Positions 1 to 64,000 of a stretch of DNA of 64,000 nt are shown here, in pieces. The position numbers were made by a program, and so were the translations under genes. The stretch spans positions 1 through 64,000 of the forward strand of contig OZ237757.1 of NCBI GenBank assembly GCA_965178125.1. The letters are read 5' to 3'. The notes below the pieces were generated by a model. It worked only from the letters and a program-made list of their open reading frames with translations, was not told where the DNA came from and did not search any database. The stretch is from Bilabrum cf. latius. Its lineage: Eukaryota. How positions within the stretch are numbered: the stretch's first letter is position 1; each line of letters opens with the position of its first letter.

Positions 1-285
1 CGGGGCCAAGCTCCTTCATTCCTATCCTGCGGCAGCAATGGCGCATCTGCGAGCTAAGGATGCCCGACACGGACCATTCTAATCCACCAGATGTGACCTC
101 AATGTGGCAGGTCTCATTCCGGTGTGTGGATGTCTCATCGCGGTTGTAGGATGGGCGTGGTGTGGGTCCTTCTGGATTTCTTGACATTTCGAGCATGCTT
201 ATTGATATGATTTTTTTTTCTCGTTGTATAGATTTGGATCTACAAGAACAGTATCTACTTCAACACGTCTAGACACCTGACAGGA

Positions 286-3200
286 TCAACCGAACATGTG
301 CTAGAGCTGCATCCTGCCCTTTCCGCGGCCATCAGCTTGAGCGGTCTCTTGAAGATGCTTCGCTGTTCTCCGCCATGATGCGAGCAAGCCCTAGACCTTT
401 CCAATGGACAGGGCCATCTTCCCTTGGTCCTCTCCCCAGACATCCGCTGCTTTAAATGCACTGATCTCGGCAGGACTCCAGTTGCCGGGCCCCTCGGCCA
501 ATTCTACCTCCATAGGATCGTCGTTGGCACGAAACACCGTCTGGCACACCTACTGCACCCGCTCGTCTTCATCGCCAAGTCCCACACCCAGGCCCATCAA
601 CAAAGAGTGCTGGCGCAACACATGCTTCCACTCCTGCACCACGCTCCACCCAGCAAGCGTCCGTGCCAAAGGACTGGGCTCTACTGCAAAGGGATGTCGC
701 TAGGATCTGACAAACCCCGTCAGAAGCAGCGTACCTCGCAGGCAGACCTTCTATCTGGCGGATCCAACTGGATATGTCCGACTACGCCTGTACAAGCGAG
801 CGGCTCCTCTAGCTGCTTGCACCACCAGACGAACTCGCTCCGCTTGGATGGCCTGCCATCCGAGAGCACCCAGTCTCCCCAGCCGCTCCGCTGCTCCTTC
901 CCCTTCGACCTCGGCAGCTCCAGCCAACTCACGCGCTCGCTCCACGGCATTTCGTAGGCCTCGGACCCGTCCAATGGACGCACGAACCATGGCAAGCACT
1001 GCGTGACAACTTGCACCGCCGTGCAAAGCATTGCGAGCTGTCTTCACCACCCGTCGAGCCATCCGGACCAGCGATGAGAGTCTCCTCAGCTTCTCCAAAG
1101 CCTCTTGCCCTCTACTTGCCGCGATTGCACAGCCGATACGAAAACCTACGCGCTCTTGCCGGCTGTTCGTCTCCGGCAGATCTCCATGCATAATTTCGTC
1201 TCTGTGGCGCAGATGTGCAGCCTCGGATCGGTCCATGAGCGCTTGCACCTTGGCCAAGAGCTTCACGGTCTCGACACCACACAGTTCCGTGAGGAGCATC
1301 TCGGCCCCTGCAGCAGCGTTGACGGCAGCTTGACGCTGTTCGCTTCCATCGTCCAGGACCATTGCGTCAGAGACATCGGACCTCAACCACCCTACTACCA
1401 AACGTGTTGCTCGCACTACGGGCTGCTATGCCTCCTCCTGGCAAGCCCGACCCGCCACCGTGGCGATGCCCATCAGCGCAAGGCTAGCCCGTCTGGTCTC
1501 GAAGCTTCCACGCCTAAGTACCGCTGCAGTACTCTCACCGATGGTACCTTCCTCCAATGGCAAGCGGAACTAGTCCCGCCAGGGCCTCCGCATATCCTCC
1601 ACGTCAAGCGCATCCCAAGGCTCCACCTACCGTGCACGAAGCAGTCGCCTGGTCCTGTCGTAGACGGAAGTGCTCATATATCTGAACTTCTAGATCCGCC
1701 GCATGGCTGCCAAGACTGCAGCTCGGGTGAGGCTGTCGACACGGGCAGCCTCTTGCGTCGAACCCGGCAGCGCCAGCGTCAAGCGCTCCCCTGCGTGCGT
1801 GCCCCTGCGAACCAAGTCGAGTTCCTCTTCCTTGACCAAACGGCCCTGCCGACGGACCGTGCCGATAGCAATCTGGAGCAGGTTGTCGTGTAGCACGGTG
1901 GCCGCCCTGCCAGCAAGCATCAGCTGCAGTGGGGAGGCAGACTGGGTCCCATCCACCCTTATGGTATCCGGCACTCCGCCCAGCGGGAGCGACCCTAGCC
2001 TGAACCGTCCGTCGTCATCCTAGCCGGTAAGACACAGCGCTAGCGGAAATGGCACACCAGGGGTGTTCACCGGAATCGCCGTCCCATGCGGAAACTTCTC
2101 GTTCTTGCCTCCTCTCACCATGGCCGCAAATGCACCAATTGCCGCCAAGGGAACGTCCTCGTACGCCTTCTGGAGCGCGGAGACCATGTCCTCGAGCGTT
2201 ACTCCCAGGTTTCTCATGGTCTCGTGCATCAGCGAGGCTGGAGCTCCCAGTAAGGTGGCCGCTTTGGCCTGCTGCTCAATGCTCTGCGTCAGAGCCACGG
2301 TATTCTCGAGCTGCATGACCACCTCGGACGCAAGCCTCCCTGGGCTGATTCGCACTACAGCAGTCAGTAGAGGGCCTGGTGCGTTGATCAGCACGGCAGA
2401 CACCAAGGCCGGGTGCAGCATTCGACCAATGACCCGGCCGAGCTCCACGCAGGGATCGTCACTGCCGCTCTGCAGGAACGACCTCAGATCCAGCAAGGCG
2501 CAGTCCTTGGGAGACTCAGTCCCAGCGGCGAATCCGACAACGTGGCGCCGGCTGTCAGCCCGTGTTACCGCGAGTGGTCGCTACCCCGTGCAGGCAATGA
2601 GCGAGGCCGACTGCACACCCACCACGATGAGTGACGCTACGCCGTGCAGCAGCTTCGGAAGCACCTCTGGAGAGCGGGCCTCCGGATCCGTGATCTCCCT
2701 CACCCCGCCCCTGGTCACAACCTGAAGCACCATAGCCAGAGTTGCCTGGGCTACGCGGCACTGGCCGTTCCAGTTGCGTGGATCCTTCTCCACCGTTCGC
2801 CGTCGGTCCGCAATGGTGCCATCCGCCACATGCCAGATGGCCTGCCGCAGTCTGGCCTCGGGACGCGGAAGGACGGACTCCATGATGGACCGGGTCATGG
2901 CTTGCCCAGTCTGGGTGGGGGCCACCATCTGCGACACATCCAGCGCAAGCATGCGCAGCTCCCCTGCGACTGCCTGCTGAACAGCTAAACCGTCCGACAC
3001 CTGCTCAGCCGCCATAGCCTTTATCTCGATACTGGCCGCCGTAGCCATGGCCCCTCGGACCGCCTCCTCCAAGTCCCGCGTGACGGCATGCGCCACCTCC
3101 CGCTGCACCATGGCAGCAACTGTGTCAAAGAAGGGCGCTCGAACTGTCGACGTTCCTTCCGCCAGGGCATCCACGAGACTGGCGTGTCCGTCCTCAAGTC

Positions 3201-6200
3201 CCAGCGCCATTGCTAGTCCCATCAGAAGACCGGGCCCTGCCATGCTGAATTCGACGCGAAGCGATGCTCGAGCGTCACCTATAGCCTGCAACCTGCGACA
3301 CGCGATCTCGGTGGCCTCGTCGTGCGCAACCCTTGCCATGGTGGCCGCAGCAGCCCGCCCCACCTTTGGAACCTGCTGCCTGCATCGCTCCAGCTCACCA
3401 TACAGCCGAGACCCAAGCCGTTGGTGACTGTCGCCGCTGAGCCTCGTGGAGCGGAACGCCTGCTCGACGTACATCTGCACCCCGTGAGATACGCTCAGCA
3501 TCGCGGGCAAGAGCTTACGAACAAACTCGTCGTCCCGCTCGCGGGTGGCCTGCGATACCAGCTCAGCCACGTGCTGAAAGTCATGCTTAGTCATGGCAGC
3601 TTGCGTATCGCCTCTGGCACGAGCCCTGAACTGCACACTGCCCAGAGATGGGCTCATGAGCAGGCAGTTCACGTTCTCTTCATCCACTTGCATTGGGAAG
3701 ACGAACTAGCTCCCCACCTGTCCGAAGCCCGGTACGGAGGAGATGTCGGCCACGGCATCACCCGCAAGTGCCATGGCATGACGCAGGCCCAGCACGCTCG
3801 GAAACGCAGCGTGCATGTCGCCGCCACCTGCCATGAAGCCCAGGTCCATGGAGAGCAACACGGGGTCCTGGCACTGGATCTCTGGTCGATGTTGCCCGAG
3901 CTCCGTCGCCATGCGGATGGCGTCCCTCCCGGCGGCAAGAGGGTCGACGAACACTACAGGGTGCCCGCCGTGGTCCGGAGGGTCCTCCTCAGGCTCACCA
4001 GCGGCCGGAGCCTGTCGCAGCATCAGGGATCGCATCACAGCAACCGCCGCCTGGTTCTGGCCCCCGACGACCAGGATTCGGTAGATCGAGCACGCCAGGA
4101 CCCCTTGGATCTTCAGTCCGTCAGGATATCTCAGCCTGTGGGGCAGATGGCTGACCTGGGTGGGATGCAGGGCCGCGTCCTCGCTCAGAACCCGGAGCAC
4201 TTCGCACAGGAAGTACCCGGGCCTGATGCGATGCCCGCCATCAGGCTCAGCAGTCCCACGCACGCCCATGTGACGGTCTCCAGGACTCAAAGTCTCGGTG
4301 TGGGTGCTTCCGCGAGAGACACCGACGGGCGAGTCGGTTGCTACAATCGCGTACGATGCGGAGAGTCCCTGCGCCGTCGTGGCAGTCCTCGGGGTCGACT
4401 GCACCATGAACTCGGGCCCGCGGTACCCCTCCTTCTCTCTCACGTAGTTGATGGCACCTGCGATGCCAATCAGGAGCGACTGCACGGCCTGGTCGAACGG
4501 CGTTCCAACGAGGCGCATTCCCTCCAGTCGCCGGATGTTCCAGCGCCTCGCGAGTGTGCGCAAGGAGGCCTGCTCTTCCTCAGACCCTGCGTGAGCAACG
4601 CCAAACACCCGAGCCACACCGCCCTCCGGTAGCACGACTCGCACCTCAGCCGCCCCCGCCAGGAGGACAGAGACCGAGACGTCGCCAGATCCGACCCCGC
4701 GCTGTTTGGGCATCATCGTGAGGTACTTGCGGAGCGTGGCACGTGCGGATTTCACGGCCCTGGCATTGCCTCGCACTGTGCCGGTGCTTCCCTCCAGGAT
4801 CGCTTCAGCTTCCTCTAGCACCCCAACCTCCTCGCTGCTCTGGTGGAAGCGACGAGCTGCACTTCGAACGTCCGATGTCAGGGATTGGACGGTCACGTGG
4901 TCCCCTGCTGGTGCAGGGAGAGCGTGATGGATGCGGTGCAGCCGCAGCGGCTCCGAATCCACGCCCATGTTCTGGATCCCCATCGGTCCAAGGTACGCGA
5001 CGTCGATGCGGGGTGAGTAGTACGCGCCGTGACTCCTCGGCGTGCCGGGATTGTCCCGCTCCTACGTGGGGATGTGCCGGTTGAAGACGATGCTGTAGCC
5101 GAGCCGGGGCCTGGATGAGCCGCTCGTGTCCACCTCGGTGCGCTGGTGCTGCTGCGTGGCCGACTGCACCCTGATCTGCCCCCCGTCCCTCTGCAGACCC
5201 CTGCGCCCGCAGAGGACCCCATCCTGCGTCGCCGAGTCGGCTCCAATCAGCACGTCGATGAGGCCGTAGGCTTGGTCCAGCGGCTCGTCCAGCAGGAGCC
5301 GTGACACCGGCCCCCCAAGCGCCAGCATGAACGGGCTGGTCTGCACCTCCTGGGAGGCTCCGGCGCCGGATAGGATCCCGACCACCTCCATGGCGTCGAC
5401 ATCGGAGAGCTCAGAGCGGACCGCCACGGGGGCCGCCATGCCGTCTGGTGGGTTCCGCAGCACATCCGGGGCGGCCTCCTGCTCCTCTTCAGGCTCGCCT
5501 TCCAGCTCGGCATCCGCAGCTCCGAAAGCCTCCGCGGCAGGATCTCCACCATCCGCTTCCTCGTCGCCACCTTGGTCTCCGTCCGAGTCCCACTGGCCTT
5601 CCCTACCCCACTCGCCTTCCCCAGCCTCATACCCGGCATCTTCGTCGCCCTCTGCATGCTCCTCCGCCCCAGCCGGCTGCGCCGCCGGCCCCTCCTCCAT
5701 CTCGTCCTCGTCCTCGTCCTCGTACATGAACGCTGGAGGCTGCTCGGAGAGCCCGACCGCGTCAAAGACCGTCTCGTCCACGCGGTTGTACTCGATGTAG
5801 TGATCCCACTCCGTGCGGAGCGGAGAGAGCTTGTGGCTGTGCAGCCCGGGCTCCGCCAGCATCGGAGACGGCCAGAAGCTGACCGCCACCGAAGCCAGCT
5901 TGCTCCGAATGAAGGCAGCCCCTTCCTCGTTCAGGTCTTCGCTCTCCAGCATCTTGGTGATGTCAGTCCAGCCAACGAGCTGCACGAGAAAGCGGCCGCG
6001 CCTCTGCGCGCGCTGCTCCACGCCGGCAGCATCAGTCTCGGCATGCAGGAGGCTGTCCACGACGACAACGGCGCGCCTCTGGTACGCCCACCAGCGCCGC
6101 ATGCCTTGCATGGTCACCGTCTCCATCACTGGAGGTGCGAGCGCCCTCCACACCTCGGGAGGCAGCTCCTGCCTGCCAACGCAGGTCAGCAGGCCCTGCA

Positions 6201-7272
6201 GGGCCTGCACCGCCTCGTCGTCCACCTCCCATATGTGGTAGGCCAGCATGGGGTGCTGCGCGAGGTCGTCTGTCGCCTCGTGCATGCCGAACCGGTACTC
6301 GGGCGGGAGGTTGACGGCCAGGGCCTCCTCTCCATGCGCTCCCCCAGGGTCGCCGACGACCAGGTTCCACGCCTGCACGGGTGGCGCACCGACCTCCCCT
6401 CCGGCGTCTGGGCCTGCGCCACCGCCTTGGGCGCCGGCTGCCTCTGCACCGGCAGCGAACACGACTCCGGGGATGGGCAGCTCGGGCGCTCCTCCCTCTG
6501 CCCCGAAGAGCGGTTGCTGGCCCTGAGCATCCCAGACCATGGCCTGCCGAGCTGCCTGGGTGGCCGCGTGGGCGGCTTGGCGCCCGAGGAAGATGGCCTG
6601 GACCGCTTCTGGGGGCTCGTCGTCCTCCATCGCGTCCTCCCCTGCGCCGACCCCGGCCAGGACGGGCACCTCGGCGAGAGGCACGGGCCCAGGGACGAGT
6701 TGGTGCTGGGCAGCCTGGGCAGCTGGCTGCTGCTCGGCTGCTGGAGGGGCCGGACCGACGCCGGCTGGCCCACCTGCAGGCTCCTGCTGGGGCTCCGGGA
6801 TCGGGAGGAAGGCGTCGGCATCGCCAGCTGGCGGCTCGGGCTGCAGGCCTCCTGGGACCGGCAGGTTGGCACCCGGACCAGCGGGGTGCTGGGGCGGGGC
6901 GGCGGGCATCGCCTGCTGGCCAGCAGCAAGAGCTGCACCCGGTGGTGGTTGTTGGGCGCCCTCTTGCTGCTGGTGCTGGGGCTCCGGAGCATGCTCGCCG
7001 ATGGCTGGGACGGGGGCCGGCAGGCCTGCCGCATCGCCCCCCCCGGCGGCATGACCGCCTGGCGCTGGCCCCACCTGGGCCGGGATCTGGGCCTGCGCCT
7101 CGCCGGCCGGCGGGCCAGGCAGGGCGGCACCTCCTGGTTGAAGTGGCCCTGGGACTCCGATGCGCACGCGATGCGGGTTCTGGGCGTAGCCCTTCGCGCG
7201 GCGGTCCAGGAAGGCCCGGAGGTAATCGAGAGCCTTCACATGCTTGGTGGCGTCGTACGTGGACTGCGCCAT
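286..7272 (-). CDS. Giant intronless hypothetical protein, ~2328 aa if TAG=Gln; Pro/Ala/Gln-rich and acidic N-terminal third, then an apparently folded region
   Basis: ORF-track pieces 5062-7272, 3706-4983, 2581-3693, 2020-2496, 1690-1974 and 751-1416 are in one frame. They are separated only by TAG (13 in total, at 5062, 3706, 2581, 2020, 1690, 1627, 1570, 1426, 751, 700, 550, 391, 301). There is no TAA/TGA until TGA at 286-288. Confidence 0.85.
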
Positions 7273-7842
7273 GACCAGACTGCGGACAGAGATGCCACAA
7301 GGATATATAATATACTTGGGATGTGATTAGTATGATGGTACGATGCGTTGTTCCCTGGTGGCGCACTCGTCACGGCGGTGCCGCGCATCAGGTTCCGCAA
7401 CCTGATCCGGGCCACCACAAATGTTGTCGCAGCACACCTACCGCAAGCAAAGTGAGCATTGGGCGCGCAGCCTATATATCGCCGCGCAATTGTTTGCAGT
7501 ATGTTATATTATTTGATAATATGCGCGAGATTAGTTCCAACGAGTGCTTGCCGTCGCGCAATTGAGGCAAACGTCTGAACCACGTTGCAGCAAGCGCATT
7601 GCGCAAGGCAATCCCCACGCATACCCCATCGATTTGACTCACGTTTGCTTTAGGGTTGTATGCACAATATGCTATAGTAGCTATATGCCAAGTATGCGCC
7701 TCTGCAATTGAATACAAGGAGCGCAATATGAGTGTTTCTGATTTCGCGCTGCTCGTTGGGTGAACGGGTAGGTTTCGGCGTGACAAGTGCAAGTTGCGTG
7801 CACTTTTGATGCGAATCTGTAATTTTTTTTCGGTTTCGCGTG

Positions 7843-7936
7843 GGTTGCTGTGGTGGTGTAGTGGTATTGCGTACGGTTGGTAATCGCACCCCGGCCTACC
7901 CCCGAGGTTCGATTCCCGTTGGGGCGATCTTTTTTT
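7843..7936 (+). ncRNA. tRNA-derived Pol III-type unit (degenerate tRNA-like)
   Basis: A-box TGGTGTAGTGG at 7854-7864, B-box GGTTCGATTCC at 7906-7916, 5' GGTTGCT can pair with 3' GGCGATC, followed by T7 at 7930-7936. Anticodon and T stems are imperfect, so it is not a canonical tRNA. Confidence 0.55.
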
Positions 7937-8164
7937 AATTTTTTTTCTGGGCTGGGGTCCGTTCCCCCCACGACTGGGGGATCGACCCAACATCATGGGT
8001 CCCAGGTCTGAGACCGAGTGCGCGGGGTTATGTGGGTGCCTTTTTTTTTTTTTTTGCCCTCGAGCTTGTCCAGGAGTAACCCTGGGTCTCGTGCCCGTGT
8101 TCCCTGTCGCATCCAAGCACCTGTTCGTGACCTCACCCGTGTTCCCCTGGCACCGCAGAGTACT

Positions 8165-9703
8165 ATGGCCGCCGCAAAGAGCTACAGCGCCAAGCACACC
8201 AAGGCATCTCGCCCTGTCGTGGCCTCCCTGGCTTCAGGCGTCGACACTTCCGCGGCCAAGCAGATCCTGCTTATCTCCCTCGTGGGCCTCCACCAGGATT
8301 GCGGGCTGCTCTGCGGATCTTCGGAGCACTACGAAGGGACCAAGAGGGAGGGCATCAGGGCCTGCGTGGATGCCATGCTGGCGCTGGATGAGTTTGAGGT
8401 GCCATTTGGCGTGCTCACAGCGCTGAACAGCCGCCTGTGCCCAGACGCGTCAGCCAGCAGCTCCGACTGGCCAGGCTTTCGGAAGATGAAGCAGCTTCTC
8501 ACGGCTCTGCGCGAGTGTGGCTACTCCACCACCACAAACCCATTCTTCAAGGCAGGCTTAGACGGCTTGCGCAGGCGCTTCAAGAACGTGCTCAAGTTCA
8601 TCTGCGATAATGGAGCTGGGACGGCCTCTGTACGTGCACGCGGAGGCATGGAGGCTGTATTCATAGAGGTGTTCGACATGGCAGTCAAGGACTCTGCCGG
8701 GGCTGCAGCAGGAGATCAAGGTGGCTCTTCGGGAGCCGCTGCTACCTCGCCGAGTGGGGCATCCCGTGCTCGGAAGGGCAAACGGAGTGCCATGGACGAC
8801 GACGACGATGAGGACGAGGACAACCCCGACAACAATGTGAAGGGCCAGAGGGCCTACACGGCCCGGAAAGCACGGGGTGAGCCGGATACAGACGGCTCAG
8901 AGTCCAGCGACTCATCGACCGAGCGACTGAACAACGATCTTCTCAGAGCCAAGCGAGAGGCGGAGGCCGAGAGAAAGGCCAAGGCAAAGGCCAAGGCAAA
9001 GGCCAGGACCAAGGCCGCGGGCAAGTCGAAGGGCAAGTCGAAGGGCAAGTCGAAGGGCAAGGCGAAGGGCAAGGGTGCACAACCGGCAGAGTCAAAGGGC
9101 AAGAAGGCGGCTGAGGCTGAGCCGCGGGCATAGAGGCAGCCCGAGCGACCGGCAGTCGTCCAACCAGGCAATGGCAGAGGAGCACGCCGCGCCGTTGAAC
9201 AGGAGAAAAGGGGAGCAAGTGGCGCAAGGAGTGGAGCAGCAGCATCACTGCCTCGTCAGGACTCTGACGAAGATGAAGAGGACATCGGTGGTCGGTACCG
9301 CGCAGACGCAGCTGGAGAGCAGGACGAGGACGACGCTCCAATGGGGTTTGAGCAGCAGGACGAGGAGGATGAGGAGCAGCTGGTTGAGGAAGAAGAAAAC
9401 GACGGCCAGAACCAGCAAGACGACTCTGACAACAACAGTGGAATGGAGGACACCGCCTTCACCGACTAGCAGCGGCACCTGGTGGACCGCATCCTTGCTG
9501 CCTGCGATGACAGCGCGATGGGCGTCAGCCGGACTCTCAAAGACATGCGCGAGGACGTGGAGGCAACAATTGAAGAGAGGGACCGCGAGTTGGAAATGTT
9601 CGCAAACCTGATGACGGCCCTCGAGAAGACGGCGAAAGGAGATCTCAATGCGGCAGACGTCGACGCTGTGGAAGCGCTCCTAGCAGCTTTCGGTGACGAG
9701 TGA
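8165..9703 (+). CDS. Hypothetical 512-aa protein: helical N-terminal domain, Lys-rich KGKS repeats, acidic tract, C-terminal coiled coil; possibly nucleic-acid/chromatin binding
   Basis: ATG at 8165. ORFs 8018-9133 and 9482-9703 are in one frame joined across TAG at 9131 and a second TAG near 9467. Ends at TGA 9701-9703. Confidence 0.8.
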
Positions 9704-9955
9704 GAGGCAGGCAGGGGGACGGCAATTGAGGTCAGTGGCAGCTGGGCCAGCTTGTGAGAGGAGTTTGCCAAAGTGTCTGCCATTGACCCATTCGGACGCA
9801 GCATTAGGAGCCGGGAGGCATTCTGTTGAGTCTTGACGTGTCAACCAGTTAATACCTTAGATCAAAGCAATCCACACAGCAAATACAACTGTCATGTACA
9901 CCATACCCATTCTACAATTGACAGATAAACCATGCATATTGAATAAACATGCAAA

Positions 9956-11341
9956 TCTTCATACACCCATATCGGCGCCGCGCGGCCAGAACGGAACCTG
10001 GGGAACATTTGGCCCATGTTGTGCTCCCAGGCCGTCCCGATGCAGTTTGAACGGTCTTCATATCACCTGTAGTTGCCGAGATCGTAGCACGTCGTTTTTC
10101 GGTGTGAAATTCTTCATACACCCATATCGGCGCCGCGCGGCCAGAACGGAACCTGGGGAACATTTGGCCCATGTTGTGCCCCCAGGCCGTCCCGATGCAG
10201 TTTGAACGGTCTTCATATCACCTGTAGTTGCCGAGATCGTAGCACGTCGTTTTTCGGTGTGAAATTCTTCATACACCCATATCGGCGCCGCGCGGCCAGA
10301 ACGGAACCTGGGGAACATTTGGCCCATGTTGTGCCCCCAGGCCGTCCCGATGCAGTTTGAACGGTCTTCATATCACCTGTAGTTGCCGAGATCGTAGCAC
10401 GTCGTTTTTCGGTGTGAAATTCTTCATACACCCATATCGGCGCCGCGCGGCCAGAACGGAACCTGGGGAACATTTGGCCCATGTTGTGCCCCCAGGCCGT
10501 CCCGATGCAGTTTGAACGGTCTTCATATCACCTGTAGTTGCCGAGATCGTAGCACGTCGTTTTTCGGTGTGAAATTCTTCATACACCCATATCGGCGCCG
10601 CGCGGCCAGAACGGAACCTGGGGAACATTTGGCCCATGTTGTGCCCCCAGGCCGTCCCGATGCAGTTTGAACGGTCTTCATATCACCTGTAGTTGCCGAG
10701 ATCGTAGCACGTCGTTTTTCGGTGTGAAATTCTTCATACACCCATATCGGCGCCGCGCGGCCAGAACGGAACCTGGGGAACATTTGGCCCATGTTGTGCC
10801 CCCAGGCCGTCCCGATGCAGTTTGAACGGTCTTCATATCACCTGTAGTTGCCGAGATCGTAGCACGTCGTTTTTCGGTGTGAAATTCTTCATACACCCAT
10901 ATCGGCGCCGCGCGGCCAGAACGGAACCTGGGGAACATTTGGCCCATGTTGTGCCCCCAGGCCGTCCCGATGCAGTTTGAACGGTCTTCATATCACCTGT
11001 AGTTGCCGAGATCGTAGCACGTCGTTTTTCGGTGTGAAATTCTTCATACACCCATATCGGCGCCGCGCGGCCAGAACGGAACCTGGGGAACATTTGGCCC
11101 ATGTTGTGCCCCCAGGCCGTCCCGATGCAGTTTGAACGGTCTTCATATCACCTGTAGTTGCCGAGATCGTAGCACGTCGTTTTTCGGTGTGAAATTCTTC
11201 ATACACCCATATCGGCGCCGCGCGGCCAGAACGGAACCTGGGGAACATTTGGCCCATGTTGTGCCCCCAGGCCGTCCCGATGCAGTTTGAACGGTCTTCA
11301 TATCACCTGTAGTTACCGAGATCGTAGCACGTCGTTTTTCG
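9956..11341. repeat. Tandem array of ~9 copies of a 155-bp unit
   Basis: ATACACCCAT recurs at 9961, 10116, 10271, 10426, 10581, 10736, 10891, 11046 and 11201. The only differences noticed are single substitutions in the first (gtgctccc) and last (agttaccg) copies. Confidence 0.98.
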
Positions 11342-11401
11342 ACAAATATTGAAGATGAAAATATTTTTTCCCCGACCCTGTCCCTGACTTTATATTAGAT
11401 A

Positions 11402-12487
11402 CCCTAACCCTAACCCTAACCCTAACCCTAACCCTAACCCTAACCCTAACCCTAACCCTAACCCTAACCCTAACCCTAACCCTAACCCTAACCCTAACCC
11501 TAACCCTAACCCTAACCCTAACCCTAACCCTAACCCTAACCCTAACCCTAACCCTAACCCTAACCCTAACCCTAACCCTAACCCTAACCCTAACCCTAAC
11601 CCTAACCCTAACCCTAACCCTAACCCTAACCCTAACCCTAACCCTAACCCTAACCCTAACCCTAACCCTAACCCTAACCCTAACCCTAACCCTAACCCTA
11701 ACCCTAACCCTAACCCTAACCCTAACCCTAACCCTAACCCTAACCCTAACCCTAACCCTAACCCTAACCCTAACCCTAACCCTAACCCTAACCCTAACCC
11801 TAACCCTAACCCTAACCCTAACCCTAACCCTAACCCTAACCCTAACCCTAACCCTAACCCTAACCCTAACCCTAACCCTAACCCTAACCCTAACCCTAAC
11901 CCTAACCCTAACCCTAACCCTAACCCTAACCCTAACCCTAACCCTAACCCTAACCCTAACCCTAACCCTAACCCTAACCCTAACCCTAACCCTAACCCTA
12001 ACCCTAACCCTAACCCTAACCCTAACCCTAACCCTAACCCTAACCCTAACCCTAACCCTAACCCTAACCCTAACCCTAACCCTAACCCTAACCCTAACCC
12101 TAACCCTAACCCTAACCCTAACCCTAACCCTAACCCTAACCCTAACCCTAACCCTAACCCTAACCCTAACCCTAACCCTAACCCTAACCCTAACCCTAAC
12201 CCTAACCCTAACCCTAACCCTAACCCTAACCCTAACCCTAACCCTAACCCTAACCCTAACCCTAACCCTAACCCTAACCCTAACCCTAACCCTAACCCTA
12301 ACCCTAACCCTAACCCTAACCCTAACCCTAACCCTAACCCTAACCCTAACCCTAACCCTAACCCTAACCCTAACCCTAACCCTAACCCTAACCCTAACCC
12401 TAACCCTAACCCTAACCCTAACCCTAACCCTAACCCTAACCCTAACCCTAACCCTAACCCTAACCCTAACCCTAACCCTAACCCTAA
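11402..12487. repeat. Telomeric repeat array (CCCTAA)181, i.e. TTAGGG on the minus strand
   Basis: Uninterrupted CCCTAA hexamers over 1086 bp, single orientation. Confidence 0.99.
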
Positions 12488-12525
12488 ACCCAATCCCCCT
12501 TTTTTTCTTTTCCCTGGCCCTAAGC

Positions 12526-12717
12526 GATGAGTTGGAAAGTGGGCTGGGAGGGCGGTGGATGAGTCGGAAAGCGGACTGGGAGGGCGGTGGATGAGTCGGA
12601 AAGTGGGCTGGGAGGGCGGTGGATGAGTCGGAAAAGGGGCTGGGAGGGCGGTGGATGAGTCGGAAAGTGGGCTGGGAGGGCGGTGTACTGGCCGGAGAGT
12701 GGGCTGAGAGGGCGGAG
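12526..12717 (+). repeat. Subtelomeric 32-bp G-rich minisatellite, 6 copies
   Basis: Unit GATGAGTCGGAAAGTGGGCTGGGAGGGCGGTG at 12526, 12558, 12590, 12622, 12654 and a degenerate copy at 12686. Confidence 0.92.
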
Positions 12718-12990
12718 GATGAACCAAGGTCTATTACGTAAACGAGTGGCGATTTACGAATGGATGTGATGGACTGAAGTTTACAAAACGGCTTAAATGT
12801 TGTACAGACAGTTCATGGTAATCTGAAGAGCTCAGCCAACATGGAAACCACCCCAATGTGATCTGGAATCCCCCGGATACGTACAATGGCAAACTTCCGG
12901 GTTGCACAGTTCAACGGCATCCAAGGTTCGAGGGGTACCTCTTGCTTGCATGCCTGATCCCCAATAGTATTCTGCTCACGGTGAGCTAAG

Positions 12991-15900
12991 TCACTGTGCA
13001 AAGTGCTTCGAGCGCTCCTCCATCTGCGCGTAGAGGACGTCAAGCAGGTTTGAGTTGAACCAGTAGTAGGAGCCAGACAGCCCGTTGTCATCCAGCAGCT
13101 TCTGCAGCTCCTCCCTGGGCATCGGGCGGTAGCAGATCGCAGTTGGGTAAGCGGGGTCCATGAGCTCCTTGAGTTTCTGCATCTCAGCCTCGTCGTCACG
13201 CTGGAAGCAGCCCATGTCCTGGTTGTTCGCCCACACGTCTTCGAAGAACAGGAACCAGAAAGCAGCGGCCGGGTGCCTAGAGATGGCATTCACGCGAGCG
13301 TACAGGAAGTCCAGCCCCTCTGCGTGCTTGTCTGGGATGTCGCGCATGACCGGGTTGGTCTCAGTGTGGAAGTAGGCCTCCAGCGCGGCGCGGGGCACAC
13401 CAAAGCAGTCGTAGACGTGGAACCAGAACGCCTCGTCCATAACCTCGTTGCGCTTCATCCGCTTCTCGTTCAGTTGGTTGCGGTAGGCCTGGGCGTCGTT
13501 GATGATCTTGGGCAGGTTGGCCTGCACGATGCTGCGGTTCTCGGGATACGAGGTCAGGATCTTGCCGATGTGCGTTCCGGGGCGCAGCTCCATGTCGGGT
13601 TGGATGCCTAGCTCGTTCGTGCTCATCACATCCACGTCGGTGCACGGCCTAGCTCCAGTGTGCGGCAGGTGCGCGATACCGTGGCCAGTCGACGTAGTGG
13701 ACACGTTGAACCCAGCGGCCATGGGCAGCGACTTGTTAGCGGACACGCTCAGACGTGCGTCGTTGTACGTGAACTGCACCTACACGGTGGAGTACCTGGT
13801 GTGGCGCTTGCCTTCCTTGTCTGTGTAGTGGCCATCCTCCATTCGCTTGGTCTTGGTCTTCTGGTAGTGGTGCTTCACCTGCTGCCCGTTGAGAGCGCGG
13901 ATCTGCCTCCGGAAGTCCTTCTTGCGGGCGATGTTCGGGTCATGCTGGTTCTGATACAGCAGTGTCTGGAAAGCCTGGGTGTCGTGGGCGAAGAGCGCAG
14001 TGAAAGGGAAGGCTTCCGAGGAGCAGTCGTCGTACACGATCACGCACTCGAACGGGTATGCGCGCACCCATAGCTTCCCGAAGAAGCTCTTGCTGTTCAC
14101 CTCAACCTTCCTGGCCTGCCCGCGGCTGAGCCCATAGCACTGCCGAGGGGCGGCCTTGAAGTTGGTCTCTCCCTGGAAGTACACGTCGACTCCTTCGAGC
14201 CGCTGCACTACCCACGCCATGCCTTCGCGCACAGCTGGGTTGCCCAGTGCCTCCCAGTGACCGGTGATGTGGTGGCGCCCGGTCTCGACCGTGCGCTGGT
14301 GCAGCTCCCGGAGCCGCCTGCAGACGTCCTGTCCCTCGGGGAACTCGTCCTTGATTGAGGCGAAGAACCCGTCGAAGAAGGTCTGCCACACGCGGTGCTT
14401 AAGCTCGGTCATGACTTGCCAGTTGGGAACGATGCGGGGCCCGCGGCCATGGATACCCAGCGTGGTATCAGTGAAGGAGAAGGCGCCGACGCGGTTCTTT
14501 ACGAACGACTGCAGGGCAGGCACCGAGCTCAGGATGAGCACTCCCATGACCAGGAAGGAGATGGCGTTGCTGACGTTGATGAGGATCCCCATGGCTCCTG
14601 AAGCGCCCGGTGCGATCTGCTCGATCGAGATGAAGCCGAAGCCCAGGGTCAACACGGCATTCACGCGCGAAGCGATCTGCATGGCATCAGACTGTGGGCT
14701 GACGAATGGCGCCGACCAAACGTTGTAGGCCGCATACAGCACTAAGATCACCAAAGTAGCCACGCCTTGGGGGACGGGCTGCCGCTACAAGACCACCACG
14801 GGCACTACGAGCAGGAGCTTGAAGACCAGGTCGATCACCTTGTAGTGCATGTGCCCGCGCTCGATGCCGTCGATAAGACTCACGTAGGGGCTGTTCGAGT
14901 ACCTCGGGTCTTCCTTGAGGTCCTGCTGGTACTGTTTGTCAGTGTAGGGCACCATCTTGCCCTCCTCGCCGGCTCCATCGGGGTCGAAGCGCATGTTGGG
15001 GTCCTCATCTGAGCCCACGGGCGCGTTGTTGGTGATGAGCCACCAGATGAAGATGGGTAGGAAAATCGTGTACAGCGCCATGATGACGGCGATACCCTGG
15101 AATGCAGTGTACGTGTCCCACGCGCCGCAGTCGCACTCGTACACGATGGGGTCCGTGTCCTCGATTGGCACGCAGTTGAGCTCGTTGCCACCGAGCTGCT
15201 CCTACAGCACGATGGCCATGCTGCCGTCGCAGATGAAGATCTGCATGCACACGCGAGCCACCGGGAGGTACACGCCCATGGCTGCCACGAGGATATACTG
15301 GATGCCCATGACCGTGTACGAAGACTCCTCCTTGATCTCCTCCCAGCTCTTGGACTCGTGACCGTCCACGAACTCGTCCGGCACGTTGCGGCACGCCTGG
15401 CACACCATCCATATGAAAGCAACAATGATGGCAATGGCCAGTATGGCGACCAGCACGTACACGTAGACGGGGTTGAACGAGAAAGTGTACCCCCACTCGA
15501 ACGAGATGATGGTGGACAGGTTACCCCACACCAGCTTGGCGTTCTCCAGGGCCTGCGAGCTGATCGTCGTGAAGAACAGCGCGATCGACTGGTAGGCCGT
15601 CACGAAGATCTCCAACTTCAAGATGTCCACGCAGTTGCACCGCGCCACCACCCCGGCAGCCGCCGCCGCAGCCGCCATGGCCACCGTCGAGATCATGGAG
15701 TAGCTCTGGCTGGCGGCCCCGCGCCAGTTGATCTGCCCCGCCACGTTCGACATTTGGTTCCCGGCCGTCTTGGCGAAATCGCTAGCCCCTGCAGCGGCAC
15801 CCTGCACGAAGGACGAGGACGCGATCGCGCTGCCCAGCCTCTGGGCCTCCTCCTTGGCGCGCACTGCAGCAGCGGCAGCCGCCGCGGCAGCCTACTGCGC

Positions 15901-17197
15901 TCCCTGCTGAGCCGCTGCAGCAGCGGCCTGGGCGTGAGGCGCCACCGCCTGGCCGGCAGCACTGGCCGCCTCTGCCCCCTGCGCCGCCGCGCCTGCCACA
16001 GCAGCTCCCGCAGCCCCCATGGCGGCGCCTGCCTGACTCGCCGCGGCCGAGGCAGCCCCTGCCACCTGCCCTGCCAGGGGGTTCACCGCCCCCGCCGCCT
16101 GACTGGCCCCGTCCATCGTCCACTTCAGGGTCTGCTTGCCCGCAGTGCCCGCCGCCCGCACCACGGCCAGCACGTGTTCCTTGGGCGCCCCATCCAGCTG
16201 CTGGACCAGCTGTCGCGCCCCCGCTGAGGCTCGCACCGCCATGCCGGGGGCCTGCTCGAGCGCCTGGGAGGCCGCCTCACCCGCCTGCCCCGCGATCTTA
16301 GTCGTGGCTCCAATACCGGTCTTTGCCGCGTCCGAGGCACCGGACGCGATCCTGCCTGCCATGGGAGCCGCCGCCGACGCAGCCGCCCCCCCTGCTTGGG
16401 TCACCCGCTCACCCACGGTGCGGGCGGCTCCGGCTGCATCCGCCGCGCGATCGGCTGCCATGTGCGCACCCTCTGCCATGGCCTCAGCTGCAGCCGGCGC
16501 GTGGGCAGCGGCGGCATCCGCAGCCATGGCCCCGGCCTGGCCTGCCTCGTGCATGGCCTGCCCCGCCGCGTGGGCAGCGGCTTCTGCGCCTTCGCGAGCC
16601 GCAGCGGCTGCTCCAGGCGCAGCAGCAACCGCCTGGCCCGCCACATTACCAGCAGCATCTCTTGCTACACCCGCAGCATCACCAGCGGCATCGATAGCAC
16701 CAGGAAGGGCCTCGCCTGCAGCATCGACGCCTTGACCCGCGAGTCGAGCGCCGCTCACGGCCATGCCTGCCGCAGCACCAGCAACTGCACCAGCGTGGCC
16801 CGCGGCAGAAAACGATCCGCTCTATCCGGCCTGAGACGCAGCCTAGCCGGCGCCGCTTGCCTGCAGTTGGCCAGCTACAGCCTGCCCCGGCTTGGCAATC
16901 TCGCCTGCGGCATCGTAGCGACCTTGCTCCTATCTGCAACAGCAAGAGGATCGAGAGACAATCAAGACCACATAAGCAAAGAAAAGAATGTCGACCTCCT
17001 GACCAGGAGCCGAAAAAGTCGTTGGAAAGCTATGAAGCGACCTGTCAAAGCGTGCCACCCTTCCCAAGGCGGCGTGCGTGGCCTAGCTGGGTTCGGCCAG
17101 GGTCAAATGCATTCAACAAATCTCACTCTTCACCCTCTCCAATACCAAAATTCTCTTCTTTCTCCTCAGCGGAAGCTTGGCTCCCGGCTTCGGACAT
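12991..17197 (-). CDS. Hypothetical multi-pass membrane protein (~1337 aa) with a long Ala/Gly-rich N-terminal region
   Basis: Exon 1 17197-17127, predicted GT-AG intron 17126-16934, exon 2 16933-12991. Seven in-frame TAGs (16930, 16843, 16822, 15892, 15202, 14785, 13780) join five ORF-track pieces. Several hydrophobic segments; ends at TGA. Confidence 0.8.
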
Positions 17198-17331
17198 TGA
17201 GGACACAACAAATACGCCTGTGTGCTTCGGTTCGCGCTTTGGTGTATTGTTGCGTAAACTTACAATAGAAAATATGTAATATTGACTGGCGTGGAAAGCT
17301 ACAACTGGCCCGAATTGGTGGAATTGAACAA

Positions 17332-18830
17332 ATGGCAGCTGCAGCAGCCGTAAAAGATTGCCCAAAGGTGTCTGATTTGATCGCAGAGAAGGTTGCCAAG
17401 GGTGAACGGTCTGTGAGCTTCGAGTATTTCCCCCCCAAAACTGACGATGGAAGGAAGAACCTCGAGGCACGAATTTCTCGCATGGGCAAACTAAAGTAAG
17501 AACTCTGGCTAGAATAACCTTCACGTACGCATTGTGAAGTCGACGAGAGCGCTGTATTTGTACCGGTTAGCTGCAGCTTTCGCTGCAAGTCCACCAGCGA
17601 CGCATAACGACTGAGGCTTCGGCCAGCAAAGAACACTGGGCTTCGGTGATCCGGGACTTTGGTTTCCATCATCGAGCACCACATTACCCTCTTGTCTGTT
17701 TGCTTCGATTTTAATCCCTGCAGCCCAGTATTCATGGATATGACATGGGGCGCCGGCGGATCCACAAGCGATCTTACCTTGGAGCTGTGCAAGAGCATCA
17801 AGGCGTCCGGGCAAACACCAAACATGCATCTGACTTGGTGAGTAGTACCCAATCATATGTTCGTTGAAATTTTGCAGGCTTGGATGTAGCTGACGGTTAG
17901 AACTTGGCGTCTTGCGTGGAATGTGCTGGTGAGGAGCACGTGCAACTGCCCGCATGCCCGCCCCGATCGCTGTGTGCCTGTCGTCTCCGCAGTACCAATA
18001 TGCCAGAGGAGAAAATTACAGAAGCACTGAAAGGCTGCAAAGAGGCTGGGATTCGGAACATTGTAGCACTGCGAGGGGACCCGCCTCGCGGGCAGGAGAA
18101 GTGGGAGGCCACGGAGGGCGGCTTCTCGTGTGCCCTGGACCTGGTCAAGCACATCAGGAAGGAATACGGGGACTACTTCTGCCTGGCAGTGGCAGGGTAC
18201 CCTGAGGGCCACCCGAACATGATCCATAAGGTGGAGGACGAGTCGGCCCTGACAGAGACGGAGAAGGCTCGCGCCGTGGCCATGCCGGACGGGCTGCACG
18301 TGTGCTCGGACGCAGACTTCGCGAAGGAGATGGAGTACCTGAAGGCCAAGGTAGACGCGGGGGCGGACCTGATCATCACCCAGATGTTTTTCGACGAGAC
18401 GGTGTTCATCGCATTCCAGAAGGCGTGCGTGGACGCAGGCATCAAGGTGCCAGTGCTGCCCGGGATCATGATGCTGCAAAATGCGGGTGGGTTCGACCGC
18501 ATGACGTCCATGTGCAAAACGCGGGTCCCGCCCGCGCTCAAGGCAGGCCTGGACGAGGTGCGCGCCAACGCCGCTGAGGTGAAGGCGTACGGCCTCAAGG
18601 AGGCGATCCGGGTGTGCAAGGCGCTGCTGGAGGCAGGGGCGGTGGGGCTGCACCTGTACACGCTCAACCAGGACAAGGCCACGCACGGGGTGCTGCAGGC
18701 CCTGGACCTGTCCACGAAGGAGTACGACGAGGAGGCAGTCAAGCACCAGGCCGAGCAAGAGGCCAAGAGCAAGGCCAAGGAGGCTGCCGCGGCGGCGGCC
18801 GGGGGAGCTGCAGCAACTGCGACCTCCTGA
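17332..18830 (+). CDS. MTHFR: Methylenetetrahydrofolate reductase, catalytic domain only (~371 aa)
   Basis: Motifs SFEYFPPKT, DMTWGAGGST, MHLTCTN, NIVALRGDPP, VAGYPEGH, KVDAGADLIITQMFFD, GLHLYTLN. GT-AG introns 17496-17723 and 17838-17992 restore the frame. Ends at TGA; no in-frame TAG. Confidence 0.95.
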
Positions 18831-19077
18831 GGAGTATAGGAAGATTGCAGTGCACTGGAGGGCAGCCTGCGGACTCGGTACAGATGGAATACTTGCGTGT
18901 GTTGTCGGTTCCATCTGGGCCATGTGTTCGATCATAAATCGGGAGTTCACACCAGACGCTCAGCAGAAACACATGTCTTGCCACAGAAGAAAGCCTTCAA
19001 GTTGGAGTACGACGATTTCAGCCCGAACTTCAACAAATTATCAAAACTTAGTGCATTTGCCGCCCTTTCTCATAGTA

Positions 19078-19659
19078 TCACATATGAATTGTATCCCCGT
19101 CCGTTTGCACAGGCCAATGGTACTCGAACGTGCCATCCTGCTCAGCTAGCGGTTGTTCTCGCTCTAATTTGGCAATGATTCTGTAGATTTCGTTTGCCCC
19201 GGCAGGTAGATGCTTTTCGGCCTTGCAGCACTCCTCCAGCCACTAAACCACCCAAAAATATCCAAACGCGGACGTCTCGCCCGCTCTGCGGTGTTTAGTT
19301 ACTTGCTCCGCTCGAAATGTTGCAAATGACTTCACGCATCGACGTTCATCATACCTGGATACTTCACTCTTGGATACATGCGATAGTTCTATGCGAGCAG
19401 AGTCGCAGTCATGGGTATGCGTTGCAAGCATCGTGTGGTCGTCCTCGTACACGATCACGAACTTCGAGACTTCCGGCGGAGCCACTGGCACCTCCGAGGA
19501 ATCACTGGCAGCAGCAGAAGCTGCTTTGCCAAGCTTTGTGCTCGCAACACTTGGCAGCAGCGAAGATTGCAGTCGTATACCATCCTTGGGCTTCTTGCTG
19601 CCAACCGATTCTGTAGCAAGGGATCCCCAAAACGGCCACCAAGAAGATACTTGAGCCAT
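19078..19659 (-). CDS. Hypothetical protein (~193 aa)
   Basis: ATG at 19659. ORF 19243-19668 continues past TAG at 19243 for 54 more codons to TGA at 19078. No recognisable motif. Confidence 0.5.
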
Positions 19660-20629
19660 TGCGCTCAATTAAAAATGGCTGTACAAAAACCAATCGATAC
19701 ACAGCAGGCGCACCAGCAAGACAACCCACCCCGCGCCTCGCCCACCTGGGTCAGTCCGCCCCGACGTCTGCCTCGCACGCTGCGGCATGCTAGGCCTATA
19801 CCACACTCCGAGTCGTCACGAATGTATGCGCTACCCCCGTTCTTGCACCGTTTGCGTCTCCAGGCTCGCCCCGTTGCCCCCCTGTCTATTCCAACCCCAT
19901 TCTGATGCTGTCACCCTACGCACCCTCACACATTTTTCTTCACATTTTTCTTTTACATCTGAACCCTTGCCAGAAAGCCTGCTGCCTTGTGGCCTGGGCC
20001 AACTGGGCTGCACCCAGTTCCCCTCCCTTCCCGCCTCCACGTTCCCGGGCCCAACTGGCTAGCTCGGGGCTGTCAATGCCCCTTCATCGTCTCCGCCACA
20101 TGCCTGGTACCGCGCTCGGGGCCTCCCTTCCTCCCTTCTATCTTGGAATCCCCCCCTATCCTTCCCCTCCCACGCCCAACCTCACCCCTGCTGCCCATCG
20201 CACCCCTTCCACTCTATCCTGGCCTCCGCCAGTCTCCATTGCCCTCCTGTACCTACCCTACCTAGCCGCTCTCAGATACCGTCTCTGCCCATCGCTGCTA
20301 TCTTCCACCTCCTGCCTGTGCTCTGCCGCTGCATCCCTCCCCGGCGGAGCCCGCACTGCCGTCTCACAGACCTACATCCCAATGTCTTGACGAGACAGAT
20401 AAGGACAGAACGAATGCCTCCGGTGCGTTGTGATTCTCGGTTGCAACCGTTCCGGGTAGACGAACCTTCTCTTCGTGTTCGCTGCCGTGGTCCGGTCGTC
20501 CATCCTGTTGACAGCTGTTGCAGAATTACTATGCAGCTCTGGTCAGCACGCGCCATCTGACAGAATCGGGTTTTGCGCCGTCTTGATTGTGCGTATTGTA
20601 AACGACTCGAGACTGGTAGGCCTGATTCC

Positions 20630-23170
20630 ATGCCGAAACGGCCGGTCGATTCGTCGAAGCCCTCAACACTTTGGGACGGGATTCGATGGAGCATGTATGC
20701 ATGCGCCGCTTTGATAGTTACGTGGTCAGTAGCTCGCCTGTTATTATCGCCATCACAGGGAGGCGGGCAGCAGCTCAACACAGTCGACGGCGATAACCTG
20801 TTGGTTAGGGGAGTTGGACTAGAGTATCCACCAAGTCCGTCTACCAGCATCCACCACACCCATCGTGCGCCTGGTTCATCACCTTGGGGATCCTCAGCTG
20901 CCGTGCTCGTGACGTACGTGTCTGCAATAGAGGAGCAATCGAGCCTGGCAAGCACCGGCATGTTTTTGTCTTCGTTGCACGCCCTGCAGCCGGCGGCGCA
21001 AGTGTTTGTTTTCAGCCATGACTCCCAAGTGCTGCGTTTGGCACGCGAAGCAGGGCTCTATGGCCGGCCAGTGAGCCAGGCCACCGTTGGCGGCAGCGAC
21101 CAGCGACCGTCGGCATTTGAAATGCTGAAAGAAGCCCAGCAAGCGACAGGCCTCGAATCGAACCCGGCTTTCTTTGGAGTGTTGGAGGAGCGCACGGCGC
21201 TGGCGGATCCCCGGGGGATGCTGGACACGCTCGTCACCGTGGCGGCACGGGCCAGGGCGGGCCAACTGCCCGCAGCGGTGGCTCTCGTGGGGCGGGCGAG
21301 GCGCATGGCAGGGGCTGGCCAGGCCGCGAAGGAGCTGCTGCAGGGGTTGCTGTCGTACAGCCGTGGCTCTGACGAGTGGCTGCACTGGCACTAGCAGGCG
21401 CAGGAGGCTCGACTGGACCCCGCCAGCAGGCACGAGGTGGTCTTCTTCACCCCTGAGGCGTTGGATATGGAGACGCAGCACCCCGCCATGGACTAGGCGC
21501 GCAGTGCCGCCAACGTCGTGGCTCTGCTGCAGGCGGCCCACGGGCAGATCCACCCGCAGGCGGGCGTCGGCCTGGCACCCGCGGGCTCGACTGCCTCCTC
21601 GCTAGACCCCGCCCCGCTGATGCTGGTGGACGTGAGCGACACGGCGCTCCCCGTGCGCTGGGCCCGCCCCGGAATCATCGCCAGCGGGCCGTTGCGAGGA
21701 CTGGACGCTGCGCACACGCACGCCAGCGGCGTGGATACCGCCGACGAGCAGACGTACGAGCGATGGATCGAGGCACTGGACCCGGCCCCTGAGCCGCTGG
21801 TGTTCGTCACAGGAGGAGGGGGCAAGCAGGTGCGGCTTGTGCCCTCCTCGACGGATGCTGTGGTGCTGGCGACTGCCTTTGACGGCAAGGGCGGTGTGGT
21901 GGTGGGCCGCAGGGAGGTTCCCGCGGACAGTGGGGTGCAGGAGTGGAAGGAGCGGCAACAGGGGCAGGGGCAGGGGCAGGGGCAGGCACCGGCAGGCCAG
22001 AAAGAGGGAGCTGGCAGGGACGAAGACGACCGCGATGACCAGGAGCAGCTGGAGGATGACGACGATGCTGTCGCGAGCCCGGGACCGGCTGTGGCCACTC
22101 CTCAGCCGCCCCCAGGCCCGGCCTCGGGGCCCGGCACAGTGGGGCCGCATGCAGGCGGAGCCGGGGCCAGCCCGACCCCTAGGCCACTGGCCCCGCAGGG
22201 CTACGTGAAGCCGAACGAGTATGTGCCACCGAAGGAGCCCCCCCTGCTGACCATGTTCACCACCATGTTCAGCTCGAAGAAGCACTCGTCACACGCCCAG
22301 CAGAAGAACCAGATCCAGAGGAACACGCTGCTCGCGGCCAGGCACCTGTTCCCCGCGGTGGAGATGATCGTGTTCTCCGAGGACGAGGGAACAAGGGAGA
22401 TGTGTGCGCAGGAGGGGGTCTTCGCCACGGGTGATTTCGAGCGCAACCCGCACGGGACCCCGTTCCTGAAGAGCATGTATCAGTGGGTGGAGAGGCACAC
22501 GAGGGCCCGCATGTACGGGTACATGAATGCGGACATTCTGTTCGGATCTGACCTGATCGAGAGCATTCGCGCGGTGCTGCGTGCGGTGGACAAGGGGCAC
22601 CTGCACGAGCGGGTGCTGGTGGTGGGTCGCAGGACCAACTTTGCCATGCCCTTCCCTCTCAACGCCGACTCGGAGTGGATGTTCAACGACCGGCAGACGT
22701 CCGACTACAAGATCAAGATGATGGCGGTGCGGGGCAGGCTGTTCCAGAAGGACGCGCAGGATTTCTTCTTCGTCACCAGGGGGGCCCTGCACTGGGACCG
22801 CATCCCGAACTTTGTCATCGGGCGCATCGCCTACGACAATTGGCTGGTGGACCACGCCTTTCACGACGGGCTGGACCGGGTGGAGATCACGGACACGGCG
22901 CATGCAGTGCACCAGACCGGGATCGACGGAGACAAGGCTGGCTTCACCCCCCGGCCTGACAAGGACTGGAACAAGAATCTGGGCAAGGGCAACTACGACC
23001 ACGGGCTGACCTCGCACTGCAACTTCCACACCGAGTGGGGGGTGGACCCGCGCACGGGCCACAAGGACAGGGTCAAGGTCATCCGGAGGCCCAAGTGGCA
23101 CCCCAGCACGCGCAAAAAGGCCAGGGCCATCCCGGCCGACAAGCACCTCGAAGCGGAGCCGCAGCGGTGA
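20630..23170 (+). CDS. Type II membrane glycosyltransferase-like protein (GT-A-like C-terminal domain)
   Basis: N-terminal TM segment. ORFs 20573-21394 and 21518-23170 join across TAGs at 21392 and 21494. C-terminal motifs NPHGTPFLKSM, YMNADILF, VVGRRTN, IPNFVIGRIAYDNWLV. Ends at TGA. Confidence 0.7.
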
Positions 23171-23291
23171 TTGATCCACGTGTCAGGACTGGTGCCAATC
23201 CTTGTGATGCACTCGGGCAAGAGGCTGGTAGGCTTTAGGTAACACACATAGGTGCAGAGCACGCAAGCAGTTTCATTCTACACAAGTGGTT

Positions 23292-23816
23292 TCATTCTGT
23301 TTTGCTACTCGCAGCAATCATGTCAAGAAGGGCAGTAGCACCTAGTTCCACGATCTCTACAACTTCATCATAAGTGTCGGTGTAGTACGGATCTGGGGTA
23401 TCGGTGATGCCTTTCGACGCCAGCTCAGCCGATAGAGGACAGAATAGCTTCAAACGCCCCGCATCCTCCAGCGCCTTCGACTAGGCTGGAAACATCCGCT
23501 TTAAATTAGACAGGTTGCTTGAATCCATGCATAGCACGTAGTCGTATGACTTCAGGTGTTCAGCTGTCACCTGCTGAGCAACATGCGGAGCAAGATCGTA
23601 CTTCTTCCTCTTCGCTGCTGCAACCATCGGCGGGTGTGCACCTTCGCCCTCGTGCCAGTTGCCTGTCCCTGAGCTGGCGACCTCAATATCCATTTCCCGA
23701 TCTGATGCTAGTTTTCTGGTCACGTACTCAGCGGTTGGGCTGCGACAAATATTGCCCAAGCACACAAACATACAGCTCGGAACCTTCTTGGCGGTCTGTA
23801 GAGCGGAGGCCGCCAT
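23292..23816 (-). CDS. Low-molecular-weight protein tyrosine phosphatase (174 aa)
   Basis: P-loop FVCLGNICRSPTAE and SSGTGNWHEG. The catalytic DPYY motif (ITDTPDPYYTD) lies downstream of the in-frame TAG at 23481-23483. Ends at TGA 23292-23294. Confidence 0.93.
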
Positions 23817-23995
23817 ATTTTCTGTGTCGTTCGTTGGGCAATCAATAAACTTTCGAATAATAATGTGCAATCGAAGCCAAAGGCATTTCAATTGGGGCCA
23901 AACAGTGTTATATGACGAGTGTGGATGCATTGCACTGTGATACCCAGAACACGAAAATCCAGGACTGGCGCATCCTATAGCTTCACCGATTGCCG

Positions 23996-24312
23996 ATGGC
24001 ACAGGCCGGGGATGAAGAGCTCGCCAAGCGTTTGCAACAAGAAGAGCAGGATAGGGACATGGCTGCCAGGATCGCGTCCTAGGGTGCAGGCGGGGGGAGT
24101 GCTGGTAAGAATCCTTGGCATGCTGTGTCTCTTTCATGTGAGGCTTTCTGACCCAATTGATATCTCTTTCGCATTCTTCAATTGTTGCAGATATGTCTCG
24201 TCACGCTGGATAGAAGCAGAAACGACCTGGAGTGCGACGTGGCGTAATGCTCGTCCACGCCGAAGCCAAGCTTGCTGTCGGGGAAGATCCGTGCGATCCA
24301 GACACTTTTTGA
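23996..24312 (+). CDS. Possible small protein (~76 aa) with a DEELAKRLQQEE ubiquitin-binding-like (MIU/UIM-like) motif
   Basis: ATG at 23996, clean GTAAG...TTGCAG intron 24105-24190, two in-frame TAGs, TGA at 24310-24312. Invisible in the standard-code ORF track. Confidence 0.35.
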
Positions 24313-24408
24313 TCGGTACAAGTGACTGCATGTACACTTTATCTAGATGCAACACAATCAGTCAAGAACCGAGCCGCGTTGGCCACTCACTGAATCAGTC
24401 TCCAACAG

Positions 24409-26772
24409 TCACCACTTGGACGGCAGGCCCTCCGCCACCAAAAGCTTGGCAGCAACGCCGCCTACTACGGGTCGGTCCCGGAACATGATCTGATTTCCGG
24501 TCTCCGGCGAGTAGTAGTCCGTCATGGGTACCCTCGAAGTGGTGGAGTTGAGAGACCGCCACAGTGCTTTCGTGAGCTGCTCGAACTGGTCCTGCGGGCA
24601 CAGGGCCGCCATCCACTGCATCCAGTCCGTCTTGGTGCTCTACTTGAGGCTCTCCAGCGGCAGCCCGAACTCCAGGGTCTTGCCCTCGTAGAACTTGCAG
24701 GCCCGCGCCACATCGCTCGCAGGCACCGGCCCGGGTCCGGGCATGGGCACGACCGACTGCCACAGCAGGTTGTACAAAGTGGTCCAGGTCCCCTGCTGGT
24801 TGTACCCGATCATGTACCCCTGCTGGCCCGGGTCGTAGGCGTGCTTGTCCCAGTACGGCACGTAGCTCTGCGCCTGCTCCCAGAAGGCCTGGGCCTCTGC
24901 CTCGTCCCCGTGCCCCCGCAGCAGCTGCGAGTAGGCCCCCATGGCCACGTACCCCTTGGCTGCCAGGTTGGAGGCGTTCTTGAGCTTGCCCAAGAAATCG
25001 TCAGTGCTCAGCTGGTCGCCTGGGATCTTGGCGGTGATGTTCACGTAGTGCGCCCACGATGCGAGGATGGGCCAGTACTTCTCCGGGATGAAGTCCGTCG
25101 AGTTCTTGGCCGCCGCGATGGCCCCCAACATGATGAGCATGTTGCCGCTCTCCTCCAGCGGCATCTGCTCCTGCTTGTTGGGGGGCAGGTTGCAGACAGG
25201 GTAGTGTCCCAGGTGGTGCGGTGCCCACGGGAGGTTGTAGTGCACGTTGGTCTCGTTGTTGGAGTAGGCCATGAGAGGCTCCAGCATCTGCCACAGCCAG
25301 TCGGGCTGCATGAGAGCGTAGAGGGGAGCAGCGGGGAAAATCACGTCTACGGTGCTGATGTCCCCGTCGCTGGAAATCTCCTTGAGGAACTGCCACTGCG
25401 TCTGACGGGAGGGCACCCACACGAGGATGGTCGCGGCATATGCCTGCCTGTAGGCCAGTGCCAGGATCTGCGCGTACTGCTCTCCCCCCGCCTTGGTCGC
25501 TCTGGCGGTGAGGTCAGCGTCAAGGGCACGGGTTGCGTCCAGGACGGTATCCACGTCCCGCATGGCAGCCCGAGCCATGTCAGAGGCGCTCCCGATACCC
25601 GGCTCCCTGACCCACATGGGCGGCAGCGCCTCCCCGAAGAAGTCGATGGCCTCCTCCTGCTCGTGAGCCACCACGATGGTGCCCAGGGACACTGGGTTGC
25701 CCCCGCTCATCTTGCCATCCAAGGAGACAGCCAGCACCGGGTTGGTCGATGCCACAGTGTCTTGCCCCGAGCACGGCAGGTCGCTGTCCGGGAGGGTGCC
25801 TGTGGCGGCGAACCGGCTGCGCAACTCTTCCGCCTTGCCGATGGCAGTCCCCGGGGTGGGGGCGCCTGATCCGTCCGTGGCCAGCAGCAGCGTGTATCCG
25901 TACGACGCTCGGTCTCCTGTGATCGTGGAGAACTGCTGCTGCGTCGTGGCGCCCATGCGCATCAGGCTGGGGGAACCCCCTGCTGCACCCACCCTGGACC
26001 AGGTCAGCGGCACCCCATCGCCGTCCGTGCTCAGCTGCCCAGTGGCGTCAAAGTACAGCTGCACGTCGTGGGAGGCGCCGTCTGTGGACCACGTGGCTGC
26101 CGTGATGTAGGTCGCCTGTCTGGCCGTGACCGTGTCGTTCTGGGGCAGAAAGGGCGAGGTGAAGTTGAGCTGCAGGGCGGCGCCCTGGAGGGAGAAGGTG
26201 TACGAGCTGGTGCTAGGGGTCACCACCAGAGAGACCTGCTCGGGGACTTCCGTCACTGGGACACCGCCAGAGCTGCGGACGATGCCGTAGTCCCTGCAAG
26301 CATTGGGCAGCGCCGGATACAAATAGCCCGAGCCCTTCAGCCAGCATTGCGCCTTCGCAGGGTCACCACCGCAGCCGGGGAGGCCGTACGCCCACGCATC
26401 GCACTTTGAGTTCTTAGTGCACATCTCCCTACATACATTCGGATCCGATGCGACGTCGACGGGGTATCCTGGTAGGTCACCGCCTGGTATGTCAAGTCCC
26501 GTGTGGATAGCCTGGCTCGCGTTGCGTCCAAGGCTTCCCATGAGCCTTACAGGGTGTCCATCCACTCGAAGGATCGATGTTATCGACGTCTCTTGTCCAT
26601 CTGCTCCCCATGTAGTCATTTTGTCGAACAGATGGTCAGCGTCGGACCATACCTGAAAGAGGGGATTATTCGCGATGAGTGGGACGCTGGGAGGACGGAA
26701 CACGCTGGGAGACGCAACTCCTGACCCAAGCACACCACATATAAGCAGCATACCAGTCTAGGATCGAGCCAT
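24409..26772 (-). CDS. Secreted glutaminase GtaA-like / DUF5127-DUF4965 six-hairpin hydrolase with an inserted PAN/apple-like domain
   Basis: Signal peptide; RPPSVPLI, FLKEISSDGDISTVDV, WAPHHLG, MPLEESGNMLI, QLSTDDF, NLAAKG. The family C-terminus (TKTDW, SRVPMTDYY, FRDRPVVGG) follows the in-frame TAG at 24640. Ends at TGA 24409. Confidence 0.85.
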
Positions 26773-26917
26773 GCTGGTGAGGTACACCGGTTCTGTATCT
26801 GCCTTGGATCCTTGGGCCGTCGAGGATCCGAAGAAAGGAACTCCGACGAACTTTCTACTACCCAGCTAGTTTATGGCGCGTTGCATCTTGCTGAGTTTTT
26901 GCACCTGTAGACAACCT

Positions 26918-29188
26918 ATGGTGCAATGCGCATGGCCACGGCTACAATGGAAGGATGGGCAAGGCACTCTGATCCTTGCTCTGGCCACCTTTCAGTTTTT
27001 CCATTGGTTTAAGCCAAGCGAGGCGTTCCTCGTACCGATTCTGCAATCCTCGTTTGGAATCAGTACTGATACCATATACGAGGATATATTTCCGTGGAGT
27101 TCGTATGCGCTTCTCCCATGCTCAATCTTGGTTGGTGTAGTTTACGAAGCTGCGGGGATCGTGCCAGGCCTGCTGTTGGTCGGAGTCGCTGACGTGCTAA
27201 CCACAGCCATGGTAATTATCTCGAATGGAAGCCTGGAATGGCTAGTTGCATCATAGTTTATGTTTGCTGTATCGTTCGGTGCCATGTTCCTTGGGACAGC
27301 TGCGGTTTTCACGCTGCTTCCAGAGGACATGTATGCTCTGGGCTCGAGCCTGTCGCGCTCTTCGATGCTCCTTGGCACGATCGTGTCATCACTTGTTGGC
27401 CAGGCTGTCGTGTCTTCTCACTCGCTGACAAAGTATGAGACTTTGTGGATTTCGCTGGCCGGCACGTGTGCGTCTGTTGCATGCCTCCTGGCTGGGGTCG
27501 GGTGCGGTGTGTTCCACCAGCGAGCAGACGGCACCGCGGGATTGCTAGAGTCGAGATTAGCTCGGGCCGACCAATTCACTGTATTAGCCCATGATTCTAA
27601 ATGGCAGCAACTGGCTGGCTCGACCCCCTTTGGTGGAGGGCTCGCGCCTGCAGCTGTAGCAGTCCCGGATCCCCGTCTTCACCCAGCTAGACCAGGTGCC
27701 CATGCACTCTCAGATCGTAGCCCACCCGCCGCCTCCCGGGGAAGCGATTCGTCATTTATGGCTCCGGATCTATCACCACTGCAATAGCACAGGGTCTCAA
27801 TGGACAGCTTCCAGAGCCGGGGGGCGGCGTCGTTCGAGCCAGCTCGTGCCCAGGGTCGGGGACGTGGTGGCGGCAGGGGTAGGGGTAGGGGCCGGGGCTA
27901 CGTGAAACTGCACGGAGCCCGTGGTTGGGACGAAAGGAGGAGGCGCCTTCTATCGGGGGAGCCGGAAGACGGTCTGGTTGCGTCTGAAGGGCTACCCATG
28001 GGCGCCTCCGCCGCTGCCGCTGCCTCCAGCTCCATCATGGCCCCTGCTTGTCGTCTGGGCCCCTCCTCGTCAGCACAAGGGGTCGGCGCTGGCCCTAAGT
28101 TGGGCTCTTCCTTCGATGGCTGCTCGCTGGGTACAGCAGCAGAAGAGGCTTTTGCGCTGGAAGACGGAAGGCGTGCGTCACTGCAATAGCACGATGCGTT
28201 GCTCCCCCACCAGGCTAAAGAGAGACTCCAAGCCAGTGCAGCTCCACCTGCTGCCCATGGAGGCGAGGCCATCAACACCCATGCCCCAATGGGGAGCAGC
28301 CAGACGGCGGGAAAGCCCCCTGGCAGCAGCACAGGAGGGTGCAGTGACCGTCTGCGCGCGGCCCAGGAGCTGTGCACGCAGCTGGGACAGGGCTATTCGG
28401 ACGGGGCGGTGCTCATGTGGTCCGTGCTGCAGGCGGGGCTCCGAGCCACGCACACGCTGGTGCTGACCTACTGGCAGGCGCTGTTGGCGGGCATCGAGAA
28501 AGACGAAGTGGCCAATGGGGCGGTGTATGCAGGGGCTTACCTGCTCGCGGCCATGGCCGTGTGCGTGCCTGCTATCCCGTGGGTGGATGCTGGTGCGCGA
28601 GGGCGGTGGCCCGTGATCATGGCGGTGGGCAGCGCCGCGAGCGCAGCCACTCTCCTGTGCATGTCCCTATCGGGGTCCAGACTGCTCGCTGCGGTGCTTT
28701 TCGTGCTGTTCCATGGGTCTGCAGAGGCACTTCTGATGGTGGCAGCGGTGTCGATCGGCAGGAGCCTGAATCGCGTCGAGAGGCACGCAGGTCGCGACGG
28801 TGAGAGACAAGGAGATCAATCGATCGCCCAGGACGGAGGCATCTCAGCAGAACATAAGAGCAGAGGAGAGGCAGGTGCTGCGGCTGTTAATCAGGCGAGC
28901 CTGTACCTAAGTTCGAATGATGACGCGGCAGCCGGAACCTCCAGCTCGCTGGAGGCAACTTCAACGGGCGGGGCACGGCACTTGGGGATGAGTCGCACGC
29001 CGCGATACGCAGCAGTATTGAGCTGCAACACACTTGTCGGCATGCTGGCTCAGTTAGCTCTTCAAGGGATCGTTGGGGTTCACGGTCTAAACCTGAATCT
29101 CCGATCTCAGTTTGCAGTGTTTGCAGCTTTCCAGCTGTTGGTTGCTTGGGGCGCCGCGTCTGGACTGCTCCTAGGAACATAGGACTAA
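26918..29188 (+). CDS. SLC19-like (reduced folate carrier/thiamine) MFS transporter
   Basis: N-terminal FFHWFKPSEAFLVPIL and IFPWSSY resemble the SLC19 RPSEPFL motif. Four ORF pieces in one frame are joined at TAGs 27254, 27785 and 28187; a further TAG at 29180 is followed by GAC and TAA at 29186-29188. An alternative ATG lies at 26873. Confidence 0.75.
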
Positions 29189-29379
29189 AGACATTTAGAT
29201 TATTGAGTTCATGTTTCTCTTCGTGGCAGGCTTCAAAGCGCTTCGGTAATAATAATTCAGCACACACCCCCAAAACTCGGAGTTAAATCGACACAGTGGA
29301 TTACAATCTTCCAGAGCGCTCTGCTACATAGCCGCAGGTAATTCTCGGCCGAAAGTAACATCCACATCATGCGAGCACC

Positions 29380-32300
29380 ATGAGCCTAGCGAACTTTAGG
29401 GCAAAATAGCTGATTTGGGTCACTTTGCTGTTCCACGCTGCATTCGCATTGAGACCGCTCTCTGAGATTCGAAGGATTCAAGACAGTCTAGGTTCCGTGC
29501 AACGGCCCCATCAATTTCTCAGGTAAGAATTTTGTAGGTTTTTACTAGCAGCCATGCTTGCTTGCTGTCGTGTCACGTCTAGAGCGATGCTTCAATCTTA
29601 TCGGCTTGGCGCAGGGATTGTCGATCGCACGCCATCACCCCACTGCTGGAGCTGGGACGGCACCTTGCAATAAACAACCTGTGTGAGCTATTTAGTAACT
29701 CTACAGCTGTGGATGGGCCAGGACAATTCCCATCAGGGAGGGCGGTAGAGGCCAGTGCCCTGCCAAGCCTGTCTATCAAGTCAAGCTGGTGGTTCGATCG
29801 AATAGATGACTGGAACAACCGCGCCAAGGTCGCCCTGGGTAGCGCTTCTCCAAATATGTAGCATGGGTGCCAAGAGGTTGCGCAGCACCTCGCAGCTTGG
29901 AACAGCACGAAGGGCTGGACAGTTGGCACGCAAGAGGTGGGAGTTGCATGGTGTGGCCAGCGAGTCTCTTGGTTTTGGAGCCGAGCCCAGCTTGCACTCG
30001 TTCGAAAGTAGCACAAAAAAGCAACACGGTTACTGCGCTCCCTGCTTCGGTGCCCGGAGAGCTCTTTGGCCAGGGGCCCGCTGCTCTGTCTCCTGGCGAG
30101 CAGTGCTGGCGCCCAAGCTGACGCTGCCATCCAGCAGCAGCAGCCTGCCATCGAGGGGCAGCCTCCCATCGATGGGACTGGATCAGCGAATGGGAAAGAT
30201 GGAGGGATGGAACCTGTTCCAGATGTTGTTTTGCATTGGCCGTTCTACCTTGGTCTTGGTGCCGCAGAGCTGAGGTTCGTGCACAGAGTGGCACAGCAGG
30301 GGGCAGGCCTATTCGATGGTGTGGGCGAGGCCCCGGGGCCGTTTGCAGGGGGCTTGCAGCTTGGGCTGCAACTTGGGCTAGAGAAGGTGAACAGTGAGGT
30401 GACTGGTGCAGGGGAGCTGGTGCTGGAAGCATCGCAAGGCAGGGGCGCAGGGGCAGTTCGGCAGACCAGAGCGAGGCGGGTGCAGCGCGTGGGGCGGGCG
30501 GTTGCATACCTCGTGGCAGGCGGCGAGTGCGGGTCCATCGTGCCGCACGTGGCTTGCATGAAGCTAGGCACTGGAGATGCATCGGAGCACGCCGCACGTG
30601 CAAGCAGCGAGGCCTGGTGCGGGGGCGGGGCGGGCAGCGGGTAGCAAGAGACGTGGCAGGCGGACGGTCGGCCCAACTCCGGCGAGTGGGGCCACGTACT
30701 GCAGCTAGAGAGAGAGACCCAACTGCGGACCCGCTGCCTAGATCGATTGGCAGAAGTGGCGGCCGGCATGCAACGGAAGAGTGAGGCTATAATGCTCGCT
30801 TGGGCGGGTCGCAGCCTCGATGCTGGGGAGGGAAGTGGAGGGGGTGTGGGTGACGGCGAGGATGGGTGGGGGGCTGCAGCGGGGGGACCGGGCGGCGGAG
30901 TGGCAGGCAGGGGCCTGGGTGCAGGATCACAGTAGGCAGACAACTCGCACGAAATCAGCCCTTCCGACAATCAGGGTCAGCAGCGAGCAGCGATCTCCCC
31001 AAGGGTGCGAGCAGTTGGCCTTCCGATCGCTCTGCGGGTAGCCCGACTCGCCTTTCGGGGTCTGACACAGGCAAGCGGTAGGCAGGCGAGAGACCCCGAC
31101 TGGGAGAGTGCCCGCGATGCCTGCAGGGACATGATGGGCGATGGGCGGCTTGGGCAAGGGTTGGCATGTGCCCGTGCAGGCGATGGTGCAGCGGCGGTTC
31201 GAGGCACTGTGAGGGTGCTGTGCGCGGTGCTGTTGCCAGGGGAGGTGCACGTGCAGGCACAGTGCCCATCCAGTTCTTCGAGCAACATGAAATTAGGTGA
31301 ACAAGACGTGGATAGCAGTGGAATTCAGCTGCTCGACACAGCTCGCGAGTGGGCAGCACGTGCTGATGCATCTTTGGCTCTGGCCTGGCGGCAGCCGCAA
31401 AGCAATCTGTCGATCAGTAGCAACGCATCCTTGCTGCACTCGGAGGTTGTGAGCCGATCTGTCCTGTGCGATGTGACCAGATCCGTCAGGGCCGCTGGCA
31501 TGCTGCGCCAGGAACAGGCAAGCAGCCCGTCTTTCGACATGTGCCGACTGCTTGCAGTAGCAGCGGCGAATAGGTGTCCTGGACGCATAGCGACAGCGAT
31601 GAAGGGGTTTGGCTGCTTCATGGTGCATACTGGATCCAACCCGCACTTTTTGCCGCTTGCATTTATGGAAGGCGGTGGTGCCCACGAGTAGGCCACATCC
31701 CGGTGGGCGCATCGGTTGCACTCAAACCTGGCAGTGTACGCAGGTGAAGCCGATATGCCGTACGCAGACGGCATCTTGGGATACTGGCCGCATCTGTGCA
31801 TCAACCAAGAGCAGAATCTAGATTCAATTGAGCCTGGCCTGCATGTAGCCTGGGATAGGAGCTCCTCTATGCCTTGCCTACGCCTGGGCCGGGCAGATGG
31901 GATGGGCAGCAAAGCGCACGGCGGTTTCCATGCCTGGCAAGGAGGCATCCCTGGATTCCTGGTGTTTTCAGCGCTGCAGCGGCTTGAATTCATGGCTGTC
32001 CAGAGAGGCATGCCGCCTTCGTCCCTACCCAATTCAGCTTTCAGAGGGTAGCGGTCCGACGCTCATGGCAGCGGACTGCCAGTGCTGCTGCCCCCGCGTG
32101 CCGACCCTGGGTGCGTCTGGCTGGCGGCAGCCTTCGCGTGCAGCGATCCCCACAGGCTTGCGGAGCCGGTCCAGGCGCTGTCGTCAGGTGCCTGCGGGGC
32201 CCGTGCAGCCGATGAAAGTGATGATAGTTCGTTAATTTCACTGATGCAATCCGACCGGCTAAGCCTCTGGCTTGCAGCAGTTTCGCAGGCCCACTCACGG

Positions 32301-34523
32301 CTCGTGAGCAGGCAAGCGAACGAGAGGTCCATTGGCCACGGGAGCCGCGCTTTGCAAGAAGCAGCAGCCCTGCACGCTGCAATCAGGGTGGATGATGGGG
32401 TGCTCCCTGCCGCTGCAAGTGGACTGCTCCGGGACCTCATTGTGGGCCTGTATCTCCGGGGCTCTCCCATGAGAATCCGGGGCACTTGGGAATTTGCCAG
32501 TGCCAGCATCGATTGCCCGGATACATCCTATGCACTGCAGCAAGTGGCGCTGGCCGAAGTGGTGCTATTTGAGTACACCGGGGCCAGGTACGAGATGGTT
32601 TAGGGCGTGTTAGATCGGTTGGTTCTGCGAGTTGCTCTCGGCGTGGAGCTGTTTGCCCGCAACGAGGACGAGGATCTTTCCGTCGTGCACAGCTGCATCG
32701 CTAACCTCGTACGCACCGTCGTACGTCACGCCACTGTAGGCTCCGAGTATGATTCCAGGTCCACGCTCGAGTTATCTTAGGACGATCGGTGTTAGCAACT
32801 GCAGCGCATTGACTCGATGGGAGCCGAGCTCCGAGTCGTGTCAACCGTGGAGCCGCGCCCACGCGGATGTCACCGGTGGTGCAGCGTGTGCATGGCCCAG
32901 GTGTGGGGCCTGTCTGCATACCTCGGGCAGTGTTTCACGCGCTCCACAGGGGATGGGAGCGCGGCGGTGGTGCGCTACATCCGCAATCGCATCAGTAGGA
33001 ACAGCAGGGCGATGCAGAGTGTGCCGAACACGTGCGCGGAGGGACAGGCACAGGATTGCGACCGCCTGCACTAGTCGATGGTGCACAGACACAGGGGTTT
33101 GCTTGCACGCAGGTCGTCTCAGGTACAGCGGGATGCCGCTTCTGCCCTTGCCAAGCTTGGTAGCTCGTCGCTGGGTAAGGCGCACCCACGGGACATCTGG
33201 AGGGCCTCTCTAGTTTCGATCAGCCTGTCTGATCTGCTTGGTCACAGTGGTCAGGCCTTGGGTGGACTCAAGGTGCTCCGCCTGAGCACGGCTCCCCTGC
33301 AACAGCATGTGAATTCTCTCGTGAGGGCAGGCAGTAGTAGAGGTCTCCTGCAGGCTCCCTTCGGATGGACTGACCTCTCCAAGGCATGCTTTGGGGCGCT
33401 GCTGGAGCGGAAGCACCTAATGGCCGCCCTGCTGACGGCCAAGGCCAGGCAGAGCAAGGGGGCAGGGCTCAAGGAGGCGGCCAAGGAAGCCATGGTGTAT
33501 GCCCGCAGGCACCTGCCGAGTCGTGAGCGGAGCGTGGAAGCTATGGTGCTCGTGGCCGACCTGGCCTCGGCCGGCACCGGTATTGGTGCAAGGATGGGGG
33601 CTCTAGTTGGCATATAGGAAGCAGAACAAGCCGAGGCAAGCCCGACAGCAGGAGCAGGATCAGCCGCTCCACTAATCACCAGCAGCGCAAGCGGTCAGCA
33701 AATGCCTATTATGAATGCGTCCGGGCTGCAAGCTGCGCTCTACTCGTATTCGAGGGCGATTAGCCTCCTGCAGCAACCCATGGGCGGTCTGCCTGACGGC
33801 ACACCCCCTGACGCGGTATGCGCATGCGACGCCTGCTGCCTGCACGCCCGGCTCGGCACAGGTGCCCTCTCCATCCTGCAGCACCATGAAGTGCTAGAGG
33901 AGCACATGCAGGTAGTGGAGGGGCAGACGCGGGCACTGAGGAGGGCATCGAGGGCCTGGGGCACCAGCAGCCTGCTCGCTCGCGTGGGACTTGCCGCTGC
34001 ATCGGAGGCCCGCCCGGTTGTCGGGGCGGCAGACTGCAACCTGCAGGACCAGGGGGTCTTGCAGGAGTCGCTGCCGTACTCGCTTGGGGTGCACGCTGCT
34101 CTGCGGCTGGGCTGGCTCTCACTGAGCCTCGCAGAAGGCGACCAGGAGGTGGTAGCTCAGGCGGGGCAGTGGTTCCAGCGGGCAGGCCGGTTTGCAGCCG
34201 CAGGGGACAGCGCGCTGGGTGAGAAGATGGCAGAGCTCGGCGAGGCAGTGGCGAGGCATGCCGGCGGGGTGGGGCCCAGGTCACGCTCTCGGGCAGGCGT
34301 GCAGCGCTCCTTGGATGCATTGGTGCTTGCAATGGAGCAGGATCGAGTGGCCGAGAGCTAGGCAGGGAGTCTCTGCTCCTCGAAGGCGCTGCTGAGGGGC
34401 CGGGCACCGCTGTGGGACATGTGGCTGCTGCGGGAGATTGGAGCCGAGCTGATCCGCGGCGGGATGCCCCGGATTGGCACTGCGGCCATGGTGGCGTCCA
34501 GTCGGTTCGAGAGGGGGCGATGA
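29380..34523 (+). CDS. Large hypothetical protein (~1700 aa) with predicted signal peptide, Ala/Leu-rich and probably helical
   Basis: Eight ORF-track pieces (30066, 30747, 31005, 31716, 32082, 32817, 33078, 33702) share one frame and each ends in TAG. The frame is open from ~29583 to TGA 34521-34523. Short first exon from ATG 29380 with donor GTAAG at 29523; the acceptor is uncertain. Confidence 0.7.
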
Positions 34524-34638
34524 CTGACCTTGGCGCCCGTCTTATTTTTAGCTCCGGATACGCCGATACGGCGAGCGCTAATTGTGCAGTGATTGACATA
34601 CGTATACTGGGCTTGTATTTTGAAAATTTTGAAAATTG

Positions 34639-37015
34639 TCAGTCCAGCTTGTGAGACCGCTGAATCCCGATGCGAATACCTGTCGTCTCTCCGGCGTATC
34701 TATCCCGCTCTCCTGTGCGCATCTCGGGCACCTGTGACTTGCGCTTGCGGACTGCCTTCTCTGCCTTCTTGCGGTACTTGACCCTCGGGTTTTTCTCGTC
34801 CTTCCTCCTGTACTTGGTGAGTCCCTTGTTCTTCATGATCTCTCGCGTGATTCCTCTCGGCCCCGCCCTCTCGTCCGCGCCCAGAGTCCCCGCCACTGCC
34901 TCCTTTCGGGCCAGTCTCGCCTCCTGCGCTTCCTCCTTCTTGCGGCGCTTCCGAGCGCGCGCGATCGCCTGCGCCGCCGCCATCATGTCCCCGTCTTCAT
35001 CCGCCAGGCTGCCCTGCTGCCGACTGGACGAGGAGGCCCTGCCCCGCCCCATGCCGCCCATCGCATCCTCGTCGTCGTCCTCCGAGTCCCCGTCCCCCCT
35101 GCGGCCATCTCTCGCACGCATGCGCTCCCTTCTCTCCTGCAGAGTGGCCCTCCCCCTCTTCTTGCCCCCCCGCAACAGCAGCTCCTCTTCCTCCACCGCG
35201 TCCTCCCCTGCCGCCTCGCCCCCCCTCGCCCCGCCCAGCACCTTGTTCAGCTCGTCCAGGTCACCCAGCCCGCCCAAGATATCCACCTTCTGCGCCTCCC
35301 GCTCCAACCGCTTTCGCAGCTTTCGGTCCGCCTTGCTCTCTGCCGCCTGCCCGAAGTGCTCGTCTTCGTATGCTTCCCTCGCCTCCTCCAGCTCACGGAG
35401 GCGGCGCGAGGCAGCAGACTCGCCCCCCTGGGCCATCTCCTCCGGCCTGCTGCTCACCGCCTCCCGCATCTCCTGCAGCAGCTCCGACTTGCGCAGCTCG
35501 TCCTCTCTCCGCTTCTGCCTGCGCTCGTTCCTCGCGCTGGCACCGCCCTCCTCGAACGGCACTGCCACCCGCTTCATGGGCTTGTACACGCCGGATTTGC
35601 CGGCTGCAGCAGGGGCTTCGTCCCCACTCGATGCAGCGTCGCTGTCCACGCCCGCACCCTGTCCCGCGCTCCCTCCATGCGGCACCAGGCTGCCAAGCGA
35701 AGGCCTCAGGTCGTCATCCTCTGCTCCTCCAGCACCAGCACCAGCACCAGCACCCGATCCGGCCTGCTGCCGGCCGGGCCCCGCTCCTTGCCCCAGAGCC
35801 GTTGCTCCTGCAAGCAGCAGCCTATCGATGTCCGCCTTCATGCGCTCATCCACGGCCCTCAGTCGGTCTAGCAAGGACCGCAGCTGCACCAGCCTAGCCA
35901 TCACGGGGTGCGTGCGCACGGGCTGGCCCTCGGCGCGCAGCAGCAAGAAGAAAGAAATGTGCGCCACGTAGGCAAGCAGCAGCTGCTGCTTTGCCTCTAG
36001 ATAGGCAGCGCCCACCGAGTGTCCCGCCCCCTGCCGCTGCAGCTCGCGGGCGGCGGGAAGCACGCGCTGCCGCACCTGCATCGCACTGCGCTGCAGCTCC
36101 CGCAGCAGGCCCAGAAGCTCCGGTGCATCTCGCTGCAGCACCCGGAGCCTATCTGCCTTGGACAGGCGGGCCATGCCCCCTCTCCCAGCCCCGATTGAAT
36201 CTACTTTCGCTGCGGTGCTGGGCGATGAGGACGAAGAGGAGCTCCCTGCTGGCCGGCCGTCTCCGTCCTCCTCACCGGAGTCGTCTTCATCAGAGTCAGA
36301 CTCAGAGTCACTGCTTTCATCTTCTGCCTAGGCAACTGGTCGAAAATCTTCCGCTCGAGTTCGCTTGGCGGCAATTCTCTGGAGCCGCTTCACCTCTTGC
36401 TCCTCTTCCGCAGCCGCCTGAGCCTCTGCATCGTCGTCTTCCAATACACCCTGCAAGCACGAAAAGGAGCATCCAATTGAATCCAATCATAGCGGTAGGT
36501 CTATGGTGTTAACAGGATCGCTGTGCACGCAACGGAAGACTCACCGCAGTATCTGCTCCGAAGTAGTCGTCTTTCTCAGCCCCCCAACTTTTGGCATTAT
36601 CGTCCTCGCGACTGAGCTACTTTTGCAGTCGTTTGACTGCTGCGTATGCATCATCTTCCTGCTCCAATTTCGCTCTGACCTGTTCCATAGGTACCTCCTG
36701 GTCAAGCATGGACACACCCGCAACGCGCCTTGCAACGGGCTGCCGTCCCCTGCCTGGTTCGTCATCTGAAGACTCGTTCTCCGCGTCAGAGGAGTCTGAA
36801 TCATCTGAATCATCCATGGGCTTGCTTCCTTCGACACTGTCATTGTGCTTCAGCTTGAAAACCCCCGTTTGCAGTTGGTTGTACTCTTCTTCTGAGGAGC
36901 TCTCATCTGAGCTATCACTGGCATCTTGCTGCAGTTTTGGCTCACGCCGGCTATTGGAACGCTTTTGCAAAAGTTCTGATTTGCCTCTGGCGGCTGCGAA
37001 AGATTTCTTCGGCAT
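34639..37015 (-). CDS. UTP3: SSU processome component Utp3/Sas10
   Basis: C1D-like middle region (YLEAKQQLLLAY, THPVMARL) and Sas10 C-terminus (RGITREIMKNKGLTKYRRKDEKNPRVKYRKK, YAGETTGI). N-terminal WGAEKDDYFGAD motif follows the TAG at 36617. Intron 36544-36451; second TAG at 36328; ends at TGA. Confidence 0.92.
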
Positions 37016-37153
37016 GTTAATGAGGTACACAAATGAACACGACATATCTACTCGCAACAATGGCCGAATCCAGAGTTTACCCCAAAGAGAACCAAGGGTC
37101 CTGGCCATTCCTAGGTTCATCTCGAATCTTTAGCACACTTTCTTATAGATTGT

Positions 37154-39542
37154 ATGAGCGACAAGCCAAGTGAGACTTTAGCTAGCATGGTTGATCCAGC
37201 TTATGCACGAGTTTGGGAATGATTGAAAGCAATACGAAAGGCAGTGGTGCTGTCAATTCATCCTCACCGGCCGAGAACGTATTTTCCAGTCCGTGAAATT
37301 CCGGTCCTCCTTATCTTCTGTCCGACTTGGCGGAGCCATGGAACTTTCCCTTGCACACGAGTCAAAAGATTTGGTTGCCGTGCTTTGCTAGGAGTTACGG
37401 CTAGTCGGCACTGAATAGACAAGCCCACTTTCGGAGCTCTCCCCATCTACTTTCGCAGAACCAAGATATGTTCCTCCTTTCATGCGCCAGCGCATGAATG
37501 GAGGTCCTCAGACGAGAACTTCAAGCGGAGCTGGCAGTGGTGCTGCTCGCTTCGGTTCAGCGGCAGCCCCAGCGCCCGCGCCATCTGCAGCAGCAGCCGA
37601 TGCAAAAGCCGACGCCGCTGTTTCCGAATCCAAGTCTGCAGACCCCGCTTCGGCGCCCGCGCCTGCCCCGGCAGCCGCGGCGGGCAGCAAGGGCTCTGGT
37701 GCTGTCGCAGGCACCTACCGTCCGCCGGGCACTCGCGCCCCTGCACCGAGCGCGCCTCCCGCATTCTCAGCGGCAGGTGGTAGCGGTAGGGGCACTTCCT
37801 GGGGCTCTCGAGGGGGCTCCGAGGGCGGCTGGGGGGGCCGTGGTAAGGAGGGCGGCGGTCGGTTCGCCGGGTCGAGCGGGCGGGGCCGAGGGGGCGAGCA
37901 GACGACGGAGCTGGGCTTCCACGGGAGCGACCGGGAAGATGCCCGCATCGCCGCCGATTTGTTCTCCGGCGCAGACCACGGGGTGAGCAAGGGCATCCAC
38001 TTCGACAAGTACGACGACATCCCCGTGAGCGTGGAGGACGGGACCTCCAAGGAGCCCCCCGCGGCCATGGAGACCTTCACAGAGGAGGCGCTGGGGTCCA
38101 GGCTGTACAAGAACATCAAGCTGTGCGGGTACACGACGCCCACCCCGGTGCAGAAGCACGCGATGGGCATCTCCGCGGAGGGCCGAGACATCATGGCTTG
38201 CGCGCAGACAGGCAGCGGCAAGACGGCGGCTTTCCTCATCCCCATGGTCGCCTCCATGCTGAGCACGGGGAACAAGCCAAGGCCCAGCCGCACGCGGTTC
38301 GGCACCAAGTTCCCCATGGCCGTGGTGCTGGCACCCGTGCGCGAGCTGGCCCAGCAGATCCACGGGGAGGCCCTCAAGTTCACTTACGCTACAGGCATCC
38401 GCCCTGTGGCCGTGTACGGTGGCGTCAAGCCCATCACGCAGCTGCGGGACGTTGAGCGGGGCTGCGACCTGATCATCGCCACTCCCGGGCGCCTGATCGA
38501 CTTCATCGAGCGCGGCAAGATCAGCCTCGCTAACGTGCAGTTCCTGGTGCTGGACGAGGCCGACCGCATGCTGGACATGGGCTTCGAGCCCGACATCCGC
38601 AAGATCGTGGAGGGCAAGGACATGCCCATGGAGAGGACTACCTTCTTGTTCTCTGCCACGCTGCCCGACGACATCCAGCGGCTGGCGGCGGATTTCCTCC
38701 GAGACTACGTGTTCCTGGCTGTGGGCACAGTGGGCGAGTTCGCTAGCAACGTCACGCAGGAGATCGTGTACGTGAAGGGCCCCGACAAGATGATGATGCT
38801 CATGGAGCGGCTGAACGAGGTCAAGGAAGGCCTCATCCTCGTGTTCGTGGAGACCAAGCGATCCTGTGACGCGCTCGAGTACGAGCTGCTCAACAACGGG
38901 TACCCGGTCACGTGCATCCACGGGGACCGCTCGCAGGAGGAGCGCACGGAGGCCATCAACTCGTTCAAGAACCAGAGCACGCCCATCCTCGTGGCCACCG
39001 ACATCGCGGCCCGCGGTCTGGACATCTCGAGCATCACGTACGTGTTCAACTACGATATGCCCAACACCATCGACGACTACGTGCACAGAGTTGGCCGCAC
39101 AGGGCGCGCGGGCAATGCCGGCAGGGCCGTCAGCTTCATGAACGAGCGCAACCGCAGCATCGCCAAGGCCCTGGTGAGCAAGCTGGACGAGGGGGACCAG
39201 GAGGTGCCTACCTGGCTGAGGACGCTGGCGTCGGGGTTCGGCGGAGGGGGCGGGGGCCGACGCGGGGGCAAGGGGGGGACCTCATACGGTGGCCGGGACT
39301 TCCGTCGCGGTGGTGGCGGCGGGGGTAAGGGGGGCGGCGGGGGCGGCCGGGGGGGAGGTCCGTCCAAGGGGGGCAGCGCATCCGGCGGGGCCAAGGGGGG
39401 TGCCAAGGGGGCTGCCAGCAAGAGCGCGGGCGGATCCAAGAAAACTTTCGGCGCGGGAGGAGGCAAACCCGGCGGATTCGGCGGATTCGGCGGAGGCGGT
39501 TTCGGTGGGGCAGGTGGGTTCGGAGGCGGTTTCGGCCGCTGA
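37154..39542 (+). CDS. DED1: DEAD-box RNA helicase, Ded1/DDX3 subfamily
   Basis: Q motif PTPVQ, AQTGSGKT, ATPGRL, LDEADRMLDMGFEP, FSAT, YVHRVGRTGRAG, with RGG-rich tails. Micro-exon 37154-37169 plus intron 37170-37458 gives MSDKPKPRYVPPFMR. Ends at TGA; no in-frame TAG. Confidence 0.93.
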
Positions 39543-39992
39543 GATGAGCCTATTGGGCGGTGCAGGAGGGAAGGACTGGAGGAGGAAGGGTCGGTTGTGG
39601 CGTGGAAGCGGCCTTGGTGGGAGGACCCGAGTGGATCGTGGCTGGCCAGCGCCCTCTAGGGCGCGTGAAGCGAGCCGTTAGGTGAAGATCGTGCCCGCGT
39701 GTGGGGCCTCTGGACTGCCGAGCTGGCCGACGTGGTCTGCGGCAGGACTGCTAGGCCCGTGCGGGATTTGGAGGAGTGTAGAGCTGAAAGCAATCGCTTG
39801 GGATATCTCGTCTAGACTGTGAATTGGGGGATGAAATAGCAAACATCATTCGTACTTCAGCGCAACACGCAAGCATCAAGGGTAGGCCTCGCCAAACCAC
39901 CGAGATTGAGATCCGGAATACGGACTCCGGATCCCGGATGGTGTATGCCTAGGCCCTAGCATAGGATCCCCTTGCAAGGACAGACCCACCGA

Positions 39993-41252
39993 TCAGCAGG
40001 TGTAGGCCCACTCGTCCTGGGGGCCCTAGGACACGTTGGCCGGTAGCACGCCCTGTTCGATGGAGAAGAGAGCGTCCCACTCTGGCGAGTTCCCTTCGGT
40101 CTTAAGGCACCAGAAGAACCACCCGCGCACCGCCCCCTGCCCGGGGGCGCCCCCTTTGACCGTGCCCTCGAATGCGCTCACCATCGAGTCGAACATCGCG
40201 CGCAGCCAGACCAGCCCGCCGCCCACCGCCCCGGGCTGGGTGGGCGCCAGAGACGTGTTGCTGGGGACGTTCTGGTGCGTGGTGGCGAGGCTCCACTCGC
40301 CCACCACTGTCCAGTCTCGATCCGTGCGGTTGAGCAGGTCGGGGCCCACAGTGTCACAGGTGTACCTTACGATGTCCCAGGGCTTCATGCCGGCCGTGGG
40401 TCCGCCGAATGCGTCGTAGATGTGCGAGTCGATGAGGACGTTCTGGTACTTGGGGGGCGAGAGCACGCCGGCGAGCCAGTTGCCCGACCCACAGAAGCCA
40501 TCAGACACCCACACATCTCCTGTAAAGGCCTAGCCCCTGATGGCGTCGTAGGCACGCGCGTAAAAGTCCTTCAGGGTGTCAAAAGGGACGCTGCCGCCCA
40601 CACAAGGCGTCCATGGCTCGTTGAGCGTCTCGATCCCGGACACCACGCCCGCCATTGAGGGGTTGGAAGACTCAAGGGCCACTACACGCCTTGCGATCTC
40701 GGCCAGTACCTCCACTGTTCGGTTCACGTTGGCAGGGTCCGTCCAGTTGATGGGCCCGACGCGACCGCTGTTGTCGTGGCCATTTTGCGACCCTGGCGCC
40801 CCATGCAAATCTACCACGGCTCGAATGCCGTGCTTGCTGCACCACGTGAGAGCCTTTTCGAGGTAGGCCCAGCCACCCTCCACAAATGGCTCGTTGTCTT
40901 CGATGGATACAATCCAGTATCCCACAGGAATTCGTACATGATTGAAGCCGGCAGCCGCGATTTTCTGAATGTCCCCCTCAACGATCCAGGTGTTCCAATG
41001 CTTCTACAGTACGGTCTCGCACTTTGTTTTGCCGAGGGTCTCGCAGAACTCCCACTCCCCGGCTCCTGACTTCACGTTGTTGTTGGAATACAAGCTCGGA
41101 GTTATCCAGCTTTCCAGAACCAGCCACCCGCCCAGATTCACCCCGCGAAAGGGCTCTTGCACATTATTTTTTTGCGAGTTTGCACTTGCACTTGCACGCG
41201 CGTGCACAGCAAGGGCCACGCCAATGGCTATAGAAGCACCCAGCATGCGCAT
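39993..41252 (-). CDS. Secreted GH5 exo-beta-1,3-glucanase (Exg-like), 419 aa
   Basis: RGVNLGGWLVLESWITPSL, HVRIPVGYW, DLHGAPGSQNGHDNSG, catalytic NEP, DSHIY, VVGEWS, GWFFW. Three pieces are joined across TAGs at 41004 and 40530, with a third TAG at 40026. Ends at TGA 39993. Confidence 0.93.
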
Positions 41253-42033
41253 GTTGTTTCCGTGCAGCGACACCGGATGCACACGAGAATAAATATTCCA
41301 AATACGCTTGTTTGCGAAGCGTACAATCTGCCAGGCTGGCCAAGATCCCAGCAGCCACGAATCCGGATTCCGGAACGAATGATTCAAACTACACGCTACC
41401 CCGGCTAAGAAGTCACCCGAAGGCTAGTCTACTCGACCGGGATGATACAGTGTGTGATTATCTCAATACGTTATTTACGGGCGGATGATACATCTCACTG
41501 ACCAGCTCAAGCTGCAGCAGCTGCCAGCTGTGCTGCTTCTCCGTGGAGGTTCTGCACATCTGGAGCTCCCACTGCGAGTGCTACAAGTATTTTAGGGGAT
41601 GTAAGAGACCAGCAAGGTCAGGGTCAAGGCCGCCTGCCTCGTCCCAAGCGCTCCTAGATACACCACCTGGCTGTGTTCCTGCCGGGATCGCAGCCTGCAC
41701 TAGCTCCGCTCGTGCTGCCGCTTGCGCCGCCTCGGGGGTCCCAGCTCCTGAGCCGGTTTCCTGCGCCACTCTCGTTCCCTGAAGCCCTGACATGTGCCGC
41801 ACTGTAAGGTTGAATTGAATCGCGCGGCATCCGCTCAGCATGGAAACTCCTTTGGCGATCACTCGCACCCAGATCCTGATCTGGGTTTCCTCCGGCAAAC
41901 TACGGGCCCCTCCCACCCGCTTCCGACGGATGCGGGCCAACAAGTGCAGCAGCCCGCGCGCCCCACTTCCCAGGTGCCCCGTTTCCAGAACGATGCAAAA
42001 TCCGAATTTAGCCAGAAGTGCGCATTACAACTC

Positions 42034-45000
42034 TTAAGACACTGTACACCCGCCGCCGTCTTCTTGCTGCTTGAGTTTCTTCCCTTGTTGGTGCAACAGC
42101 CCGCCACCACCAGAGCGTGCCGCCGCCGCGCCAGGTCCGCTTGCCTTGCCCGCCCCAATACCTTCCTCCAGTTCGTGCGCCGCCAGCAGCAGCGGCCTAG
42201 AGTCCAGGACCAGCCGGTGCAGCGAGCTGTCCTGCTGCAAGGCTTTAGCTAGCGGGGACGTCCCTTGCCCGCTTCCCGTGCCCTCGCCCTCTTGCAGCGC
42301 CCTGGCCAGTGCACCGCAGCACGCCGTCCGCACATCTGCGTCGTGCCACCAGGCGCAGAGCAAGCCTGTCGCAGAGGTCAAGGCCACCCGGAAATCGGTG
42401 CCTGGTCCCATGCGACGAGTGCCGTTGATCTGTCCCGCAACCACTTGGGCACAGGCCCGAGCCAGCGCCAGGTCAGCCGCGGCCAGCACCCACAGGCTGG
42501 GCAGACCGCCCCGTGGGACCGGCGCGCCGGGGCCGGGTGGTGCGGGCGCGAAGAGGGACCTGTGCTGCAGCAGCAGACCGCCCTCTCTCGTGTGTGGCAG
42601 CACGGCCACGGTGGCTCCGCCCCGTGCGCCGTCCTCAGCAGCTGCCGCAGGCTCGCTCAGCTGCTTGACCGCCGCCGCATCGGCTCCACCGAGCGCGACC
42701 CGCCGCATGGCCGCGGCAATGCACACGAGCTCCCAGCGCCGGAAAGCCATCTGCGCCATTGATGCCGCCCGGTCCGGAGCCACACCCAGGAGGCCCATGT
42801 CCCTCCGCGCGCCCGCCAGCACCTGTCGCAGCAGGTGCTTCTGGTGCGCAGGGAGCTCCTGCAGCAGAGGCAGAGGAGGGGCGCTGAATGCAGCAGGGGT
42901 GACCCCGGCGGTGAAGCAGTGGGAAGTGCTCCCTGCCAGCAGGGAGCCCTCGTCCAGTTGCACGTCCACCCAGTCGGAGGGGGCGCGGACGCGCGAGGAG
43001 GAGGCAGAGCCTCCTGCAGCTGCAGGGGGCGGGGAGCCCGAGGCGGAGGCAGTGGAGGAGCCGGGTGGGGACGGAGATGCGCCTCCTGTGGGTGGCCACG
43101 CATCTTCCCTCTGGCGCATGGCAGCAGCGGCCGCGGCGTCCCCGTACGCCAGCGCGGCCCCCTCCTTCGCCTTCCACGGAAGCACGCTGCCGATGGGCCG
43201 GGCATGCTCCTCTCGTTGCACCAGCTGAGAGTGCACGCACCACACGCAGGTGGGGGGCGGAGCGGGCCCACCGTCCTCCTCTTCCCGCCACACCACGCAG
43301 CCCAGACCTACGTACCCCGCGGGGGGCACTGGTCGGAAGACAGTCACCGGCGGCTCGGACTCGATGCGCCCCACTGGCACCATGCCCACCGGAGAGGCCA
43401 AGGGGGGCGCCACCAGCTCGAAGGAGCTCTGGGGGAAGGACTGGCGGCCCTGCAGGGGGGCCCGCGGGCCGGCCATCACGTGGTGGTAGCAGCCGGCTAG
43501 CAGCCCCGGCAGGCGCGGGGGGCAGTGTGGGGGCTCCCTGCCCGTGGGCTGCAAGCACATCCCCGCCTTGCTGCATCCCCAGCGGTGCATCTCTCTGCCC
43601 CCGCTCTGTCCTTTGCTGGCTCTAGCCTCGATGGACATCCCGCCCGCCTTGGAGGTTGACAAGTATCCGCTCACGGGTGGGGGCAGGAGGCCCAGAGCCT
43701 CTGCCTCGGACCGACGCATGAGAGCGTCGCCGAAGCTGCGGATATGGCTCGTGCCCGGGTCCTGCTGGGCCTGCAGAGTCGCGTACGCGGGTCGCAGCGG
43801 GCCGTGGGCGGGTACGTACCCAGGAGGGCACGCTCCTTGATTCTTCATCTCGAGCCAGTGCCCCTGCCGCGCCACCCCATTCACCGCCGCTGCCTCGAAC
43901 CCCGGCAGCCCGTCCCTCTGGACCATGGCCGTGTCCAGCCGGGGCCGCAGCAGCACCCACTCGGTGCGCCCCCTCAGCGGCTTGATCCTGGCCACCTCTA
44001 GGCCCTCGCACATGGAGAACTGCACGAAGTCGCCCGCGCGTGGGGCAGCCAGAGGGGAACTCCGCAGGGAGTGCAGCCCGGCCGCCTGCGCCGCTGCGCT
44101 CTCCTGCTGCGCCACCAGCTCGAGCCCCCCCGGGTTGTCCTTGGCGCAGCCGTCCACCATCTCATCGAGTGCCGGGCCCTTTCCCCCGAGCGCGGCCATC
44201 ACCAGCTCCGAGATGCGCAGCAAGTTGGCATCCAGCGCAGAGGCCCTCTCCTGAATCGTGGAGTCCCTGAGCTTGGCAGAGGCGCTGAACGACAGCGAGT
44301 CCGGGCGTCGCTTGAGCTGCACCAGCCCCTGCAGCACCTGCGGGTGCCTCACGATCGCGCCGCACCGCAGAGTAGGCACGTCGGGCGATGCGGTCCAATC
44401 CGTGAACGAAACGAATGCAACCCGGTGCAGGAGGTACAGCGCGGACAGGTTCAGTTCCGCTGCCGCCGCCTGCTCGTCGGTCCAATGCCCCGAGTCGGCG
44501 GGGCTCTGCTGGTCCTAGTCCGCTTGCGTCTGGCTCCCAGCCGCAGCCGCAGCGGCAGTGGCAGCAACTGTATCGTGCTCGGTCACCCCTGGATCGTCCC
44601 TCTGTAGCTGCGTGCCTTGCACCCGCATGCACTCGTGCAGCAGCATGCCAAGATTCATGCTCTTTGACACCGCATCCCGCACCAGCCCCGGGGCTCCCTG
44701 GCCCGTGGCGGCAGTCAGCGTCCGCACCGCTTCTGTGGCCAACTCCACGACCTCTCTCCGATGCCAGGGCTGGCTGTTCATGCCGGGGGCCATCCGATGC
44801 CCCCCACTGGCGGCACCTCCCGGGCTTGCTTCAATGAACGCCTCCTTTAGGGCCAGGATGGCGTGGTACACGAGCTGGTCCACCAGGTGCTGCACCAGCC
44901 CGGGGTGCTGCATGCGGCCTGCGATGCGGTCCGACAGAAGCACCTCCCGCCACACCTGCAGGCCAACCTTGCGCGCTGCATGCAGGCGAAACATGGGGTG

Positions 45001-46483
45001 CGTCTGCTTGGTGCGTCCCATCGCGTGCGCCTGCTCGTCCGTCAGGGCGCCAAGCGTTTGCAGCCGCTGCAGGGCGGCGTTGTTGCTCTCAAAGTCGGCC
45101 GTGGAGCTGTTCGGGATCAGCTTGGACCGTGAGGAATGCGTGCGGGACAAGGGACCAGGCCCTGCCTCAGACGCGTAGTACGGATCCCCCGCACCCCCGT
45201 CCGCGTCGGCCGCCTCCTTGGCCTTGACCTTGGCCTTCATGCCTGCGTCCCCACCCGTCGTGTCCTCGGACAAGATTGCATCAGCCGCGGGTGAGACGTC
45301 TCGGAAAGCAGCCAGTGCCAGCACGTTGGCCAGGTCAGTGGCCACACCAAGCAGCTGGAGCTGAGGCAGTGCCACGAGGGCGGCAGGCAGCCCCGCAAGC
45401 GCCTCGAGAGCACCGCGGGGCACGATGCGGCCGGGGAGCAGCTCCCTCAGCGAGAGCCCCACGCTCATCACATGGTCCTTGCACGACGAGGCATCCCCCG
45501 AGTAGCCGCTGACCGCCAGCTCGAGCCGACGCACCGCGGGCTAGGTGAGCTCGAACAGGTCGTGCACTTCCTGCGTGTGCCTCGAGCGGGCCCCACTGCC
45601 AATGCCGCCCGACCCCTCGCCATCCGGGCTTGCATCCCCCGCCCGCGGCAGCAGGGTGAGTGCCCCTGCTGCTGACTGCATGACTCCCTGAGCGTCGTGC
45701 CTGGCCTGCACGCACTCCTGCACGCACATGGCAAGCACGCGCAGCATCCGCCCCAGCATGGCCGAGTCCTTCCCCGGCCCCATCTTCGCGTACTGCGCCC
45801 TCTGCTCGTCCAGGGTCACCGCGGTGGACGCACGCGCCAGCACCACCCGCGCCACTTTGGCCACCAGCGCCTGCGCCGCCACCGCGTGGGCCATCACGTC
45901 GATGTACACGGGCTTGCTGGCCCGGCGGTACCCCCCGTGCACCGAGGCCATGAACCCGCCGTGCGAGAAAGGGGAGCCAGCGCCCGTGCCTGCCGCAGCC
46001 CCGGTTCCCCCGATCGAGCCCTGCATGACCCGTTCCCAGATGTTCGCGTTGGTGACTCGAGCAGCGGAGTCCGGTGGGTCGCCCTACGCCGCCCGGAAGA
46101 GGAAAGCCACCGTGGCTGCCAGCCTTGCAACGGCAGCAACGTGCGCCACGGTTGGCTGCGGGGCCAGCGGGGCCCCGTCATCGGCCCATCCCTCGCTGGA
46201 GGGCGGCTGCTCTGCCTTGCGGCGGGCATTCTTCGACATGGTGCTCGGGCTCATGTGCACGGGGACGGGATTCGACGCGTGCGGTCCGTTCGCCCTGGCC
46301 CTGAGTCCCATCGAGGTGCAGGCCCGGCCCAGCACCTCGAGGCAGCCGGAGGCCAGGGCCAACGCGCTGCCATCCCTGGCCCTGGCCACGTCAGTGACCG
46401 TCACACATAGAGAGCGGCTCAGCTCTTGCAGGGCTTCCACGCCGAGCCGCTTGGCCGCACTGGCGTGTGGCTTGTCCGGCCCA

Positions 46484-46539
<56 letters not shown>

Positions 46540-47847
46540 CGTTTGGTCTGCGTCTTCCTCCTTGCCCTCCTCTGCCCGGGACCCTTTGACTACAGCGAGG
46601 GCGCCTCGCCCGCTGGACGCTCGCCCTAGTCTGCCGCTCCCTTTGAAGGCCCCCCTCTGGGCCCCGATCGGGGACACCATGCCAAGGGACGAGCTGGATC
46701 CCTGCCCTGTGCTGCTGCCTGTGCCCGTGCCAGTGTCCGCGGATTGGACCAAAGACAGGTGGGGCCGACTCAACCGCCGCGCCAGTCCAAACTTGGGACC
46801 AAGCCGCCGGCTGGAGCCGCGTGCTTTTTCGCCCTGGGGAGTCCCAGTGCCCGTGCCAGTGGCTGTGCCTGCGCCATCCCAATTCCCATTTCCATCCCCA
46901 TCCTCAGCTGCCCCACCCTCCTACACCACTGGCGTCAAATCCTGGGCCTCACCATCTTCACGCTCATCACCCTCCTTGTGCTCCGCCTCTAGCTCGTGGT
47001 CCAGCAGCCGCCGGTGCAGAGCGTCTGCTGGCAGACCTGCCAGCCTCGCGCGAGCCCGCAGGTCCAGTTGCTCGCTCGCTCGAGGTGCCTCTGCGCCCGT
47101 GGTCTATCCTATAGGTGCAGATGAATCGGCTCTGTCTTCTATCGCTGTATTTTCGGCGCCCCGAGTGGCATCTTCCAGGGCATCCACAGCCGCTTCGAGG
47201 CCGCTCCAGCCGCCACCGCCTGGAACACCGCCCTGTGCATCGTCTGCCCCGCCATGTGCCTGAACCAGAGTCAAGCGAGAGGCTTCCAAGGCCTTTAAAA
47301 CGCGGAGTGCGCCTCCATGACTCGATGTAGACGCCATCTCGGTGTGCCTGCTGTCGCTTGCGATGCCGAAGCGCATGAGAACGACGGCGGCATCACTCAT
47401 GAGCAAGAATGAGCCGCACTTTCCGGAAAGTGTTACCGTTGGGAGCACAACTGATCGAACAATATCTTCGGACACCACATGCTGCGGAACTGCGACCATC
47501 TACACGGCGAGCCCATACAACGCGGCCTCAGCACCATGACCGGTGCCATCGACTGCTTCGAAATGCTTTGAAGACCAAGGGGCGTCCCACTGGACGCCGC
47601 GCCGGAATACATGGGAGCAAACATCATGGACTGGTTTGGATCCTAAGGATGGAAGACCATTACTCCGGACGGGGAACGCTGCGGTCGCGTCGCTGATTTC
47701 GCTGCTTAGGTCCTCCCCATGCTCCCCCGTCCCCGCAGCAGATGCGAGCATGTATCCCGCTGCCTCTGGTGGCATAATTCGCAATAAATCCTCGATGAGC
47801 TCCAGTTGAATGGGCGCGTTGGAGAGTTTGTTGCTCAGTCCCGACAT
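42034..47847 (-). CDS. Large protein (~1937 aa) with Vps62/DUF946-like motif and C-terminal CaaX (CTVS); paralogue of 50057-54739
   Basis: Six same-frame pieces are joined across TAGs (47500, 47104, 46921, 46084, 45541, 44515). Motif VFRPVPPAGYVGLGCVV...VWCVHSQLV. Ends CTVS-TAA. Confidence 0.8.
46485..46538. repeat. (CTG)18 microsatellite encoding poly-Ala on the minus strand
   Basis: Pure trinucleotide run inside the 42034-47847 CDS. Confidence 0.9.
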
Positions 47848-48110
47848 GACCACCAAGAGACGATCCAAGTGAATTGTAGGCAAAGACCGTTACACGAACG
47901 CACACTTGTGCAGAATTGGCTTGATTTCCTCTAGTTAGTCAGGCAATGCCAAATTGGGGTTCTGGAAACGTTGTAAATACCACGTAGTCGACCAACAGAT
48001 CTACACAGCGATTCGGCTGACCAATCCCACATCGCTGGTGGCGCCGCGCAATCGGGCGGCGAGCAGTTCCGTAACCGCTTAAAAAGGAAAGAAATGCAGA
48101 AGCATCCTAC

Positions 48111-49847
48111 TCAAGAACTCACCTCCACACCAAGCCCAGCCACAGTGAGAAGCAGAAATCCCGCGACACTGGCACACCCCGCGGCCGCTTGCATGATCAT
48201 GCCCCCAGCCCGGCTGAAGGCTTGCGGCAGACCATGCCCTGCCTCCCCTCCAGCACCACCCCCGGACTCACCCCCATTCCCATTCCCAGCCCCATCTCCA
48301 CCCGCCCGGTCCATGCTGGCCAGTCGCCCAAATGCCCCCGCCCGCACCAGCGCGAGCAGACCTCTCGCTGCCACAAAGCAAGCCCCCACGCCCACGGCCA
48401 GCACTACACAGCCAGGTGGCACTGGTGAACCCCCATCCCCATCCCCGCCTCCGCCCCCATAATCGCACCCACGCACGGGTCCCACTGCCAGGGCCAGCAC
48501 AGCAAGCGACGGCACCACCCACGCAGCCACCAGCCCGGGGGCCCATACCCACGCCCACGCGCCAGCCCTCGAGTCCCCACTCCCCCCAGCCCCAAGAGCA
48601 GCCGCCAGCCCCGCCCCGATCGGGTCCGCTATGCCCCCCAGTGTGTTGGCGTACAGATAGGCCCGCGCCGCTCCTCGGCTGCTCCCCGCCACGCTGGTCG
48701 CGAAGGGCAGTGCTGAGAACAGGAGGGCATTTTGCAGCGCAGAGGCGACTGCCAGCAGAGCCATCGAGCACCCGTCCCGGGATAGCGCGTCCATCAAACC
48801 AGCGGGAGCGGGGGCTGCACCATGGGTGCGATCCTGCCCCTACTGGTTTGTATGCAACGACCCCTCCTCCGCGGGGGACGGCAGCTGGGCGGGGGCGCTG
48901 GCCGCAGTGGGGATGCGGGCTGAGTCAGTGTGATAACTGCCACTTCCAAGCGGAACTGACGCGCATTCCAGGATGTGGCTTGAGTCAGCGGCGAGCAGGC
49001 CTGTCCTATGCGGGTCTGGGTGTATGCCTACCGCCGCCAGTGACTCGGACCCGTGATCATCAAGATGCCTCTTCCCGGAGACGGAGCTCAGAGTCGAAGC
49101 ACTTAGACTCGGAAGGGCGGCCGGGTGGGGAGCACCTGCACGCGCGTGGGGGGGCTGCGTAGTAGCACAGCAGCTGTTTGTCCCTTGCTCACCGCAGATC
49201 AATGCGCTAGCTGCAGCCAGAGACACGAGGTGCACGCAGGCCATGCACGCGAAGAATACCTCTTCCGACAGCCTGGGAGTCTGCCCGTCCCGGAGCCCAG
49301 CAAACTGGACCAAGGCGAGCGCATTTGGGATCACAGAGGACAGACCCTCGCCTATAGCAAGCCATACGGTAGGGGGAAGGTCTCCTGGCTTTGCAGTATA
49401 AGCGGGTCTGGCTGCCAGCGGCCAGAAGAGCACGCTCGAGCTCGTGTCGGCAATACCTGCGACTGCCACCAGCACGACCAATAGCACGCTTCTGCGCCCG
49501 CCAGCAAATACCGATGTAGATTTCCATAAACCTGTCGCAAGCAGAACTTGGGCAATCGACGCGAGACCTATGCAACCGAGGACCAGGAGATTATCGATGT
49601 GGCCTGCAGCTGTGCCACGCGACCGGCTATCAGCACCCGTCTTGCGCTTGGAGGTGCTGGACGCAAACCATCCTATAGCAAGAGCAACAACGTTTGGTAT
49701 TTGAAGCGCTACTGTAAGAACAGAGGGGAGAGCAGCGCCCTCTGGAGTATTGGCAATCAACAACCCCAGCTAAGAGAATACAGAGTTCACCGCGAGCCAT
49801 GACGAGAGCCCTATCAGCAATAGGAGTGGTCCTGACCATGCTGTCAT
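48111..49847 (-). CDS. SLC52-like (riboflavin transporter, DUF1011) membrane protein
   Basis: N-terminus LIGLSSWLAVNSVFS[TAG]LGLLIANTPEGAALPSVL...Q.PN matches the SLC52 signature. Also DTSSSVLFWP, GEGLSSVIP..LALVQ and RLSEEVFF. TAGs at 49770 and 48840; ends at TGA. Confidence 0.85.
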
Positions 49848-50056
49848 CCCTATTTGATCATTTCGGTACAAGCTACGTGCACTTGCCCGGGTTGAATGCT
49901 GAATTGGCAGCGAGCGAACCATCAGCGAAGCTCAGCCAAAGGTTCCCGTGAAGCTCAGCCATAGGTTCCCAAAGCTCTGGCCACGACTGGCCACCGGTTA
50001 GCTTGGCGTAGATTGCATAATCGAGCGGGACCACAGCTGCCAAGCGTCGCTGACCA

Positions 50057-53000
50057 ATGTCGGAGCAATCGCAGAATCCAGGCAATCCCCTCGCTTTTCC
50101 CGAGTTGACTCATGCGAGCATGGTGGATGAGTTGCTGGAGTTGGCCCCACCTGAAGTTTGCATAAATCTGTTGCAGGCAGCTGCGGCAGAAGCTGGAGAA
50201 AGTTCTGCTGTGGCGATGCAGCGCAGGTCGATCGATCGATTGCACCAGCAAGATCCAATTCGAGGCTCAAACAAGCCTTCGCCAAAGGATCCTAGCAATG
50301 CTACATTTGTTGTGTTGCGAAAAGCACTGGGATGGGCAGCTCCCGGCGCCGACGAGGCCGGTCAAGCGTTGCGCAGCTAGCTGCCGAACTCACCCTCTCC
50401 GGATGCCGTCGGGAAAGTGTCGCCACCTGCTCTTGCAATCGCAGTACGAACCGGAAGCTTTCTCGTGTTGGCAGATCTTGCCGTGGCATAGATTCGGTGC
50501 GGTTTGCGTCAGCTGGATGGGCAGGCAGACGGCGCCACATCTCGGGAGCTGCCAATGTCGGACGCGGACCAAGCCGCGATGCAGGCAGCCCTGGGGGAGG
50601 CCCGGCAAGCCATTGTTGCGCAGTCGTCTGCTTCAGAAATCCAATCTGATGCGAGCAGTTGGGCTGCGGGGCAGCAACAGGCCGGCGGGGCCTCCTCCTC
50701 CGCGGGCTCCTCGCAGGCCGGCAGCGGGCAGAGGCAGGCGGCCGCCTCCGCCTCCTCCTCCTCCTCGTCCACTGTGCGGCTCGTGCAGGGCCAGTCCACG
50801 GGCATCCTCGCACTGTAGGCCAGCGCGTCTGGTCTCGTGGGCGGGGCCACCGGGCCGGGGATGGACGGGGGCCGCTCGGCCGCGCTTCAGGCAAGGTAGG
50901 AGGCAGCCATGGACCCGGGCAGGGCTCGTGCATTCGTGACACCCGCGGATAAGGAACGGATCCGGAGTCGAAAATCTCTGTCCCTCGCGGTGTGTTCCCT
51001 GGAGATCCTGGCGCGAGCCATGCGGGGCCTCCTGGGCGCATCCTCGCTGAACGGTCCTCCTGCGGCCAACCCAGACCCTCTCGCGGGACCGCTGCCAGGA
51101 GTTGATGGTGGAGGTGGAGGCGACGAGCGTGAGATGGATCGGATTATCGGGGCGGCCCAGCTGGAAGGGGCCCCGCTGGTCCCCGAGGCTACGCCCGCCC
51201 ACCTGAGCGCGGTGGCCAGGCTCGTTCTGGCCCTTGCCCTGCTCATGCGGGTGGGGGCGGGGCACGGCCCGCAGGCCACTGTCTCGACCCTCAACGCAGC
51301 GATGGCGAGGCACGCTAGCGGTGGGGAGAGAGAGGGGGGCAGCAGGGGATCGCCTGCCTCTGGCTCCGGCAGCGGGGCCGTCAGGTGGGAGGCCCCCCGC
51401 TGCGGTCTGCGGCCCGACGCAGTGGCCAGCGCGGGGGCGGCGGTGGCCGGGCTGGCGGCCTCGGTGCAGGTGGCCGTCATGCGGGCGGCGCGGCGGGCGA
51501 GCCAGGAGGAGGATAGGTTCGCAAGGGGAGTGGGGGGTGGTGCTTCCGTGCAGGAGCTTCAGGCGGGGCTGGGCGCGCTGGGCGAGGCCGTGCGGCAGCT
51601 GGAGCTGGCCTTTGAGGCCGCATTCCGGGCCACAGGGCCGTCCGGTGCGTCTGCGTCGGGCAGCGGCGGCTCTGGCGCTGCCTCAGGGACCCCTGCTCCT
51701 CTGTGTCTGGATCCCGACGCAGACGTGTCTCGAAGGGAGGCGCGCGGGGTGCTGCGCGGGGCGGGGGCGGCGCTGCAGCGACTGGCCCTGACAGTGGCCG
51801 TGCATGCGGGGGGCGCCGAGTCCGCTGGACGACTGGTGCAGAACGTGAGGACGCAGGTGGAGGCCGTGCGGCCGGGGCGACCCATCCCCGGCGATGTGGT
51901 GTCCATGCTGGCTCGCGTCCCAGAGGCCCTCGGGTCTGCCCCCGCGGCGGCTCTCGGCGGGGCGCTGATGTCCACGGCAAACCTGCTGAGCTTCGCTGCC
52001 TTCCGCGGGATCGTGCTGGGGAACCCGAACTGGGACGCGGCCATCGGTGGGGCGGTGGGCGCGGGCGGCAGCGGCGGCGGTTCTGCAGAGGACGCCGCCC
52101 CGGACATCGGGGCCCTGCTGCGTGCTGCCTCGGAGGCTGGGGGGGCCCTCGAGAGGCGAGCCTCGGTGCAGCAGGCCAAGGCCAAGACCAAGGAGCGGCT
52201 GGAGGCATTCGGAGTGGGTGAGGGGCAGGGGGCCTCGCCCTTGGCGCTTGGAAGTGATGATGCCGGGGCGAGCGGGGGCATGACCAGCGCGAACTTTCGG
52301 CTGTTCGCGCTGGACGTGTGGGCGCGCGTGCTGCAGCACCCGAGGGTAGGCACGCGGGTCACCCAGGGCACGATGGACTTCTGCGTGTCGCAGCTCCTCT
52401 TCCATCTCCCCCTCATGCTGGCCCGCATGTCACCTGACATCGCCAGGTCCCACGGCCACGCGCGCCCCCCAGCAGCTCCCACTGTGGGAGAGAAGGCAAC
52501 CCTGGCTGGCATCGCCGCCCGCTGCCTGCACGTGCTGAACCTGACACTCGCCGCTTCGCCCGCCCCGCTGGCCAGAGACGCAGTGGCCCAGTCGTCCCAG
52601 CTAGAGTTCGCGCTGCAGGCCTGCCTGGGCTTCAAGGATCAGGCCATGAGCAGGGGCGCAGACCCGGCCGACTCGGGGCGGTGGACGGACGCCCAGGCCG
52701 CCCTGTCCAGGCTCAGGGTGGGCGCGCTGCTGCTGCTGGAGCGGGCCGTGTTCGGCGCCTTTAGGGATTGGACGGCGCACCCGTCCTACCCCGCCATCCG
52801 CTGCGGCTCCTTGCTCCGCTCCGTGCACGTGATCAGGGCACTCTTGTCCCTGAGGCAGGACGCAGCCAGCCTCAGCTTCTCGGAGGGGATGGCCACGCTG
52901 CGCACGGCTGCGGCGGGCCGCAGGGAGATGCAGAGCGCCAGGGATGCAAACCTGGAGCGCGTCGCGCACCTGCTGCAGGCGGCTGTGGGCGCATTCGGCC

Positions 53001-54739
53001 CGCCCCTGGACGAGAGGTGGATGGCGCTGTGGGCCCCTCGCCTGCCAGGTAGCTCGGGCCTGCCTCCCCTCCTGGCACAGGCCCCCCTGCCCAACCTGCC
53101 AGGGCGCACCGCGGAGCTGCGGCAGGGCCCGCTGGGCGCTGCGAGGCCTGGGGATTTCTTGGACGTGGCTCTGTGCAGGGGCAAAGAGTTGGCGGCCAGC
53201 TCCTCGGGGTGGGTGGTGATCGCGCCCGAAGTAAAGACGGGCATGGTGCAGAGCGCAAGCATGCACACGATCCACCCGCAAGCGGCGGAAGCTGCCAAGA
53301 AGGGCGCCTGGGTGGCGAGTGGCCGGCTGGGCCCCCTGCACACCTTTGCGCCCACGTTCGGTCCCCTGCGGCCTGCCTTTGAGGGCATCCCTGAGGCGAA
53401 GGACCCGAGCATGAGTCCTCTTAGGGGCTTCGGGCACGTGCTGCTGCGGCGGTCCGAGGCGGAGTGTTTCGGCCTGGTCCCTGGCTCTAGTTCGGGGGGG
53501 CGGGCGCCCTCGTGGGGCTAGCCCGGTGACAGCAAGCAAGGGACCCTGCCGCGGGCCCGGCAGCCGTGCCTGTGGGCCGGAAGGTACAGGGCGGTGCAGC
53601 GGGGCCGGGCTGCCCCCATGCCCCCGAGGGGATTCCCGGGGGCCTACGGTCCGCAGGGCAGCCCCGGCCCCGAGCTGGTGGTGCCCCCCCTTGCCTCCCC
53701 CATGGGCATGACCAAGGTGGGCACGCTGGACATGGTGCCCCCCGTGACCGTGTACAGGCCCGTGGCCCCGCCGGGCTACGTGTCACTCGGGTGTGTGGTG
53801 AGCGCGGGGTCAGAGGAGAGATAGCCGCCTCTGGACAGCGTGTGGTGCGTGCACGAGCAGCTCGTAGAGAGGGACAGGGACGCGAGGCCCGCGGGGCTGC
53901 TTGTTCCCTGGCGGCCCGTGGAAGGGGCCCCCGTACCCCAGGCGGGTGAGGGGGACGCGCAGGATGACCGGGCGGCTCTGCAGGTGGGCTCATGCGGGGC
54001 GCGGCCCTTCGAGATCGGGGGGTTCAGGCCGCACCGGCTGCGCGTGGGGCAAGAGCACAGGTTGCTGCGGGTGGGGCAGTCCCAGTTTGTCCTCTGGCAG
54101 CTCCTGTTCGACATGCACCGGTCCGTGGGGCTGCACGGTGTGCCTCAGGCCAAGCAAGCGGCCGAGGGGGCCATGGCCTACAGAGGCCAGGACCTGCTGA
54201 CGCTGACTTTGTGCCTGAGGAGGATACGCGTCCTCCAGTCGGAGCTGGCTCACGCATACAGCGGACCCACCACTGCGTATCGCATCGACGCGGACTCGGC
54301 CGACAGCTTTCTTGTTCTCTGGCGCATGGGGCGCACGGTGATTCGGCAGGGGGGGTGGGAGCGCAAGTTCCCCAAGGCGTGGGCGGGCAGGCCCCTGGAT
54401 CCAGAGACGGCGCAGTGCTGCGCAGAGGCGTTGATCGAGGAGGTCCGCCGCAGCAGGGACAGGGATATGGCTGTTCCTGGGGAGGACTTGGCTCTGTGTG
54501 CCATGGGGCTCGCGGGGGCGTGGTGGGGCGTGCAGGAGGTGCGTGACACGGCCACGGAGGTGTTGGCGGTGCTGCATGAGCAGGGCGCGCTGTGGTCCGT
54601 GGGCGGCGCCATGCCCCTGCTGCGGGCGGCGGAGGCCATGCACGAGGACATCGCCAGGTGCCCTGTGCGGCACCGGCTGGTGGAAAACTAGGGAGGCGTG
54701 GACGTGGCGGAGGAGGCAGGCTGCTGCGTTGCCTCGTGA
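50057..54739 (+). CDS. Large protein (~1560 aa) with Vps62/DUF946-like motif and C-terminal CaaX (CVAS); paralogue of 42034-47847
   Basis: Same-frame pieces joined across TAGs (50378, 50489, 50816, 53519, 53822, 54689). Motif VYRPVAPPGYVSLGCVV...VWCVHEQLV. Ends CCVAS-TGA. Confidence 0.8.
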
Positions 54740-54841
54740 TGTCGGGAGGGGTAGTCTACTGAGCGGTGAGGGTCGGGTGACGAGCGACCGGATGACTGGC
54801 TACGGATGTAAATGGCATCATGGCCACCTCGGCGCACTACC

Positions 54842-55966
54842 ATGGCTGGCATAGCTGTAAGTGATGCTGGTGCAGGCGTCAAAGCATCAGGGGTAACATT
54901 GGAATCCGCGGAGCCCACTGACTTCCTTGGTTGGATTGAAAGTATCAGGTCCGAGCTCAAGCCCCCCGTAGGTGAGCCACAGTCTCGATGTCTGCCCGTC
55001 TGTTGATATCCGTGACTTTGTCATGATTATATCTGAACTGTTTGATTGTACCCGCTGTTCGTAGCAAACAAGCTGATGGCCGCCGGGCAGCTCAAGATCA
55101 TGATTGTGGGAGGACCGAACACTCGCGAAGATTACCACATCGAGGAAGGAGAAGAGCTGTTTCTCATGCTCAAGGGCGATATGTGCTTGGATGTTATTGA
55201 GAAGGGGAAGAAGAGATCGATCGAGATCAAGGAGGGTGAATTTTTCTTGTTGCCAGGCCGGGTGCCGCATTCGCCACAGCGGAAGGCCGATACTGTTGGC
55301 CTCGTCATAGAACGCGAACGGGTAGCCGGGGAGATGGACGGTTTGAGATGGTACGTGCCGGGGGAAGAAGGCAGCAAGGTTCTCTACGAGGAATGGTTCC
55401 ACTGCACCGACCTAGGCACCCAGCTGAAACCGGTGATCGAGCGCTTCTTCGCCTCAGATGCCTACAAGAGCAAGGAGCCCGCTGCAGGGAGCGAGTATCC
55501 ATTGCTTGGATCCAAGGAAACCGTGGAGATCGATGGCAATCTCGCAGTGGGCTCCCCGCGCACGCTAGAGAGCGTCTACGCCGAGCTGCGAGCGGCCTCT
55601 AAATCTCAGACGGGCGGTGCCTGCGCCCTGCTGTGCGGCGAGGGCAAGGGCCCCGGCTCCGAGTTTGTGGGGGAGGCACACGTGGGGGGTGATGAAGGTA
55701 GTCCCACCGAGGGGGCGTTCCGATGGCAGCGTCGGGCCGTGTTGGGCGAGAGCTGGTGGTACCAGACCAAGGGCACCGTGGAGGTGCAGGTCGAGCTTGT
55801 GGGCGGAGAGGGTGCCAAGGACGCCGTGGGGAGGGTGGGCAAGAGCATGACTGTGAAGGAGGGCGGCGTGCTGCTGTTGCCCAAGCTGCCTGAAGGGGCC
55901 CTCGTGACGGCGCGATGGGCACCAGGGGCAGAGGGAATCGTGGTGACGTGCGGAGTGGGCATGTGA
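54842..55966 (+). CDS. HAAO: 3-hydroxyanthranilate 3,4-dioxygenase
   Basis: LKPPV-[intron 54972-55064]-[62 protein letters not shown]. Ends at TGA. Confidence 0.95.
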
Positions 55967-56072
55967 ATCAGATGTGGGATCTGGGTGGTGGGCCGGGCAT
56001 ACCGGGTGAATAGAGCCATATTGGATCTGCGTGTACAAGGCTTTTTGCGAGCTTTATTCTTCAATTTCGCGC

Positions 56073-58223
56073 TCAGTCGTCCTCGTCCTCATCCTCATCC
56101 TCGTCCTCGTCCTCATCGTCATCCTCTCGCTCATCCCCACCACTGGCAGCCGCTACATCCTCCCCCATGTCATTCACGAGTCCAGAGTACCCCGACCCTC
56201 CACCCTCCCGCTTGAGCTCCTCGTTCTCCTCCTGTGCCACCAGCAGAGCCTCCCGCGGGACGGGCCCCAGGTGCGGCCCGAGACCGACGGCCTCCTCGAG
56301 GGCCGCAGGGGACCGAGCCAGATCCCCCAGCAACACAGGCACCCACTTCTCAAGCGTGTCACTCGTCACACCACCACCGAGGCCGTCGATGCTCCCGACC
56401 CCGTACACCCTCTTGACCGTCCCCCCCAGCACGGCCCGCAAGTTGTCCAGCCCCTCGAAATCACCCGCCAGGCCCCCGGCCTCGTGCAGGTCATCCAGCA
56501 CCTCGAGCAAGGGACGCAGCGTGCCTAGGTCTTCCAGCAGCGGCCTGTACGCCTCCAGCCCCAGCCCGAAGCCGCCCTTGCCACCGCCCCGCTTGCCCAG
56601 CCCATCCCCGGCATCGGCCAGCACGTTCAGCACGCCCAGGGAACAAGTCATTTGGCCAGTCAGGGCCTCCAGGATCGCCCGTGGCTCTGCACCCCCGTCA
56701 TCCGTGAAGGCCCAGTTGTCACCGTGGCTGTCCATCGAGTCCATGGCCCGCAGCACGCCTATGGCCCGCTGCAGCGCTGCGCTGGCCATAGCGGCGCACC
56801 TCCTGCGGGCCTGCATGGGCTGCTCCTTGGGAGGCAGCTTGGGCGGCTTGAAGGAGGCCCGGTTGGCCACTTTGCCCATGGCCTCGCAGATGATGTAGGC
56901 CTTGTGGTGGTCCCCGCGCACGGGGTGCCTGTACTTGGCCATCTCCGCGAACTTTCCGTTGACTGCATCCGTGACCTCCTGCCAGCCCTCCCTCACCAGC
57001 GGGGACACCGCCCTGAGTCCGTCCGCCGGCATGAACTCGTTGATCAGCGGAAGCGGGGACTTGTCGTCCTTCTCCTTCGCCTCTTGCTCTGCCCTCTCCT
57101 TCATGTCCCGCATCATCCTCTCGATGAAAGGACCCATGCTGGCCCGCATGCGCTTCTTCGCCTCGTCCTCATCCTCATCCTCGTCATCTGAATCGTCATC
57201 TGAATCTGAATCTTTCATCGCTGCAGCGGCGCCACTCCCGGCCCCCGATGCTGCAGCCTTGCCCTTCCCTTTGCCCTTCTTGCCCTTCCCCTCTTCCTCT
57301 TGCTCCTCGTTCTCTCCCCCTTGCCCCTTGTCCACTACCCCTCGATCAGCAAGCTGCTGCACGAGCTCCGCGATCTTTTGCTCGTTGCGGACCTTTGCCT
57401 TCCTCTGCTCTGCCAGCTCCTCCTGGATCTTCCTCGTCTCCAGCGCCTCCTAGGCCTCCTTCTGCCGCTGCATCGCCTCCACGTCAGGCCGGGAGAACAA
57501 ATGCACCATCTCGCCGTACTCCCACGAGTCCCCGAAGATTCCCTGTCGCTCGGCCAGCAGCAGTGACTACCCCTTCGTCTCAGCCACCAGCTGCTCCGTG
57601 GTCCCTCGGCCCAGGGAGCCCGCCAGCCCGTGCTCGTGGGAGGCCGGGATGCGGAAATCGGCCCCTGTCTCGGGGCAGTGGAATCGCTCGCCGGGTTGTG
57701 TGGGCGGGCTGAAGACGCGAGGCAGCGCCGCATCGGCCTACTAGGAGCGGGCGCTCCTCCCGCCGCTCGCAGCAGGTGACGAGGAGGAGGAGGCGGAAGC
57801 CGAAGAGGAGGAAGCCGAAGAGGAGGAAGCCGAGGAGGAGGAACCTGCAGCTGCAGCAGGCTGGGCGTGGTCTGAAACCCACTTTGGATGAAGTTTTAAC
57901 CAGAGCGAGAGTGCTAGGTCATACTTCACGAATTCGATTGGATCGAGAGCGTCTCTCGGAAGAGGGCCCTGGCAAGGCGCGCGATCCACCCACGTCTATA
58001 GCTTACGCGTGTTGGGTTTCATGGGGGGTAAGTGCATGCCGGATTGCCTGCGAGCTTTTGCGTGTGCGCGTTCCTCTGCCCTGCGTGCTGCCTCTATTTC
58101 CTCGCTACGGCGGACCGATGCCTGAAACTCATCACTAAAAATGTCAATGCCAAGACCTTGCATGATCAATGCTCTGGCTAGCGGGTTCTAAAACAGCTAG
58201 TTATCTGCATCACCTGAACTCAT
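56073..58223 (-). CDS. Hypothetical protein with coiled-coil and acidic tracts
   Basis: Exon 1 58223-58007 (MSSGDADN[TAG]LF[TAG]NPLARAL...), donor GTAAGC at 58006, acceptor near 57872-57845. Further TAGs at 57741, 57738, 57567 and 57450 lead into ORF 56073-57362. Ends at TGA. Confidence 0.65.
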
Positions 58224-58426
58224 ATCTGAAGGACTATACTATGCTTGTAGAATAGTCAGTGGTACGCTGGACAAGTGACACACCTCTGGATTCAAACCGT
58301 GATGTTCCGTAATTAGATCGGGTAATGCGCGGCGCCTTGCGATCCGTTCGCCCCTCTTGGCCGGCTCTGTAGACAGAGTGCCTGGCCCTCCTCGTCTTAT
58401 TGGTTCTCAATTCACATTTGTATTTA

Positions 58427-59721
58427 ATGTCATCTGGAATTAGCGGCTCTGGCAGCAGCGTTACCGTACTGACAGCTACGGAAGCTGGGATCGGCGGGCT
58501 ATCGAATTGCGAAGGCTAGGTGCTTGCGGTGAATAGGATTTCCAGTTAGGTTCTCGAATACGGTGAGTATGTTCTTGACTTTAGCTTCTGAATTGCAGGG
58601 GTTGTAGCTGCCTGAGCAGCAGCGTATCATGCGCCAGTATAAGCCGCCGACATTGTATTCAAGACTGAATTTCAAGTTGCTAGCTTCAGTCGCCCGCCGT
58701 CCGTGCAGACGTAAGAAGCCGTTCTTTGCGCCCGATCGCGCGTACTGGTGGGTGCCCTAGTGCAGCAGTCGTAGGGGAGGCAGGTGGGTCCGGTGCCGAT
58801 CGGACCGGCCTGGTGGTCGCAGACCCGGCCCACGGTGCCTTGCTGGCTGTGGACAGGGACGGTGCCGGCAGAGGAGCAGGGTCTGGAGACGCCAGCGGAG
58901 CAGGCGGAATCTCGGTGGTCGCAGATGCGTACGAAGGCACATCCCTGGCGGGCCCCTCCGCCCTGGCACGCTGCTCGCTCCCCTCCGGAGGTGAGATGCT
59001 CGCTTTCTGCGACGCGGGGGCCAGCGGGGACTCGGGCCTGGACGCTCCCACCGGCTCGGTATTCGTGGTGGTGCCCGACGATGGAGTGGGAGACGGTGGG
59101 TCCGTCCTGCGGCCAGTCTGTCTCGGGGGGCTGGCAGACCCAGCCGCTGTCGCCCTGCTGGCCCCACCCGCAGCTGCACCGGGGGCAGAGGCTCTGACGG
59201 GCGCCGGGACCCGGGCCTCTGCAGGCGCCCTCGCCCCCGCGGGCGCCCCCCTCGCCCCCTTGGGCTTCGTGGCAGAGCGCGGGGCGGGCCGGGTGTGGAG
59301 GTTCTGCGAGGAGCCCGCTGGATCTGGAGCCTTCCGGTTGAGCGTGCTTGGGCACGCGGGCGGAGGGGCGGGGCCCAGCGCCCTGGCAGTTGACGATCGA
59401 CCGGGCCCGGGTTTTGGGACTGTTTTCGTGGGCGTGGGGGAGGCCCCCGCTGCGTGTGCCTTGCTGCGAGCGGGGGGAGCTAGCGAGGGGAGCACAGGAG
59501 CGAGGGTGCTGGCGCTGGACCACAGGGGCAAGGCTGTGGGGGAGTGGGCTGTGCCCCAGCTGAGCCAGGTAACGGGCATGTGCATGGACCCGGATGGGGC
59601 CGGGCTGCTCGTGTGTGGAGCGGCGGCTTGGAGCGGCGGCGGAAAGGCGGCTGGCGGGGACGGATTGGCGGGGATTGGGGCGAGGCCGGGAGACGGGCTC
59701 CTCGTGCGTATCAAGCTGTGA
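58427..59721 (+). CDS. SMP-30/gluconolactonase/LRE-like beta-propeller protein
   Basis: Repeated GPSALA/DPAAVA blade motifs, LAFCDAG, FVAERGAGRVWRF. Exon 1 58427-58562 (two TAGs) and intron 58563-58708 restore the frame. Ends at TGA. Confidence 0.65.
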
Positions 59722-60030
59722 TGCAGCGGTGCTGGAGGTCATATCGCAATGCCGCTGGATGCTTGCGTAGTGAACGGAGTCGGTGACGCCTCGTGATCCT
59801 GGCCTTGCACCTTCGTAAGTTTCATTTTCCTATTCGTTGTTCGGTTCAACGCACTGACCCCACCTTGAGACACAGCACGTCAACATCCCGCCCATCTGCA
59901 CAGCAACGCATGGTGCTGGAGCTTATTCACTTTGCCCCATTCCCATGCACTACCTCCCATCACACCCCACGAGGTCGCCAGCTCTTGTCCCAGCGACCTC
60001 CAGCAAACTACCTTAGCTATCGGGCTACAT

Positions 60031-60410
60031 TCAAGCCTCGATGGGCTTCAAGTAGTACACTCGCTTGGGGAAGTTCTGCAGCCTCTTCTTCTGGCGGGGA
60101 GCCTTGGCGTGGATCTGCTCCTTGGTCAAGCGCCTGCGGATTGCCCGGGTCTTCTTGGCGCGGATGTCCTTGGGCTTGTACTGAGCGCTAGCAAGCTTCT
60201 CGCGGGCAGCAGCCTTCTGCTTCTGGTTGTACACAGTCAGGGCGCGGGCGATGTTCTTGCGTACGCGCTTGATCTGGGCAAGCTTAGCGGGGGCCGCAGC
60301 GTTCACCTGCAGAACCCTGAGGGTGGCAAGCTCCTTGCGCAGCTCTCCCAGGCGAGACTGGAGTGCCTTCTCAGTCAGTTCCCGAAGCTGCTGCGGGCGA
60401 ATCTTGGCCG
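60031..60410 (-). CDS. RPL35: 60S ribosomal protein L35 (uL29), main exon; the start codon is on an unresolved upstream micro-exon
   Basis: LGELRKELATLRV, IKRVRKNIARALTV, YKPKDIRAKKTRAIRRRLT, FPKRVY. CAG acceptor at 60413-60411; a possible ATG-A|GTAACT lies at 60690. Ends at TGA. Confidence 0.95.
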
Positions 60411-61059
60411 CTGCGGTGCTAGTCAAGAAATTGAGGGCAATCCAACCGATGCTGAGATTCTGTGCAATCCAGGCAGCTCTCAGAAACCAGTCTAGCCCGC
60501 GAGATCCGCAGTGTAGCGTATGTCTAATATATTGAAACATATAGGCAGTTGCACAATGCTGGATGGGATTCTGAACAGCAAGACTTGCATGTTAAGGAGG
60601 CAACGAATGAAATACTGCCGAAACAAGGCATGACCTGACAGCAACCACCCAATAGTGCAGCGCGATACAAATCATAATGTAGTTACTCATACGAGTAGGT
60701 CATTAACTTGGAGACATCCTCACCCATAGTACCTGTAGATGCGATTTTGGGTAGAATCCGTGTCTCTGGTTGTATGATCGGATCATGTCTGTTGCGCTGT
60801 AACGAGCTATTTAAGGTATCCAGTCGGCATAGTGAGAAACATCGGAAACATCAACTAGAAGGTGTGAGAAGTAGTCATTGTTTTGTGTATGATCGATTCT
60901 ATGTTTAATTGCAGCAGTTATTGTGGTTTCAGCTTGTTTGCTGCAGATGAGTTTCATGAGCTGGCAGGCCGTGTGGCAACGTGTTTTGCGCCAAACCCAA
61001 TCTAAAAGATAACGACCCTGCGCTCTCATGTTTGCCCAATTTTATTGCCCTGCAGTATC

Positions 61060-61405
61060 ATGGCATCTGGAAAGCCGTCTAGGAGCGAAGTTGACAGCGA
61101 CAACCTGCTCGAGTCTGCCGTGCTGGGCCTGCAGAGCTTTGCTAACGATGCCTCTACTTTCCTCGGCCTTTGCCATAAGGAGTCTCCCGGAATTGACAGT
61201 AAGACTTTTGTCCTATTGATTCGCTGGACTGCTTGCTTTGACAAAGACAGGCACAAGCTTGTCATGTCCCCGATTGCTACCTCTATTTCTTGCAGAGTAT
61301 AGACAGGATCTTGCTGTGACGGCAGTAGGATTTGCCGTAATGGGTGTTATTGGTTTCGGCGTAAAGCTGGTACACATTCCCATCAACAGTCTGCTGCTTT
61401 CCTGA
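61060..61405 (+). CDS. SEC61G: Sec61 translocon gamma subunit (82 aa)
   Basis: FANDASTFLGLCHK... then, after intron 61199-61295, AVTAVGFAVMGVIGFGVKLVHIPINSLLLS. Ends at TGA. Confidence 0.92.
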
Positions 61406-61854
61406 GGACAGCACAGCTGAGGCAAGAGTGCATTGATAGCTGTGGTTGATGTGGAACACCATTCATTGATTGCCCTCTCCATCCAGTCCGCCCAGGCATG
61501 GGACGTGCATCTAGACAACCTACCATACAAAAGTATGTTCAAAGCTCCGTCACGGCACCACTCGCACTCGTAGATCCTCTGTCTAGCTTGGTTGCTAGCA
61601 GTGGGCAGGCACTTCTACCCTTGGCTCCCCTGACGCCTCGTATTTCAGCCTGGCGCACCAGTTCCCTGATTGGCTGGTGCCTACGATCCACACCTCAATT
61701 TCTCAATACAAGCGTGCAGCGGTGTGTGGTGTGCGGCTTCCCTGGTGGCCAACTCGGAGCTGCTACCAATCGCACCTGCGCCTCCGGTCTCGCACTTCCA
61801 ACAGCTTAGAGTAGTAAACCGCTCTAGTGCATATCCTATCAAGCCCATATAAGT

Positions 61855-62647
61855 ATGGCTGGTGCATCGGCCACAGAATCGAGCCAATCAGTTGAGAGCT
61901 CCAAGATTGAATTCAAGCAAGGTGAGTAAGCTCGCGGCCTCGCCGGAGTTCAGTGCTAATAGTAATGTGCGCCTACCAACCTGCCAATATAATACAGTAC
62001 ACATTATCGCTTCGTTTGCCATGTTGGCCTTCCGGCTCGTTACTGTGGCTGTGCCAGGTACTTCATCCCTTTGCCTGTGCACCGCAGAGAAGGACGACAG
62101 ACCGTTCGAATGCGAGGTCCACTATCTGGCATCGCCATTTGCGGTGTTTATGGCTATGACAGACCCCAGAGAGTAGGCTAGGGCCACGCGAGCTCCAGCT
62201 AAGCTGGAACGTGGCGGCAAAGCCACGTGGCCTCCAGCCGCTGGCGACGAGTGGGAGATGGGTGGCGGTCAGATGTGTGGGGTTTACTAGACTGTAGAGC
62301 TTATCTCTGATGATGACAAAGGAGAAGTTGCAGCAGGTCCTGTGAGCCGTGACGCAATTGATTCGTCTGGTGGAGTCAAATTTGAGCAAGCCTGGCGCAG
62401 CAAGTTCTGGGCCGACGGAAAGTACGCCCGCTTGACCATTTCGTGCGCTGCGGTTCCTTCCAAACCGGGGGAGTGCGTGATGCGTGCTCGCTTCGAGCAC
62501 GTGCCTGCGCGTGACAGGTACGACAACGACGCCTTCGCCCCGACGGTGGGCGCCTTCCAGCAGGGTTTCCTCAAGGGCATCCGGAATATAATCGGGTACG
62601 GGGTCAGCAAGGAGAGGGTCATCGATGATGGCACGGGGGGCAAGTGA
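61855..62647 (+). CDS. AHSA1/START-like domain protein (resembles the Aha1 C-terminal domain)
   Basis: Intron 61922-62087. YLASPFAVFMAMTD, TRAPA, WEMGGGQMCG, FEQAWRSKFWADGKYARLTI. TAGs at 62174 and 62288; ends at TGA. Confidence 0.65.
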
Positions 62648-62775
62648 ACAGCGTGCTCGGAGCGGTTGCAGCGAGCGACTCTTGGTTGCGAAAATCCGCG
62701 CGGAGCAAAGACAACATAAAAAGCACCGTGTCTAGCATGCACGCCACTCATTGGCATTACCACTCGTCACACTCA

Positions 62776-64000
62776 TCATCCCTGGTACCCATCACCCTCC
62801 CCATGCCAAGCACTCTGCTCCCCTTCTTCCCCGCTGCCCTCGCGCCCCTGCCCATTCCCCGCGCCAAGCCCCTCCCCCACGTGCAGCACGCCGTGCTCGC
62901 GGCCCCCACTGGCACGGGCCACGGCCAGCTCTGCCTTCTCCTCCTCCTCCACGCCTGCAGCCTCCTCATCGAGACGGTCCCTCGCCGCCGAACGGTCGTC
63001 AGAGAAGAAGAACATGTGCGGCCGCAGCGCTCGGTCCAGCAGGCTCCCGATGGTCGCGCTGGGCTCCGTGCGTCCCCTCGCCGGGAAGGGCCTCTCCATG
63101 AGCTCGGCCATGGGCGCCACGTGCCTGTACAGCTCCCTCCACCGCTTGAAGCTGCTCAGCCCGCGGGGAGGAGGGGGCATGCCCCTCTGCAGCGGCTTGG
63201 CCGGCATGTCTGCGGGCAGCTGCGTGTCAGTCGCGATGATGTTCCGGTTGTGAGGACCCAGGTGCGGCACTGCACCCCTCTCCCTGGGCGTCTTGGCGAG
63301 TGCCTGCAGGTAGGCAGCCGCGAAGTCCTTGTCGCTCACGAGATCCCTGAGCTCGCCCAGCCTCGACTTGGCCTCCTCGGGGATCAGGGCGTTGGTGGCT
63401 GCGAGTCGAGTGACGGCCCGCATGCCCAGCCCGGTGGACACGGCTGCAACCCCGGCGAAGTCTCTCAGCTGCTCGAGGACGATAGCGACAGACAGGAACC
63501 GCATCCACACGGCGGCACGGGCGGCGGGGGAGGGCGCGTGGACTATCTCGGCTGCCACCCAGAGGGCCTGGGCTGCGAACCGATCCACGCACCTGAGGCA
63601 CCCGTCATTCGTGTGCCGAAACCTGTCGCCGTCGAAGTCGGCCAGCAGCAGCTCGCGCACTGGAACTACTGCGTACGTTCTGTGGTCGAGCTGAGCCCAC
63701 GCGAGAGCGAGCTGCGCCACGGGCACCTGCAGCCACGAGTGGTACGCTTGCTGCTGCGAGGCACGGGGCGCTGATGCTACCTGGGCCTGGGGCTGGGGCT
63801 GGGGCTCCCGAAGGGCGGGCGAGGAGGACGAGGAAGCGGCAGCAGATGAGGAAGTGCCCGCCGAGGCCGGCACCGCTGCCCCCGGCCCCACGGCCACTGC
63901 CCTCCTCTGGTCCAGCACCCTCCGCGCTGCATGCCAGACCTCCCAGCTCCACCCAAGCGCACGCTGCAGCCTTCTCTTGAACACCCCTGCCGACCGCGAG
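62776..64000 (-). CDS. RasGEF (CDC25-homology) domain protein, 3' part; 5' end outside the window
   Basis: VDRFAAQALWVAAEIV, RAAVWMRFLSVA, LRDFAGVAAVSTGL..AVTRL..T, AVPHLG. Ends at TGA 62776. Confidence 0.85.
   Translation of the reverse strand, partial: SRSAGVFKRRLQRALGWSWEVWHAARRVLDQRRAVAVGPGAAVPASAGTSSSAAASSSSSPALREPQPQPQAQVASAPRASQQQAYHSWLQVPVAQLALAWAQLDHRTYAVVPVRELLLADFDGDRFRHTNDGCLRCVDRFAAQALWVAAEIVHAPSPAARAAVWMRFLSVAIVLEQLRDFAGVAAVSTGLGMRAVTRLAATNALIPEEAKSRLGELRDLVSDKDFAAAYLQALAKTPRERGAVPHLGPHNRNIIATDTQLPADMPAKPLQRGMPPPPRGLSSFKRWRELYRHVAPMAELMERPFPARGRTEPSATIGSLLDRALRPHMFFFSDDRSAARDRLDEEAAGVEEEEKAELAVARASGGREHGVLHVGEGLGAGNGQGREGSGEEGEQSAWHGEGDGYQG

Follow-up and report, generated by a model that had tools for sequence, protein, structure and literature searches.

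An ORF-bearing block distal to a perfect internal telomere tract in a protist with a sense UAG codon: a possible compound chromosome end

In the assembled sequence studied here, a telomere tract with the normal orientation and proximal junction of a left chromosome end is not the last thing on its side: further out comes a block with two orphan ORFs. Judged from the sequence of the window (the whole 64,000-nucleotide stretch analyzed), this apparent join suggests recombination that produced a compound chromosome end rather than a new virus or jumping element. More specifically, we tentatively favor the reading that it is a chromosome end resembling those that carry Y' elements in yeast, with an internal telomere tract left behind by recombination-dependent copying; on present evidence this is a real possibility that falls somewhat short of an even bet.

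The telomere tract occupies positions 11401-12487 (+ strand), where Tandem Repeats Finder reports 181.2 copies of ACCCTA at 100% matches, that is, a perfect (CCCTAA)181 of 1,087 bp, which cannot have arisen by chance. Its orientation is that of a left-end telomere for the DNA to its right and, on direct reading of the sequence, stays the same throughout, with no TTAGGG/CCCTAA inversion point. The earlier note had described a singly oriented (CCCTAA)181, followed on the right by a subtelomeric minisatellite and genes and free of any head-to-head junction, and both the repeat search and the sequence read bear this out. No second run of two or more telomere hexamers, TTAGGG runs included, occurs elsewhere in the 64-kb window. 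A head-to-head telomere fusion is ruled out by the single orientation of the tract together with the lack of any TTAGGG run of at least two units in the window.

The two sides of the tract contrast sharply. Its core side is degenerate and natural-looking: variant repeats (ACCCAATCCCCC...CCCTGGCCCTAAG) read in the sequence form the proximal junction (12488-12525, +), followed by a G-rich 32-bp minisatellite of 6.2 copies (12526-12722, +; Tandem Repeats Finder) and by the first gene of the chromosome core, P0003 (12991-17112, - strand). This gene encodes 1373 aa with 8 TAG codons and a multi-pass membrane-like middle, and its sole Pfam match is a weak one to TRP, under the cut-off of that family. 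On the distal side the transition is abrupt, with a spacer that ends in ...TTATATTAGATA directly against CCCTAA, and neither strand shows a poly(A) or A-run at this junction. Since the 1,087-bp internal tract is perfect, either the event was very recent or the assembly was polished at this point.

We then considered the genetic code and composition of the window. TAG is read as sense throughout: if only TGA and TAA count as stops, 46 frames reach at least 400 codons, versus 20 with three stops, and the long frames carry 6-14 TAG each and terminate in TGA or TAA. The two intronless orphan ORFs in this code that the earlier note had placed left of the tract hold up. The larger, P0001 (286-7272, -), encodes 2328 aa with 13 in-frame TAG codons, a TGA stop and an N-terminal stretch of ~330 aa that is rich in Pro, Ala, Gly and Gln; its GC contents at codon positions 1, 2 and 3 are 0.73, 0.50 and 0.73. 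We rejected a chance origin for this frame, as 2,328 open codons are unexpected at about 0.015 TGA/TAA per codon (estimated from GC). The smaller, P0002 (8030-9703, +), encodes 557 aa (512 aa from the Met at 8165) with two TAG codons, a TGA stop and low-complexity tracts that are Lys/Ala/Gly-rich or acidic. Both are intronless and point away from each other across a divergent intergenic region of lower GC (7273-8164; 0.572 over positions 7001-8000). The visible 11.4 kb of the distal block continues past the left edge of the window, where an open frame running off that edge (2-82, +; 26 sense codons, then TAA) may be the tail of another upstream gene, its length being expected by chance and too short to serve as evidence.

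By every compositional measure applied, the block resembles its surroundings. GC ranges from 0.57 to 0.73 in the left block versus 0.51 to 0.74 on the right side. Codon choice correlates with that of a pool of eight host genes at 0.976 for P0001 and 0.94-0.95 for P0002, the genes of the pool themselves giving 0.84-0.98, and the number of TAG per 1000 codons is 5.6 in P0001 and 3.6 in P0002, with 0-9.8 in 14 right-side frames and 2.4-7.7 in the host pool. The codon usage and TAG frequency of the block are thus indistinguishable from those of right-side host genes. As for the host itself, the closest named relatives of its DDX3-type helicase include stramenopiles. A full-text literature search returned no published nuclear UAG reassignment in stramenopiles, and in a PDB sequence search with a glutaminase-like host protein the alignment stopped short of the TAG site.

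The intergenic region also holds the Pol III-like unit mentioned in the earlier note, of which the outline stands: positions 7845-7929 (+) contain motifs resembling box A and box B, a T-run comes next, and ARAGORN folds these 85 nt into a tRNA-Thr(GGT)-like structure. The unit is decayed, however, with mismatched stems, and was reported by ARAGORN at the relaxed threshold only; neither the default setting nor Rfam up to E=10 recovered it. The single Rfam match in 7273-8165 was to PreQ1, at chance level (E=7.4). Scanning the region for bacterial-type promoters and terminators is inapplicable, the host being eukaryotic.

Sequence searches left the two ORFs as orphans. Pfam gave no family for P0001 or for five alternative-frame ORFs at E≤1, nor for P0002 at E≤0.01. 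Among 1.84 billion representative proteins, the matches to P0001 were only fragments, 98-100% identical, from one 12,766-bp ENA contig; residues 331-1530 and 1531-2328 were matched solely by these fragments, and residues 600-2328 had no homologue among long proteins. For residues 738-1188, ESM Atlas yielded no usable match, and an AlphaFold2 model made without an alignment had a mean pLDDT of 38.4, which is insufficient for fold comparison. Neither relatives of P0001 nor exact matches to probes from the satellite or spacer turned up in IMG/VR, JGI metagenome contigs or GTDB genome contigs (in IMG/VR, two short probes compared by exact matching). Orphan status is not distinctive here, because 8 of the 14 ORFs on the right side are without a Pfam family as well.

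The search for hallmark genes was equally blank. The earlier note had recognized no hallmark gene of the known telomere-resident elements and had proposed annotating the upstream sequence for RT, integrase, capsid and polB; its first statement is confirmed for the visible 11.4 kb, in which we found no family of RT, endonuclease, integrase, capsid, terminase, portal or polymerase/PolB. With Rfam, the window yielded no RNA family that reached its gathering score and 9700-11400 yielded none up to E≤1, hammerhead ribozyme included, searches for LTRs and TIRs returned matches of chance size only, and the rest of the 64-kb window contains no paralogue of the left block. The structural layout from which the earlier note argued for a new element that targets telomeres, or for an endogenous virus, stands, while the inference itself finds no support in Pfam, IMG/VR, Rfam, the LTR/TIR searches or codon usage.

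Between P0002 and the telomere tract lies a 155-bp satellite of 8.9 copies at 99% identity (9956-11341, +; Tandem Repeats Finder), preceded by a degenerate extra copy (about 9795-9955, 61% identity). The first and last copies carry private variants, like the edge of a natural array. The satellite, described previously as terminal in the block, instead adjoins the telomere side, from which it is separated by the 59-bp spacer (11342-11400, +; sequence read) with its three degenerate C-strand-like hexamers (CCCCGA, CCCTGT and CCCTGA). Contigs of public sequencing runs place this satellite at other loci as well: variant contigs were found in runs X1, X3 and X5, in X3 a diverged variant meets the spacer at 11350, and telomere repeats stand directly left of the satellite at three places (11188 in X1, 11244 and 11267 in X3; one contig each). 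The left boundary of the 9956-11341 array was itself recovered in X3. In X1, satellite words reach depths of 5,200-7,000, and a 50-nt satellite contig identical across 9/9 array copies has a depth of 6,000, which would put one genome copy at about 670 or less, provided that X1 derives from the assembled strain. Spacer words in the same run have a depth of about 2,530 over 11351-11395, a hint at roughly four or more copies and only a hint, since summed contig depth is not copy number. About 0.72 of the words sampled from the block are present in X5, whose contigs cover the satellite and leave the spacer without cover, and X6 contigs matched nowhere; such gaps prove nothing. The comparison skipped 11395-11424 as repeats in every run, which places the joint between spacer and CCCTAA outside its scope. 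The DNA left of the tract, which the earlier note had called unique, is therefore not so as regards the satellite, which is found elsewhere, or the spacer, which is probably multi-copy. With the satellite, and probably the spacer too, present at further loci, in some of which telomere repeats directly precede the satellite, the two make up a repeated telomere-associated module. The spacer-to-telomere junction may itself be repeated.

This repetitiveness is also what an assembler would stumble over. The left block and the right core might be paired in the assembly and not in the cell, either through a misjoin via repeats common to several loci or through a chimeric read; in the former case, a contig ending in satellite, spacer and (CCCTAA)n would have been threaded into the telomere that really terminates the right-hand chromosome. 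A repeated satellite and a probably repeated spacer create just the situation that is prone to such errors, and a 181-copy tract that is 100% perfect resembles a live terminal telomere. We nonetheless regard an artefact as unlikely: the repeated stretch is about 2.8 kb (9956-12722), within the span of ordinary long reads, and the private variants in the outermost satellite copies look like natural edges. Moreover, the spacer-CCCTAA joint in its "wrong" orientation for a chromosome end must still exist somewhere, so even under a misjoin there remains DNA distal to an internal tract, and only the partner chromosome changes.

A different origin is suggested by the distal junction, which is abrupt and shows no microhomology beyond the spacer. 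A deprotected telomere of the right-hand chromosome could have been ligated to the broken end of another chromosome just beyond its satellite array, leaving the tract as a deep-lying interstitial telomere within a fused chromosome; the gene-dense, host-like left block suits such an event. Yet the break would have had to hit exactly a spacer that is seemingly repeated and is linked elsewhere to telomere-associated satellite, a perfect internal tract of 1.1 kb would be unstable and expected to decay, and one of the two centromeres would need to be inactivated. We therefore find a telomere-to-break fusion distinctly improbable.

The compound chromosome end that we favor would have come about as follows. 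The (CCCTAA)181 would be, now or until very recently, the working left telomere of a chromosome core that starts at 12488. Such a terminal tract could pair with an internal tract adjoining the spacer at another chromosome end, and break-induced replication would then copy outward the spacer, the satellite and whatever follows. The old telomere would stay where it was, now internal and still in native orientation, and beyond it would lie a host-type block made up of two lineage-restricted genes, a tRNA relic and, at its end, the satellite/spacer module. On this reading, the block would also end in a telomere somewhere left of the window. In support of this reading are the single orientation of the tract with its degenerate core side and abrupt distal side; the host-like GC, TAG rate and codon choice of the block and its intronless divergent ORFs; the public-run contigs that place the satellite at other loci, some with distal telomere repeats; and the mobile-element and viral hallmarks that were looked for and not found in the visible block.

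Similar arrangements are familiar from other organisms. Human subtelomeric duplication blocks carry short, degenerate internal (TTAGGG)n islands at their boundaries, and our tract would likewise consist of native-orientation repeats at a seam of subtelomeric blocks copied between ends, although it is full-length and perfect where the human islands are short and degenerate. A close parallel is the Y' element of S. cerevisiae. According to one study, it measures 5.2-6.7 kb, holds one or two ORFs together with an internal array of 8-20 copies of a 36-mer, and is often bordered toward the centromere by an internal telomeric tract, mostly of 20 to about 500 bp and at most of 957 bp; break-induced replication is the way in which chromosome ends acquire it, and the internal tracts supply homology for recombination-based spread (bioRxiv 10.1101/2025.11.13.688250). 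As in the Y' elements described there, a gene-bearing block with one or two ORFs and a short-unit tandem array lies distal to an internal telomere tract of native orientation, which sits on the centromere-proximal side of the block. Against those descriptions, however, the block here is larger, with at least 11.4 kb visible, and its perfect tract of 1,087 bp is longer than the mostly 20-500 bp of Y' tracts and exceeds every internal tract given in that study, which weighs against our reading. So do two further observations. P0001 occurs on only one other contig in the protein collections, which does not suggest a large family, and no helicase domain or other Y'-type gene was found in P0001 (Pfam, E≤1) or P0002 (E≤0.01), nor is there a sequence relationship to Y'. 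As the Y'-type helicase was not found, our claim is that the block works like a Y', not that it is a Y' element.

It is tempting to think instead of a telomere-attached mobile element or an integrated large DNA virus, of which the block would be the proximal end and whose hallmark genes would lie left of the window. What is visible in the 11.4 kb would then be the innermost part of a large element resident at the telomere, whether a giant retroelement or a virus-like genome that has integrated, and its protist host would read UAG as glutamine, an identification that we think has a small though appreciable chance of being right. The satellite and spacer would serve as a terminal module, a device for joining telomere repeats, either by reverse transcription primed on a G-strand end, as in Athena/Terminon and TRAS/SART, or by homologous recombination, the route of HHV-6 and of the mirusvirus-like integrant in Aurantiochytrium; the genes, including the 2328-aa orphan, would be fully co-adapted to the variant code of the host, and the other telomere-satellite joints would be truncated copies at other chromosome ends. 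A constant spacer end with variable telomere-satellite joints indeed has the pattern of a fixed 3' end with 5' truncations, but telomerase healing of breaks inside a subtelomeric satellite would give equally variable joints. That P0001 and P0002 are both orphans and that the block extends past the window edge would also fit. Taken as a whole, such an element or virus seems to us unlikely, given that the families of RT, endonuclease, integrase, capsid, terminase and polymerase were not found in the 11.4 kb, that IMG/VR contained neither a relative of P0001 nor an exact match to the two short probes, that Rfam detected no hammerhead ribozyme in the window or in 9700-11400, that the junction is without poly(A), that the two ORFs are divergent rather than co-oriented, and that codon and TAG usage match the host.

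The known telomere residents resemble the block in part. In HHV-6A/B and MDV, the junction between unique sequence and a perfect telomere array is constant, and the inserted genome comes to lie distal to the host telomere. Here, too, a distinct sequence stands against a perfect array with the host telomere proximal, but neither a herpesvirus-type gene nor any other sign of a virus was found in the visible part and the host is a protist with a sense UAG. Unlike TRAS/SART, HeT-A/TART and MoTeR, the block has no poly(A) tail at its telomere junction; an RT was not found in its visible 11.4 kb and might lie further left. The endonuclease-less Penelope-like elements Athena and Coprina, and the Terminons, attach to G-rich telomere overhangs such that the 3' end of their sense strand abuts C-strand repeats, and are defined by a Penelope-type RT and by hammerhead motifs beside short reverse-complement telomeric stretches (PMC8557442). 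The 3' end of the + strand of our block likewise abuts C-strand repeats, whereas the Penelope-type RT and hammerhead motifs of that description were not found in its visible part and its ORFs are divergent. A further precedent is LE-Chr15 of Aurantiochytrium limacinum, a stramenopile; stramenopiles are also among the closest named relatives of the DDX3-type helicase of our host. This mirusvirus-like element of 269 kb sits at one chromosome end with a set of subtelomeric repeats on either side. Most of its genes are ORFans, genes for capsid, terminase and PolB are present, its GC content departs from that of the host, and subtelomeric recombination is its presumed route of entry (bioRxiv 10.1101/2023.06.15.545109). 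Our block shares with LE-Chr15 the position of ORFan DNA distal to a complete set of chromosome-end elements; it differs in that its visible 11.4 kb has neither a hallmark gene nor a compositional shift.

Should the join prove an artefact, the analysis marks a spot in the assembly that needs correction; in either case it flags an organism that uses UAG as a sense codon and in which one conserved protein has stramenopiles among its closest named relatives. A real join would mean that a telomere tract, full-length and perfect, persists within a chromosome arm of this protist and that genes with the look of expressed ones lie on its far side. It would then offer a natural case in which to see how an internal tract of 1.1 kb is tolerated with respect to capping, fragility and the silencing of distal genes, and it would be a fresh case, outside yeast and mammals, of chromosome ends that grow by the copying of subtelomeric blocks onto working telomeres.

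The telomere tract occupies positions 11401-12487, where Tandem Repeats Finder reported ACCCTA x181.2 with 100% matches and inspection of the sequence showed one orientation throughout. Its right edge degenerates into variant repeats (ACCCAATCCCCC..., CCCTGGCCCTAAG); beyond them lie a 32-bp G-rich minisatellite (6.2 copies at 12526-12722) and then the first gene of the chromosome core (12991-17112, minus strand). The left edge starts abruptly after ...TTATATTAGATA, and here the tract is preceded by a 59-bp spacer with three degenerate C-strand-like hexamers (11342-11400), a 155-bp satellite (9956-11341, 8.9 copies, 99% identity) and, left of this array, an additional satellite copy that is 61% identical. 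There are no further telomere-like runs elsewhere in the 64-kb window. Repeat finding, ORFs and layout thus uphold, in the assembled sequence, the observation of the earlier note that a gene block lies distal to a telomere tract, with (CCCTAA)181 in a single orientation and the minisatellite and genes to its right. As far as the assembly goes, this unusual structure is real.

The block left of the tract (1-11400) carries two divergent ORFs, a large one of 2328 aa (286-7272, minus strand; 13 in-frame TAG, TGA stop) and a small one of 557 aa (8030-9703, plus strand; TAG read as sense, TGA stop). The small ORF contains a Lys/Ala/Gly-rich tract built from 12- and 24-bp repeats (8940-9080) with acidic runs on either side, a composition typical of chromatin-associated proteins. 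The region between the two ORFs, a divergent promoter region, is lower in GC and houses the unit previously described as Pol III-like: a decayed tRNA-like sequence with box A/B-like motifs and a T-run is indeed present (7845-7929, plus strand), but ARAGORN reports it at a relaxed threshold only and Rfam not even at E=10. The unit may be a relic of a tRNA, or else what is left of a SINE-like sequence. For the large ORF, word matching against 5.8 billion proteins found no relative of residues 600-2328 among long proteins, exhaustive HMMER against 1.84 billion representatives returned five proteins for residues 331-1530, all 98-100% identical fragments, and a search for shorter proteins added four fragments for residues 1531-2328. 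All fragments with a listed contig derive from one 12,766-bp ENA contig, the only other public copy (proteins P0126-P0133), which differs at 25 of 1,894 aligned residues (1.3%; seven fragments) and appears to break frame twice, around residues 369-405 and 1418-1451, which could reflect real decay of the copy or assembly errors. No relatives were found in IMG/VR or JGI metagenome contigs, residues 738-1188 gave no usable Atlas match, and the AlphaFold2 model built from the sequence alone was of too low quality for use (pLDDT 38.4).

With TGA and TAA as stops, 46 frames of at least 400 codons are found in the window, as against 20 with three stops, and the longest frames contain 6-14 TAG each before closing at TGA or TAA; this shows that TAG is read as sense and that termination is by TAA and TGA. 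Essentially all long ORFs across the window use TAG in this way, for example, 12991-17112(-), 29466-34523(+), and 50054-54739(+). Five TAGs of the large ORF coincide with the ends of standard-code ORF calls in the ENA copy, and a sixth, at residue 1564, is a Gln codon there, which, as one of one informative sites, weakly suggests that TAG encodes glutamine. A full-text literature search found no published description of a nuclear code with UAG reassigned in a comparable organism or in stramenopiles. For a DDX3-type helicase encoded right of the tract, stramenopile proteins (Triparma, oomycetes, diatoms, and Hondaea) are among the best named relatives, at 55-57% identity; with fungal and plant sequences close behind (52-56%), a stramenopile lineage of the host is only suggested.

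Nothing measured says that the left block is foreign. Its GC content per kb (0.57-0.73) lies inside the right-side range (0.51-0.74), and its codon choice correlates with that of a pool of eight right-side genes at 0.976 (large ORF) and 0.94-0.95 (small ORF), the pool's own genes reaching 0.84-0.98. Per 1000 codons, the large and small ORF contain 5.6 and 3.6 TAG, respectively, compared with 0-9.8 in 14 right-side frames and 2.4-7.7 in the eight-gene pool. Orphan status is likewise ordinary in this genome: a Pfam scan assigned a family above cut-off to 6 of 14 right-side ORFs and none to the other 8, three of which span 1555-1937 aa. Two of these three, 42034-47847(-) (1937 aa) and 50057-54739(+) (1560 aa), are paralogues (34% identity over 820 aa, E=1e-85), arranged divergently ~2 kb apart around a riboflavin-transporter-like gene.

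The earlier note had proposed a possibly new telomere-targeting element or endogenous virus. No marks of either were found in the visible block: there are no terminal inverted or long terminal repeats and no poly(A) at the telomere junction, satellite and spacer match neither the hammerhead nor any other family of Rfam, the two ORFs run divergently, and exact satellite and junction probes had zero matches in IMG/VR, JGI metagenomes, and GTDB genomes. The suggested check for reverse transcriptase (RT), integrase, capsid, and polB yielded no Pfam family in the small ORF (E≤0.01) or in the large ORF and five ORFs of alternative frames (E≤1). The RT and the hammerhead adjoining a telomere-complementary end, features of Athena/Terminon elements in the available text of PMC8557442, were not found in the visible block either. 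With each direct test (Pfam, Rfam, repeats, junction, IMG/VR) negative, the proposal is left unsupported. An element or virus whose hallmark genes lie left of the window would fit an end that stays constant while truncation varies, and the available text of bioRxiv 10.1101/2023.06.15.545109 offers a stramenopile precedent, a mirusvirus-like integrant of Aurantiochytrium flanked by two sets of subtelomeric elements; we consider this reading unlikely.

Words of the left block occur in eleven public runs from six studies, with shares of 0.86-0.92 in four runs of one organism label and of 0.72 and 0.40 in two other labels. These runs consist of short-word contigs; four were aligned to 11180-11424, with 11395-11424 skipped as repeats. 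The satellite is abundant: single-contig word depths in run X1 are 5,233, 6,000, and 7,000, the 6,000 belonging to a 50-nt contig identical across all nine array copies, and the satellite is found in runs X3 and X5 too. The spacer is covered in X1 (~2,530 over 11351-11395) and X3, its joint to CCCTAA falling within the skipped stretch. From the 50-nt contig, and provided that X1 comes from the assembled strain, a single genome copy would reach a depth of at most ~670, putting the spacer at about four copies or more; this is only a hint, because word depths of contigs are not copy numbers. In X3, a clearly diverged satellite variant is joined to the spacer at 11350, and plus-strand CCCTAA lies directly left of the satellite at the equivalents of 11188 (X1), 11244, and 11267 (X3), in one contig each. 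These variant joints prove that there are other loci with the satellite and, probably, the spacer, and the telomere repeats directly left of the satellite therefore place it, elsewhere, just inside a telomere of normal left-end orientation. The X1 contig joined at 11188 and the tract's proximal end (12481-12500) both terminate in the variant CCCTAA-ACCC, which may reflect descent from one ancestral junction or a variant repeat that is frequent. X3 also contains the edge between the array and the unique block to its left, differing at one base, and no alternative continuation appeared in any of the loose ends shown (8 of 11).

The satellite-spacer unit thus behaves as a repeated telomere-associated module, whose orientation can permit a telomere distally and a second telomere tract proximally; at this locus, host-like genes fill at least 10 kb on its distal side. 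An internal tract so long and so perfect speaks either for an event of very recent date or for a terminal telomere that was joined in error. The latter would be an assembly misjoin via 2.8 kb of shared repeats, which we regard as unlikely; even in that case, the spacer followed by CCCTAA in non-terminal orientation must exist somewhere. Fusion of a telomere to a break, leaving the tract as a deep interstitial telomere, is rather improbable; the break would have to fall at a module associated with telomeres at other loci. Our tentative preference is for a compound chromosome end that may work like the yeast Y' system, a claim on mechanism and not on membership. As far as the available text of bioRxiv 10.1101/2025.11.13.688250 describes it, Y' elements carry genes and an internal tandem array of short units, lie on the distal side of an internal telomeric tract, and spread by invasion of such a tract by a terminal one, followed by outward copying through break-induced replication. 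By analogy, a terminal telomere tract would here have invaded an internal tract, and break-induced replication would then have copied outward. The two systems are alike in the gene-bearing block and short-unit tandem array distal to an internal telomere tract, although the helicase ORF of Y' is absent from the visible left block. Taken together, the findings favour recombination at chromosome ends over a new kind of element, in a protist that is poorly known and has a recoded UAG; the locus adds another example to a known kind of structure.
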